A DNA stretch of 63,011 nt, filler included, from Dimargaris cristalligena (lineage: Eukaryota), in NCBI GenBank assembly GCA_003614675.1. It is 3 parts of 3 records of this genome, joined end to end, with 100 filler letters (N's around TTAATTAATTAA, not from the genome) between each part and the next. Parts side by side here need not be neighbours in the genome. Positions count along the whole stretch, not along the records: positions 42,096 to 63,011 come from ML002681.1; 2 more parts are not named here. One strand, written 5' to 3'. A program made the position numbers and the translations under genes. Positions 1 to 63,011 of this stretch are shown here, piece after piece; position 1 is the first letter of the stretch, and each line of letters begins with the position of its first letter. The notes under the pieces were generated by a model, which saw nothing but the letters and a program-made list of their open reading frames with translations, had not been told where the DNA came from and ran no database searches.

Positions 1-328
1 ACCGATAAATTCAATGTGAAACAATAGAAGGGATAAAAAGAAAGGGAGAAAGCTACTTTTAGTTGTACTTTGAAAAGGGACACAGCCAGGCCAGGGGCAG
101 TGTGGATGTAGGGGTGCAGTTTGGTCAGGGGCAGGGGTGCATCATATTCAAGGGTATAAAATATAATAATAGGAAAAATAATATAATAATGAAAATGAAG
201 GAAAAATGACTATACTCATCAGGGGCAGGGGATCATTGACTCATCAGGGGTGTACTTCCGATAAGTGCAAAAAATGGATTAAAAATAAAAGTAAGTAAAA
301 AATATGGTAAGTTCACCACAGTATTAAC

Positions 329-657
329 CTTAAGAGTACCTTCCCCTGGGGACCTCCCTCTGGAGTTATCCCCTGTATATATATAACTGAGCCCCATTGG
401 GACTAGTTAGTTTCCTTAGCTTATTCATACCCCCTAGTTTACCTCAATAAATTCTATATACATTCCCCCCTCATACTAACTAGTAAGTGTGCCCACTGCA
501 TGTCCCTTGCATAATCCAATCACCTAAGCCTTTATTAGTTAGTACAGTGCCCCATCCTAATACTAGTAGCCTGCTTGGCCAAGTCTATGCCCCACCTACC
601 ATTAGAAGCCTATCCCCAAGACTCTTGACAGACTAAGAGTGGTTAATTCAGGTGACA
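329..657 (-). repeat. LTR family 1, copy A (partial, inverted relative to copies B and C)
   Basis: Reverse complement starts TGTCACC at 657 and aligns to 1029-1155 + 1463-1660 and to 60736-61065. Left limit approximate. Strand is relative to copy C; true transcriptional orientation is not established. Confidence 0.85.
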
Positions 658-699
658 CCAGTACTGGTAAATTCTTAATAATACAGCTGCACTAATTAC

Positions 700-815
700 T
701 AAACCAGGATAAATGTACTCATACCCTCACATTAATCACATCATTGGTAAATGGATTTTAATATTTGAAACAGCCTTATAGCCTATTGCAGGCATTTTGG
801 GATAGAGAAATTGAA
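700..815 (+). pseudogene. Possible degenerate reverse-transcriptase fragment
   Basis: tac tca tac cct cac att aat cac atc att (YSYPHINHII) becomes Y-x-Y-P-R-I-D-H-I-I if CpGs are restored, resembling the Ty3/Gypsy RT 'YPLPRIDDLL' motif. Short and frame-broken. Confidence 0.25.
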
Positions 816-1028
816 ATTAGTTGTACCTAAACTAATGGTAGATGTTATGGCTTGATTACCTTGTAAGAATTACCTACTCTTTCTTCCACAGTGTGGGAAT
901 TGTGTTAAGCTTCATAATGTGGTTAGCTACTAGTATTTTCTTTTTACTACCTGAAGTGACCAGTATTCCAAATAAAATAAAATTAATTCCTTGAAACTAT
1001 ATAAACTGTGGCCATTTTACTCCCCCCC

Positions 1029-1917
1029 TATCACCTGGGTTAACCACTCTTAGTCTGTCAAGAGTCCTGAGGATAGGCTTCTAACAGTAGGTGGGGCTTA
1101 GGCTTGGCTAAGTAGGCTACTAGCATCAGGTACAGGGCATGGTACTAACTAATAATGAGATAGTATCCCACCTTTAAGAGGGGACCCAGCCTTTATTGCC
1201 CAATGATAATAGTACAATATAAGGGTGGTCAGCCTTGCAGACCACCCTCTTTCCCTTATCTTTTCTCTTTTTTCATTGGGGTTCTCCCATGCTCACCTCT
1301 TACCCCATACCTGTACTTGCCCTTTGCTGCACATGGGTTCTCTTTTCTCTTTTTTCCCCTTTTATACTGTTTTCCCTTTTAGTCATATCTCTGTGACCAG
1401 TTTACTGGTCCCCCTCTATTATATATTGAAATTGGTTCAATAAATTGTCATACAGGCAATAAATACTAAGTATAGGTATAGGTAAGGGATGTGTAGTAGT
1501 GCACTTACTAGTCAGTATGAGGGGAGTGAGTATATATAAAGTTTATTGGGGGTAAACTAGGGGTAAGAATAAGCTAAGGGATCTAACTGGTCCTAATAGG
1601 GCCCAGTTATATATATGCATGGACAACTCTAAAGGGAGGTCCCAAGGGAAAGATATTACTAAGACTACAGTATAAGTAAATAAGCCAACCAGATAGCCAC
1701 TAGTATCTGGAAGACTCTGATGGTAACTGGAAGAATCTTTGGATCAGTACTTAAGTAATTAGTGCAAAGAGGTAGAGTCCAGAAAGGGAAGGGTTATATG
1801 ATATAGGATGATCCCATAGTACCAGAGGTGATTATAGGAAGGTTAATATGGTACTATAAGGCCCAGTAGGGATGGATACTAAGGTATCTAGATTAAGGAG
1901 GATTAGATGGTCTGATA
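1029..1917 (+). repeat. LTR family 1, copy B (full length, interrupted by a nested insertion)
   Basis: TATCACC...CTGATA termini (inferred ancestral TGTCA...TGACA). 889 bp minus the 303-bp insert and 4-bp duplication = 582 bp, the same length as copy C. Confidence 0.85.
1156..1458 (+). mobile_element. Nested solo-LTR-like insertion (303 bp)
   Basis: Absent from copies A and C at the aligned site. TG...CA ends flanked by ATAA on both sides (1152-1155, 1459-1462). TATA-like and AATAAA signals near its 3' end. Confidence 0.7.
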
Positions 1918-3569
1918 CTCAGACTTTGGTATTATTTTGAAAGCTAGTCATTTACTCTTTGAGTAAGGGTATTTTTATTATCACTACCTAGTTGTGGAAA
2001 GAACCAGTTACTGATCCATGGTACTCTTTAATGAATATGGTGCTTCCTATTCACGGTTGGTCCATTGTTGTAAAAGTGCATTCTGAGGGAAGATATTTAG
2101 TGGTCTTTCACACCCACGTCGTCCCTATGGTCCTTGCTATAATACTATTTATTACAAAAATAGTGGAGATGGTATAGGGACAATGCCCACTGACATGTTC
2201 CCCATTACTCCCGCATTACCCTACCTTCTTTTATTATTTTCCTGGATGACTACGCCACCTGCCTTAGACTCTCTTGTTGGTCCTCCCCAGTTTTATGACT
2301 TCTCTGTGCTAGTACTTCGTTTACTAAGGGAGCTGCCCTGTGGCATTCCTAGCCAGCCCTCAAACCGGACCACCGCATGGTGAAGGCCGGATATAATTTA
2401 ATCTAATTAGGCCGACCTTTTCCACCCTTCGTCCTAGACCAATTTGCCTAAACGCCGGCTTTTGAATTTCCCCTATAAACGGCCTGCAGTGAGTCCCGAT
2501 AGTCAGTATGGTTAAACGAGGGTGATACGATGGCAGTCCCATTCGGCTTCTCAATTACTGTACGACACTGGCTATTAATAGAAGTTTATTTTGAAATCTA
2601 GGCACTTTTGCATACGAGTGAAATTTAATACAGCTATATAATTGTTTCGAATAAGCTGTGCATAGAAAAACAGGCTGGTAGAATAGGTTTAGCCATTCCG
2701 GCGGACCTTGTTAAACGGACAATTCGCTGTATACAGTTGGACTTCAGTCCACCCATATGTAGGGTTCTTTACCCTCTCCCACCTCATTCACAGGAAAAGT
2801 GCATACTCAGCACCCAACGCTTGACAAGCGGAAGTATTCGACCTATTCCCCCAATGGGCGCGAACAACAGAGAAGGGAGGTGTAAACCCATACCAGTACG
2901 GTTGTATAATTCGTCTCTCCACCCTAAGTCTCCACTGGTGGCTAGCTGTGCGTAAAAATCACTGGTTGCGTAGAATCGTAGATTATATTTTTGGAATTCC
3001 CATTAGTGATGGGGGGAAAGGCGGGGGGGGAGGGGGGTGACCTAGATTACTTCATACTACTAAACTAGGGCACGGTCCTATCTCGTGGTCAATAACTAGT
3101 GCGCTGCTTCTCCGACCCAACGGTGTACTATTAGTTCGCTTCCTAAAGGGGACACCCCCTCGCATTATGGAACTTCGCACTGCGAAAGCCCTTGTTAACC
3201 ACCTGCGCTGCCCTGGCTGTCCCGTAAAATATCCGCGTGCAACTAATGCTTACTGTATACCCGATTTTTCAATAGAAAATGGATGATAGCACCTACGAAA
3301 TTACCCATATATACTAATAAGGCCCTTTGAAAAAAATGTATTTTAGTATAAAGCATTATCAGTGACAGTGATAAGGGAGGTTGGGGGCGCATTCCATTAT
3401 ATTATTTATAGTGTGCAGTAGCCTGCCGCATCTGTCTCAACTGTTCCACGGCTATTTTCTGTAAATTATTTTTAACTGTTGTTTGAACTACCCTGGCTAA
3501 CCCTAGGCTAACCTATACCCTTCCCATCACCTCCTCTTTCGTTTTGTTTTTACCATCGCTTTACGGAAA

Positions 3570-4388
3570 ATGCTTCATCGCCTGGCGCTTTATGGGGCCC
3601 TTGTTGTGTCCGTAATTGTAGCTGGCCAGGGCCAAGCCGAGTTAAATGACCATCCCGCCGGTGCCCAGGCCCAGGTTCAGGCCCTTGCCCGCCGCACCGT
3701 TATGTCTTGGTTTAATACCGTTCAGCGCGACTACCGGGATTCCAAGTACCGCTACTCCCGCTACCTCCAAAACCATGGCCTCAAGTATAACGACCGCTCG
3801 TGGCGGCAAAAAAGACTCTCCTATACGGATGAGCGGTTTAAGGAGAAAACCCGAACCCGTACCGCCGAAAATTCCAACGAAAATTTTAATTCACCGGTTG
3901 TCAAGGCCTATGACTTTCTGGTCAAATTAGCTCCACGCCCGAAGGTGGCTAACATTGAAAATGTGGTTACCGAACAGCCTAAACCTAAGCCCAACCCTGA
4001 CCCACAGCTGGTGGGTGCCCCCTCTCAAACTCGTCCTCTGCAGCAACAGCAGCAACAGCAACAACAGCCCCCTGCCATTAGCAACAACAACGCTCCTGAC
4101 AATGGCCAAGAGACGGTACATCCCCAGGTGCAGGCCCAGATTCAGGCCCCGGTGTCCTTCCCCTCTGCCCCGAATGAATCCGGTCCCTCTATGCCCAACA
4201 ATGGCCGCTTCGTCGGGCAGCCTGAATGGCAGTCGAACAACCATCAACCACCCAATTGGAGCCATAACCAACCTGCTCCCGCGCCCCAGCAGTATCCCTT
4301 GTACACCAACCAGGGAGCCCAACAATCCGTGGCCCAGCCCCCTCCTAATGGATACCTCCAACAATTTCCTGGTGGGTTTAATAGCTAA
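3570..4388 (+). CDS. Secreted hypothetical protein: signal peptide, basic/aromatic segment, Q/P/N-rich low-complexity tail
   Basis: 272-aa ATG ORF. MLHRLALYGALVVSVIVAGQGQA is signal-like. LARR dibasic site. Poly-Q at 4041-4067. Confidence 0.75.
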   Translation: MLHRLALYGALVVSVIVAGQGQAELNDHPAGAQAQVQALARRTVMSWFNTVQRDYRDSKYRYSRYLQNHGLKYNDRSWRQKRLSYTDERFKEKTRTRTAENSNENFNSPVVKAYDFLVKLAPRPKVANIENVVTEQPKPKPNPDPQLVGAPSQTRPLQQQQQQQQQPPAISNNNAPDNGQETVHPQVQAQIQAPVSFPSAPNESGPSMPNNGRFVGQPEWQSNNHQPPNWSHNQPAPAPQQYPLYTNQGAQQSVAQPPPNGYLQQFPGGFNS

Positions 4389-4769
4389 ACCACAAACCAC
4401 CTCCCATCCGGTCCGGCGAATACTCATCAAAATACGGCCAACCATTTCCCCAATACCCAAGTGACCGGGGGTAGCAACTACCCGCCTATTATACAGCCCG
4501 GTAATCAGAATCCCAATACTCCCATCCACATGTCCCAAGAAATGAGTTACAATCGCCCCATCCATGCGGGACCGAACCAGCTGGGAAACTACGTCGCCCA
4601 AACGGGAAATTGGGACAACTCCTAGCAGTCGCAAACCACCCAGCTCCATCCTAATGGGCAACCGATACCCGGGCCAGGGCAGGGCAGCTCCAATGATGAG
4701 GATGACTTAGACAGTCTGTATTCATTCGGTACGCCAATCGCCGCTCAGCTGGAGATTAAAAAAAGGTAG
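4389..4769 (+). pseudogene. In-frame coding-like extension of the 3570 gene beyond TAA (4386-4388) and TAG (4623-4625)
   Basis: Same frame reads TTNHLPSGPANTHQ...GNWDNS*QSQTTQLHPNGQPIPGPGQGSSNDEDDLDSLYSFGTPIAAQLEIKKR* with the same N/Q/P/G composition as the ORF tail. Confidence 0.6.
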
Positions 4770-6560
4770 TCCTTATCGTCCGATCCTGAGCCTTCCACCG
4801 TGGGCCTCGGTGGGGTTAATTAATTCCGAATTTCTTGTGTAAAACGTAGAATGTGAAGTGCAAGCAAGACTCGCGGAATCGTTCGGTAAAAGTGTAAACG
4901 GAGAAACCGTCGGGGGAATATATTTTGTATTTCACTCTCTTTCTCTCGAGAGGCATTGAGGCTATTTTGGCAGAGACTTAGTATGGTACATTATAGTAAT
5001 TTTATCTAGTGATTTCTAAATATTATTATCCTGTCGATTTTGTAAATTCCAGATCTTGTCCTTTCATACGAAGTGTATCAATAGTTACATCCACTTATAG
5101 CAACCGCCGTTGTCAACTTCTTTTTTTATCCTATTTTGCTTGATCGATAAACAATGTCGTGGGTGGTTCGATTCTACCGCCTGTTTAAATAGATTTGAGA
5201 CCTCGTAATAATGATGTGTCGAGTTGTTAAGTCACTGATGGGACATGTATCGAGCTAACCCTCATTATATATATAGTTAGGTGTAATGAAGCCGGCCTAT
5301 TGCCAATAACATTAGAAAAATCGGCAGGTCTTTAAGGAAACCTTTTAGCCCGATAGTAATAATGGAAACTGATAAACCCTATTTCCGGCCTCTTCAAATT
5401 TAGACACTATCATATGCACTAAAAAAAACAAAACAGCCAAACTCAAACCTCGCGCCTGAAGAAACACCGACGATAAGTCGCATCACACAGTCTACCAAGA
5501 ATGATTAAACCTGGACTTTCTGGTCCTAAACAGATTAATCGTATGTAAGTTCGCCTGTGATACTAAGCTGTCCCACTGTCGGCGTATTGGGCTTAGGAGT
5601 TTGCGAAATGACCTTGACTCCCTTCTCAGTACGTTTAGGGACCGTAGTGGAGGGTTCCCGATTAACATCTGCGGGAATGCTCGAAAACACAGACAGGTTG
5701 GATTCTGATATGCTGGAACATATGGCAAGTAATAGATGGAGGCGTAAGAGAAAAAGGAATTACAATTGCTAAAGTGCTCCGAAAATACGGGCTAAACTAA
5801 TAAGTATTTATTTTGACCATGATTTCCTCGAAATGTAAACTTCAATGGGTGGATGTCTGTTGTGTTTCCTTTGAAGAATTACAATTGCTTTACAAAAGGG
5901 CCCAAAAGTAAGTGCGATAGTGAATGAATTTGTTGGAAATACATCAAAAGAATTACAAGAACTAGACGCAATACTGATAGGATGGAATCTCCCAGAGTAA
6001 ACAATGACAGGATAGAAAACAAGGCAACTATAGAATTATAGAATTAATTATATGCAAGAGCTGATATCTACTACCGACAATCAACCATATCACGCTGGAT
6101 TATGCTTCGCATTTGATAGTAAATTAATGTTGGCAGCTGGTATTGTGAAAGATGGGCAGTGGTTTTTTTGATATTTTTTTTTGGAAAATGGTCTACGTGA
6201 TACTGGTCTGCATACAATAATGAGGCGACCACACCAAATACTCCGCGTAACAAGTAATTCGGTCATTAACCGGGGTAATTATTTCAAACAGATCTAACAC
6301 TACCGATTGTTACCATCCACGCCCACCTTTTCAAGACTAACTCCAACCAAACTAACATAAAAAAATGATTTATCATAAGTAAAGGTTAGAGCGGCGTTCA
6401 TTCAATGAGATATTTCCTAATAAATATACATTATGATAAATAGATAAAATCCGATTCTTGATGAAATAGGGGCTTAAAGTGTCGGGTTTTATGGCCAAGG
6501 TGCTATTGCCGGCAAAAGAAAGCATACAGTTCCAACGAGCTAGCCAATAAAATTACATTG

Positions 6561-8949
6561 CTAAACATCCAAGTGAGTCTTGAGCAGCGCTTCGATAGCG
6601 GCTAGGGTGGCCAATCGCTTATCCGGTTTGAAATACAGGTGTATGCATCCCTCATTTCGATCTGGATTGAGCAACTCCACGTCAAATCTGTTGCCATTTT
6701 AAATGTGTATATATAAAAATAAAAAATGTAAAGTGTAAATAAATTGATTAGTGGTGGAAACAATATTGGCCGAGGGAGTTGTATAATCTCGCCCCGAAAC
6801 AAAGCGAAAGCCGGTTGGTCTATTTTACAATTAAAATCCGGGACCATTAGCATTCTTTATAGCGGAGTTTGAATCCCGTAAACACGACAAATTCAGTCTA
6901 TTAGTTAGTAAGCATGCACTAGAGTATTAAAAAAATTGAACAGATGCCAGAACAGAGGATCCACTTACCGGGTGAGATAGGTTGTCACTTCGATTTCGAT
7001 TTTGAGGACCGGACCCGTGTTTAAATTGGGCATGGAGCTGAGGTGTTTAAATCGGGTGACTTCGATAGTTTCCTTGAACAAGCTAACCGTTGTGGACGGG
7101 TAATGAGGTTTACTCAAGGCAATGGCCAAGTGGTCATCAAGCACGGAAAACCCACACCGGGCCCCCTGGAACGTAGCGTTACGGGGACCAAAGGAGACTT
7201 GCACTAGGTTTAGCGAATTATCCGGGGTGGCCGGGACAATTCCGGGGCTCGATAGGTGGGTCTCAGCATCGGGTGGGACAATCCATTGCGGAGAAGAAGA
7301 GAGGGATGAAGGAACCGACGAGGGTAACGAAGAATTCGAAGCACTTGGACTATTTCGGGTGGGTACTTCAAGGCGACGTTTCTTATGGACGGATTTGGGT
7401 TTCCCGGGGTCGTTCACGAAGGGACCACCCCCGCTGCTTTTATGGTCTTTGCGGCCCGGAGACTTACCCCCGTGACTGAAAACGGTACCCGACTGAATGA
7501 CAATGGGCCCGGCCGAATCCGCCCGACCACCCCCTCCTTTGGCGGACCCGAAGGACCGAATGGCCCCGGTGACGGGATCTTCAAATTCGGTAATGGCCTG
7601 GAATAGGGAGGGTTTGGTTGGGGGTCGAGGGACCGGTCGGACTTTACCGGATGGTGAGTTGGTCGAGGAAGGAGTGGACCCGCCTTTGTTAAGGCTAAGG
7701 GTTTTCTTGGGGGTTTTACCAGTGCCGTGACCCGGGGCCGATTTACTCGAGCCAGCCGATCGATTGGCCTGATCCATGACCGGACCGGTTACCTCGGTTA
7801 CCCCCTTTAAGATTTTACCGTGCTTCCATTTAACCCCGCAGGCATTGCATAGGGTTCCCGGACCGGCCGGACCCCGGCGCCACATGGGAGTGGTGGTGTT
7901 ACCACAGTACTGACATTGTTTCGTTCCACCGGGATTATTATTATAGGTAACCGGTGTGGCGGAGCTTTTCTTGGAGGATCCCTTGGGGGGAGTGGGCTTA
8001 GCATTCGGTGTACGGGGGTTAACCTCTACGGAGGCTTGGACATGCTGTCTGGACCGCTTGGTATCATTTTTGCCTTCAACGGACGAGGCCTTGGTTGATG
8101 ACGACGGTGTGGAAGGGGGTGGTTGACTCGGGTGTCTCGCACCGGCGATTGGCCCACTGCCCGTCGGAGAAACGAGGGCATGGACATGGTCCGCAATAAA
8201 TGTATTGACATAGGTCGGGAAATCAGGCTCTTCGAGAAGCGAGGGGGGCAGCTCACAGGGCAGAAAGTAGTCCAGGGGTACGGAATAGGAGGTAGAATTA
8301 TGGGTGCTAATCGGTACGAGCGAGAAGGCGGTGGGGGCAGTGACAGCCTCGAGTGCGGAGAGGAGGTCCTCACTCACCCCCACGAGGCTCATGACTAGCG
8401 GTTGCTGGCTGGAGAAATCTGGCGGTAAATCGAAGGAAGCCAGTACCTGGATAGTTGTAACCAAGAGACAGTAGGAGCGTATAGATGGTTGGATATAGGA
8501 CACGGTCCACGCCCAAAATAGAATGCAGTTAGTGGAATGTATAACAATACCAATGGGGAATGGATATTTGGTTAGGACAGGTCTACATTATCCGTATAAT
8601 TCGAAAGGGTCGAGATGGCGCTAGAAAACCTACATGGTACGGGGCGATCATGGTGGTGGGTTCGATAACAGCCGAAGCTGGAAACCGCCACCAACCGGAG
8701 GGGTTTTCGGCGAATTGAAACACGACCTGGGGCGAAACGGAGGGGCCGTACGCCGGGATGGGTTGGGGGGAGCCTGGGCAAGAGTAGAAACGGGTCTGGT
8801 AAAAGCAGTGGGGGCCAATCATAAGGGTGGCTTCACCTAAACTCCTCCTCCCCAAAGAGTCAGCATTAGCAGCCTCCCCTGGTGCGAAGACTGACTGAAC
8901 CCATGTCTGGCGGGTTTTCAGCAATGAGGTGCAGAGGGGCGAGGGCAGT
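6561..8949 (-). CDS. GATA-type zinc-finger protein with Swc3-like N-terminal region (multi-exon; 5' exon unresolved)
   Basis: CQYCGNTTTPMWRRGPAGPGTLCNACG (C-x2-C-x18-C-x2-C). Exons 8949-8634, 8446-6969, 6687-6561 join in frame over GT-AG introns (APYH|VLASF; YLTR|FDVELL...HLDV*). An AG acceptor at 8950 implies a further upstream exon. Confidence 0.85.
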
Positions 8950-10421
8950 CTATAGGCAATGCATGGAGTGGTTTAAGGAAAGGCAGCGGCTAATTTACAT
9001 GAAGTTAGTTCGGGAGGCAACAAGATTAGGGTGAATGGGGCCATGTGGGCTTGCCTCCAGTAGACTGTGGGTAAGTTGACTGGCTTTGCAAGTCACGCAA
9101 TGCTTAGACGGCCAGTGGAGGAGGGGCTTGGCTCGGTTCGTCTACCTGTGGCTGGCTCAAAAGTACGCCTTCGTAGCCATGGGCTACTGAAGAGAATTCA
9201 CCGCCTGTAGATGAAGCCGGGCGAAACTTTGAGAGGTAGAGAAAGACCGTAAGGAGGAGGACCTACAGAGCTGAATTGACCATGGCGAATGCGGGTGCCG
9301 TGAAGAGGTGAGTCTGTCGGAGTAGATAGTAGTAGTGGGCTGAGCACGGCGGCCGCAGTTCCCGATGCAAAGAAAGAATGGATTAGAGTAGAACGGGTTT
9401 AACAAGAGAATGGGCAAAGTCCTTTAGAGCTGGAACTCTTGGGGTCTCGCATCTACACTTGCGTGTAACCAACGAGCTGGTCTGGGTGGGAACGGTGTCG
9501 TTGCTATGGCATTGCCTGCAAGTTAATAGTTGATTGATATACTGGGCCATACCGCGGGGGCAATGTATATCCAGCCTGCTGAACCGTGGCTGTACTGCAC
9601 TACATTGAATCACTATATAGCTCGATCCAGAGCGCTGACGCGTGGTATCCCGTGGTTTCAGAGGCCCTCAGTTTGGTCCACCAGGTTGTTCTAACCCTAC
9701 CCTGAGGGCCGGCCCGGGCAATTCCTAGGATGGCGTAACTATGTTGAAGGGTACGAGCGAAAGTCGAAGGAACGGAGTATTAAAAAAGGGCCTAGGCGGA
9801 TGCGACCCAAATCAATCATCCAATGGACGGGACCCGCTAGAAACAATCATTTAACGAGATGGGCTCGCCAGATACTAACTGGCGTGTTTAGTGGGCGGTA
9901 TCTCACATTACCGGTCGACTGAACCCTGCGGTCTGGGAATGGTTTACAGGGCAGCAAAGCGGGCTATTAGACCAGGGGATCATTGTCAAAACTAACGCCG
10001 AGGAAAACAATTTCGAGCGATGGGGCCTTGTATAGGGCTAATGGGAAGACAACAGGCCAGAACCACCTTTTATAACCCGTCCAAATGAAGCGCCTTGGCT
10101 GACTAACCCACAGCCGGTTGATCCCTGGTAAGGAGGCCTAGCCTAGCCATGTGCAAGTCCGACTCTAGTCGTACCTCTAATGAAGTGTCCTTTATAGTTG
10201 ATTCCTCTCTTGCCTTGTTCTGTTTCCAGCATTCCCATCTCGTATTCTATTCAACTTCTCCCTACTTCCGATAATTGGTATCATAGTAGCCCTAAGCTCA
10301 TCTTTCTCCCCCTCTCCCCTCGACCACCCTTTGTTCAATTTCGATTGTCCGTTTACATTCCCTTACATTCTCTCTTTTCCGAGTGTGTCGCTACAGCTCC
10401 AATCCGCTCTCTGTTCTCACC

Positions 10422-12112
10422 ATGGTTCTTGAAGCCTCCGTCATCATGTAGGTTGCTGCCTGTCGATTCTCTTTCTTCACAATACCGAGCAATGTCACAG
10501 CCCCGGTTGGTACTGACTGTAGCCCCTCCCAGTTTGACTAAAAAGGGCTATACTCCCTATTGTCTAGTATATCCCACGAAACCCACCTAATCAATCACAT
10601 CCCCATGTGTTAACTAATCGACCACATCCATCCACCAATAGTCTCGATAACTCCGACTGGATGCGCAATGGGGACTATACCCCAACTCGCTATGCCGCCC
10701 AGAAGGACGCAGTCAACCTCGTCTATTCCGCCAAACTGCAGTCCAATCCCGAAAACACCGTAGCCTGCCTCGCCATGGCCGGTAAAAGGTATGTGTAGCC
10801 ATAAATCTGCCATTGGCTTCACAACTCGCTATTGATAAATACGACACACTGATCTTGCGCCGAAGCCCTTTCCATCACTACTGGCTCGCTGCTTTTCGCA
10901 CATTCTATAAACATCAACATCCTTTTCCAGCCAACTGTTCATCTAACGACGTTCCCCTAATCTTCGCTATTACTTCTTCCCCCCTATCCTTACCAGCCCC
11001 GAAATGCTAGTCTCTCTCACCAACGATGTCGGCCAGATCCTTTCGGGTCTTCACAAAATGAAGCTCGGTGGAAGCCCCAATTTGGAAGCCTCCATCCAGA
11101 TTGCCCAACTGGCCCTCAAGCACCGCGCCAATAAGAACCAACGGCAACGGGTTGTGGTTTTCGTGGGCAGTCCCATTACTACTGACGAAAAATCTCTGGT
11201 CCGGATCGCCAAGAAACTCAAGAAGAATAACATTGCCGTGGATTTCGTCAACTTTGGTGAAATTGCCGAGAACCAGTCCAAACTCGAGGCCTTCATCGCT
11301 AGTATCAACTCCAACGACAACAGCCACCTGGTGAGCATCCCGCCCGGCTCGCATATTCTCAGTGATTTGGTCCGGAACTCCCCTATCATATCGGGTGAGG
11401 AAGGTGGATCGACTAGCTACAGCGGGGCTGACCAGAACGATTTTGAATTCGGCGTGGACCCTAACCTGGACCCCGAACTGGCTCTGGTAAGTTGGGGTGA
11501 TCCTACCTATTGATCATTATACCTTTTCATCGGATGTTTCGGAAGGGGATTTTTAATTTCATATTGCCATTCCCCGGGGCCAACTTACTCAACTATCTTG
11601 TTATTTATGCACCAACCGTTTTTACCCTACTAATTCAGGCCCTTCGCATGTCGATGGAAGAGGAGCGTGCCCGCCAGGCGGCTACCACCGGTCCCAGCTC
11701 GACCAGCAATGCGCAATCATTGGCCAGCGAAAAACCAAATGCCACTTCCGGTTCGGGCAAAGCGCCCGCCACTGCCGGTCACCCAGAAGCCGACGAAGAC
11801 GCCATGCTCGCCCAGGCCCTGGCCCTATCCACCGGTGGGGGTAACCATGACACCACCGATATGGCCATGGATGACAGCACCGACATGAACGAAGACGAGG
11901 AAATTGCCCGGGCCATTGCTCTATCCATGCAGCAAGGGGGCGACGATAATGCGGCCGCGTCCGGTTCGAATATGCCCGATTTCATGTCATCCGTGATCAG
12001 TTCGCTTCCGGGCGTCGATTCCAACGACCCTCGTCTCCAGGATATGATGGAAGACACCCCCGACGAGGATGATAAGGAGAAAGCGAAGAAGGAATCTAAG
12101 CGTGAACAGTAA
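10422..12112 (+). CDS. RPN10: 26S proteasome regulatory subunit Rpn10/S5a (vWA + UIMs)
   Basis: Exons 10422-10447, 10642-10788, 10997-11486, 11639-12112 give MVLEASVIILDNSDWMRNGDYTPTR...QSNPENTV...LALKHRANKNQRQR...FGVDPNLDPELAL|ALRMSMEEER, with UIM-like LAQALALS and IARAIALS. Confidence 0.97.
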
Positions 12113-13020
12113 TTATCTCTCCTCTCGAATTTATTTTTGTTCATTCGATTGGATCCTTCTTCTAGTACCACCTAGGGATCTCAGACACCTCGGACTGTAG
12201 AGGGAGGGGCACCTCCACCTCATCAAGTCACAGGCCATTATGGCGATGGGGTGGCCAAGGAAATGTGCGCCTCCCTTACATCTATTTTTTTAGTATGGGT
12301 GGATATACTGGCTATCCAACCTCCCCCTCTCTCTTCCAGGGTCTTTTCCCTACCATTTATATCTTCCCCTCCATCTCTCTGTACTTTCCACCTGCGCCAA
12401 TTTGACAATGATCGTTCATTACAATCTACCCGTACATCCTTTCTGGCTTCATCCCGTTAAGCAATAAACCACTGATATATACATATAAATATCCGATAAA
12501 CGAAGCTACTATCTAGAGGTTGATCATTAACATTAACAAGCTGCTCTATTTTGGCAAGCTACTCTACTTTAGTTTTAGGGCCGCTTGGTTTAGCTAAGCT
12601 ATGCTATTCTCACCAGCGGATACTCTAATAAGTGCTATCAAGCCCTAGTTCTATCTAATCCATCGCACAAAATCTAGACAATTGGCGAAGCAGGCCCAAA
12701 CGGCCCCTTATAATACATCTCGCCCTCTTCATTTCTTTATATTTCCGCTCACCAATAAACCAGCACCTACGCCCTTTCTTTCCACACTCTAAATTGACCC
12801 AAGAATATCCTTTATTTTTAGATTATATAGTCCGGGAAACCCACGAACATGCTCGGTAAAATGAAAGATCCCCAAAAACCGAAACGTTACTAATGCAGCC
12901 GAAATATAAAAAAATGAGTGAGGGGGGTGGTGTAACTTAGTCCACAGGATCTACGACCTGCGGGTACGTGGGAGGGGAGGGGAGGGGAGGGAACCCAGGT
13001 TCTTCGATTGTCGGTGTTTT

Positions 13021-15213
13021 TTAAGCCTTACCGGACTTGGTAGCCATGGAGGTAGCCTTACCGTCGGGAATGCGAATGAGGTGAACGGCGGGGCTTTCGG
13101 GGGTGGAAGGTTTATCGCAAATGTAGTATCCGCGACGTTCCAGCTGGATAATATCTCCCTGTTTCAGGGCATGTAGGTTACTGTCACCCAGGGCGGGGAC
13201 CTTGAATTCAGTGACGGGAGTGATGAAATCCTTCCAATCGTCGTTTTCCTCCAGTTTCTTCTTGGTGATCAGGTAGTCATAGTCCAGGAGCACACACTGG
13301 ATCAGACCGGGTTCTTCCGCGGGCGTCAGCATGGACAGCCAGGTCAGCTTCTTCTTGGTTTTCTTGAAGTCACCCTCGAGGTGCATTTCCAAATCCACTA
13401 CCTGGACCACCCCGCTGGTTTCGTCCCGCTGGATCCGGCGGACAATCATGTTGCCCCAGTCCATCAGGGTCACTTCTTCACCGACTTCCAGGGCCGCGGC
13501 ATCCTCAGCGTCGAGGCAGAGGGTGCTGGACGTGTACACCTTCTTGGTACCCACGGCGGGGTTCTTCTTGTGCTTGGGCACGTCTTTGGCATGGGGCAGG
13601 GCGGGGCAGTCTAGGACGTTGGCCACGCAGAGGTCCTTTTCGGTGATGGCCGTGTGGCGGGGGGCCACGGGGTCAATCACCTTCTTGTTCAGCGCCCACA
13701 GCTTGTCCCACTCCAGGAGCAGAATATTCTGGGAAGCGCCCTGCATGATGATGTACTGCTTCAGGGCTTCGATGGTGAGACCACGGCGGCGGATACCGCG
13801 CACAGTCGGGAAGCGCGGGTCGTCCCATCCGGTCACCAGACCCTCGCCGACGATGGCCTGCAGCTTACGCTTAGAGAGCAGGGTGTAGACAAAGTTCAGG
13901 CGACTGAAGTCCCAGATGTGAACCTTGCGGATACCCAGGGCATCGAAGAACCATTCGTACTGGGGGTTACGATCGCGGTATTCGTTGGTCCGCAGGGCGT
14001 GGGTGACACCCTCCAGACTGTCTACGACGGGGCAGGCGAAGTCGTAGGTCGGGTAGACCTTCCATTTGCGGCCGTGGATGTGGTGGGGGGCATCGATGTT
14101 GCAGCGGTAGATGACGGGATCACGCATGGCCTTGTTGGGGTTATCGACACTCATCTTGGCCCGCAGACAGCACTTGAGACCATACTCGGTGCCCTCGGTC
14201 ATTTCGGCAAAGCGCTTCAGGTTCTCCTCCATGCTGTTGTTACGGCAGCGGGATTCGATACCGGCCCCGCGTTCTTCGCGCATAGTCAGGTTGTCGGTAT
14301 CATCGACGTAGGCCAGACCCTTGCGGATCAGCTCCAGGGCGTATTCGTAGAGCTGGTCGAAGTAGTCGGAGGTGTGGGTGATTTTTTCACTGGTGATGCC
14401 CAGCAGTTTAAGGTCCTCCACAATGCTCTCTTCGTACTCCATCTTTTCCTTGGAGGGGTTAGTATCGTCGAACCGGATGATCAAACGACCGTTGTACTTT
14501 TGGGCAAAGTACTGGTTGAGCAGGGCGGCCTTGGCGTGGCCAATGTGCAGGTAACCACTGGGTTCAGGCGGGAACCGGGTCACGACGCCCCCTTGGACAC
14601 CGTCCTTCAGCGGGATGTCGAAGTTGCCCTGGTCGACACGGTTCCGGGTAGACTCGACGGCCTTCTGGAGGGCCTGGAGGGCGGCCTCCGCCTGGGGCAG
14701 GGTATTGACGTAGTTGTACCAACGCACCAGGTGGACGCCTAGCTTAGCAGCGGTTCCGCTCTTGAGGTTACTCTGGAAGACCCGGGACGAGCGCAGGGCA
14801 CCCCACACGGCAAAGTCGGCCTCGGTCAAGGCGTAACCGGCCAGGAAACTCCGGAACACCAGGTGGTGGTTCAGCTGGGCCAGACTGGCGCCCAGCTGCT
14901 TGAAGTCGGAGGTGCTGAGCTCACTCTGGGCGGCGGCCAGCCAACGTTCGACGGCGGCGGCTTGGTCGGCATGGCCGCTGGCGTGGCCGGAGAGGGCGGC
15001 CAACTCGCGGATGGCGGCACAGGGACCGACGAATTCGTTGTCGCCCATGGTGAGTACGGTGGTGGAGGACTTGTCGTTGTCCTTGACCAGGGCGGCGTCC
15101 TTCCAGGTGACGGTGATGGTGAGATCGGTGGATTGATCCTGGAGCCAGGCGGCGTAGAGCAGCGGGCCGTAGGGAAGGGCCGGGGCCTTTTGGGCAAGAG
15201 TCAGGGTGGCCAT
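13021..15213 (-). CDS. GUS1: Cytosolic glutamyl-tRNA synthetase with N-terminal GST-like domain (intronless)
   Basis: VVTRFPPEPSGYLHIGHAKAA (HIGH), RFDDTNP, YPTYDFACP, LLSKRKL, GWDDPRFPT. First ATG at 15213 (MATLTLAQK). Confidence 0.97.
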   Translation of the reverse strand: MATLTLAQKAPALPYGPLLYAAWLQDQSTDLTITVTWKDAALVKDNDKSSTTVLTMGDNEFVGPCAAIRELAALSGHASGHADQAAAVERWLAAAQSELSTSDFKQLGASLAQLNHHLVFRSFLAGYALTEADFAVWGALRSSRVFQSNLKSGTAAKLGVHLVRWYNYVNTLPQAEAALQALQKAVESTRNRVDQGNFDIPLKDGVQGGVVTRFPPEPSGYLHIGHAKAALLNQYFAQKYNGRLIIRFDDTNPSKEKMEYEESIVEDLKLLGITSEKITHTSDYFDQLYEYALELIRKGLAYVDDTDNLTMREERGAGIESRCRNNSMEENLKRFAEMTEGTEYGLKCCLRAKMSVDNPNKAMRDPVIYRCNIDAPHHIHGRKWKVYPTYDFACPVVDSLEGVTHALRTNEYRDRNPQYEWFFDALGIRKVHIWDFSRLNFVYTLLSKRKLQAIVGEGLVTGWDDPRFPTVRGIRRRGLTIEALKQYIIMQGASQNILLLEWDKLWALNKKVIDPVAPRHTAITEKDLCVANVLDCPALPHAKDVPKHKKNPAVGTKKVYTSSTLCLDAEDAAALEVGEEVTLMDWGNMIVRRIQRDETSGVVQVVDLEMHLEGDFKKTKKKLTWLSMLTPAEEPGLIQCVLLDYDYLITKKKLEENDDWKDFITPVTEFKVPALGDSNLHALKQGDIIQLERRGYYICDKPSTPESPAVHLIRIPDGKATSMATKSGKA

Positions 15214-16637
15214 GGGTAAGGTCAAATACAATAAGTAATGCGAGAGGAAATAGACGATAAAAAATAATAAAAGGACTTATAAAAAGAAAGGAATCAAGGT
15301 TAAACTGAACCAAGTGGGAAATGGCGGACAAGGGGAAGTACTGGTGCGGCTCACCCAGGGCGGAGAAAGCGGGGGGCCAAACCTAAATCGTACGAGATGA
15401 TTGATTTCTTAGTGAATCAGTGTGATGGCTCGGCTGGTACTCTCTTCAGCCATAGCATTCATTCGGTTCCCCCTCAGTGGCTGTACAGGAGGGTCTCTTG
15501 GGACTATGGTGTTCAATGGGCTGGTGATTCATGTAGTTTCCCCTGCTAACCCTCTAACCCTACTAATCCTTCAAGCATGAATGCAACAAGCCTAGCAGGT
15601 CAGGTGACTCTATCTATAAATTAGAGCTCCGAAGCATTTGGGACTTGTAATACTTTCGGCTAGGTCTACAGAACAGGTGGCCATATTCCTAGGGATACTC
15701 CGGCTCTTAGGCCCGAAAGACCCAAACGAACTCTAAGTGTCTCCGACCATGCCGTAAATCTTGTTATGGAAAGGCTGGTGATTGGCAGGTACTGTTTTAC
15801 ACTTACAATGGTGCGAAAATTGGGCCTTAATCTCGCCACCCTAACTCAGCAGACATTGGTAGTAGTGGACAAACCACCTACACCATCACTAATCAATTGC
15901 GCCATAGTTAATAAAGCGAAGTAAGAGAAGCAGGGGGCGGCTCTCTTTGCGCGATTTCTATCGGCAATTACTCATGGATGATTTGATTTGATTTAGCATA
16001 CAGGTTATACTTCGATTAATCAGGAAATCATTGCTGGTTTATCGAGCTATTGATGTAAGGATTAGTAGGGCACTTCCTATTAATAGAAGCCAGCCTGATA
16101 TAGGATATCGTGAAGACATGATCGGGCACCCAAATTCAAATCTGGGCTCGATTCAGTCGAGTGAGCCACGCCACAATAGGTAAAGGACAAGTTCAATGCT
16201 TTCTAAATACAACTAACCAGCTGCATCTATTTCTTTGAGGTTCAATGGTATCCCAACATAGCAGTAAAGGGTTTTATTAGGCTGGGCAATCCCCTGTGTT
16301 GCCGCCGAATTGTTGAGCCTGACGTCAATCCCTCCTCCTAGTTTGGCAATATGTGACTGGTCTATTCATTATTCCCATCGAACAGGTGACAAACTGGCGA
16401 GGTAAAGATGATCCGCCAGCTTTGGTTTGTGACGACGAAAAATGGAACTCGGTATTAGGCTATAAAGGCCGACTTACCCGCCCAGACTACCAAGTCCCCC
16501 AACCTCCCCTTCTCATTCTTCGCACTTAGACCTTACCTGACAATAACCCTCCCCCTTTCCCTCTCTCTGCTCATCTCCTACCCCTACTCCACCTAACTAT
16601 TGCTACCCCACCTGACTTTTGCTACCCCAACTCTACA

Positions 16638-17594
16638 ATGGCGAGCTTTTCCGATGAGAGTTTCAATGCCAGCAACTACCTGGCCTTCCGCCCCACCTAT
16701 TCACCCACTCTAGCCCAGACCATTGTGGACTACCATACCCAGCGCCCCGGCAACCAGCTGGGACTGGCCGTGGACTTGGCCGCCGGAACGGGCCAAATGT
16801 GCAATGCGCTTAGCCCCCACTTCGACCAGGTTTACGGCCTGGACGTTTCGACCACCATGCTCGAAGCCGCCGCCCCCTTACCCAACGTGGTGTATGCCGT
16901 CAGTCCGGCCGAGGGCCCTTGGGATGCCCGCATTGCTCCTGGCTCGGTCGACCTGGTCACCATTTCCCAGGCGGTCCATTACTTCAAGCGGCCCGACGTC
17001 TGGCAGCAGATTCGCCGCATGCTCAAGCCCGGCGGTACCCTGGCCATTTTCAGCTATAGTTTCATGAGTTTCCCCGGGAAGCCCCAGGCAACCCGGTTAT
17101 TGTGGGACTTGGGACTTAACCCCGCTAAATACGGCGACCTGTGGGACGCTGGTCGGAAGGACGTGGATATCCTTTATGGGGACTGGGACATCCCCTTTGC
17201 CAATGTTCAGCGTCTCTACTCGTCGGCTGCGTTGGTGAGCCCCGCCCGGGCCCTGCCGAGTAGTGAACAGTCCGGTGGGAGGGTGTCCGCTACCACGACC
17301 GCGTTGCCGGCCGACCTGCTGGACCTGTTGCACCGGGTTCAGACTGCGAATGGCGCCTATTTAGGGGCCCCCGAAACGTTTATTCAGCGCGACTTGACTC
17401 CCGCTCAGCTGGAGGCCTACCTCCATACCTGGTCAGCCGGGAAACATTATGTAGCACGCAACCCGGGGCATACTACCCTGGTTGAAGACACCGTCCAGCA
17501 GATGATGGACGGCGAGGGCTGCCCTAACCGAGATCAGCCTTGGGCCGTAGAGTGGAACAACGTTCTTATCTTAGGCCAGAATCCCTCCTCATGA
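16638..17594 (+). CDS. SAM-dependent class I methyltransferase, Tmt1/Crg1-like
   Basis: FSDESFNASNYLAFRPTY, motif I LAVDLAAGTGQ, SVDLVTISQAVHYF, LKPGGTLA. TATAAA at about 16461. Confidence 0.9.
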   Translation: MASFSDESFNASNYLAFRPTYSPTLAQTIVDYHTQRPGNQLGLAVDLAAGTGQMCNALSPHFDQVYGLDVSTTMLEAAAPLPNVVYAVSPAEGPWDARIAPGSVDLVTISQAVHYFKRPDVWQQIRRMLKPGGTLAIFSYSFMSFPGKPQATRLLWDLGLNPAKYGDLWDAGRKDVDILYGDWDIPFANVQRLYSSAALVSPARALPSSEQSGGRVSATTTALPADLLDLLHRVQTANGAYLGAPETFIQRDLTPAQLEAYLHTWSAGKHYVARNPGHTTLVEDTVQQMMDGEGCPNRDQPWAVEWNNVLILGQNPSS

Positions 17595-18750
17595 GTCGCC
17601 TAATAGGAGGAGCCTCAGCTTTAGTACTATACCCTCACCCTCGTTATCCATCGAATGGGCCGAGCAATTCAATAAATTACATGTTTTATAGCCTTCTGTA
17701 ATGACCCATCGCCCAGGCCAAAAATATTGAGTCTGCTCCATTTCGATATTAATCGGCCGCTACCTACTGCTGATTGATGATGATACCGCCGGTATACTGA
17801 CTGGCTTAGGTTCATGGGACTTGTCTTTTATACCGCTGCATTAATTGATGGGGTATATCAACCAATGTTGGCCGCAGGAAGTAAAAACACCCGCAGAGAC
17901 AGCTGCAGGAGAGTTCGTCTCCCGCACCTTGAGCTGCCGGCAACGGGCCATTCGAGGGGTCCGGGAGTAGTTCCCAAATCCGGTCCGGTGAACTTACATA
18001 TCGGCTTTTCCGGTGACCGGTCTACCGACATTATTGCCACGGCTCTTCAACAACGACGGGACCTTATCCCCTTTTACTCTGGGTGCTCCCAATGGCCATT
18101 GAACCCGTGGCACAAACCCGCGAGAATAAGCAGGTGTAGCCTAGAATTCCCAAGCCTCTAATTAAACGGGCCAGTTCAGGCTAACGGGTAATGCAGGCGT
18201 CCCTTGGGCTCTTCACTCCATTAATCACTTGCTACTCACCATGGCGTGACCCTGTAATCGGATAGATCGACACGAATACGCCAACGAGGAGCAGGCTTCC
18301 GAACGGCACTCGATTCAAGCCGAAGAATGGCGGTAATATTACCCTACCATCCCCCTTATATCAGCCATTGATTCGATCGGCCGGATTTTTCAGGTATTGC
18401 CGCCGCCGAGTCAGATGATCAGCAGTATCATTTGCCCTTTCCAAACCAAAGGCTAGGTAGGCTTGGGGAAAGAAAGCCCTGCTGCCCCAAGGCAGTGCCC
18501 ATTCAGTCTCCCTGTGGAAGCATGGTAGGCCTGAAAAGAAGGCGAGAGTTCCCTTGGCATTCCGCCAGTTTAAACCCCGCCTATTCCCTCACTCTTTCTC
18601 TTCCCCTAACCTACAATGCCAGTTGGCCTCTTTAGCTTTAGTTTGTTTAGCCGTTGTTTCTTGTTGAATACTTCAAGTCCAGGGGCTTATTTAAAACCCC
18701 CTTTGTCGCTTTCCCATCCACCTTAACACCCCTTCCCACTGCTATTGTAC

Positions 18751-20964
18751 ATGGCCTATCTGAGCCGGACGGTGGACACCCTCCGCCGCATGCTCAGTGG
18801 TGACCACCCACCGACCGCCGCTTCAGTTGTTACCGCGCCCACTGCCCTGAGTGCCGTAACTACAACCACCACCACTACAGCTGTCGCCGGTTCCCCGCCT
18901 AGTCAGCACTCGCAAAGCAACGGCGGCACCCGTCCCCCCCAAACGCAGACCCATTCTACTCTACCCATTGACCCATCCACCGCCCCATTCCGGCAACCCA
19001 TCGGCACCCAGCTTTCACCAACCGAGGAAATCCCCAAAGCACTGGCTCCTAAACCCAGCGGAGACGGCCTAACCAATGGTAATAGTAAATACGGTGACGA
19101 CAACGTCAATGCCACCAACGACAACGAAACGGAGGAGGAGGACAACGAAGTGTATGCCCCCTACATTACCGCTTCTCCACCCCGCTCACCTGTCCTATTG
19201 GCCGCTAAACAACCACACCACCGCGCTCGCCATTTGCACAGTCCCCGTCGCACCCTCTCCTCTGGCCGCCCCCGGTCCTACAGCCATTCCATTGCGGAAT
19301 CCCCCCGGGGATCCATCCGTGGTCGACGCACCCCCGCGAAACCCGCCGTGCCCACCATTGTCGGCGAATTCGGACTCGACCTCTTTAACCGCCGTCAGCC
19401 GTTTCGCCCATACCGCTCCCGGCACTCCGCCCCGGTCATTAACCAGGAACTCAACGGCGGCTCTCTGGTGCACCTGCGGCGGTTCCTAAGGCAGGGCCTC
19501 CTGCGCGGCCGTATTGAATCCCCGGACACGTGGGAGCCTATCCTACTGAATTTGCTCCTCAAAGCCGTCGCGGAGGTCCAGACCGATGTCCGGGCGGGCG
19601 ATAACCTCGATATCCGCCAGTACGTCAAAATTAAAAAGGTATCCGGTGGTAAACCCCGCGACTCGCAATACGTGGCCGGCGTTGTATGCACCAAGAACTT
19701 GGCCCACCGCAAGATGCCCCAGCTCATGTACCGCCCCCGAATCCTGCTAGTGGGATTCCCTTTGGAATACGAAGCCCAGGCCAACCAATTCCTCTCCCTC
19801 GATGTCGTACTGGCCCAGGAGCGCAGTTTCCTCGAGGCCCTAGTCAATCGCATTCTGGTATCGCTCCCTACCCTCATCCTATTCGCCGGCCCGGTGTCCA
19901 ACATGGCCCAAAAATTGCTATGGCAAAAGGGCATCGCCTTCGCGTACCACGTCAAACGCAGTGTCCTGGCCCAAGTAAGCCGGTTGACCGGGGCTGACCT
20001 AGTGGCCACCCCCGACGCCCTGGCCCAGGATCCCAAGCTGGGGACCTGTACCCAAATGGCCATTGCATCGTTCCAGCACCAATTTCTACCGGGCATCCGC
20101 AAGTCGTACATGTATTTCCACGGATGTCCCCGCCACTACGGCTGCACTCTGGTCCTCCGGGGCACCAGTCAGGAGGAGTTGGTCCAGCTGAAAATGATCA
20201 TGCAGCTGATGGTCTTTGTGGCATTCAGCCTCAAGCGGGAAACCTGCCTCCGCCGGGACTTATTCGCCCTCACCCCAACGGCAGATACCTCGACGGAGGC
20301 CCCGCCGGCATTCGAGTCGGCCACCCAGCTGACCATTACCGCCCAACCCCACTTAGAGTCCGGCGAAGCGAGTCATCACCAGGCCGAGACCGCGCTTCGC
20401 CCCTACCGGGAGACCATCCTGTCCACCTCTCCCGGGGTCAGTTTTGCCCCACCCTACCTGCTAATCCGGATGCGTAACGTCGAGGATCAATACTACCGAA
20501 CCCGTCATGAATACCAGCAGGCCGTCATGGATCGCAGTCACCAGACCCATTTGCATATTCCCTCGTCCCTCCTTACCGGAAGCGCCACAGGGCTCTCCCT
20601 GACCTCCCAGGAAGAGTGGTCCGACGACCTGCGCCTGTTCCATCAGTACGAGAATATTCTCAACGATTACATGATTGATATGCGGGCCGGTGCCACGTTT
20701 ATCCAGCGGCACCCGCCCCAAATCATCGACCCCCTGTACCACCAAAATTTATACGTCTTTTCCACTATGCACCGCCGGGGCGACCGGCAGGCCTGCCATA
20801 CCCCTGAGATTCATCTGGTGGAATACGACCAGGAGAGTGACGTGGCCCTCGGCCAATTCCTCGAGGAAATGTGCTTCAGCCCTGAATTCCGGTGCCCGGC
20901 CCCCTCAACCACTTGCGACCTCCCCATGACCCAACACGTACGCGAATACATCCACGGTCGGGGT
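18751..20964 (+). CDS. FAB1: Fab1/PIKfyve-family PI3P 5-kinase, N-terminal part (runs into the gap; kinase domain not visible)
   Basis: CCT/TCP-1-like domain: GDNLDIRQYVKIKKVSGG, GVVCTKNLAHRKM, PRILL, LGTC, GCTLVLRG. Then TILSTSPGVSFAPPYLL and the Cys/His region DVALGQFLEEMC...C...HVREYIHGRG. Confidence 0.9.
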
Positions 20965-21063
20965 NNNNNNNNNNNNNNNNNNNNNNNNNNNNNNNNNNNN
21001 NNNNNNNNTTAATTAATTAANNNNNNNNNNNNNNNNNNNNNNNNNNNNNNNNNNNNNNNNNNN
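20965..21063. other. Assembly gap / artificial six-frame-stop spacer
   Basis: N run with TTAATTAATTAA at 21009-21020. Confidence 0.97.
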
Positions 21064-21732
21064 NGAAATTCAAACCAGCTGTATAAGGTTTTACATAATA
21101 CGTGTATGGACGAATATATGTGAGGATAGCTTTTAACCAGTAATATGGGCCTCATCCAATGGATTTTTCGTTATACAGCCTAAATGAACTTCTCCCAAAT
21201 GCAACATGTGTGAAGCTCAGTCCCGCTGTATAATAATGGTCTATCCGTTGACTGAGTGGGGTTTTACCAAATGCAGTAATATTCTGCCAGATTTCCCATG
21301 CACTTCTCGTTCGGAATCCTCCATGATTGGGCTGACCTTCGCCGCTTCGGAAAACAAAAAAAGCTTCACGATGTCTGTGCAGGTCCACTTTGTTTATTTC
21401 TACTTTCGAGAAGGAAATAAACATGAACCCCATACTAATCTGAAAATAGTCGGTTTGATCAGGTACGTTATATTTTTATAGACAAATGATTTTGGTTTAC
21501 AGATGCAATTGGTTCCTAGGTGGGTGGGAAGGAAGGGGAGAGGGGGTAATGAAGGAACGCTCAAGACCCGGGAATCGGTCGGAGTATTGGTAGGTTGGGT
21601 AGGTGGGAACACAATTTGAATAGAAGGTGTCTTGTTTACATATCATAATGGCTAGACACTAAAGTGATTGGAATAACAAAATTGGTCAACTATATTGAAT
21701 CGAAAAAGCCCTTGGTGGGTTAGATTCTTAGA

Positions 21733-23682
21733 TTAAACACCCGATATTATGTGCCGCATGGTCTCATCGCTAAATGACCCATTAAATGTCGGCTCCGTAG
21801 GGGATGTGAATGAGGACGAGCCCGGATTGTTTCTGGTGCTGGTCAGCCCAGAAGCCATATTGGGGGAAATGGAGAGCATACTGAACCCCAAGGAGTGGGC
21901 CCCGCTATTGGTGTTATTAAGCGGTGGTGGGGGCACGGCAATCCCGGTCGATCCCGGCGAATTGAGAAAGGCGGGGAGACTTTCTAATAATTTTGAGAAG
22001 GAGTGGGGGGTATAAGCCCTACCGTCGGCCGTGGCGGTGGCCAAATGGAACAATGGGTCGGAGGGCAAACCACTACTGGCGCTATCGCTTTCGATATAAT
22101 ACACATTAGCATAGTGGCCATTTATAGTAGGCAGGTGATCTGCTGTGGCCCTATTGCCATCGAAGGTAGGCTGACCGTAGTGGTTGGAAGTAGCCGACGG
22201 CGAGTTCTGAGTGGACGGATTGGACAGGGGGGATCCAGTACCGGCCCTGAAGGAAGGCCCGGCAGTGAGGCCGGCATTTAAATGTCCTAATTCAGGGTGA
22301 TGGTGATTCAGAACTTCCGGGTTATGTTCCACCAGGTAGGGCTGGTGGGGTGCATCGGTCCGGGCCGTAGTGAGGTAACCCATTGTGTCAAAGGGCCCAC
22401 CTGCTAGAGAAGAACCCCCGCTTGGGTGGTTTTCCTCCCTCTGGGTTGTGTTTAGCAGCCCGCTCGCCGGTAGAAAATGGGGATCATTACCAGTGAGGGA
22501 GAGTTCGGGTCGTCGATTGAGCGTAGTATTTTGCAATTGGTCGCAGGCCGCCTGCCAGTCGACACTATCACAATTCATAACTAACCGGGTTAGCAGTCCG
22601 GGGGCAAAGTTACCCATTTCGGGCGGGTAAACCCGGGCCCAAGCGGGGGTTAAACTGCCCGCCGGCTGTGCCAGAGAGCAACTGAATACCCGGGGCGGTG
22701 AGGAGAAGGCTATGCACAATTGCACGTTGGGAAGATTTTGGGGGCACTGGATCAAGTCCACCAAGTCGGACCACGCAAACAGGATGCGGTAGATCGTTTG
22801 TTCCAACCGGTTGCTGATCACCCATTCGATTTCGCCGGTCGCTTCAAGAACCCGGTACCACAGGGAAACTTCCCTGGATTGGCGGTGGGTCCAGGTACCC
22901 AGGACGAGCCCCTGCGCCGCAAACACGGTAGGGCGGCTGCCGGGGAAGAGACCGCCACTACTCGGGGCCGAAGTAGGCGTCAGCGGCTGCGAATGAACCC
23001 GCGAAGGCATATTTTCGTCGATTATGGGGTTCGATTGGGCGGTCGGGGGGTAGGTGGGCGTTAGCGGTGCCGTAGACGGTCTACCTCCGGACCAGACCGG
23101 GACCCGTGGGTGACCGTGCGGGTGACCCTGGGGCGAAGTGGCCGGCGAGACGGGAATGGGAAACGATAAAGTGGCCTGGTTGCTGTAGCTGGGAGGAGTG
23201 GGGAACACGCCGTGGTAGAGGTTGAAGGGGTTCATGGCGAGGGAATGGTGAGGGTGGGGGACCTGGGGCGACGACAGTCCAGTGGGTATGCCGAGTTGCA
23301 AGGCCTGCGAGTCAATTTGGAGGGGTGGGGCCATGTTGGGAATCAGGGCCGTCCGGGGCAGGTACGCCGAGGTAGTGGGGGTGGTGTGAGGGTTAGTGGT
23401 GGTGTTGGGGTTGGCCATGGTGGACGCTAAACAAGCTTGGCTGGTCCGCTGTCCGCGCACGCGACGTTTAAGGCCCTGCCGCCGGTTTTGAAACCAAATC
23501 TTGACTTTATGTTCGCTCGTACTCGTATACTCGGCCATTTCTTCGCGTTGCTGCCGAGAGGGGCATTCCTGCTCCCTGAATTTTTGGTTCATGTATTCCA
23601 GGTCGGTGCCGACGAACCGGGGCGTGCGTACGGTGACCCGGCGGGTTGCCCGGTTCTCAGAATTGGGGCGTGCCCGGGGCAT
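21733..23682 (-). CDS. Homeodomain transcription factor, Phx1/Pah1/HOY1-like
   Basis: PSRQQREEMAEYTSTSEHKVKIWFQNRRQGLKRR near the N-terminus. Central globular segment FAAQGLVLGTWTH...YRILFAWSDL...FSSPPRVF resembles the second domain of that family. 649 aa, intronless. Confidence 0.9.
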   Translation of the reverse strand: MPRARPNSENRATRRVTVRTPRFVGTDLEYMNQKFREQECPSRQQREEMAEYTSTSEHKVKIWFQNRRQGLKRRVRGQRTSQACLASTMANPNTTTNPHTTPTTSAYLPRTALIPNMAPPLQIDSQALQLGIPTGLSSPQVPHPHHSLAMNPFNLYHGVFPTPPSYSNQATLSFPIPVSPATSPQGHPHGHPRVPVWSGGRPSTAPLTPTYPPTAQSNPIIDENMPSRVHSQPLTPTSAPSSGGLFPGSRPTVFAAQGLVLGTWTHRQSREVSLWYRVLEATGEIEWVISNRLEQTIYRILFAWSDLVDLIQCPQNLPNVQLCIAFSSPPRVFSCSLAQPAGSLTPAWARVYPPEMGNFAPGLLTRLVMNCDSVDWQAACDQLQNTTLNRRPELSLTGNDPHFLPASGLLNTTQREENHPSGGSSLAGGPFDTMGYLTTARTDAPHQPYLVEHNPEVLNHHHPELGHLNAGLTAGPSFRAGTGSPLSNPSTQNSPSATSNHYGQPTFDGNRATADHLPTINGHYANVYYIESDSASSGLPSDPLFHLATATADGRAYTPHSFSKLLESLPAFLNSPGSTGIAVPPPPLNNTNSGAHSLGFSMLSISPNMASGLTSTRNNPGSSSFTSPTEPTFNGSFSDETMRHIISGV

Positions 23683-26600
23683 AGTGGTAGGAGGGGTATG
23701 TAAGTAGATATGTGTGGAGGAGTAGGGTAGTATATGCTAGCACGGCAATGTAGAAAGAAATTGGTCAAGCTATTGCACCGAATAGAAGTACACCTGGGCT
23801 GAAAATAGTAGAGGTACGATGATCACCTTTTTATAAGTTCCTATATTTTGCGGAAAGTGGAAATTGGGGGATTCACGTATATAGTAAGAGCTGCCAACTG
23901 CTGGAAGACACTATCCAACGTGGGAAGATATCGGAGCAGCCGAAAGACACAATAGATGAATATTCTTCCAGGGGAAAAATAAAATAGGAAGATTCGGGGC
24001 AACGCAGCTGGGATATAATGAGGGGGAACAAGCAACTACTCGAAAATAAATGTGTGATATAAAGTGATGGCAGCTGTACATAGTCCGCCGGCACACGAAA
24101 TGTTAATGGTTTCTTCCTAGACAACTATGCCACGTAATAGGGCCAGTAGAGGGATAGTACCGTGGATGAACGCGAGATTAGAAATCGGATACAGACGACC
24201 GGTAGGGTCCAAATTCACGGTTTGAAGAATAAGTAGCACCCGTAATAATAGCCAATGGACTGGGTGGGTGGTAGACGAGTAGGCGGAGCCAGGTGGGCTG
24301 GATTATATATACAGCAGGGCGAAATAGGAGGGGCCAGTGAGATGTAAGGCAAAAATAAAGAAGCCAGTCGAGAGAGCGAGAGGGCACGGTATATATATAT
24401 ATATACAGGTTTATATTTATATTTATATATAGATAAATGAGCCGAGCGCAAGGAGGATATACTCGGAAAGATTATAGCTCAAGCGATACAGAGTACGATG
24501 GCATTGGGAGAAAATCGCAGGGCTTCCGATTGCTGTGGTAGCACAGGGTGTGGAAAAAGGGAGGGAGGGTGGGTGCCGGAGAGAATTATCAAGGGTGGTA
24601 AGAACCAGGGCCTCTTCTACACATAAGGAAGGACGAGAGAGAGAGAAAAGAGGGGGACAGCGAATGTGGTTTTGTTCGCCATTGTGGTCTTTTTCTCTCT
24701 TTTTATGATATTCCCGATCCAAGGAAGAGGAGGGGGAAAGGGAGAGGGGGGGCCAACGGTGCCAGTTCCGCTGGGAGTATTCTACACCACCCTTCACCAT
24801 CTGTGTAGATGGTGTACATATGTGTTCACCACGGCGGTGACAGCCCCGTTCCTCGAGGCCCGACGCCCTCCTGTGTACCGCACGGGCGTTGATGGGTTAC
24901 ACCACTGGGTAGGGGACACGATGAAAGGGACCCTCCTATCACCCCCCCCTCGAACTACACACCAAACGCAAGAAGTGGTCGTGGTGCTCCACCACTAGAA
25001 TAGCTTCTACGCTTACTGGCATCGTAATCCAACCCTTCTCCCCCGACCCATTATTCTTCCTTTCCTTTCGTAACTACTATGGAGGAACTGTGACTTACAT
25101 AATGGGGCCGTTGAGTAAATCATGAAGGTTCCATCTACTGGCTACTTGGCTGCTTCGGAATCCAGCAACTGGTTCATCCACCAGCCATCTTAGTGGAGAG
25201 AACGCTTTCCCTACCCAAAGAGCGATGGCTACCACTTTCTCGGCGTGGCTCTCCTTCCTCCACTCCGGTGGTTTTTTCGGTTACAAAATGGCCAATCCCT
25301 CGCTTTCGTTTGCACCTTGTAACGTGGTGCTGCCCATTCGCCTGGCTCAGTCGATGCCCCCGGTGGATTGATGGGTGATTGGTCAGGCGAATTTCCCTGA
25401 CATCGCACGTAGAGAGCGACTATTCCATTCTAAGCAGCGCAGCTTGGCAGAACCCCATGAGAGGAAAATGTGAGGAGGGGTGTTCAATAGGCGTATTCTT
25501 CAGCGAATACTCGAGTCGATATCAACGGCCAAAAGAGAACCTGGATCATCAAGCACCATGGTACTCTGTATGAACAAAGGGCCCTTCACCAGCGAAGAGA
25601 GGGTAACAAAGATGGCCGCGGAAGATAAACGACGAACTTCACCACCCCAGCAGCCGGTAAAGCTCGTATTTCCGCGTCTCCCATTCCCCCCAAAACCACA
25701 CCACCACCACCACCACGACCATTGCTCGATGTGAACGGAACCCCCCATTTCCACTACAGTTTTTTTACCCACGACCGCACGAATGAATAATCAACGCGGA
25801 CCACCAACCGGAGCCTGTGCCCACGGTAATTCGGCCTTAAGTTCACTTATTCGCCAATCACTACTAAAGGGGATCGAAACTCCTCTAAACAAGGGAATGC
25901 TGTCCTCTAATAGAGCCTCCCCCTCCAGAAGGCAAAGGCTAGAGATGGACCAATAATAAACTTAGTAGGACGATGGCGGCGGGGGGAGGGAAGGAACACC
26001 GCTAACGCAATTGCAGCGGAGGCTCTCCAACTGCGCCCATTGGTGCTCTTTATCGACGGGCATCGTCCATTGAATTTCGACGCTGGAGCGCCACTACTAG
26101 ACCTTGTTGGCTTCGCGAATGGGCGTTGGCTGGAATCTAGCGTGGTTGTGGCGTAGAAGTGGTAATGCTTGGCAAATACCAAAAATCATTGGCTATCGGC
26201 TATTTAGAAATGCCGTGGGGTAAGTTGAGCCATCCAAGGGTTTTATTGGTAGGTTCCAGTTGAGAGATGCTTTGGCCATTGTTTAGGTCGAAAATGGCTA
26301 GTCTGTGGGGGGGGTGACCGTTACCTTATACTGCCCTGGTTTCAATAGGCCGTTTTTCCTAGTATTGCCCACATAAAGTGAGTTTGGTGCCTTTATAGTA
26401 GGAGTATTTGTATTCTATAAAAGATGGCATGAATTTTAAGCCTATACTCGGTAGGTGTGTGTTAATCCGATAAAATGAAACCACGCCTATTATTGATTCA
26501 AATGGGAGTAGTTCAGCGAGGCTGTATAACGAAAGATCCATTTGATGAGGCAAATACTACTGGTTGAAAATAAACATCCCACCGATTTTCCCATGCACAT

Positions 26601-29600
26601 ATCGGTTAAACCCTTATACAACCAAGCTGAACTTCACCCAAATAGAAGCGGAGAGGAAGCCGCTGGATCTTCTTCTACCCATGGCAACGGATCCACTCTT
26701 ATGTGGGAAATGATTTTTCTAAATCGGCTCACCATCCAATGAATGATATGCCCATGGCCTCGCAAAATCCATATACCAGGCTATCCGTGACTTGGGTATT
26801 TTAAATCAAAATTATTAGTAAACAACCATAGCGATAACCAAGCCCGATTTTTAATGATCATATGGGTTGGGCTGGTTTCCTCCATAAACATTCACCAATA
26901 CAGCCCACCCCAGGATCGGTTGCTGGCCAGTCAATTGATTCTACTCCATTATACGCTATACACCCATAATTCCTTGCATTCTATTCCGGGAATGCTGTAC
27001 CCAATGTCAGCAACCCCATTAGGCAGCTAGCTGTACTAGGTTGGATTTTCCCAGTCCCATGACGAACTGCTAAAGCGCCTAAATGGTTTTTTGAACGCCC
27101 GTCAGCCGACTGTTTCGAGCCTCGTCTTCCACTAACCGGACGTTATTTTCCCATTGTTGTTCTTTTTTTTTCTAGGCGTCTCCGATTCGCGCGCTACACT
27201 TCCATGACCACTAATCACCGCTACTCTGGGTCGATGTTTACCTACCCCACACCCACTCCCAAATTCGCCGAGTCCTCCCAAATATATATAATATCCGACT
27301 ATACATTTAGCATCACCCCAATCACGAAGGACCCATCAACATATATACACACAGTGATCTAGCTGTGGGTGTAGCAGGATTATGCCAAAATCATACAGTG
27401 AAGGCCAGTAGGCTTGGTACACTTCAAGTCACATCTATGATATGATCATGGTTACGCAGTGCGACAGTCCCAAAATAATATACGAGGTTTTCCGATTCAA
27501 GATGCCACATTCGGATAAATGGGTCCAGCCACTCGTAAAACCATGGCTCTTGGGCTAACCTGCTGTCTCCACGATTGGGGAACACGGGTGGGGCAAACAA
27601 CGGAGTGGCGGTAGTAGTAGTGACATTGGGCCACAAATGTAGTATAGTATTAGCCGAGGAGTATAAATAACAAGGCAACAAGAGGCTTTTTTGAGGTACA
27701 CGTTTACCCAGCACCTCCATTATGGAACTCGACTTATTTCCCTGCCCAGCGGTTGTATTGTCTTTTGAATCATTCCAATTAACCTAATTAGAAGTTGCCA
27801 ACAATGTCTAGACAAGCCGGCAGTGGTAGTGATGGCGATGGATTCGTGAAGGACCGGTTTGTGTGTATATATATGTGTGTGTATCCGGAAGAATAGTTAG
27901 TCCAAGTTTATCGAACCATGGGTTGGGAAAAATATGGGATCCGTAGCTCAGTCTATTTAACACTTTATCGCGGTTTGACAAAACTCGGAATTTGCAAATG
28001 GCCGGTTGATTTTAATAGTGGCCCCTACAAACCTGGCATTCAACCACCCCCCTATTGTTCCCGAAGCGTACCTTATGCCCTGATACTAGGGTATATCTAG
28101 CCTTGCGGAAAGGTGCAATACCACTGGTTAACTGGCTTTTGGGGATAATATACCTCCTAGGTCGCGGCACAGCCCGGCCCAGAATCTAGCGATGAATCCT
28201 TCCGATACGCACCCAAAGTAAAGGGGGCGGTTACAATGAGATGCTCCTACTCTTGGGAAGACCCCTTCCGCCATAAGACCCCGCACCACCCCATTTTTAC
28301 TACATTTATTCCCAATGAATGGGTATTGGTAGATTGGAAATTTCCCTAAGTTAGGGGGTGCACCCTTCTTCGCCGCCAAACGTAACTTGCCCATCAAATG
28401 TACGCCTAGCCTCTATTCATCTGCACGGTTCGAATTTAATGTTACCCCATTACATAAGCCGCAGTTGGCTTGGATTCTTACCCAGGCAGCTAAATCGCCT
28501 ACTTTAAGCAACGCTTTTCGTAGTCGTTCCACTCCCAGTTGGAAGTAAACGTGTTCCCATGCTGGTTGACGAGGACTACAAGGCTGTATACACATAGTCA
28601 GACCGTGTCCAATTTACCGCCTACCTACTATATCGTGTGATTTGGGCAGTAGTTACCGTTAACCTTTATAAAAAATAACAAAATAACAGACTGGACATCA
28701 TCATATACCAAAAATGGATGCGCTGTAACCCAGTACATGGCCCTGCTTACACACACCCATGCCGCAGTTTAGGGTAAACAGGCAACTACAGAAGTGTAGT
28801 AGTTTAATTGTAACTTTCGTCCTTAATGGTATTGTATTTATATATATATTGTCGCCTGACCCCTATCCAACTTACTACCGCAGCCTAGGGTTAACTAACC
28901 GGCATCCTTTACAATTGAACTAGAACAACCAGCGGAATGGTACACACCAGCATTTAGATATTGACGTGTCAAGTATTGATTGTATCCAACTCATCTTGTG
29001 ACAGTCAGGCTACCCTTCCACTTGAGATCCGCGGCGCTCAATCTTAAGATGGGGGACCTGGACTCGTTTGGAAGGTGGTCCAGGCCATATACTCAACAGT
29101 CAGTATTGGAGGAAATGCATCGCCACTCGGCCCCATTTCGGGACCCTGAGATCATACAATATGCCAGCCCCCACACGGGAAAAGGACACTCACATAAATT
29201 TAGGGACAACGGCAGATGTAGTCAATTGTAAGGCGTGCGCGCACTTTGGCCCGGGTACACTGTAAACCAGCAACAGTGATACGGAAGTTGCTTAACCGAC
29301 TTCTTGGACACCTACAGCTGTACCCTATATCTAGTTTAAAACACTTTAGTAACTTGGCCCTTGAAATGACCCGAAACTCTACTTGATCAAAATTGTTAAA
29401 TGGACCTACAGGACAATATGTTCCTAGCAAGGCCCTCGTACTCTTCCGTAGAATATTCGAATGTATTTGGTTGCTCTGAAGTCCATAGCATTTCAATTTA
29501 ATTATTATAATATCTTAGTGGTCTCAGGTACCATGTTTAAAAATGGGCAGTATATTATTACCCAGTAGCCGTGAGGGTGACATAGTTCAGTCATGGAATA

Positions 29601-32557
29601 GTAAGGACTTGAGTTGAATTTCAGGTGGACAATACTACGACACCGTATTGGTGGCGGTATCCCAGTACCTAGTCGTCCGCGCCAGACTGCACCATATATT
29701 GCCCCGCTATCTGGGAATTAGACACTCCAGTACTTTAAATTACGTGGTTAATTTTTTTTTAAGTGAACGTATTGATAGACTCTCGCCTTCAATCGCCTTT
29801 CCAAAACACCCCTCTACAAAATGGTAGAGTTACAGAATGAGAGTAGGCTGAGAGACGAAATCCAGTAGATTGGGTTTTCCATCTCAAATTCGTAGAGAAA
29901 CCGCCTGAGTGCTTCCGTACTAACAAAATACGGGTCTCCTAGTCCAAGCAACTGTATATTCACTAAGGGTGTAAGCGTTAAGACCCAGAATCAGAAGAAA
30001 AAAGGATAAGTTCCTCAAACTAAAATGGCGGATATACGTGTACCGGTATATAAAATAATTGTAACTCCGATAAATAGAACCCATTACCTTTGAGGGACCG
30101 AATATGTTGGGGTGGGTCAATACAGGAAGCATTTTACATAACCGATGATGTTGGTTTATTTAACTGGGACAAATGAGTCAGGGGATTTCGGTCGGGATCG
30201 CTTGTAGTCACACTGTAGAGCCTCACGGACGGGAGGTCACCGTCTTCTTCTGTTATTAACACCAGTGGGACTAGCTTCGGGCAGGGTTATCATGGGTCAA
30301 TGACGGGGGTTGGAAGATACAAATATTGGATAGTGGGGCCTGAATAGAGCGGTGGTATCTATGGACCTGAATGTCTGTCAGCGATGATGTAAGACTAAAT
30401 CCGAAACATACGGCCGAATGGAAAATGTTCCCCAGTTTGGACACACCCTAAAATAACGACCTGAATTGCTTATACCTGATATACTTCCCGCTCCTAATAT
30501 AAACAACCTAACGGTAGTGGGAATGTTGGATGCCAACAGAACCCCGATTTCCGGATATATGGGACGTGCCGAAGCGTCTTGAACTCATCTGAGTTGGCTA
30601 CCACCCTCCTGGTTTCTACTTTTTTTTTTTTACAATCGGACACCCCATTTCAACCCTTCCTCCCTATCTCAAACTGGATTTTCCCAGCGAACCTCTCTAC
30701 GTTTTGGACATCTCGGCTAAGGAAACAGGCCTGCAGGTTGGGCCAATCCTATTCATAGAACTAATCTACGAATGGGCCGATATATACTTTCCATTTAGTC
30801 GAATACTGATAATATAGACTATGGCAGCTATCCAATACTAGAATAAACCATTCGATAGGAAACCAGTCACCCGTGTAGTGGAAATCTCTAATGAGATCGG
30901 CACTCATTAAAACAGAATCGATCTCAGGTCATGGCTATCGGTATCAGTAAGCAAATGCCCCTTTCCTGATACTGTGTTTATAGGGGTAGATGCCAAAAAT
31001 TAAATGGGGTGGAGGTTATGTCACTAAAAAATCGGGCAGCGAGTGCCAAGTAGCCGGAGAGGTATATAGTTGGAAAAAATTAAATGGCGTACGCGGGAAA
31101 TGAATTGGGCGTAATAACTAAATAACCGGAATGATGGTATGTGAGGAAGAGAGGGCTGGCACGTCTAGACAAGTGAGGGTGGAGGGGGGGACATCTGTAC
31201 CTCAAACCCAGCCAGTTGATTTGGCATCAGATAGAGACCCTTGGAATATAAGGGTTCGTGTGTAGACGCTGCCTAGTTATAAAGCCAGGACTTTAAAGAA
31301 TGTAAGCACCCATTAATCTACTCGAATAGCCCCCACTGTTTGGCCAAATACTGCCTATCGCCTAATCCACTTTCTTTGGTTTAAATATCGTAAAGTGTAG
31401 TATCCTGGAATGGTCTGTGTTGTAGTCAAATCTGAAAGATGGACAAGCGCACAAGAATAGACTGTCTATAGAATCACGTGGTTGATGCCTGTGGGTGTAT
31501 TAGGGATTAAGGCGCTATAGTAGTAGTAGATAAACCCCTCTACATCCAAGCGCTCCCAATACATTTAATATATAGGAGGAGAGACACTAATTGGAAATGA
31601 TTTCTGGCAGTATGCAACCTCCACAAAAGATGAAATGATACTGGGAGCACTTGCCAGAAAACCGACTAGTTAAGACTCCAAATTAAATATCGCGCCCTCT
31701 AGTCAAGCCCGACCTGTACAAGCGCACGATGGCAAAGGCCACGAGTATCATTTTAGTGACGGATGGGGAGTGGAGTTGTTGTTCCTCGAAGCCCCTATAT
31801 GTCACGCGTGGGGTACGAAGATGCCGCCGGTTAAAAACGGAGCGAAAGAAAAGGATCACCATATCCTCGAAAAGCGCGACTGGTGGCGGTGATGCACACG
31901 TCGCACAAGTCCAACTCGACAGGTACAGCCGCCCCGGCGACTTTACCCAACTCCCCCCCGACCTAGTGGAGGACAGTGGGGAAGTCTAGGTTGCTCGGCT
32001 CAATAATGTCCCCCCCTCCAGTATATTTAGAGGGGACGACGCAGGAACTTGGGTCGCCGCCCTACTATTCCAAAGAAGCTACAGCACACCCAATGGTGGT
32101 GCGTGGCGCTTGAGTAAAAAGGAAGAAGGGTTTTAATGGGGAGAGCGAGCTAGAAAAAAACGAGAAAGAGGAAAGCGCCCTTTAGTGAGCCAAGTGAGGA
32201 GGAGGGTCTCGTGTGGTTGTACAACTCTCCTTGTCGGCCCCCATTGCAAAGCTTTTACAAGCTTGGAGACCACCAAAGGAAGAGGAGGGGATAGTTTTGC
32301 CTATATGGGTGTGTTGTGTGCTCCTTTCGCCCCCCGCCGCACCCAGCCAAACGGAATGCACACCCCACATAGTCAACGTCCCTTTGCTCCCTTATTCTTC
32401 TTTCTCTCCCATTGTGAAAGACCCGTATTCTAACTATCCCTTTCATTCACTTCTATTTCCATTGTATGTTTCCTTAACTTGTCCATTTGGTCTCTTTCAC
32501 TTCCATCTCTTCGCATACCCGCCCCAACGCAACCCCCTCTCCTGCCAGTATCCCAGA

Positions 32558-33510
32558 ATGTCCGAATACTGTCCCGTGTATGCCCCATTCTTTGGCTTTG
32601 CCGGCGTCTTCGGTGCCATGGTCTTTAGTAGTAAGTGTCCCCTCCTCAGTAGTATATGACTGGTTAGCATTAAAAGTCTCCTAGGTCCAGAGGAGAAACA
32701 GCGCATCTCGACGCTTGGCTCGGTTTCTCGTGCATTCTTGTCTTAGAGTAGGGCGCTAATGTGCCACCCCTAGTCCGAATGACCAAAGTACTAGTGACTA
32801 TGGCGACCAACGCAACCCGCGCTAACCACCCTATCATATAAAAAACCCTCCATTATACCATCTCTGCTTAGCCATGGGCGCTGCCTACGGAACGGCCAAG
32901 TCCGGTATCGGTATCGCCGGTATGGGTACCTTCTACCCCCACTTGATTATGAAGGTAAGTTATTGGCAACATCTCCCTCCCCGCTACCCCATTAATGCAT
33001 CTTATATTATGCCTACTATCTGGCATTTCGGTTTTTGGCGCTTGATGACACCCTACCCCCCGGGCTGGTTTGCCAAACGGTTTACTTGTTCACATCCTCG
33101 CCGTTCTATACACCAGCCAAGCCCGTGCCTCTACTAATGTTATACCCTATGGTATCACCTCTTATCTACCCCAGTCCCTTATTCCCGTGGTCATGGCGGG
33201 TATCATTGCCGTCTACGGTCTCGTCGCCTCGGTGCTCATTTCCGGTTCGCTCGGCAAGCCCGGTCAGTACTCGCTCTACACGGGATTCACCCACTTGGCC
33301 GCCGGCTTTTCGGTTGGTTTGACCGGCCTAGCCGCCGGCTATAGTATCGGTATCGTGGGTGACTGCTCGGTGCGCGGTTATGCTCTACAGAACCGTCTGT
33401 TCGTCTCCATGGTGCTCATCCTCATTTTTGCCGAAGTGCTGGGACTTTACGGTCTGATTGTGGGTCTGATTTTGAATACCCGAGGTGACAACGAAGTCTG
33501 CAAAATGTAG
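32558..33510 (+). CDS. VMA11: V-ATPase V0 proteolipid subunit c'
   Basis: Exons 32558-32630, 32872-32954, 33175-33510: [16 protein letters not shown]...[37 protein letters not shown]...[27 protein letters not shown] is c'-type rather than VMA3-type. Confidence 0.92.
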
Positions 33511-34253
33511 TAGATTCCAATTTGTATGGGTGTGTGTTGGGGTTGGGTTAACGCGCGACTAGACCAACTCGACCGGTATTTAGCCACACTTTATCCGTAC
33601 CTATATTGCAAGCCATCTTGAGCTTCCACGTTGGCCTATCGGCCGGGGTCTCCAGTCCAAATTTTATTTATTTGCTTACACAGTCTACTTGCCAATCGAC
33701 CCCCCCGCTTTTTACTTTATCTTGTTTCTTTTAAAACTTCCGTATCCTGTTTCACTTCAACAAAATCTCTTCTTCGTCGTGTCCGTAATTCTATAACCGT
33801 GTCTTTATTTTTTCCGCCCAGGTTCTATGCAATATTTGACCCTATCTGGTCTTCGTGCTCAAAATAAATCGTAGATCATTCACTACGCTCACTTTGTATT
33901 CGGCTCCACTACCCTTCGGTGGCTAAAGCTTAGGTGTTGGAGCATTATATGTTTAAATACTCACTGGAACAAATGGGGTTCTACAAATGAAGGAATATAA
34001 CCCAACTGGGCCCTGTTCGACATGACCTATCGCTGCTCTGATAATAAGGAATGTCACTAGATAGCGTACAAGGGCTTCATCAGGGAGAAATAAAAATTTA
34101 CTAGACGAGGACGGAGGCAATGAGAGGACGGGTTATACGTTTTTTTTTAAAAAAAAAACAAAAATCAAAAAAATCGGGAAACTAAATGAGAACAGTGGGC
34201 CAAGCCTCGGAGTAATCACATACACATACTTATATATATATATGCTATACTAA

Positions 34254-35183
34254 TTAGACGGTGTTGGCATGACCAATAATTTTAGTCAGCTGGGCAAACT
34301 GAACATTTTCGGTAATGACGGTAGGTTCCACCCGGTTGTATTCGTTGAGGGGGATAGTAACCACTCCGTCGGCCTGTTCCGAGCTTGAAGACCAGCCGAG
34401 GGTGTCGAGCAGGGAAACCAAGTCGGCTCCCTGGAGGTCTAGGTATTGCTCGAGCAGAGGCCGGTCAATAGTCTGGTAGGCCATGGAAATGACGTGGGCG
34501 ATGGTGCGGCGGATGGAGGAGTCGAAGTCGTTCACCTCGACGGTCAGATCGGCGTAGTCCGACTGGCGAAGCGTGGACCAGAAGAGACCGAACTGGGCCT
34601 CCTCAAGGTACTGCTTCAGCTCCATGAGTTTGACGATGGGCTCCTCGGCAGCCTGCCGTGCAGTGTAATTGATGGTGTGGTCGGTAATATAGAGTATTTT
34701 ATGTATATAAAAGAGATGGACCGGGTTAGTAGGTATCCTGGGCCAGGAACACTCGAGCATACCGCCGTTTGGGTTGGTACTTCACACCTGATATTTCAAA
34801 CGGGCGCATTCCCAGAAATACGATATAAGGCGGGCAGTGGCAATATGGAAGCGAAAGGAGAAAGGAAAATCTCGCTGGATTCACGCTAAACTTACGATGG
34901 ACTCGTTGAGAAGGTAGAGACACAGATTGAAGTCGGCGTCGTAGAACTTAGTCAGAGCCTTGACCAGAATCTTGACCAGAGCGGACATGTTCAGCAGATG
35001 AGGGTTGAATTGGTAAAGTTTGAGGATGGCCAGGTTGGCGGCGAGATCATTCTCGTCGTTTTGGCACTGGTTGGTCAAGTATTCCTCGAGAACTTCGGTG
35101 TTGTCGGGGTTGTACCGCTCGACGCTGTTGATCAGCTGGTTGATGGCCTCGGGGCGCGTGGTAGGAGCGAAAGTGGAATCCAT
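34254..35183 (-). CDS. EIF3K: Eukaryotic translation initiation factor 3 subunit K
   Basis: Exons 35183-34896 and 34652-34254: RPEAINQLINSVERYNP...ANLAILKLYQFNP...DFNLCLYLL; C-terminal ENVQFAQLTKII. Confidence 0.93.
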
Positions 35184-36433
35184 GGTTGATGGGAGTGTGA
35201 AGGAGAAGGGAGGAGGGGGACTGTGTAGAGGAGAAAAGGAGAAAACTAGAATGAGATGCACAAGGAGGGGGGATCCGACGGGGCAATGCACTATATGCGG
35301 AAAAGTAGCGTAGATTCGAAAGAGGAGATCCACTGGTAAATTACGACCCTGAATGAGAGAAAACGATGGAGAGAGGAATCTAGGCTTAATTTGTGGGAGG
35401 AGATTTGCAACTGGGTCGGGATGAAAAACAGTGAGCCTCACAACCAACCACTGCTTCGGTCAAGGCGATCTGAATCAGTCGCGAAAAAAACACTCCAGTA
35501 GCTCTAGATATCTGAACTTATTGAGATAATGCTGTGTTCAGCCTGGAATTGGTAGTTGGATATTCACTACAATACCACCACCGAAGCCCGCTGTAGTTTG
35601 ATATTAGATTAACCTATTGACCGTTTCGGTCCCCTTTCATGGCTGGGCTTAAAGTACTATGCACCTCAAAGTAACGGCAATTACCCAGGACAAACCACCT
35701 TCGTTAGCAATCATCGGCAGCTCACGCTAATCGGGTGACCACTATGCAAACCTGGTACTGCTCCCTACATATTTATCATATATAATCTCATGTTTGGGTA
35801 TTTTCCATGCAGAGGTTGAGGGGATATAATATTATTTTGGATATCATAGCGGAGTCGTATCAAGAGAGAAAATGAGGAAAAGATACACATGAGTCGTAAG
35901 GAGGAGAGAGGGAATAGGGGTGTGTGTTTGTGTTTAAATTGGCTAAAGTATGGTACTAATAAAATACTTAATATTCGCGGTATTCAGGATATTATAAAAT
36001 TGTTGGTAGGTCTGGCAAAAAAATACAGAGATGTCAAGATTCGTAAGGTTTTCAAGGTGAGAATCAATGAAAAGCAAATCACCCAAAAACCCTTGCCAGT
36101 GCAGAGCGTAGAGGCAAGAGATCCAGGCGAATGGGTAGGGGTATGGGGTAGGGAAGTGGTGTCAAGCAACGAGAAGGAGAAATACAAATGATATTGGGTT
36201 AATATTTCATATACAGAGATTAATATGACCGGTTAGACCAAAAAAAAAAATCGAATTAAAATCAATGTTAAACTTAATCCTGGAATCGACGGTGGGTTAG
36301 GATAAGATATATCCAAGACCACCTAGACTAGACGCAAACTGGCGAAAAGGAACTTCGAATGAATGGCGTATCATGTAGGAGGAAATGATTAAAGAGCTAT
36401 TAATCAGATACGAAGGGGTGGAGTAGTTGTCTC

Positions 36434-36940
36434 TTAGTGTACAATGGCCTGCTGACGATTATTCGTGGCGGATATCAGCCGCCGGAGATAGTCCTGGTAC
36501 ACCGGCTCGCACCACCCCCCCTGGTAACCCATCTTTAGGGTATGCAAGGTAATGGTGAGATTATAATACCGGGTGCTCTGTTCCGAAAACACGCCCTCCT
36601 CGAATTGCCGGATTTCGGACAGTAAAGCAGCCCTAATGCGGTTACTATCGTCCACCAGGGTGAGGGACGTGGCGGACCCCGAAGAAGCGGAACCGACCGG
36701 TGAGGAGGGCCGTTGCTGGGTAGCCGCCGAAGTAAGGGCGGCGGTACTAGAGTGGCGCTGGTCAGACCGCGGCAACCGTTGTCGGCAGCGCGGGTGGGGC
36801 TGGGGATGGGTCGAGCAACCCGTGGAACCTTTTACTTTGGCGTCGACGCCAATCGGACCAGCGACCACCCCGGGCGGTGGGGAGGATGTGCCGGGCGACT
36901 TGGCACTCTTCAACAATCGCTGAGCCAGTCGAATAAGCAT
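36434..36940 (-). CDS. Hypothetical protein (168 aa)
   Basis: ATG ORF, GC-rich relative to its flanks. S/P-rich middle, then an amphipathic C-terminal segment (LSEIRQFEEGVFSEQSTRYYNLTITL). TA-rich box at about 37486-37507. Confidence 0.6.
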   Translation of the reverse strand: MLIRLAQRLLKSAKSPGTSSPPPGVVAGPIGVDAKVKGSTGCSTHPQPHPRCRQRLPRSDQRHSSTAALTSAATQQRPSSPVGSASSGSATSLTLVDDSNRIRAALLSEIRQFEEGVFSEQSTRYYNLTITLHTLKMGYQGGWCEPVYQDYLRRLISATNNRQQAIVH

Positions 36941-39900
36941 AGTAATGCAATAGGAGGAGGGACACGGACTACAAGCGAATGATACCGTTCTATACGGAAG
37001 GGAGCGATAGATACCAACGTGGTGAGGGGAAAGAGGGTGTGCATGTAATGAAAGGAATAGAAGGGTGGTGTAGTTTTGTTAGATAAACCGGCGATTAGGG
37101 CGTATGGTTCCAAGGGGGGAAAATAATAAGAGCAACCCACCATAATGGAGCTGGGAAAGAATGACCATGCCAAACAGTAATGCATATGGCGGACTATATA
37201 CTGATTATAAATGGCACATAAAAATACTAGGAGGTGCGTAATGAAGTAATCGGAACACCAAAGCCGGAAGCATCGGAGCGAGTTAGACACGACTGTGAAT
37301 AGTATCGGAGAATAAAGGGTTGAAGAAGCAATGATAGGTGGAGAACCGCGAAAGCACCTCCTTCTACATGGAAGTGACGTCACATCCAACCAAATCCTTC
37401 GACCCCAGCAGAAATCCAAGACGAACGGGGCGCTATACCGCCAGTTAGGCCCGTAGGTAAAGACGACAATAAACCAACGTCCACCTATATACATACATAT
37501 ATATATAAGCAACGCCCCCAGAAGCCCAGTCTAACCTCAGGCAAACGGGGAAGGGGGTTGGATGAAAATAGGTGGCAGAAGCCACCATCTAAAAATGTTT
37601 CAAATCCTACGGATTATACCGGAAGTGAATTGTCTGGGGAAAGGAAACACGAACAGCAATTGGTATAAATACAGGGAGTGGCGTTGTCGGTTCGGACGCT
37701 GAAAAAAACTACATACCAGGGGAAAGGGGGCGGGCAGGTGACGAGATTTGGGATGAATTAGAGATAAGGGGCTTAGCGGAGTCGCAGAAGCCCAAGGAGG
37801 TGAGTACGCAATTTATAATGATAAAGAAAGAAAGAGAGAGAGTCTGAGCGCGGATTAAACCTGATACAATAAACCACAGTTGGGTATCTGAATCTCCGCC
37901 TAAACAGGAAAAATAGCAGGGAATAGACAAGTATATATATATATAGATAAATATAGACAGATATAGAATAGGACCCGCAGGTACATTGACTGTTCCTATT
38001 TGAAATCAGGTAAATTCCATCATAAACCCATTAAAGGGGAGGGGGGTAGGGATTGCTGCAGCGATAAGAGGTGAGTATGGGACAACAAATAGCCGCGACT
38101 TGCTAACAGTCCGATGGGACCACCCTTCAGTCAATAGTACAAAAGTGAAGGGATAGGGAAGGAAAAGGGGGTGAGAAGAAGAAGCGGCGGCGGTTCGAAG
38201 CCAACCTATTTAAATACTCCTGCCAACGAAGACAGTCGGATCGGCCCACAGGGTTCACCCTGTTCCACAGTAGAGAGTGACGGGCCTCTGAATCAATCTC
38301 CACAGGCCAGGGTCAACTAAAAAAGGCGCGCGCAACCACTCAACACAAAATGAACGGTTAACGGAGAAGGGAGAAGGAAGGGGATAATAGAAGTCGGGTA
38401 CCCGGCCGCCGTTCTACCGAAAGGACGGAGAGTCGACCGCGAATAAGAGAGCTGTAAATTAGGGGAGGGGAGGCTTTATGGGTTCTATTGTGTCTCCCTC
38501 CCCCTCCAATAAGTTACGGCGAAATATGAAAATCTAGAAAATGTCGCTGACCTATGAACAACCCGCGAATTGGCGGGGGGAGGAGATGAAGGGGCTGCTG
38601 AAAGACTTCGCCAGGGCGGCCCAAAGAAGTCAGCCTAACTTAAGGGGAGTTTTTTATTACATGCTCCCTCCCCCCCTATCCCCCCGACTAATGTGAATAA
38701 TATGTCACGTAACTGACCCGGAGGAAGATTCCGCATACTCTCGTCAGCTCAGCTGAAGTGAGTATAACAGGTTCCCTCAACACTATATGTTCATCAGCGC
38801 TAATAACCCCCTCCACTCACGAGAGGCAAAGCGCAAATGAATAAGTGGATGGAATCCGTGGAGGAGTGGGCAATACTATAATACCATTGGACTATGGATA
38901 TTACTGACGATGACGCCAGGGATAGGTGGGGGGGATCGTCAGCATAGCTGCCCAACCCACGTATGCCGCCAATAAATAAACTGTGCAATAGGGAGATGAG
39001 GGGGGTGGGCAATTTACCACATAGCCCCCCTATTTGACCGAGTACATTGACCAATGCTGGAGACGCGGCGCCTTTGATGAAGCAAAGCGATGGTCTCCCA
39101 CTCCTTTACCTCCAATAGAACATCACTTTGCATTGCTCTAACCAACCGGGAACAATCACTACCCTGGACAAAACTACTGATGGAAAAGATACATCGATGA
39201 AGCGTCTCGTACTACCGAAAACCTGCTTGATTGTGGGGAGATCTTGGAGGGGACAAAGAATCAGGGCTGAATGGCTAAATGTTAATATCTATGTTTCACC
39301 GGATAGGACGGGGGTGGTGGTCAGGGACTGTATTAAAAAGTGTCCAATCCCAATGAACGGATAAGGGAGTTGGCGGAGATAAATGTGCCAGATGGTAGAG
39401 GGAAGGTCAACAGCGGGTAAGAGTGGGCAATGGTGCGTAAACAATTGTAAGGCCCCACCATCCCCATCAGGAGGTAGTGGAGTATTCCTTATATATGATT
39501 TTGGTCTTGTTGACTTCAAAGTATTAGAAGACTGGCTGATTAATGAAAATGAAGGAGAAAAACCAACAGTCGAACATTCCTGGGTGACTGCGATGGTGCA
39601 CTCTTTCTGACCTTTTTTAGAAGTGCGGCAGGAGGAGAGAGAGACGAGCCAATCTAAGGCGTAATTTTAAGAGCGGTCCCCCCAGTGAACACCCAGGAGG
39701 AAAGGAACGCCGATGCACATACCGAATGGGGATATAAATCCGGATGAAGCTAGCCCCAAGTTGAGTTGCCCGTAATATCATCAATGTAATACAACGATGG
39801 TGTTCGGCCGACTAGAAAAACCTCATGCGAGGCACCCGGAGAATCAAGAAGTCACCAACGGGGCCGTTTAGGTAAATATGGTTAAAAACAATGATCAAAA

Positions 39901-41995
39901 AGCCGAATTAGCCATGTCGCCGAATATGGCCCAATGCGTAAGTTATTGTTAGGGTGGGTGATGGGCCTCGGGGGAAGATATTTAAATGCCTTCGGGTTTA
40001 GTATGGCGATCATGGCCGGCATATCCAGCAACCCCAACTGGTCCCCAGAATAAGGGTCACCGCTACCCATCTGCACCGCCCTCCCACCAATTCTCTCCAA
40101 TGTGGTCTGTAGCTACTTATTTACATCGTCATAAGTGTAATTAGTCCGCTTGGGGCAATGTCATCCTAAAATGACATGCCATAACATTCTGACCTATACA
40201 CTTACCTCTTCAGCATGCCTATAGCCTTACAATCATTTCATCTTGGAATAGGCCATGCTACCGCGCCACTCAATCTAGCCATTGCATTGGATAGTGCCCG
40301 GTTTATATCCTCCAAAGCCCACCTATTACATCGCTGTGCTGCTGAACTTGCATTGCTTCGCCAAAATGCGAACCGACTAGGCCCTCCATTACCATACTCG
40401 CCCCATTTACCCCTATTATATATACACATTAATCAAATGCACTTCGTTGGTAATCGGCGACATTTTTCTACTGCTGGAATTCAAATACTCCCCCCCTTCA
40501 ATGACGGCTCAGCCATCCAACTCCCCTTGTCTACATTCCCCTGGCAGCTGAAGGGGGCAAGTAACCTAACTTCACCACGGGTCTCTGACATGCTGCTCAA
40601 AATCATTACTTTGTATAAACACGTACATAAAGGTATGTCCAGCTACGCGCCACCATTAGCTATTTAACCATAAACAGACGTGCCGGCCGTGGGACTTGCA
40701 CCATCAATTCACTCGAAATGGGGGGAGAATGGAATAACCCGCGGAGGGTAAAAGTTCAGCAGTAGGAATGATGGGAAAATTGGAGAAGTAAGTTTTGAAG
40801 TGTAATATTTTTGGGTCGTGAATAAATTATGATGCAAATAAACCGAAAAGACTCGACTAGTCTTGAAAACGTGGGATCACTCGGTCGGTAGCAGCTAGTA
40901 ATATGTGGTTTACAGTACAACAGGAGGTGTTTGGATTACCGAAAAAATAGCAGGGGAGCAATTTTGGCCATCGATTGAATAAGCCGATACGGTGACAAAG
41001 TTGAAGCAATCTAAAAAGGGGATATAGACACATACGAGGGGGATAGTTCAGCCGGCCAGGTCACGGAATTGGCGAATATCTGATGTTCCCCAACGTTCCC
41101 TACAATATGCCGGATTACACTTTACGGAGCCGAGGATTGCCGCCGGGCGGGGTCGCTGCTAATGAACTTAGGCGGGTAAAGTGCCGAAATAACATCGGAC
41201 TGTTAGTATATTGTCCGTCCATTTCTAATCCCTCTCTACCCCTGTTACCGAACCCTACACACACCATTGTCCGAGTGAATGGGAGTGAATATGAGTGGAC
41301 GAATGTGGGTAGTCATGAAGATTACCTATATATTGTTTTCCATTTTTTGGTTTTGTTTGACGGGTGCAGTCCGAAGGGACGGGGCTGCATAAATTGCCAT
41401 TCGTGAGATCACCGGGCGGGTTGGCCAACGGATGGCGCCGTCCTACTATACTGAATTGCCTATTTTACTGTACCCCCTTACTCCTTTACACTACCTGGGC
41501 TCTACTAGAGAATCCCTTAGGTTTCTAGTCTAGTTTAGAATAATTCTGGAAATGGCTGGTCAATCCCGGGCCATTTTCCCAGGATATCCACTGCTGGACT
41601 AGTATCCAATTGTGTGAGTGGCACCAAATGTATCGGTGTAATTAATCAACAAACCAACCATACATACATTTTAAACGGGATACCCCGCCCTTTCGTATTG
41701 AGTATCCCTTTGAATACAAGGTATACGGAAACGTCTGATGTATAACCTCGTATATATATATATATATATATATACAAATGTGTGTGAAGTCTCCTAATTC
41801 AGTGTCAACCCCGGTACTGTTCATTGGGTGGGGCCTTGGAATCAAGTCCAGTCCAGCGTATCCCAAGGCCGTGCGGTAATGAGTGAAAAGGGGAAGAAAG
41901 ACATGCCGGACCTCCCGTGAATCCCTCAGCAATCGGGGGGGGGGGGGGGGGGGGTTGATGAGTGGCGAGGGAGATGAGTGCGGGGAATTAAAATC

Positions 41996-42095
41996 NNNNN
42001 NNNNNNNNNNNNNNNNNNNNNNNNNNNNNNNNNNNNNNNTTAATTAATTAANNNNNNNNNNNNNNNNNNNNNNNNNNNNNNNNNNNNNNNNNNNN
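41996..42095. other. Assembly gap / artificial six-frame-stop spacer
   Basis: N run with TTAATTAATTAA at 42040-42051, shortly after a long poly-G run. Confidence 0.97.
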
Positions 42096-42758
42096 AGTCT
42101 ATTATTTTCATATTGCTCTATTTCTTTTTAGTAAATAAATTTGTAAAAAAAACCACAATGTCTTTCTCACCGCAAAGCGCTTCTACAACCCCACCATTGG
42201 CTCCACTACAATCTGCCAATAACGAGATCCCTGATAGTGGTTCGAACCTCCCGCCGATTTTCCCGGCTTTTTCCCCCCCATGACGTAATCCCCGACCTAA
42301 CCGGTCCACCGGGTCTCGGCATTACACTCCTGGTACTATTTTTTGGTGTATTCCTATTGTTATCCCCCGTACCAGTTGAGTAGTGGAAATTGATTTAGGG
42401 TACCTCTGGTACTATACCCAATAGAGACCCGCCCATATAAACTCTTAGCAGGCTAAGGGTGGTTAGTTATTCCGCCAAATTTACTGTTAAAATGGAGGAG
42501 AATAATCTCTCTAGAGCCGAATTACAAGAACAACTTACCATATCTAAGGAGATAAAGTTAGGTGTATTGACTTTATACTATCAGTTTGTTGGATGGGATG
42601 TTGGAAATGTACATATTTATTTATGTTTATAATAAAAAGTACTTAATGGCTGATGAATGACGATGTTCAAGGGCCTATATATATAACCCACGACTGATTC
42701 TATAATTAGCAATGTATGCTAGTGAAAAAATATATATAGTGCGGATGAGGCCAATAAA

Positions 42759-44345
42759 CTACCCGAATTCCCCACCGGATCTCTCTGGAAGATGGTAAAA
42801 ATACGTTTCTCGAGAATGTATCCTCACCCCATCATTCACTATACGGTCCATAGAGCGTATATCCCGGAGATTAGGGAGCTGGGCCTTAAGCTTAATGATG
42901 TTAAGCCAGCAATTCTGCATTTTAAAATAGACCGAAGTGATCGTTTCGCTGTAGAAGGTCTGACCAAAAAACTGGATAAGCTCTTTCCCGCTGAAAAACG
43001 TAAGGGCCAGACTTCTTAGACTCTGGGATTGAGTTATAATGAGGGGTAACACAGTCAACATCCGGAAGCAAGTCACCAGTGTCAGATGGCGGAGGTTGTG
43101 CAGATTCTGCGTGATTAAGGAACCCGTCCTAGACGACAAGGGCCAGTTGTAGAGCAGGAGTTTCGCTAGACGAGGCCAACTCTGGCCCACGAAATGGTTT
43201 AGATATTCTTCAACGTGTTGACCATCAAAGGCAGGGTTCGTGAGTCGGCCTAAGGAAATGTTCTTCAAATGGGGGTAATCTGTTGGGTTGATCCTGGTGA
43301 CGGCATGGAGGCTTGGCTCGTTGTTAAAGCACAATAGCGCTAGCACCACCAGATTACCGAACAGCGGTTGGTCCGGAACAATCAAGAGACTAATATTCGA
43401 ACCGAAATATGGGATAGTCAAACTCTGTAAATGAGGAAAGCGGCGGGCTATCTCATGGGCAAAATCATCTGGGGGGTTAGTTATGGATAGGGTCAGGCTG
43501 GTGATGCCCGTAAACGGCCCAATGACATCCCAAAGACCATGCGGACTACCCGGGTATCTATGTAGTATGAGACGCAAGCAGCGAACCTGGCCCAAAAAGG
43601 CCCTAACCGAGTCCGTATACGTCTGTTGTGCGATATTGGGCACCGTATACCCGGGTTGCGTACCAAAACAGCTAATGGCAACCGACCAGGGGACCTGCGG
43701 CAAAAGGGCCATGGTCACCGCCAGGGCCGGCCATTCCATGAGGGAAGTCATGGAAAATCCAATCATGTCCAACCGAGCTCCCCAATGACGGCAAAAGAGG
43801 TTCCACTGGGCCTTGGGCTTGCTGATAGTGGCCTCATCGAACCAATTGACCTTTAACTTCCGGATGGTATTGCTGCCGGTGTATACCAAGTGGTTGTGCC
43901 CCCGTTGCCGCTGGTCAAAAATATTCACGATATTCATATCCAGTCGGAGCACTGGCTCCACCAGTATCCGCAGAGAGCGGCAGGTGGCGGCCAAGCTAAG
44001 CTGGTCGCGGTTAAATAGTTGGTCGATGATGGTGCGACCATACTCGGGCCGACTGGGGTCAAAGAACCAGAGGAGCAGGCGCAGGCCGGGTAAATCGACG
44101 GGGTGGCGAGTCCGTTCTGTTTCGGCGGGAGTGGGATAAGACGCCGGTAAGTTATCTAGGATTGCCATTCGCTCGAATAGGGCCACGTGTTCCGCCTTAA
44201 GAGCCTCGTTGGTCTCCTGTAGCACCTCGTAGTCAGCCTGGAGTAGGTTGATGCGTCGATTGACCTCATCCAAAGTCAGCGGCCGAGGTGACGAAGCACC
44301 CACTCGAGCTCTATTGGGACCGCGGCGAACGGGAGTAAGTGACAT
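42759..44345 (-). CDS. F-box-like / LRR (RNI-like) protein with N-terminal coiled coil
   Basis: 528-aa intronless ORF. IIDQLFNRDQLSLAATCRSLR is F-box-like. Repeated LxxLxL units (FPHLQSLTI, YPHLKNISL, LHNLRHLTL, LPNLRDI). Confidence 0.8.
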   Translation of the reverse strand: MSLTPVRRGPNRARVGASSPRPLTLDEVNRRINLLQADYEVLQETNEALKAEHVALFERMAILDNLPASYPTPAETERTRHPVDLPGLRLLLWFFDPSRPEYGRTIIDQLFNRDQLSLAATCRSLRILVEPVLRLDMNIVNIFDQRQRGHNHLVYTGSNTIRKLKVNWFDEATISKPKAQWNLFCRHWGARLDMIGFSMTSLMEWPALAVTMALLPQVPWSVAISCFGTQPGYTVPNIAQQTYTDSVRAFLGQVRCLRLILHRYPGSPHGLWDVIGPFTGITSLTLSITNPPDDFAHEIARRFPHLQSLTIPYFGSNISLLIVPDQPLFGNLVVLALLCFNNEPSLHAVTRINPTDYPHLKNISLGRLTNPAFDGQHVEEYLNHFVGQSWPRLAKLLLYNWPLSSRTGSLITQNLHNLRHLTLVTCFRMLTVLPLIITQSQSLRSLALTFFSGKELIQFFGQTFYSETITSVYFKMQNCWLNIIKLKAQLPNLRDIRSMDRIVNDGVRIHSRETYFYHLPERSGGEFG

Positions 44346-45249
44346 CGCATAATGTTGTGGCTACGGCGACAGGGCGAGTAAATTGACCGGGCACAGGGTA
44401 AAAACAAAAAGAAGACCAATAGGACTTCCCGGATGAAAGTGGATATGAGATTTCAACCAGGCAAACAATAAAAAAGTATTATTCGAATCAAGAGTGTAAA
44501 AGCCTACAAGGGATATATAATGTTTTTTGGCTGGGTCCCGGCGCCTTTTAAACCAAAGTATGCTGGATTGCTGGCCGTTTGCCGGACCTTAAATTGTTAG
44601 GATAAACATACTGCGAATCTTCCAATAGGATATATGAATGGATGCAGCTGGGAACAACAGAAAAAATCATGGCGGGAACGGCCATTTGACTTTATTGGTG
44701 AGGTATACATGGCAACCGGCTAGGGGAGACCCTCCCTGATTACAACTGGAAGACTTATTTACATCTACCTTGGGCCATTAAACGGGTAGGGATTGGCAAA
44801 GGGAGTGTGAAAGGGGGGGAGGGTAGCTTTGAAGAAGGCCCGTATTCCGGCCCATGAAATAGTAAATCATTTTCAAAGGCATCCTTCCCATTAATCACAG
44901 AAGAGACGCTGGTCACATTTTCACCAATATATTATCCTAGCGCATTACATTGAATGTTGCTACCCTCGTTTACAGGTAAGCAATATACGTGCGTGTTAGC
45001 AAGGCGCGAATTAAGCATTAAATCCTTGCCTCTCGTCCCAGCGCCATAGGCACTCATGTGAACCTTCTAATTTAGTACCTCAACTTTATTCACACATTCG
45101 CTTGTCCAGTCTACAATTCAATAATTTCCACGGCATATTTAGGTAGATACTACCAACCCTCTAGTTAAAACTAAAACATTTTAATGTACCGCTGAGAACT
45201 TCCCAGCGAAAGTGGCTGCTAATAGTTCACCGGCATCGGATCCGTGACT

Positions 45250-46668
45250 TTACACACTGGGAAGGAAAATGTGTGGATATTTTTTTTGGAATTCTTGCCG
45301 GTCCCAAATGAACTGAAACGATGTTTGCAGTATCTTGAGATTGGGGAAATGCCCGACCAGGGATTTGGCTTCTTCCAAGTTAATTCTCCCCTGCAGTCGC
45401 AAATCGACGACGGAGAGGTTAACAAATGAATTCATCAGAAAACGGGAACATGCCTGCGGACAGCTGAAGCTGAGGTTGAGCTTCGAAAGTCGACAGCACG
45501 ATCTAATCATCGAAGGAATCCCCCTGACCGTAAAGTCGCACTCGTGGATGGCCAAGTGCTGCAGATTCGGCATGCATACTGGAATATTCTGGACCAGTTC
45601 ATTCAGAATGGGGCATCCCCGTAAGGTGAGCGACGTAATAGTGTTCCAGGGTTGACCTAGGAGCCTCGCCAACGCATTGGCGCCCACCGTGTCCCTGGAT
45701 GAGGATATGGATTTTTGCTCCATGTCTAATTTGAGATGCGTCAATTGGGGGAAAAAGCAAGGCTTCAGAGCGCGGAAAGTGGGCCTGATGGCATGGTCAT
45801 TCAAAAACTCCAGGCTTAGAGTTTTCAGTGCCTCGAAGCGACGCTCTACAAAAGCCTGGGTGGTATTTTTATCCCACTCTATGATACAGAGTCTCAGACG
45901 AATTAGTTTCGGCAGATATTTCAATAACTCCGTGAGAAAGTGGTCATCCATTATGACCTCCAAGAGCCCCAGTTTCCTGAGGGTCTCAAGTGGAGTGAGC
46001 ATGTTTATATACTCTTTAAATCGAGGGTCACAACCGTAGCTATATAGTACAAAAGTATGCACTCCTCTTAATAGGCCCCAAGCCGCGGGGGTTTTTGAAC
46101 AGTGGGGTATATCTCCGAAGGCTATCCCATTGCCGAGGAAAATATCCGTCAGGCAAACCGAAATCTTCTGGGGAGGGTAGCGGAGTCTGGCGGCTAAGTC
46201 GATGATCCTGGACCAATCAGCTAAATCGTCTATGCTGAACTTCAGTGAATTCAGTTCACCTGTCCACTCTTTGCAGAACTGTTCGAACTGGTCGAGCCGT
46301 GTGGCATCGGAGTGTTGTTCGGTAATATCTACATACACCGACCGAATGGCGTCACTACCAGTGGATTTGATCGAAGGTATGGGCGGAATCGTCTCACTAA
46401 ATATCTCGCAGAGGTGTACATCGAGTCGGTAGGCCTTTATAACATGCGGTCGGAGCGACTTGTTAGTGGCCGCCAGGCGGAGTTGATCTCGGCAGGACAA
46501 GTACTCCATGACTTGCCGACCGTATTGGGCATGATCTTCAGCGAATAACCAAGTAAGAAGGGCCATTCCCGGTGAATTACTGGAGGGAGGGCTGGCCTGG
46601 TTGTAAGTGTTAGAAGCCTGCATCCGGGTTCCTTGGGTAGCCCGCGTGCGGTTTAATTTTTGAAACAT
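45250..46668 (-). CDS. F-box-like / LRR (RNI-like) protein, tandem paralogue of 42759-44345
   Basis: First ATG at 46668 (MFQKLNR). VMEYLSCRDQLRLAATNKSLR, then LPKLIRLRL, FPQLTHLKL, MPNLQHLAI, FPNLKIL. Confidence 0.8.
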   Translation of the reverse strand: MFQKLNRTRATQGTRMQASNTYNQASPPSSNSPGMALLTWLFAEDHAQYGRQVMEYLSCRDQLRLAATNKSLRPHVIKAYRLDVHLCEIFSETIPPIPSIKSTGSDAIRSVYVDITEQHSDATRLDQFEQFCKEWTGELNSLKFSIDDLADWSRIIDLAARLRYPPQKISVCLTDIFLGNGIAFGDIPHCSKTPAAWGLLRGVHTFVLYSYGCDPRFKEYINMLTPLETLRKLGLLEVIMDDHFLTELLKYLPKLIRLRLCIIEWDKNTTQAFVERRFEALKTLSLEFLNDHAIRPTFRALKPCFFPQLTHLKLDMEQKSISSSRDTVGANALARLLGQPWNTITSLTLRGCPILNELVQNIPVCMPNLQHLAIHECDFTVRGIPSMIRSCCRLSKLNLSFSCPQACSRFLMNSFVNLSVVDLRLQGRINLEEAKSLVGHFPNLKILQTSFQFIWDRQEFQKKYPHIFLPSV

Positions 46669-48838
46669 TTTGAAGGGAGGTGCGTTGATAGAGCGGTAAA
46701 ATCGAGTAAGCCGGCCGACAGGTAACCTTAAACTGATGACAATAATAAAAGAGCTGAGTGCAAACAAGTAAGTGGTTTTGACAATAGGGCAGACGCTTTG
46801 CAGAACAAATCTTTGAAGATATGAAGTAGAGGATATGAAGTAAAATGTCCCGTTTATAAGCAAATCGGTTTTTGGTCTGGACGAAGTTGGGGTGTACCAA
46901 ATACTATGACACGGTTTCCGGAAAAACATACCTCTCTCCTGTCCCATTCACCTTTCAAGTTGAATTGGTTTCTATCAATTCGCATAAAATTTGCACTTGG
47001 GAATTCATTCTTATTTTGAATGCTCATTTTATAATTAGATAGGTAACAAAGCACAGAGTCTATGAATAAAAACTATCGGAGTTTCCTAATTGCCTTTCAA
47101 TGTCTACATTACATTCAGTCTAATAAGTAGGTTGGAAGGCATGGTCAATTTATGAAGTTAAGGTAATAATCGTTTATAGCCTCGAGCCTATCTCCTAATA
47201 TATTGAATATTGGAAGGCCCATACGCTGATTATGGATATAAACCATGCCATCGTTTACCGAACAGCCGCATTAAAGCCACGCGTTTACTTCTGTCCTTTG
47301 AATCTGTCCGCCACCTAACCCCTACAACTACCGATAACTTAATACATAATGGCGCATCTCAAACTTATCGGAGTGTTCCCCTTCAGCGGATGCATGTTTT
47401 ATATTTGTGAGCACTATCGATACCTCCCAGTCGGGTCAGTTGGTTTTTGGGAAAATCACTTTATGTTAAATGCGGCGTAAGCAGACAAACCCCTTCGCTA
47501 ACTCCAAATGTATCGTCGAGTTTATCTTTAACATCCACAAGATTGATTTGTCTAATCCCAGTAAACGCTGTATAGACCCGAGGTTCGGGACAGTGCTAGT
47601 AAAGGAAGATAAGGTCGACTCATCAATAGGATTGAGACAGGGATAGGAGATACATATGCCAAGTCAACTAGTTCACTTTAAGCTAGGTAATGCATTAAAG
47701 CTATGCCTATATTTTGTAATCAGTCTAGGACTACAAATGGGAGGGAAAGTGTGCCCCTCATTCAACGCCTAACTCACGCAATACTAGATTTGGGGCAATC
47801 GCCAAATATGCTATAGTTCAATGGACCTTCACCTGGCCAAGCCTCGTGGCTCGATGGGCTATTTTTCGCCGATACTGCATTATCTTCGGCATTTATCTCC
47901 TCTAAAAGGGGTGGTGATATGGGTCGTGGCTAACTGTATTGAAGCTAGTAGCCACCAGACTACATTCTTTCTCAAGTACGTCGGACATATAATATTGGAG
48001 CTATATAATTTAATACCAGATTCGCCTATATCTTTTTTTAGGAGGAGGTGCCAAGGCAACGAATGCCCGCCTAAATAAATAGTTAGGAGATTAGCTACCG
48101 AGTTTGGTTGCAATGCCAGTTTCAAAATAATGACAGTATAACATGGTGCTTTGTGAATAAGGGATTGGCCCATAGGCCCTTAAATTCTTACCCGCTTACG
48201 GGAAGCGACAGATTCAATTTGTACATGTAGGTATTTATATAAAATCTCGGAGTAAGTAGCAATGCTAATGAAGCCTTGCACTTATTACCTTTTAATTTAT
48301 CCACAAAGCACAAGTTGGGGAAAGGGGCCAAAATTCAATTCAACATGGCCTTTTATATATATATATATAATTCATTGAACTTTTCCTACAGCTCGGATTT
48401 ATGTCAATATATACCTTAGGCAATGGGGCAGTATCTACTGGTCATGAAAGCTGTCTACACATGGACATATTATCACTAGGATGTATCGTTCGGGGCTAGA
48501 TAGGGGGGGTAGTACGGAATAATAAAAGCCTACCTCGAAATGTATAACCATACGTATTTATAGATTGGTAGTGGTAAGGATGAAAGATGGTAGAGTGGTA
48601 TATACTGGCTCAAACAATAACTGCAGTTTGATGGTTGGATTAGGCAAAATATCAGGCAGGAAGTAATACCACTACGAGATGGACGGAAATGACGCAAAAT
48701 ATTTAAATGGATGGGCGGGGCTTGGAATATTCCATAGAAGACGGATTAAAAGAATCGGTTGAAAATAATATTATAATCGACGGGGGTATTGACAGGGGCA
48801 CGGAATGGCGGCAGCCACTTGGCATTCGAGTAGGTTGA

Positions 48839-50427
48839 TCACACTGGTGGTGTACGAGAGCAGCGGGAGAGAGATAATAACATAGGTGCATTTCAATATA
48901 TATATATACATATATATATAGGTTAGTATTAACTGAAAGATGACAAATAGTATAAGGTATGCAGAGGATTGCCCACGTGGCTATTTTAACCCATTCGGCC
49001 AATGGAGCCAAAGCGGAGAAATTTAGGGCGGAGATTGGATAACAGTAGGGCCATTGGGTACCACAGATACGCGGCAATAGTAATCGGCGGTACTATTAAA
49101 CAGCCCCCGATCACCATGGGGTTCACTTTACAAATATATACATATAAGAAGGCAAGCACTTACTATAAGGCGGTACGGGGCCAAAGGGCTGATGCGCCGG
49201 AGGGTAGGGTCGACCGAGTGGATCACTGAACGGGCCCATAGGGTTACCACCATGGGGTGGCATCATGCCCATGCCATAAGGGGAAGTCGGGGTAGGGGGA
49301 AACCCGGGGCCCATGGAGGGGTGACCACCACCATACAAAGGGTGGGGCCCCATGCCCATGTCGCCCATATCCATGCCACCACCGCCCATACCCATGCCCA
49401 TACCCATCCCCATGCCACCGTACCCTCCGTAGCCGTATGCCGGATGCTGAGAAGCCATCTGCGGGCCCATCCGCGCGTGAGGAGGAGGTGGGGAGGGTCG
49501 GATACCTCCACTCATACCAGGGCCACCACCATACATGGAGTCGGCCGGCCCGCCGAAGTACTGCGAGGATGGGTTACCGGACGAACCATAGGGAGGGGGC
49601 GATTGACGGGCGTACGAATGGTGTTGGTAACGGCGGGAATCATCGGGGTAGGTTGACGCACCGGCCGGACCCATGTCGTCGGCGGCACCCGCCAGTCCGG
49701 GGCCAGCGGTACCGGGGCGATTCTCGGGGTAGGCCGACTGCTGGTACTGGTTGTACTGAGACTGTTGGCGGTGGTGGTAGGATGGCTGAGGCTGATGGTG
49801 GGTGTATTGGGAAGCCGAGGCATAGGGCACACTTTGCTCCCGACGGAAATGACCCCCGCCACCGCCATAACCCTTAACGCCAAAACATTCTTCCATACCG
49901 TAACCGGGCTGGCTCATGTCACCCAAATTACGGATCATCATTTGCCAGGACTCCACAAATTCGGGGTCCTGGAAATCGTAAGCCCCGAAATACCACCCGA
50001 AATTGACCAAAATATCGCCCTCGTTGGGCCCCGCGGAATTGTGCGAGGTTGCGTTGTTGTCGATGGGGAATAAGGGGAACCACGCGGAGTACATTTCGCC
50101 GGAGGCGTACATTTTGGGCTGGTTAATACCGGTGAACAACATGGACATGGGGATACGGGCCATGCCCATCTCCTCGCGGGCTATAAGCATTTCCTGGTGG
50201 TATACGCGGAGAACAATATGGCTGGGCGGGTGTTCCGGGTCGATTTTAAGCTCCATGGAATGGTCCCAACGGGGATTGAGGGTATCCCGTTTGCTGCCAG
50301 TGCTTTCGCGGTTATTTCCCGCGGTGACTATCACGAACGGATTGGCTAAACCATCGCGGTCCTTGGGAACAAGGTTGCGGGCCCGGTAGATCTTAATACG
50401 AATGACGGGTCGGCGGCCGAAAAACAT
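48839..50427 (-). CDS. C2-domain protein with G/Y/P/Q/M-rich tail
   Basis: IRIKIYRARNLVPKDRDGLANPFVIV...TLNPRWD C2 motif. ATG at 50427. Donor GTAAGT after 49164, branch-like TACTAAC, CAG acceptor at 48844 give a 5-nt last coding exon (PPYM*). Probable 5'UTR intron about 50889-50494. Confidence 0.85.
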
Positions 50428-52381
50428 GGTTAATGAGTGGGCGAAATAGGGTACTCGGGGCACTACTTAGGACAATGGTCGAGCCGTCGAGGGTCTAAAT
50501 ACCGGGGATGTCAGGGGAAGAACGGGCGGAAGTACGGTTAGTTTACGGGGCAGAGAAACGAGTGGGAGACCAGTTGCATAAGGCGATAAGCTCCACTCTA
50601 TTGGGGACAGTCCCTCCTTGAAGTCGGGCCTGGTTCAAATTTCCTTGTTGGACAGTCAATAGGACGCGTCGTTTAGTCACTGGCAAGTCGGGGTATGCAG
50701 AGTAGGGCCGACTCATCCACTGGTGACACAGAAGCGAACTAAGGCGCCTTCCATGACTCGTTGAGCTGCGGTGTACAGAGAGACGGGAGGTTTCCCATTC
50801 TCTGCGCCTGTCCCCCCAGGAGAGACTCGAGTCAATGCTGGGGGAGGAGGTGGGCGAATGTCGGATACAGTAAGGAGGACGGGACTCACCTATTCAAGAA
50901 CGAACGGGGGTAGCTAGTAAGTGAGGCTATCCTAAATAGCGGCAGGGACGAAGCAGTAAGACAACAGTAATAAAGAAAGGAAGAGTCAAAAGGAGTGGTT
51001 CGGTGGACAGTCGAAGGGCTCGCGCGTTAATAAAATGCATGGTAATGTTATAGCGGGGGGGTTCTTGGGGACTCAGCTGCCCTCTCAACACAGCACCTAC
51101 TAGGTCTAGTAGGGTGGAGGGAGGGGGCTGTGAATGTGGACACGCCTTACTTGACCCTTCTTTCAATCCCAATCCCAACTCCGACCAGTCAGCTGCCTTT
51201 AGCCAGCGCCATTTCTCTCCCAGTATACACTTGGCTGTGCACTGCGAAGAAATGAAACAATAGCACTGCCTACAATGAATCGAGTCCGTTCATCTTCCAA
51301 ACTGCCTTGTTTTTGAATACGCACGGTCGATCGTGAGGGTGTGTGTGGGGAGGACGCACCCTCGTTGTCTACGCCCAATGGAAATATCCTACCACGCTGT
51401 TGAAGAACTAAAATGATCACAGTGCAAGGGGTGGATGAAAAACCGCACCAATATACAAAACAATTATTGCAAGAGATTCTGTTCAACCAACATGGTACCG
51501 GCGAAATTAATTGACCTTTTCCATCAGTTGTAGCATAGTTAACACCCTTAAATGGCACTTAGTTTGGTTGTTTTGTTAATAAATAGAAAGGAAAAATGGA
51601 ATTTCCGTCGCCACTACCAGAGCGAGCCGTAGGGCAGCCCGTAAAGGCCACCGCAACTCACCCCATCTTATTCTCAAACAGGCATCGGGCTCTTGTGAAG
51701 GAGCTTTATCTCCCCTACCTATGATACCCCAAGCAGTGTAACTCAAGCTAAGTATAGCAGGCGTTCCGATGCTGGCAGTAAGGTCCGAGGGTGTCAATAT
51801 AGTTAAGGAACCATATAGGTACCCGAAAGGCACCGGTACTTATACAAAAGCCCCTTCCTCCACCCTATTATGGGACGCTGTATCAACCATTCTGCTAAAT
51901 AGTTGCACCAAAAATTAGCCAGTGTACTGATACCAAATAGCCAATGGGCTGGTCCCTTTTATACTGCACCGAGTTGCAAAAATATATCCTACACGACCAA
52001 TTATTCGATACGGCCTATCCATTCATTGGCTAAAGGGGGGGGGGTCAATAAAAAATACTCGATTTTTAAACCAAGACACGGGACTAGCCAGCCCCGGAAC
52101 AACAACGCGGATGATAACAATGATACTGATAATAATAATAACAATAGTGAAACATAGACTGGCAGAAGGAGCTCGGTCAAAACTCAAATAGAGCTTGGAT
52201 TCTTAGGGTCACCCGATTACACCCCAACCTGCCCCTGAGCTGAGCCGGGTCCATCGGCGGTATTCCTACCACCCGAAACAGCAATTGTCCGAGCAGTCGA
52301 ATACGCAAGTCCTTGGCTATTGACCCAATGCCGGAGCGATGCAAACGGCCACCTCTAATCTTTTGAAATAATTCCCTTCGT

Positions 52382-54330
52382 TCAGTACCGCTTAGTAATA
52401 CATAGGTGTAGATTTTCTGGTCGGTTGAGGTCAAAGGGTGGGGACGTGACAGGGTCACACCCGTTCTTATCGAGCTGCAGGGTCCACGTGTACTTGCGTA
52501 AAATCATGCTGGTGACTACCCGCTGCTCCATCAGGGAAAAGTTCTTGGCAATACACTGGCGGGGGCCACTCCCAAAGGGGATGAAAGGGGCCAAACCGCC
52601 GTCTTTGGGCTCAGCCATATTAACGTCGAGGAACCGCTCTGGCCTAAATTGCTCGGGCAGCTCGTAGTGGTTGGGGTGGTGCTGAAGGGCCAGCACATGG
52701 GTCCCGATCCGATTGCCTTTGGGAATAAGGTGACCGCAGATGATTTGATCGGTCATGTTTTCGCGCGCCACAATCGCGGGCAGCGGGGGGTTGTACCGGA
52801 GGTTTTCGCGAATGGACGCATCCAGATAGACCATGGCCTTGAGTTGGCCGTCATTGGGAATGAGGTCCGTCGGTGCGTCGCCCATCACCGCTAACACTTC
52901 CCGGCGGACTGTGGTTTGCACGCGGGGGTTTTGCGCCAGCATGTACATCCAGAACCCCAGCGCACCCGCCGTGGTTTCCTGGCCGGCTAGATAAAATACT
53001 ACCACGTTATCGCGCAGCTCCTTGTTGGTGATCCGGGGCGCCGTCGGGTCTTGGCACGCCTCAATCATCAAGGTTAAAATATCAGCATTGGCGCGGTCTT
53101 TCAAGGGGGTCTCGGCCAGCTCTTGGCGTTTCTGATCAATCACCGCAAAGAGCATATCATCCAGTTCATCAATTTGGGCCGACAACTGATCCCGGCGGAA
53201 CCCGGGTAGACCATCGAGAAAGGGGAACAAGATGTAGACGGGGTTGCATAGTTTACGCACAATCGTGGCCAGAAGCACGGCGTATTTGGATTCGGGGTTC
53301 TCCAGCGAGTTAAAGTCGAATCCGTACGCCGTACGGCCCAGCACATCCATGGTTAGACGACCTAGGTAAATGTCAAATGGGACCACCCCCATCCGGGCGG
53401 AACCTCCCCTCCTTTGGAACTCCTCTTTTTCAATCACATCGAACATCCGGATGGTGGTCTCGCCGATGGCCCGGGTGGGCCACGCGTGGTTAAACGCCGG
53501 GCTAACTATCCGGCGTATCCGGCGCCAGACATCACTGCCCGAGAAGGAAAGACTGGTACCAATGAATTTGCGGAATAGCGACTCCGGGTATTCGGGGTTG
53601 GGCATGGCCTTCTCTATGGTGTCTAAACAATGCAAATGGGTTGGTTTCAAGGGGCATCCGTGGTAAGTTCAATGTCGAAATATAATTAACAGTCAGTGGT
53701 TCAAGGTATGATGATGGACTAAAATAAAAAAAAACTGTCACCGATTATAATATCGGAGGTTGCTACAGTCTCTTTCATTAACCAGCAGTTTGATTTGACC
53801 CGAAAGTCGAATAATTACTAACTAAATAATGGTCGGTCATACTTACGGTTGGTCCGGCTGAATATTTCTTTGGCGTAATTTAAATTGGTGGTCATTAATT
53901 TCCATCGCCCACCGTTCCAGATCTACTTAGTGGCAGGGCCAATTCGGAAGGAAGTGGGTAAGTGGCCATTGGCAATTAGAGTACAAGTTCCATATTGGGA
54001 AAAACGGCATTCCTATAATACTTGGTCTTCAATTAGTAATAAAGACCTAAATGGCAGTTAAATACCATACACCTGGTGTAGCCCAATATTGGGGCTTTAT
54101 ACGACACTTACTACATAGGACTCATTTTGGACGAAAAAATCTCGCATTTCCTGGTATTGCTTTTGCGGGGACGTTCGGTAGTAGGCCCACCGGATAATTT
54201 TGGTGATCGGTATGGCAGGGAAGGGCCGAAAGTGACTAGGTATTCGAACTATACGGTATACGATATAGCCTAGGGAGAGAATTATGGTTATGATAACCTC
54301 GAGCCATATGGGAAAATACAGTCCCTGCAT
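52382..54330 (-). CDS. Cytochrome P450
   Basis: Exons 54330-54112, 53922-53847, 53622-52382 join in frame. N-terminal membrane anchor, WRRIRR (WxxxR), AGQETT, ENLR (ExxR), PERF, heme motif PFGSGPRQCIA. Confidence 0.96.
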
Positions 54331-57300
54331 GATGCAATAGGTGGCAACTAATTATAATTATGTCTGGTCGGGAAAGTAATGCCAACGAAACGAATCGAAG
54401 GAAAGGGGTACGTGTGAGGGTTATGCAGGTGAAGTACTGTCGGTCTGTAATAACAGAGACGCACACCAGTCGTTAAACGAACGAGCAAAACGGTTTTTAA
54501 TAGGAATAGTAAAAATGGCTGAGAAAAATGGTGCAAGCAGGGCTGGCCACCGGGCCGTATTTATCCTCGGCTGAGGGAAATAGAAGAACTGTGTAATCTA
54601 TGCACCCATAATAAAAGTCGGCGTCTATGGGCGACTTCCCTACCACAGCTGCAGCTACGCACATTGTCAGTAGGGCTACCTACTGTGAAGTAGGGGCTAT
54701 GCGTATGGTCTGTTTGTTTCACTAGGTTTTGGGTGGCACTGAGTAAATAGGTAAGCTCAGCAAAGTCAGCACCGCCCGCTCCCCATATGTGTAAATAGTA
54801 ATAGATAAATTCTAGAGAGCTTATATGTTCCTGCGAGAGACCAAGGGGATTGGGGAGGCCAAGGTTAGTACGGTAAATATAAAGAAATAAATTAAATTAC
54901 GTATGAGGGCGGCAATGGGGACGAGAAAGGGGGCTTAAGCCAAGTTGCTTGATGATGTACGGTAAGAGAGAGAGAGCCCCTTTCAGCGAATTTGGGTGCA
55001 GTACCTGTCAATCAAGCCCCTTCAACTCTTCCACTGGCTATGGACCATGTCGACGCCAGGGACCCGCGTTTCACCCCTAACCTAAAAATACATCACTATT
55101 GTTCCTCAAATACAAGTAGCATATTCAACAAAATAAAATTTACATCCCCTACATCCACTCCACACCACTCCACTTCTATTTTTATCGAGTCGCGCCATGT
55201 GGGGTTGGAAATTAAGTATAATTTATCTGTTTCAGACTTTAATATACGCAAGTGAAGATCTCCAGAAAGAGAGTCATCGATGACCACCATCTAAAAGTAA
55301 TCGAAATAGTGATAACATTTAGTTAAGGCGAGTATCTGTGAATATCCTTGGAGGGGGGCATTGGCTACGCTTTGATCGGCATACACCACCGGGCACTAAC
55401 CAGACTCAAATGTGGACAAATAAATCGGAGTCACATATATCTTCAGCACCCAAGTTGCCGAGATTTCCCACAGCCTGATGACTTGGTACATATATTAATG
55501 GTTTGTGTGTGCATTTTAGTGCGTAAGGCGGGGGTAGTGATGGTTGGTAGATGAGGATTCCGTAGTGATATCACAGATTTTACCTGATTTTTAGAAAGGC
55601 GGGGAGCGAGAGAAGGGTGGTCGAAACCATGGTATGGGTGGAATTTCGAGAATCTAACCACCAATTTCATTGTGTGGGCTTTGAAATCGTAGCGCCATTA
55701 CCAGCATTAATATTTTTGGCTGTATTCAGAAAGTAGGTCATTTAGTACCGGCGGGATAGATTTGCCCAGAATGGATGGCGAATAAATCGTGTTTTATAGA
55801 TGTGAAGTTCGTGACAGTTGGTTGGACCGGTGGCTTGTTTTTATGGGGGCCACGCTCAATATAGGCAGCGGTAGCCTACGTGGCCTAATGAAGCACCACG
55901 GGTTGCTGCTAACATTCGGCTACCCATTATCCACATCTGAAATACCATCTTGTATTCTTAACGGAGAGCACGGGTCAATATGAAATCAACACTCGGGGAC
56001 GGTTTCTTGGATTAATTGGAGTAATAGCAGAAAGTTATTTACAGGGTAAAAAAAGACTTACACTGGTAACTAAATGCCCTATGTTATCATTACGTAAGCG
56101 GCTATCTAGGCTATTGCCCGTAATAATGGTATATTTTTGATCCTAAGTCAATGCAGAATACTGGCATCATCCTGTGTAAATTGATACTCCACCAAGCGAC
56201 TCTGCCTTCTTCCAGGGCCAGATTCCACCAGGTATTCCAACCAAGTGGGATACGTGAGTAATACACATCAGTCAAGAGACACACGGCCCCGACCATAGAT
56301 TCCAGAGTTTCTGGCGAATTACTGTCTCGTCAGGTGTGTCCCCAAATCCTGTAGACCTATTTTAACTGGACGACCTTTAGTACAGAGCATTTTTTCCCAA
56401 GCGCCGGATTCTAACCCTACTTTAATCGGAAGTAAATTCCTCCGAATTTAACCAGGATGAACTAACCTACACAACTAAAATGATGTTACACCTAACAACA
56501 ACCCATTCCATACAAGCCAAACCCGTCCATGGAAAGAGTGTAGTCTGATAAAACTCTCAAACCAAGAGAAAATTAATCATGTACATCCAATGTGTTATAG
56601 ATAGTAGACATAACCACTACCAGATCCCAGGTAGTTAGATAATTGGTAATAGAATGCCCAGTTTGGTGATGGCAGGGACTGGAGGTCTAACGAATTTTCC
56701 TAAAATAAAAAGTCCAGTCGGTCGGTCTGTTACTTAACGAGTATAGACAAGTGTGTTAATTAGTAGTAGCGATAGAGTTTGAATGTGGACTAATATATAA
56801 AGATAATACTAAGCGGATAGGTTTGCAGTCATCTAAGGAGCCATATCAGGGCAAGGAAACCGTTCTCTTTTATGCTGGAGTACTAATTATAATCCCTGTT
56901 AATTGAAAAAGCGGTCTCAGGCTGTCCCTCTATAGAGGTCTTGGGCCCAACAGATGCCAGGGGAGGAGTAGGTGCTTGTGGTGGCCTGGTCATGAGTCCA
57001 TTGATAGGGGTGACCGGGCTGGTACATGGCGGCCCCGATGGCGCAGTAGCAACAGGTCCTAACTAAAAATCGATGAGCAGAGTCCTATTGATGAAGGATT
57101 AGGAAACAACAAAAATAACTACAACACGTTTGCACTGCCAGTTTGCATATAAATGTTCGACTTCATTTGTCTTGCATTCAAAAGTCCGACCTATTTCCGA
57201 GTATTTCCATATTCTGCTTAAATTTTATTGGATCATTTTTGTCATGTCGTTATTACTATCCAGCGACTTCCAAGGCCCTCCTAAAGGTTACATAAGTAAC

Positions 57301-57785
57301 TGGCGGAATTGCCCCTTCTTGGGAGGTTGTCATCGCCTACTCGTTTTGATTGCTAATATCATGTATACCCTATCGTGCCTCATTTTCACTTATCATTTTT
57401 CCTTGCCATTCGCCGACGCCATTATTTTCTATAAATCATTTTACCCCTCGATTACATCCTTGTCTTTCTTTTGTTTAATCGCTTTCTTGTTCCCGTTTAC
57501 TGGCGTCATGACTACGTCCAGCGCTGCCCCCGTCTCGTCCAACCCGGCGTTTTTAGGCCGTACCCATAGGGAGGCCAATCCTTCCTATCGGATTCCGAAG
57601 GCCGTCAACACGAGACCGGGACCCAATAGCATAAAAGTTCAAATAAAGATAAAAGCAACACCTGGATGCTGGACGCAAACCCTATATATCTTATTTATTT
57701 TAATAGGACGATATATTGTGATATAATATAAATTCTTATAGATGACAAGAGTATGATACAAAAAAATTCGGCCAATACTGTCGAT

Positions 57786-59096
57786 TTAAGGCTTCTCCTT
57801 GGAGTGTAATTTAGTAATATGTCTTTCCAAATTTGAGGCGGTTGTGAATGATCTATTGCATTGTTCACAAGCAGATGGCCTCTCCCCGGTGTGTGATCTT
57901 AAATGAATGACTAGACTACTAGGGCGCAAAAATGATTTCGTACACACATTGCAGTGGTATTTTTTTATCTCGCCGGGGTGAGATTCTCTGGAATGAGTAC
58001 GGACACCTGATTTCTTTGGTACCACGAAATCACATTGACCATATTTATAAAGCACTCCCCTACCATGTGTTGTCACAACCTCATTCGGAGGGCTATGACC
58101 CTGCGGTAAACCCCCTTCAGCCGCTGCAGGCTGAGTCGTCTTTTCGGAGTGGGATTTCAAATGGTCCAAGAGTTCATTACAGGTGCTGAATGGTATTTGG
58201 CACTGGTCGCAAGTGTAAAACGGTATCTCGGCATCCTTAAATCCAATTGGCATGTTGTTGATGCCACGCCGCCCAAATTGCGGCTCACATAATCCACCAG
58301 GGTAAGGCCTAACCCCGGTGTGTACTCCCATATGGTCATCCAGCGTACTGGGGTTCGGAAATAAGCACCCACAAATGTTGCACACATGTGACTTGGCACG
58401 GGCGATTGAGAGGAAGTATTCATCCAGTTTCGTTTGGGACACATATGAGCGCTCATGATTTTCATAGGGGAAAGTTCTCTCCACATTTTGTAATTTCGCT
58501 TGATCGTCACTGGGAGCTAGCCCGAAGGGGCTAGGCAGGGTACGAAGGCGGGTCTCAGGGCCATCTTCCAATGTTTTCTTCGTGGGCTGATTAGGTGGGC
58601 TGCCGTCTGATGCCCCTAGGCTTAAGGCGGTGGGATCCCAAGCCATGTCAACCAGATTGTTGAGGAAGCATGGGTCAAGGTCGACATTGACCCGATAATC
58701 ATTGCCGTCCGGTGCGTTATACACGCTACCCGCGGTATTGGGAAGTGAAGCAAAGTACCCGGAAACACCGCCGGGATTCTGGGCGCGATAGGGGCTGCTT
58801 AGTTCCTGGAAACTTGGGGCACTGCTGCCATCCACTGACGGTTCGAATGGATAATTGAATAGTTGCAAATCACTGGCGTCTGGCTGGCTTACATAGTTAT
58901 AGTTATCGTCAAGTAGGGAGTCGATGGGGTGCGGTCCTAGGGCCGTATTTGAGGTGGGTTCATCGAAATTATAAAGGTAACTAGGGGTATAGAAAATTGC
59001 ATTCTCTGGATTGACCTCAGATGGGTTTGGTTCGGTAGCCCTCGCTACAGTGAGTAGCCCCAACCACAACAGCCCAGTTGTTTTGTGGGCTCGCAT
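57786..59096 (-). CDS. C2H2 zinc-finger protein with N-terminal signal peptide
   Basis: 436-aa intronless ORF with AAA-ATG context. MRAHKTTGLLWLGLLTVARA|TE. Four intact fingers including YHCNVCTKSFLRPSSLVIHLRSH-TGERP-SACEQCNRSFTTASNLERHITKLH. Confidence 0.9.
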   Translation of the reverse strand: MRAHKTTGLLWLGLLTVARATEPNPSEVNPENAIFYTPSYLYNFDEPTSNTALGPHPIDSLLDDNYNYVSQPDASDLQLFNYPFEPSVDGSSAPSFQELSSPYRAQNPGGVSGYFASLPNTAGSVYNAPDGNDYRVNVDLDPCFLNNLVDMAWDPTALSLGASDGSPPNQPTKKTLEDGPETRLRTLPSPFGLAPSDDQAKLQNVERTFPYENHERSYVSQTKLDEYFLSIARAKSHVCNICGCLFPNPSTLDDHMGVHTGVRPYPGGLCEPQFGRRGINNMPIGFKDAEIPFYTCDQCQIPFSTCNELLDHLKSHSEKTTQPAAAEGGLPQGHSPPNEVVTTHGRGVLYKYGQCDFVVPKKSGVRTHSRESHPGEIKKYHCNVCTKSFLRPSSLVIHLRSHTGERPSACEQCNRSFTTASNLERHITKLHSKEKP

Positions 59097-60735
59097 TTTA
59101 TAGGTTGCCGGTTCGATAAAGCTCGCTGAAAATCAGATACAAAGGAGTATCCGTAAATGGAGTAAAAAAATACAACTGTGGATAGTATCAATTAGTGACG
59201 ATACAATAACATATCAGTCTACCGCCTGGTTTGAAAATAAAAATCAATATATGAAGAGATGACTGACCGCGAAATAAATTATCGAGGACGCGGTTTAGGA
59301 AGTATATATATATTCAGCTAACAATAGGGCTACCTTTGCTGATATCTATACATAAATATACAGCTAACCTTAAACCGCGTCCCTGGCTGACTACCTTGGT
59401 GAGAATGGGATATTTCCAAGTATCATGGTCTGCACCGTTAACCATATGTCCATGGGGTATCGATTGTAATACAGTGTTGTACAGGCTTAAAGACTCTGGC
59501 TTTTTAATGGACCAGCGGATCCCCTGTTGTCGTCGTGGGCCATTAAAAGCTCAAATAGGGCTACATTATTATGCACAGTCGTAACACGAGAGAATATTCC
59601 TTAAGTCGGAGTGACAATGCTATTGTTACCAACGTCGAGCCTACTATTGGGGTTTGGGCCCTCTCATGGTCAGATTATGGCTGTTAACTTTTCGTTACGA
59701 TCACTGCTTAAAAGATGACTTGTTCAAAATACCCAATGAAGATATCAGGCTAAACTCCCTATTGTTACAGGTCACTAGGCCAATGATGTGGCTAGTGTAA
59801 CAACCGGCCCGATGGGAGGATTGTCACCCACCCGCTGTTTTCAAAGTCAACAACTCAGGCTACTTCGTCATACTGGAGTGACCCTGTCTCTAGTTAATCA
59901 CACTAATATACGGATATTGCCCCATTCCCCTAATAGTAGTCATAATAGTGCGTAATTAGGCTATGGTGGTTGCTCCTCATTTCCTGTGTAAAAGTCGATA
60001 TTTTAGGGAATACGGTTAGGAACCTTGCCTCCAGTGGTGCCTGGTAGTGGCACGGGAGTCAATCCAACAAATTGCAGACTATAATAGGATTAATTTAGTA
60101 ACATGGATAACAGATAGTCTGTTGGTATAATGGTAAATATTTAAATAATATTCATTCTATACCTGCAAGACCTTTCTCATCCAATGTATTGTTATATCTA
60201 TAAACAGAGAGGACTTTTCCTATATGTCTTGGCCTTTGTTGTAGGCCAACAGACTAGTACCGGCTGGAACGCCTACACCTAGGATGAGTAACAGGAAGCT
60301 ACATACGAGACACTGATGTTTTGTAGACCATAAAAATATAGACGGCCTTAGATATCAATCGAGGGAGTTAACTAGAAAAGAGAGGGCATAAAATAATTGC
60401 TAATTTACCGTTAGATACATCAACTATATAAATGAAGAGATAGTAATGGCTAAAGAAAAGTGGTTATTTGGTTATTGAATTTCTGCACTCATTTGATTAA
60501 ACTGAATAATGGTGGGGGCTAGTCTCACAAGATAAGTCAGCTTGGATACTATTGATTATTAAGTGGGACAGTCTATATCAGTTCACTAGGTTTGTGGAAA
60601 TTAATTAATCTGCAATATATTACCAGATAACTGGTACAGTATCCCGAATTTTGCTGAGGGATTCAGTGAAGCCTTTGAGCCCTTTGGCTTAGTTTATATT
60701 ACACATAACTGTAATATATTTTCTGGGTATGGAGT

Positions 60736-61317
60736 TGTCATCCGGGTTAACCATTCTTAGTCCATTAAGAGTTCCAAGGATAGGCTTCTAATGGTGGACA
60801 GGCTTAGACTTGGCTAAGTGGGTCCTAGAATTAGGTGGGGGCCTGGTACTAACTAATAAAGGCTATTAAAGTAGGTTCAGGTAAGAGATGTGCAGGAAGC
60901 ATACTTACTAGTTAATATGAGGGGAGTAAGTGTATATAGAGCTTATTAGGATAAACTGAGGGTATAAGAATAAGCTAAGGAATTGAACTGATCCTCATGG
61001 GGCCCAGTTATATATATATAGGGGATAATACCAGAGGGAAGTCCCTGATGGGGGATACTACTAAGACTAAGATATGATAAATAAGCTAGCTAGATGGCTG
61101 TGAGGACTTAGAAGACTCTATTGGGAACTGGAAGGGTTGATAGATCAGCACAGGGGTATTTAGTGTAAACTAAGGAGTCCAGAAGGGAAATGGTTATATG
61201 AAATAGGGTGATCCCATAGTACCCAAAGTGACCATAGAAAGGTTAATATGGTACTATAAGGCCTAATGGGGATGGACAGTATTGTATCTAGATTAAGTCA
61301 GATTAAAAGGGCTGATA
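60736..61317 (+). repeat. LTR family 1, copy C (uninterrupted, 582 bp)
   Basis: TGTCA...TGATA, colinear with copy B over its whole length. No matching target-site duplication seen. Confidence 0.85.
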
Positions 61318-61318
61318 A

Positions 61319-62061
61319 ATAGTATACTCATTTTTATACCAGGATATTATCCCTCATTATGGTATTCCCCATAAATTAATTGCTGACCATAGTGAACTAT
61401 AGGGAAAAATTGTCAATATTGAGGCTAAAGAAGATGGTATTCAACTTAAGTTTATCACTGCCCACCACCCCCAAACTAATGGGATAATTAAGTGTGGCTA
61501 TTGCAACCTAGTTGCCTACCTGGGGAACCTATGTTGCCATAATGTAGAGAACTAGCAACAATATCTGAATACAGTACTATGGGTAGACCATACAACAATC
61601 AAATTAACCACAAAGTTTAGCCCCTATTGTTTGGTATATGGCTAGGATTGCCTAATACTATTCAATTTAAATGAACACACCCGGTTTCCACTCCCTTGGT
61701 ACTCCACTATGCCCACTGCCAAACTCCTGGGGCTATGTGCTATTCAACTACTTCAAAATTTGTGGATATGTGAGGCTGTAAGCATACACATAGATGATAA
61801 CCACACAAAAACAAGTTATATTTTTAAAAGTATCACTATATCTACCAGATTCTATTTGCAACAGATGACCTGGTTCTAAAGAGAGACAGCTGACTGATAA
61901 AGTTTAGAGGAAAGCTCCATGATCATTAGCTTGGGCCTTATACCATCTGTGGAATTTACCCAGGTAGTGTCTATACAATCCATGAATTTGATAGAAGCAA
62001 GAGCCAGAATCAAATTACTGGGCTCCACCTGAGACCCTATTTTGGTCCTATTTCTAGTTGA
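61319..62061 (+). pseudogene. Degenerate Ty3/Gypsy integrase (core + GPY/F region)
   Basis: FLYQDIIPHYGIPHKLIADHSE...ITAHHPQTNGIIKCG...VLWVDHTT...FSPYCLVYG*, then after a frameshift GKLHDH*LGPYTI...LRPYF. Several stops. Confidence 0.9.
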
Positions 62062-62086
62062 ACTACTGGGCAGTTCAAGTTAGTCT

Positions 62087-62440
62087 GGGGGGAAGAATGT
62101 GGTGCTATCTGGAGGTCAGCACTTATCCCCAGACTGTGGACAGCTAGTCCTCATCATCAGAGGATGGAATATACTGCAATATACAATAGTGGTATCATTC
62201 CCATCATTTTCCCATAAAAATTACCACCTATACTGTGGTATATACTAAAAATAACAAAAATATTACTTATTTCTTTACACTTATGGTTTGTATTAAAAAG
62301 TCTGCTGTTCTTCCTTGCATTAAAAGTTTGACCTATTTCTTAGTGGATTCATTGTCATTCCATCTTATTCCATTCTTTACTTATTTTCCACATCCCTTTC
62401 TTTGTATCCAGTGGCCCCTAAGGCCCACAGAATGGTTACA
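62087..62440 (+). mobile_element. Polypurine tract and probable 3' LTR (second family) of the Gypsy remnant
   Basis: GGGGGGAAGAA (62087-62097) immediately before TGTGG (62098). Candidate ends CCACA (62429) or TTACA (62440). Confidence 0.65.
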
Positions 62441-62797
62441 TAAGTAACCAGTAAATTCCCACTCATTTTTGGGGGGACAATCACTACATGTTTTATTTTG
62501 GACTCTTTTGTCTATTCCTTGAACTTGACTATGACTTTTTATTGATTATATATTATTAATACTATTATTTTTATTATTTCTCAATAAACTTTTGCACCCC
62601 TTATTTATCCCCCATCCTCTATCTGATTTTTTTGACTATCTATCCCTCCAAAATCCCACTATGATAATACCCAACTCTGCCCCTGTCTTCTACAAGCAGG
62701 GAGCTGGCTACCACAACTTTAGGCCATACTAATAAGGAGGCTGCTGCCTCCTTGTATATTCTAAAGGCCATTGGCAACAGGCTGTACCTCCCAGGTA

Positions 62798-62883
62798 GTA
62801 TATATATATAACTGGGCCCCATTGGGACTAGTTTAATTCTTTAGCTTATTCTTACCCCCTAGTGTATCTTAATAATCCCTATA
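62798..62883 (-). repeat. LTR family 1, copy D (internal fragment)
   Basis: gtatatatatataactgggccccattgggactagtttaattctttagcttattcttaccccctag matches 376-460 in the same orientation. Confidence 0.8.
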
Positions 62884-63011
62884 TGTAAAGAGCTGAACTC
62901 AAATCCTTGAAAACTGAACTTTATTCGAAAAGATAGGTGGTAAAAAGGGAAAGGTGATGATAGACTTGCTGTTCCAAGAGGTGGCAGCAAGTGGGAGTAT
63001 TTATACTTAAA
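62884..63011 (-). mobile_element. Possible further LTR truncating copy D
   Basis: Homology to family 1 stops at TGTAAAG (62884). The minus strand carries TATAAATA, then AATAAA, then ...TTTACA. Confidence 0.4.

Follow-up and report, generated by a model that had tools for sequence, protein, structure and literature searches.

A Candidate Secreted C2H2 Zinc-Finger Protein in the Haustorial Mycoparasite Dimargaris cristalligena

Introduction

The closest described counterparts of the protein reported here are MoHTR1, MoHTR2, and MoHTR3 of Magnaporthe oryzae, secreted C2H2 proteins shown experimentally to enter rice nuclei (PMC7672089, PMC10189765). MoHTR1 and MoHTR2 are reported from within rice nuclei (PMC7672089), MoHTR3 reaches the biotrophic interfacial complex only with its signal peptide (PMC10189765), and three of ten predicted secreted C2H2 proteins of this species were pursued as effectors (PMC10189765, PMC7672089). 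In these accounts and in PMC11555045, the MoHTRs combine an N-terminal signal peptide with a C-terminal C2H2 domain, are lineage-restricted, and belong to a fungus with a biotrophic interface. They are described as small; a single C2H2 domain with basic residues on both sides is analyzed in each, a nuclear localization signal (NLS) is mapped, action on host promoters is proposed or shown, and suppression of target genes in the plant is discussed.

The TAL effectors of Xanthomonas embody the idea proposed here for the present protein: a parasite makes a factor that recognizes specific DNA sequences, carries an acidic activation domain, and works inside the host nucleus. They are unrelated to it in sequence, come from bacteria, reach the host by type III secretion, and bind through TAL repeats rather than zinc fingers. 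The introduction of PMC7672089 mentions them, and a preliminary description of the locus studied here put forward the protein as a eukaryotic analogue of TAL effectors. As a new concept this does not stand, because MoHTR1–3 are already proven secreted C2H2 nuclear effectors, and the idea is known from them.

The Dimargaritales parasitize other fungi by means of appressoria and haustoria, and Dimargaris cristalligena is described as a haustorial mycoparasite (PMC9866270), in agreement with the earlier supposition of a haustorial or otherwise biotrophic fungus. Effectors of haustorial fungus-on-fungus parasites are almost unknown; a literature search on mycoparasites and nuclear effectors returned no paper with either term in its title or abstract. 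We analyzed a D. cristalligena gene that encodes an array of C2H2 fingers behind a putative signal peptide, in a window (the whole stretch of DNA considered, filler included) of 63,011 nt.

Results

Reading Frame and Start Codon

57786..59096, minus strand: complete, uninterrupted ATG-to-stop coding frame of 436 aa plus stop, from translation
59133..59135, minus strand: stop codon in frame with the ATG and 36 nt upstream of it
58348..58372, minus strand: 25-nt GT..AG stretch, the "intron" of the public model, from model comparison

An open frame of 436 codons with four fingers significant in Pfam far exceeds what chance would produce. Met1 is encoded by the first ATG in this frame, with an A at position −3, and no other Met follows in frame before residue 151. 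The public protein for the gene (P0002) has the same start and is identical to our frame over aa 1–241, but it is only 304 aa long and has no Pfam domain. Removal of the 25-nt stretch shifts the frame of the public model, which consequently ends at 58157 without any finger. The gene was previously called intronless; the frame is indeed uninterrupted, whereas the public model splices out these 25 nt. Because the shifted model hides the fingers, censuses of the secretome or of transcription factors that use it would miss them. The window holds no paralogue: a tblastn search with the protein matched only itself, the next E-value being 0.39. An AlphaFold2 single-sequence model was unusable (mean pLDDT 36.4, pTM 0.22).

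Where translation begins bears directly on the main competitor of secretion, namely that this is an ordinary intracellular Dimargaris transcription factor, a lineage-specific offshoot of FlbC-like two-finger regulators with extra fingers. We regard this as a real possibility, short of an even chance and only a little less probable than a secreted effector. Its N-terminus would then go unused, either ignored by the signal recognition particle, bypassed by a true start elsewhere (in an upstream exon or at a later Met), or a chance look-alike. Two features near the ATG favor it and count against an effector. Directly after the upstream stop lies the string ttttcag, a possible splice acceptor (G at 59126) that may leave room for a spliced upstream exon, and the string TATAAAA adjoins the ATG; were the latter a TATA box, the mRNA would begin within the signal-peptide codons. 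Against this, no upstream coding exon or notable frame was seen across the 1.9 kb upstream of the ATG. A start at Met151 was rejected: all 150 codons before it are open, with a chance of (61/64)^150, or less than one in a thousand by simple arithmetic, and an out-of-frame ATG within about 100 nt of Met1 would hinder initiation there. That the public model shares the Met1 start also speaks against the intracellular reading.

The N-Terminal Half

59037..59096, minus strand: signal-peptide-like segment, aa 1–20 (rule-based)
58602..59036, minus strand: acidic/aromatic S/P/N/D-rich region, aa 21–165 (by composition; presumed activation domain)
58392..58601, minus strand: charge-neutral linker region, aa 166–235 (by composition)

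The protein begins with a basic n-region, MRAHKTT (R2 and K5, plus H4), followed by the core GLLWLGLLTVA and the residues R-A before TEP. Residues 6–18, a run of 13, are uncharged, the first acidic residue is E22, and mean Kyte-Doolittle hydropathy across residues 8–18 is 2.05. The presumed cleavage site after residue 20 (A-R-A before T), read directly from the sequence, has Ala at both −3 and −1, with proline absent from −3 through +1; the rule script itself returned only the earliest site allowed, which follows residue 16 (L-L-T before V-A-R). Judged by rule, the N-terminus conforms to every requirement of a eukaryotic signal peptide: charge of the n-region, a core shorter than a membrane span, and small residues at −3 and −1. 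The anatomy claimed in the preliminary description (basic n-region, hydrophobic core, A-R-A) is thus borne out by rule. The segment is not amphipathic, because its hydrophobic moment is low (0.05–0.37). We rejected a mitochondrial presequence on account of this low moment and the unbroken hydrophobic run, and a signal anchor or membrane tether because the core has only 11–13 residues and the charge distribution would be expected to place the fingers in the lumen.

The same rule applied to 119 zinc-finger relatives, taken from the best 120 matches, found a signal-peptide-like start in none of them, in line with the earlier statement that TGE(K/R)P-linked C2H2 pairs normally lack signal peptides, and the best 8-residue hydropathy window at the N-terminus (2.17) is the highest among 122 proteins. 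This difference from the relatives is evidence against an ordinary intracellular regulator. Signal-peptide look-alikes are nevertheless known among nuclear proteins, and this, together with the pursuit of three of the ten secreted C2H2 candidates in M. oryzae, counts in favor of such a regulator.

Behind the putative signal peptide, the expected acidic and aromatic tract is present at aa 21–165, with 20 D+E, 2 K+R, and 18 F/W/Y and a pI of 4.05, and it is presumed to be an activation domain. Relatives of the N-terminal half were not found: among 939 word candidates, aa 1–235 gave one match, the same gene, and among 1.84 billion representative proteins it matched only itself and P0122 (E 1.2e-5). 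The latter, a bacterial-looking protein with tandem repeats and a C-terminal hydrophobic tail, was rejected as spurious, its score being summed over three repeat copies at 30–37% identity. A language-model search with aa 1–235 placed it nearest to clusters of C2H2 proteins, not secreted families (score 0.94, 141 of 256 shared features), a lead only, as the score is uncalibrated for parts of proteins; as such it sides with an ordinary regulator and against an effector.

The orphan N-terminus is also what would be expected if the gene were young or in decay and largely or wholly without function. On that view a duplicated zinc-finger gene has been left near repeats and is still open only by recency, and its N-terminal sequence, signal-peptide look-alike included, derives from DNA that was not conserved. 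The failure of the public pipeline to recover the finger frame fits this reading too. We consider it improbable: 436 stop-free codons and four intact fingers argue for current or very recent selection.

No classical NLS (K-K/R-x-K/R or a standard bipartite motif) occurs in the 436 aa, which carry only isolated dibasic pairs, at four places (aa 173, 276, 361, and 378). Import into the nucleus through zinc fingers themselves is possible. The single N-x-S/T sequon, N414, falls inside the last finger. Its rarity is not significant (one observed against 3.84 expected; 8% of 20000 shuffles reach the same depletion). Both the missing NLS and the position of the sequon weigh against an effector.

The Zinc-Finger Array

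58320..58382, minus strand: C2H2 finger 1, canonical, aa 239–259, followed by a TGVRPY linker (Pfam and regular expression)
58236..58304, minus strand: relic of a decayed finger, aa 265–287, with the first Cys and both His lost (direct reading of the translation)
58149..58211, minus strand: C2H2 finger 2, canonical, aa 296–316 (Pfam and regular expression)
57978..58049, minus strand: decayed finger, aa 350–373 (direct reading of the translation)
57891..57953, minus strand: finger 3, canonical, aa 382–402, helix RPSSLVIH, followed by TGERP (Pfam, regular expression, and alignment)
57804..57869, minus strand: last C2H2 finger, aa 410–431, helix TASNLERH, H-x4-H (Pfam, regular expression, and alignment)

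Pfam zf-C2H2 (PF00096) matches four stretches of the protein with E 2.6e-17 and 62.6 bits, above the cut-off of 25.2, and a regular expression for the ligand spacing C-x2-4-C-x12-H-x3-5-H likewise gave four canonical matches. All four keep every zinc ligand and the hydrophobic core residues. The array ends, as first described, in two perfect fingers joined by TGERP; two decayed fingers can now be added, the relic at aa 265–287 and a finger at aa 350–373 in which Tyr352 replaces the first Cys but the other three ligands, Cys and two His, remain. A PDB search gave 143 sequences at E ≤ 1e-5 (best E 3.4e-47), and ZFP568, PRDM9, CTCF, and Zif268 are among the best 60 of the 143. On these matches the fingers are assigned to the classical DNA-binding C2H2 class, as an ordinary regulator would also require.

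The loss of zinc ligands from two of the six fingers favors a decaying gene, but decayed fingers are common within working multi-finger proteins. The 13 Cys of the array and the many His of the protein, together with a signal peptide whose rule-based evidence applies equally here, raise a further alternative, a secreted protein acting outside the host nucleus, for example extracellularly or in the cell wall, with Cys/His clusters that bind zinc or another ligand. Secreted fungal zinc scavengers do exist. We nevertheless judge this role very improbable, since the full DNA-binding consensus is retained and since, to our knowledge, the TGERP linker and FlbC-like recognition helices have no role beyond DNA or RNA binding.

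Comparison with FlbC-like Regulators and Animal Finger Proteins

We aligned the last two fingers with nine fungal regulators drawn from the 119 zinc-finger matches. FlbC-like members, among them P0047 (its source calls it "C2H2 finger domain-containing protein FlbC") and a Fusarium protein named "related to krueppel protein," likewise end in a two-finger module whose first finger reads F.RPSSL..H..SHTGE.P and whose second reads F..SN..RH, and here as there the region N-terminal to the module is not conserved. The residues F.RPSSL..H..SH of the first module finger are invariant in all ten aligned sequences, and RPSSL and SN..RH are common to our protein and all nine regulators. Together with the fungal-activator build, this likeness supports an ordinary regulator. 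The differences are that in the FlbC-like members the linker is TGEKPF and the second finger has C-x4-C, SN(L/M)RRH, and H-x3-H, whereas our protein has TGERPS, C-x2-C, SNLERH, and H-x4-H; it also carries four further finger units upstream of the module, and none of the nine regulators has a signal-peptide-like start.

Identity of the last two fingers to the FlbC-like members is 40–48% over the aligned module and 52–58% over the best local stretch; to animal multi-finger pairs it is 42–53%. A search with these two fingers alone returned 13 candidates and ten matches at E ≤ 0.001, of which the source-named ones are all animal; it is uninformative about fungal kin. The earlier statement that the helices RPSSL..H and SNLERH resemble fungal regulators is correct for the FlbC type, as the alignment shows, but the resemblance is barely stronger, if stronger at all, than that to generic animal finger pairs. 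Animal C2H2 proteins with known DNA complexes (ZFP568, 5v3m; PRDM9, 5v3g; CTCF; Zif268) also have tandem fingers with TGE.P-type linkers but, unlike our protein, are intracellular nuclear proteins that lack signal peptides; the similarity to them is generic to the finger fold. No sign of host-derived fingers was found, identity to Mucorales (40–42%) being no closer than that to Glomeromycotina or Ascomycota (44–48%).

Genomic Setting

59100..63011, strand not applicable: AT-rich upstream flank without long ORFs (composition, ORF scan, and repeat comparison)
54300..57785, strand not applicable: AT-rich stretch downstream of the gene, between it and a cytochrome P450 gene, GC 0.43

The gene is flanked on both sides by AT-rich DNA. 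The upstream flank has a GC content of 0.375–0.425 and contains no stop-to-stop ORF of at least 100 aa past 59584, and repeat copies at 60736–61317 and 62801–62884 match 349–1917 at 76–86% identity. It had been called a transposon field, and its AT-richness, lack of long ORFs, and dispersed repeats agree with that; however, none of the seven flank ORFs scanned matches a transposon protein family at E ≤ 1. Inverted arms are short and diverged, without recognizable terminal repeats, and there is no clear RIP signature in the flank (TpA/ApT 1.09 and (CpA+TpG)/(ApC+GpT) 1.11, by the usual thresholds). Downstream, 54300..57785 holds no ORF recognized by Pfam.

GC3 was measured for ten ORFs in the window and is lowest in this gene, at 0.53 and 0.45 for its two halves, against 0.55–0.79 in the others. 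Low GC3 and AT-rich, repeat-bearing surroundings favor a decaying gene. Effector genes of filamentous pathogens, too, often lie in AT-rich, gene-poor, repeat-adjacent DNA, and relaxed constraint would account for the two decayed fingers and low GC3 no less than rapid effector evolution would.

Discussion

The best explanation of the sequence is a species-restricted C2H2 protein of activator-like build with a putative cleavable N-terminal signal peptide. We tentatively propose that it is a secreted host-nucleus effector of the kind proven for MoHTR1–3, a candidate only, whose probability we place somewhat short of an even chance. Residues 1–20 would direct the nascent chain into the endoplasmic reticulum (ER) and be cut off after A-R-A, and the 416-aa mature protein would be released at the haustorial interface, enter the cytoplasm of the host fungus, and pass into its nucleus. 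There the two C-terminal FlbC-like fingers would bind promoter DNA, possibly helped by the two canonical fingers upstream, and the acidic/aromatic region would recruit the host transcription machinery. The intact frame, the signal-peptide rules and their failure to pick out any of the 119 relatives, the classical fingers, the haustorial habit, the orphan N-terminus, and the AT-rich setting all point to this candidate.

The same build, an acidic/aromatic N-terminus with C-terminal RPSSL/SNL.RH fingers, is that of an ordinary FlbC-like regulator, and such regulators vastly outnumber secreted ones. An array with 13 Cys would, moreover, need a reduced state or refolding after passage through the oxidizing ER, and the proven MoHTRs were each analyzed through one C2H2 domain, as published.

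Compared by description rather than by sequence, the MoHTRs and the present protein have the same order of parts, the signal peptide here being rule-based, and both are lineage-restricted products of a fungus with a biotrophic interface; none of the source-named entries among the best 120 matches is a Magnaporthe protein. Our protein differs in its length of 436 aa, its four intact and two decayed fingers, its 145-aa acidic/aromatic tract, and its lack of a classical NLS. Its action on host promoters is only proposed, and its host would be another fungus instead of a plant. A more specific version of the effector proposal is that the mycoparasite equips its host's nuclei with a full activator-type factor, complete with signal peptide and acidic/aromatic activation domain; there, fingers that copy the host's FlbC-type helices would occupy that regulator's sites and switch genes on; this we consider unlikely, though less so than either a decaying gene or a secreted non-nuclear protein. 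If true, fungus-on-fungus parasitism would gain its first transcription-factor effector, and fungi their first such effector built as an activator.

Should the protein be secreted and reach host nuclei, the MoHTR principle would extend from plant to fungal hosts and gain an activator-type, multi-finger form, and the fingers would offer direct access to the set of host genes whose switching a mycoparasite requires.

Reading Frame and Public Gene Model

The zinc-finger gene (57786–59096, minus strand) is a single open frame of 436 codons without interruption. Its first in-frame ATG encodes Met1, has A at −3, and is preceded by an in-frame stop 36 nt upstream; after it the frame has no Met until residue 151, and no candidate frame for an upstream coding exon was found in the 1.9 kb 5′ of the gene. 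The start codon is well supported, a point in favor of a secreted effector. TATAAAA directly adjoins the ATG (59097–59103, minus strand), and an acceptor-like ttttcag, a possible splice acceptor, lies right after the upstream stop (59126–59135, minus strand); either could bear on the true start of the mRNA and protein.

The best database match is the public protein of this gene, a hypothetical protein of Dimargaris cristalligena (BJ085DRAFT_31147; P0002, 304 aa), which shares the start codon and is identical over residues 1–241. The public model is the same frame minus 25 nt (58372 to 58348, GT..AG, minus strand), a removal that shifts the frame into a 63-residue tail without a finger, ending at 58157; the P0002 entry carries no Pfam domain. 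The usual introns of fungi are far longer than 25 nt. Because such an intron is far too small and the unspliced frame yields four significant fingers, we take the uninterrupted frame as correct and the public model, judged from sequence, as wrong past residue 241. P0002 leaves the zinc-finger frame at this predicted intron, and the DNA-binding domain is thereby concealed in the deposited annotation.

Features of the zinc-finger protein (minus-strand gene), its public model, and further transcription-factor genes of the window
aa 1–20: signal-peptide-like segment, MRAHKTT-GLLWLGLLTVA-RA; 2–3 positive charges, 13 uncharged residues
aa 21–165: acidic/aromatic tract; pI 4.05; acidic residues 20, basic 2, aromatic 18
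aa 166–235: charge-neutral region
aa 236–436: finger region; pI 8.6; 12 Cys
aa 239–259, 296–316, 382–402, 410–431: four canonical C2H2 fingers, C-x2-C-x12-H-x3-5-H
aa 265–287: decayed finger after a TGVRPY linker; first Cys and both His gone (read from translation)
aa 350–373: decayed finger; Tyr in place of first Cys (read from translation)
58348–58372 and 58157–58486, minus strand: public model with frame shift; 58348–58372 is its 25-nt predicted intron
6965–8587 and 21733–23736, minus strand: GATA-finger and homeodomain transcription-factor genes

Protein Architecture and Putative Signal Peptide

The zf-C2H2 Pfam family matches in four stretches (E 2.6e-17, 62.6 bits, cut-off 25.2), and the last two fingers are joined by TGERP. 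Against the PDB, the finger region matches 143 sequences at E ≤ 1e-5, including the DNA-bound C2H2 arrays of ZFP568 (E 3.4e-47), PRDM9, CTCF, and Zif268. The observations of the preliminary description are confirmed: the open frame, the signal-peptide-like start, the acidic/aromatic tract, the C2H2 array, and the TGERP pair.

Signal peptides were assessed by the classical rules, which ask for positive charge in the n-region; a strongly hydrophobic core, uncharged over 10 residues or more and beginning within the first 12; a −3/−1 site; and a total length of 15–30. The zinc-finger protein passes (mean Kyte-Doolittle hydropathy of aa 8–18, 2.05; Ala at −3 and −1 preceding T-E-P, for a presumed site after residue 20). 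None of 119 other zinc-finger proteins does (drawn from the best 120 of 181 matches), and its N-terminal 8-residue hydropathy is the highest among the 122 proteins compared. A mitochondrial presequence is opposed by the low hydrophobic moment (0.05–0.37), and the core is probably too short for a membrane anchor.

A rule-perfect N-terminus, unique among the relatives compared, favors a secreted protein acting in the host nucleus, the likeliest reading in our view but at less than even odds. Several features count against it: the protein is built like an ordinary activator, its thirteen Cys would have to come through the ER intact, a classical NLS is absent, and its single glycosylation sequon falls within the last finger. 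That the protein is instead an ordinary intracellular regulator, perhaps with a mis-set 5′ end, is a substantial possibility, though well short of an even chance. A secreted protein with another role would share the N-terminus, but alongside a finger region matching DNA-bound arrays we consider this very improbable. A small share of the probability is assigned to none of the readings.

Relatives of the Protein

In a word-indexed search with aa 1–235, none of the 939 candidates except P0002 matched, although the cut-off was as loose as E ≤ 10. HMMER, run exhaustively against 1.84 billion representatives, added to P0002 one repeat protein (E 1.2e-5), rejected as spurious. On these searches the segment is classed as an orphan, which again favors the secreted effector; no paralogue was found within the window.

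The whole protein gave 181 matches at E ≤ 0.001 among 3181 candidates. Among the best 120, animal multi-finger proteins come first (25%–33% identity), followed by fungal two-finger regulators, one with the source name FlbC, that align to the last 55–60 residues only (48%–58% identity). When the last two fingers were aligned with nine such regulators, F.RPSSL..H..SHTGE.P and F..SN..RH proved invariant in both, whereas the zinc-finger protein differs from these FlbC-like proteins in its linker (TGERPS versus TGEKPF), second-finger spacing (C-x2-C versus C-x4-C), ERH in place of RRH, and H-x4-H. Generic animal finger pairs reach 42%–53% identity over the same stretch, so the protein is only a possible member of the FlbC-like group, and in the nine-regulator alignment Mucorales (host-group) sequences are no nearer than other fungi.

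Genomic Surroundings

At about 50% GC, the gene stands out from AT-rich DNA on either side (GC 0.43 at 54300–57785; 0.39 at 59100–63011), and its 5′ flank has no stop-to-stop ORF of at least 100 aa beyond 59584. A dispersed repeat at both window ends (349–1917 versus 60736–61317 and 62801–62884) shows 76%–86% identity and differs between copies mainly by transitions (72 versus 30 transversions); the regions concerned are AT-rich (GC 0.38–0.40). The "transposon field" proposed earlier does hold repeated copies, but none of seven flank ORFs matches a transposon family, and "decayed dispersed repeats" is therefore the fitter term. A 50-aa open frame at 61403–61555 (plus strand) contains HHPQTNG, which we take to be reminiscent of the end of a retroelement integrase core; it has no Pfam match at E ≤ 1, and the likeness is a lead only.

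Such a setting is typical for effector genes. Of ten ORFs of the window whose GC3 was measured, the zinc-finger gene ranks lowest, with 0.53 for its N-terminal half and 0.45 for its finger half against 0.55–0.79 for the rest. This low GC3 and the two decayed fingers fit relaxed constraint equally well; a young gene, decaying or silent, is nevertheless unlikely in our judgment, four canonical fingers standing in one uninterrupted frame.

Elsewhere the window encodes a GATA factor, Glu/Gln-tRNA synthetase, a methyltransferase, a Cpn60/TCP1-domain protein, a homeodomain protein, V-ATPase subunit c, a CSN8/PSMD8-family protein, a C2-domain protein, and a cytochrome P450. The 5′ part of the P450 gene is split (53500–54300, minus strand), with two exon-like frame ends and then GTAAGT, by eye. 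Two long stop-to-stop frames at 42759–44360 and 45250–46947 (minus strand; 533 and 565 aa) lack a Pfam match at E ≤ 1e-5 and, with 0.60 and 0.55, have the lowest GC3 measured, the zinc-finger gene excepted. Four 44-N runs form two pairs with 12 bases between (20965–21008/21021–21064 and 41996–42039/42052–42095) and are taken to be masked or withheld sequence; the Cpn60/TCP1-domain ORF ends at one of the pairs.

Host Biology and Secreted C2H2 Effectors

A haustorial biotroph had been guessed from the sequence alone, correctly: Dimargaritales parasitize Mucoromycota and some Ascomycota via appressorium and haustorium (sections of PMC9866270), a way of life that fits a secreted effector. Precedent is proven in Magnaporthe oryzae. 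Available sections of Kim et al. (PMC7672089) report 20 proteins of the MoHTR kind, half of them C2H2, among 1895 predicted secreted proteins, with MoHTR1 and MoHTR2 located in rice nuclei and their binding elements defined; in those of Lee et al. 2023 (PMC10189765), MoHTR3 reaches the biotrophic interfacial complex only with its signal peptide and is found in host nuclei. Zinc-finger domains also occur among secreted candidates of rust haustorial secretomes (PMC3694141, in part). A secreted C2H2 protein reprogramming host genes is therefore an established kind. The interpretation in the preliminary description finds partial support, in the anatomy and the haustorial lifestyle. Of three papers retrieved on mycoparasitism with nuclear effectors, none names either subject in its title or abstract.

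The zinc-finger protein is a candidate variant of the MoHTR-type effectors, from which it would differ in its fungal host, larger size, several fingers, long acidic/aromatic tract resembling an activation domain, and FlbC-like recognition helices. If secretion and action in the host nucleus prove true, it would give a way into how haustorial mycoparasites use effectors.
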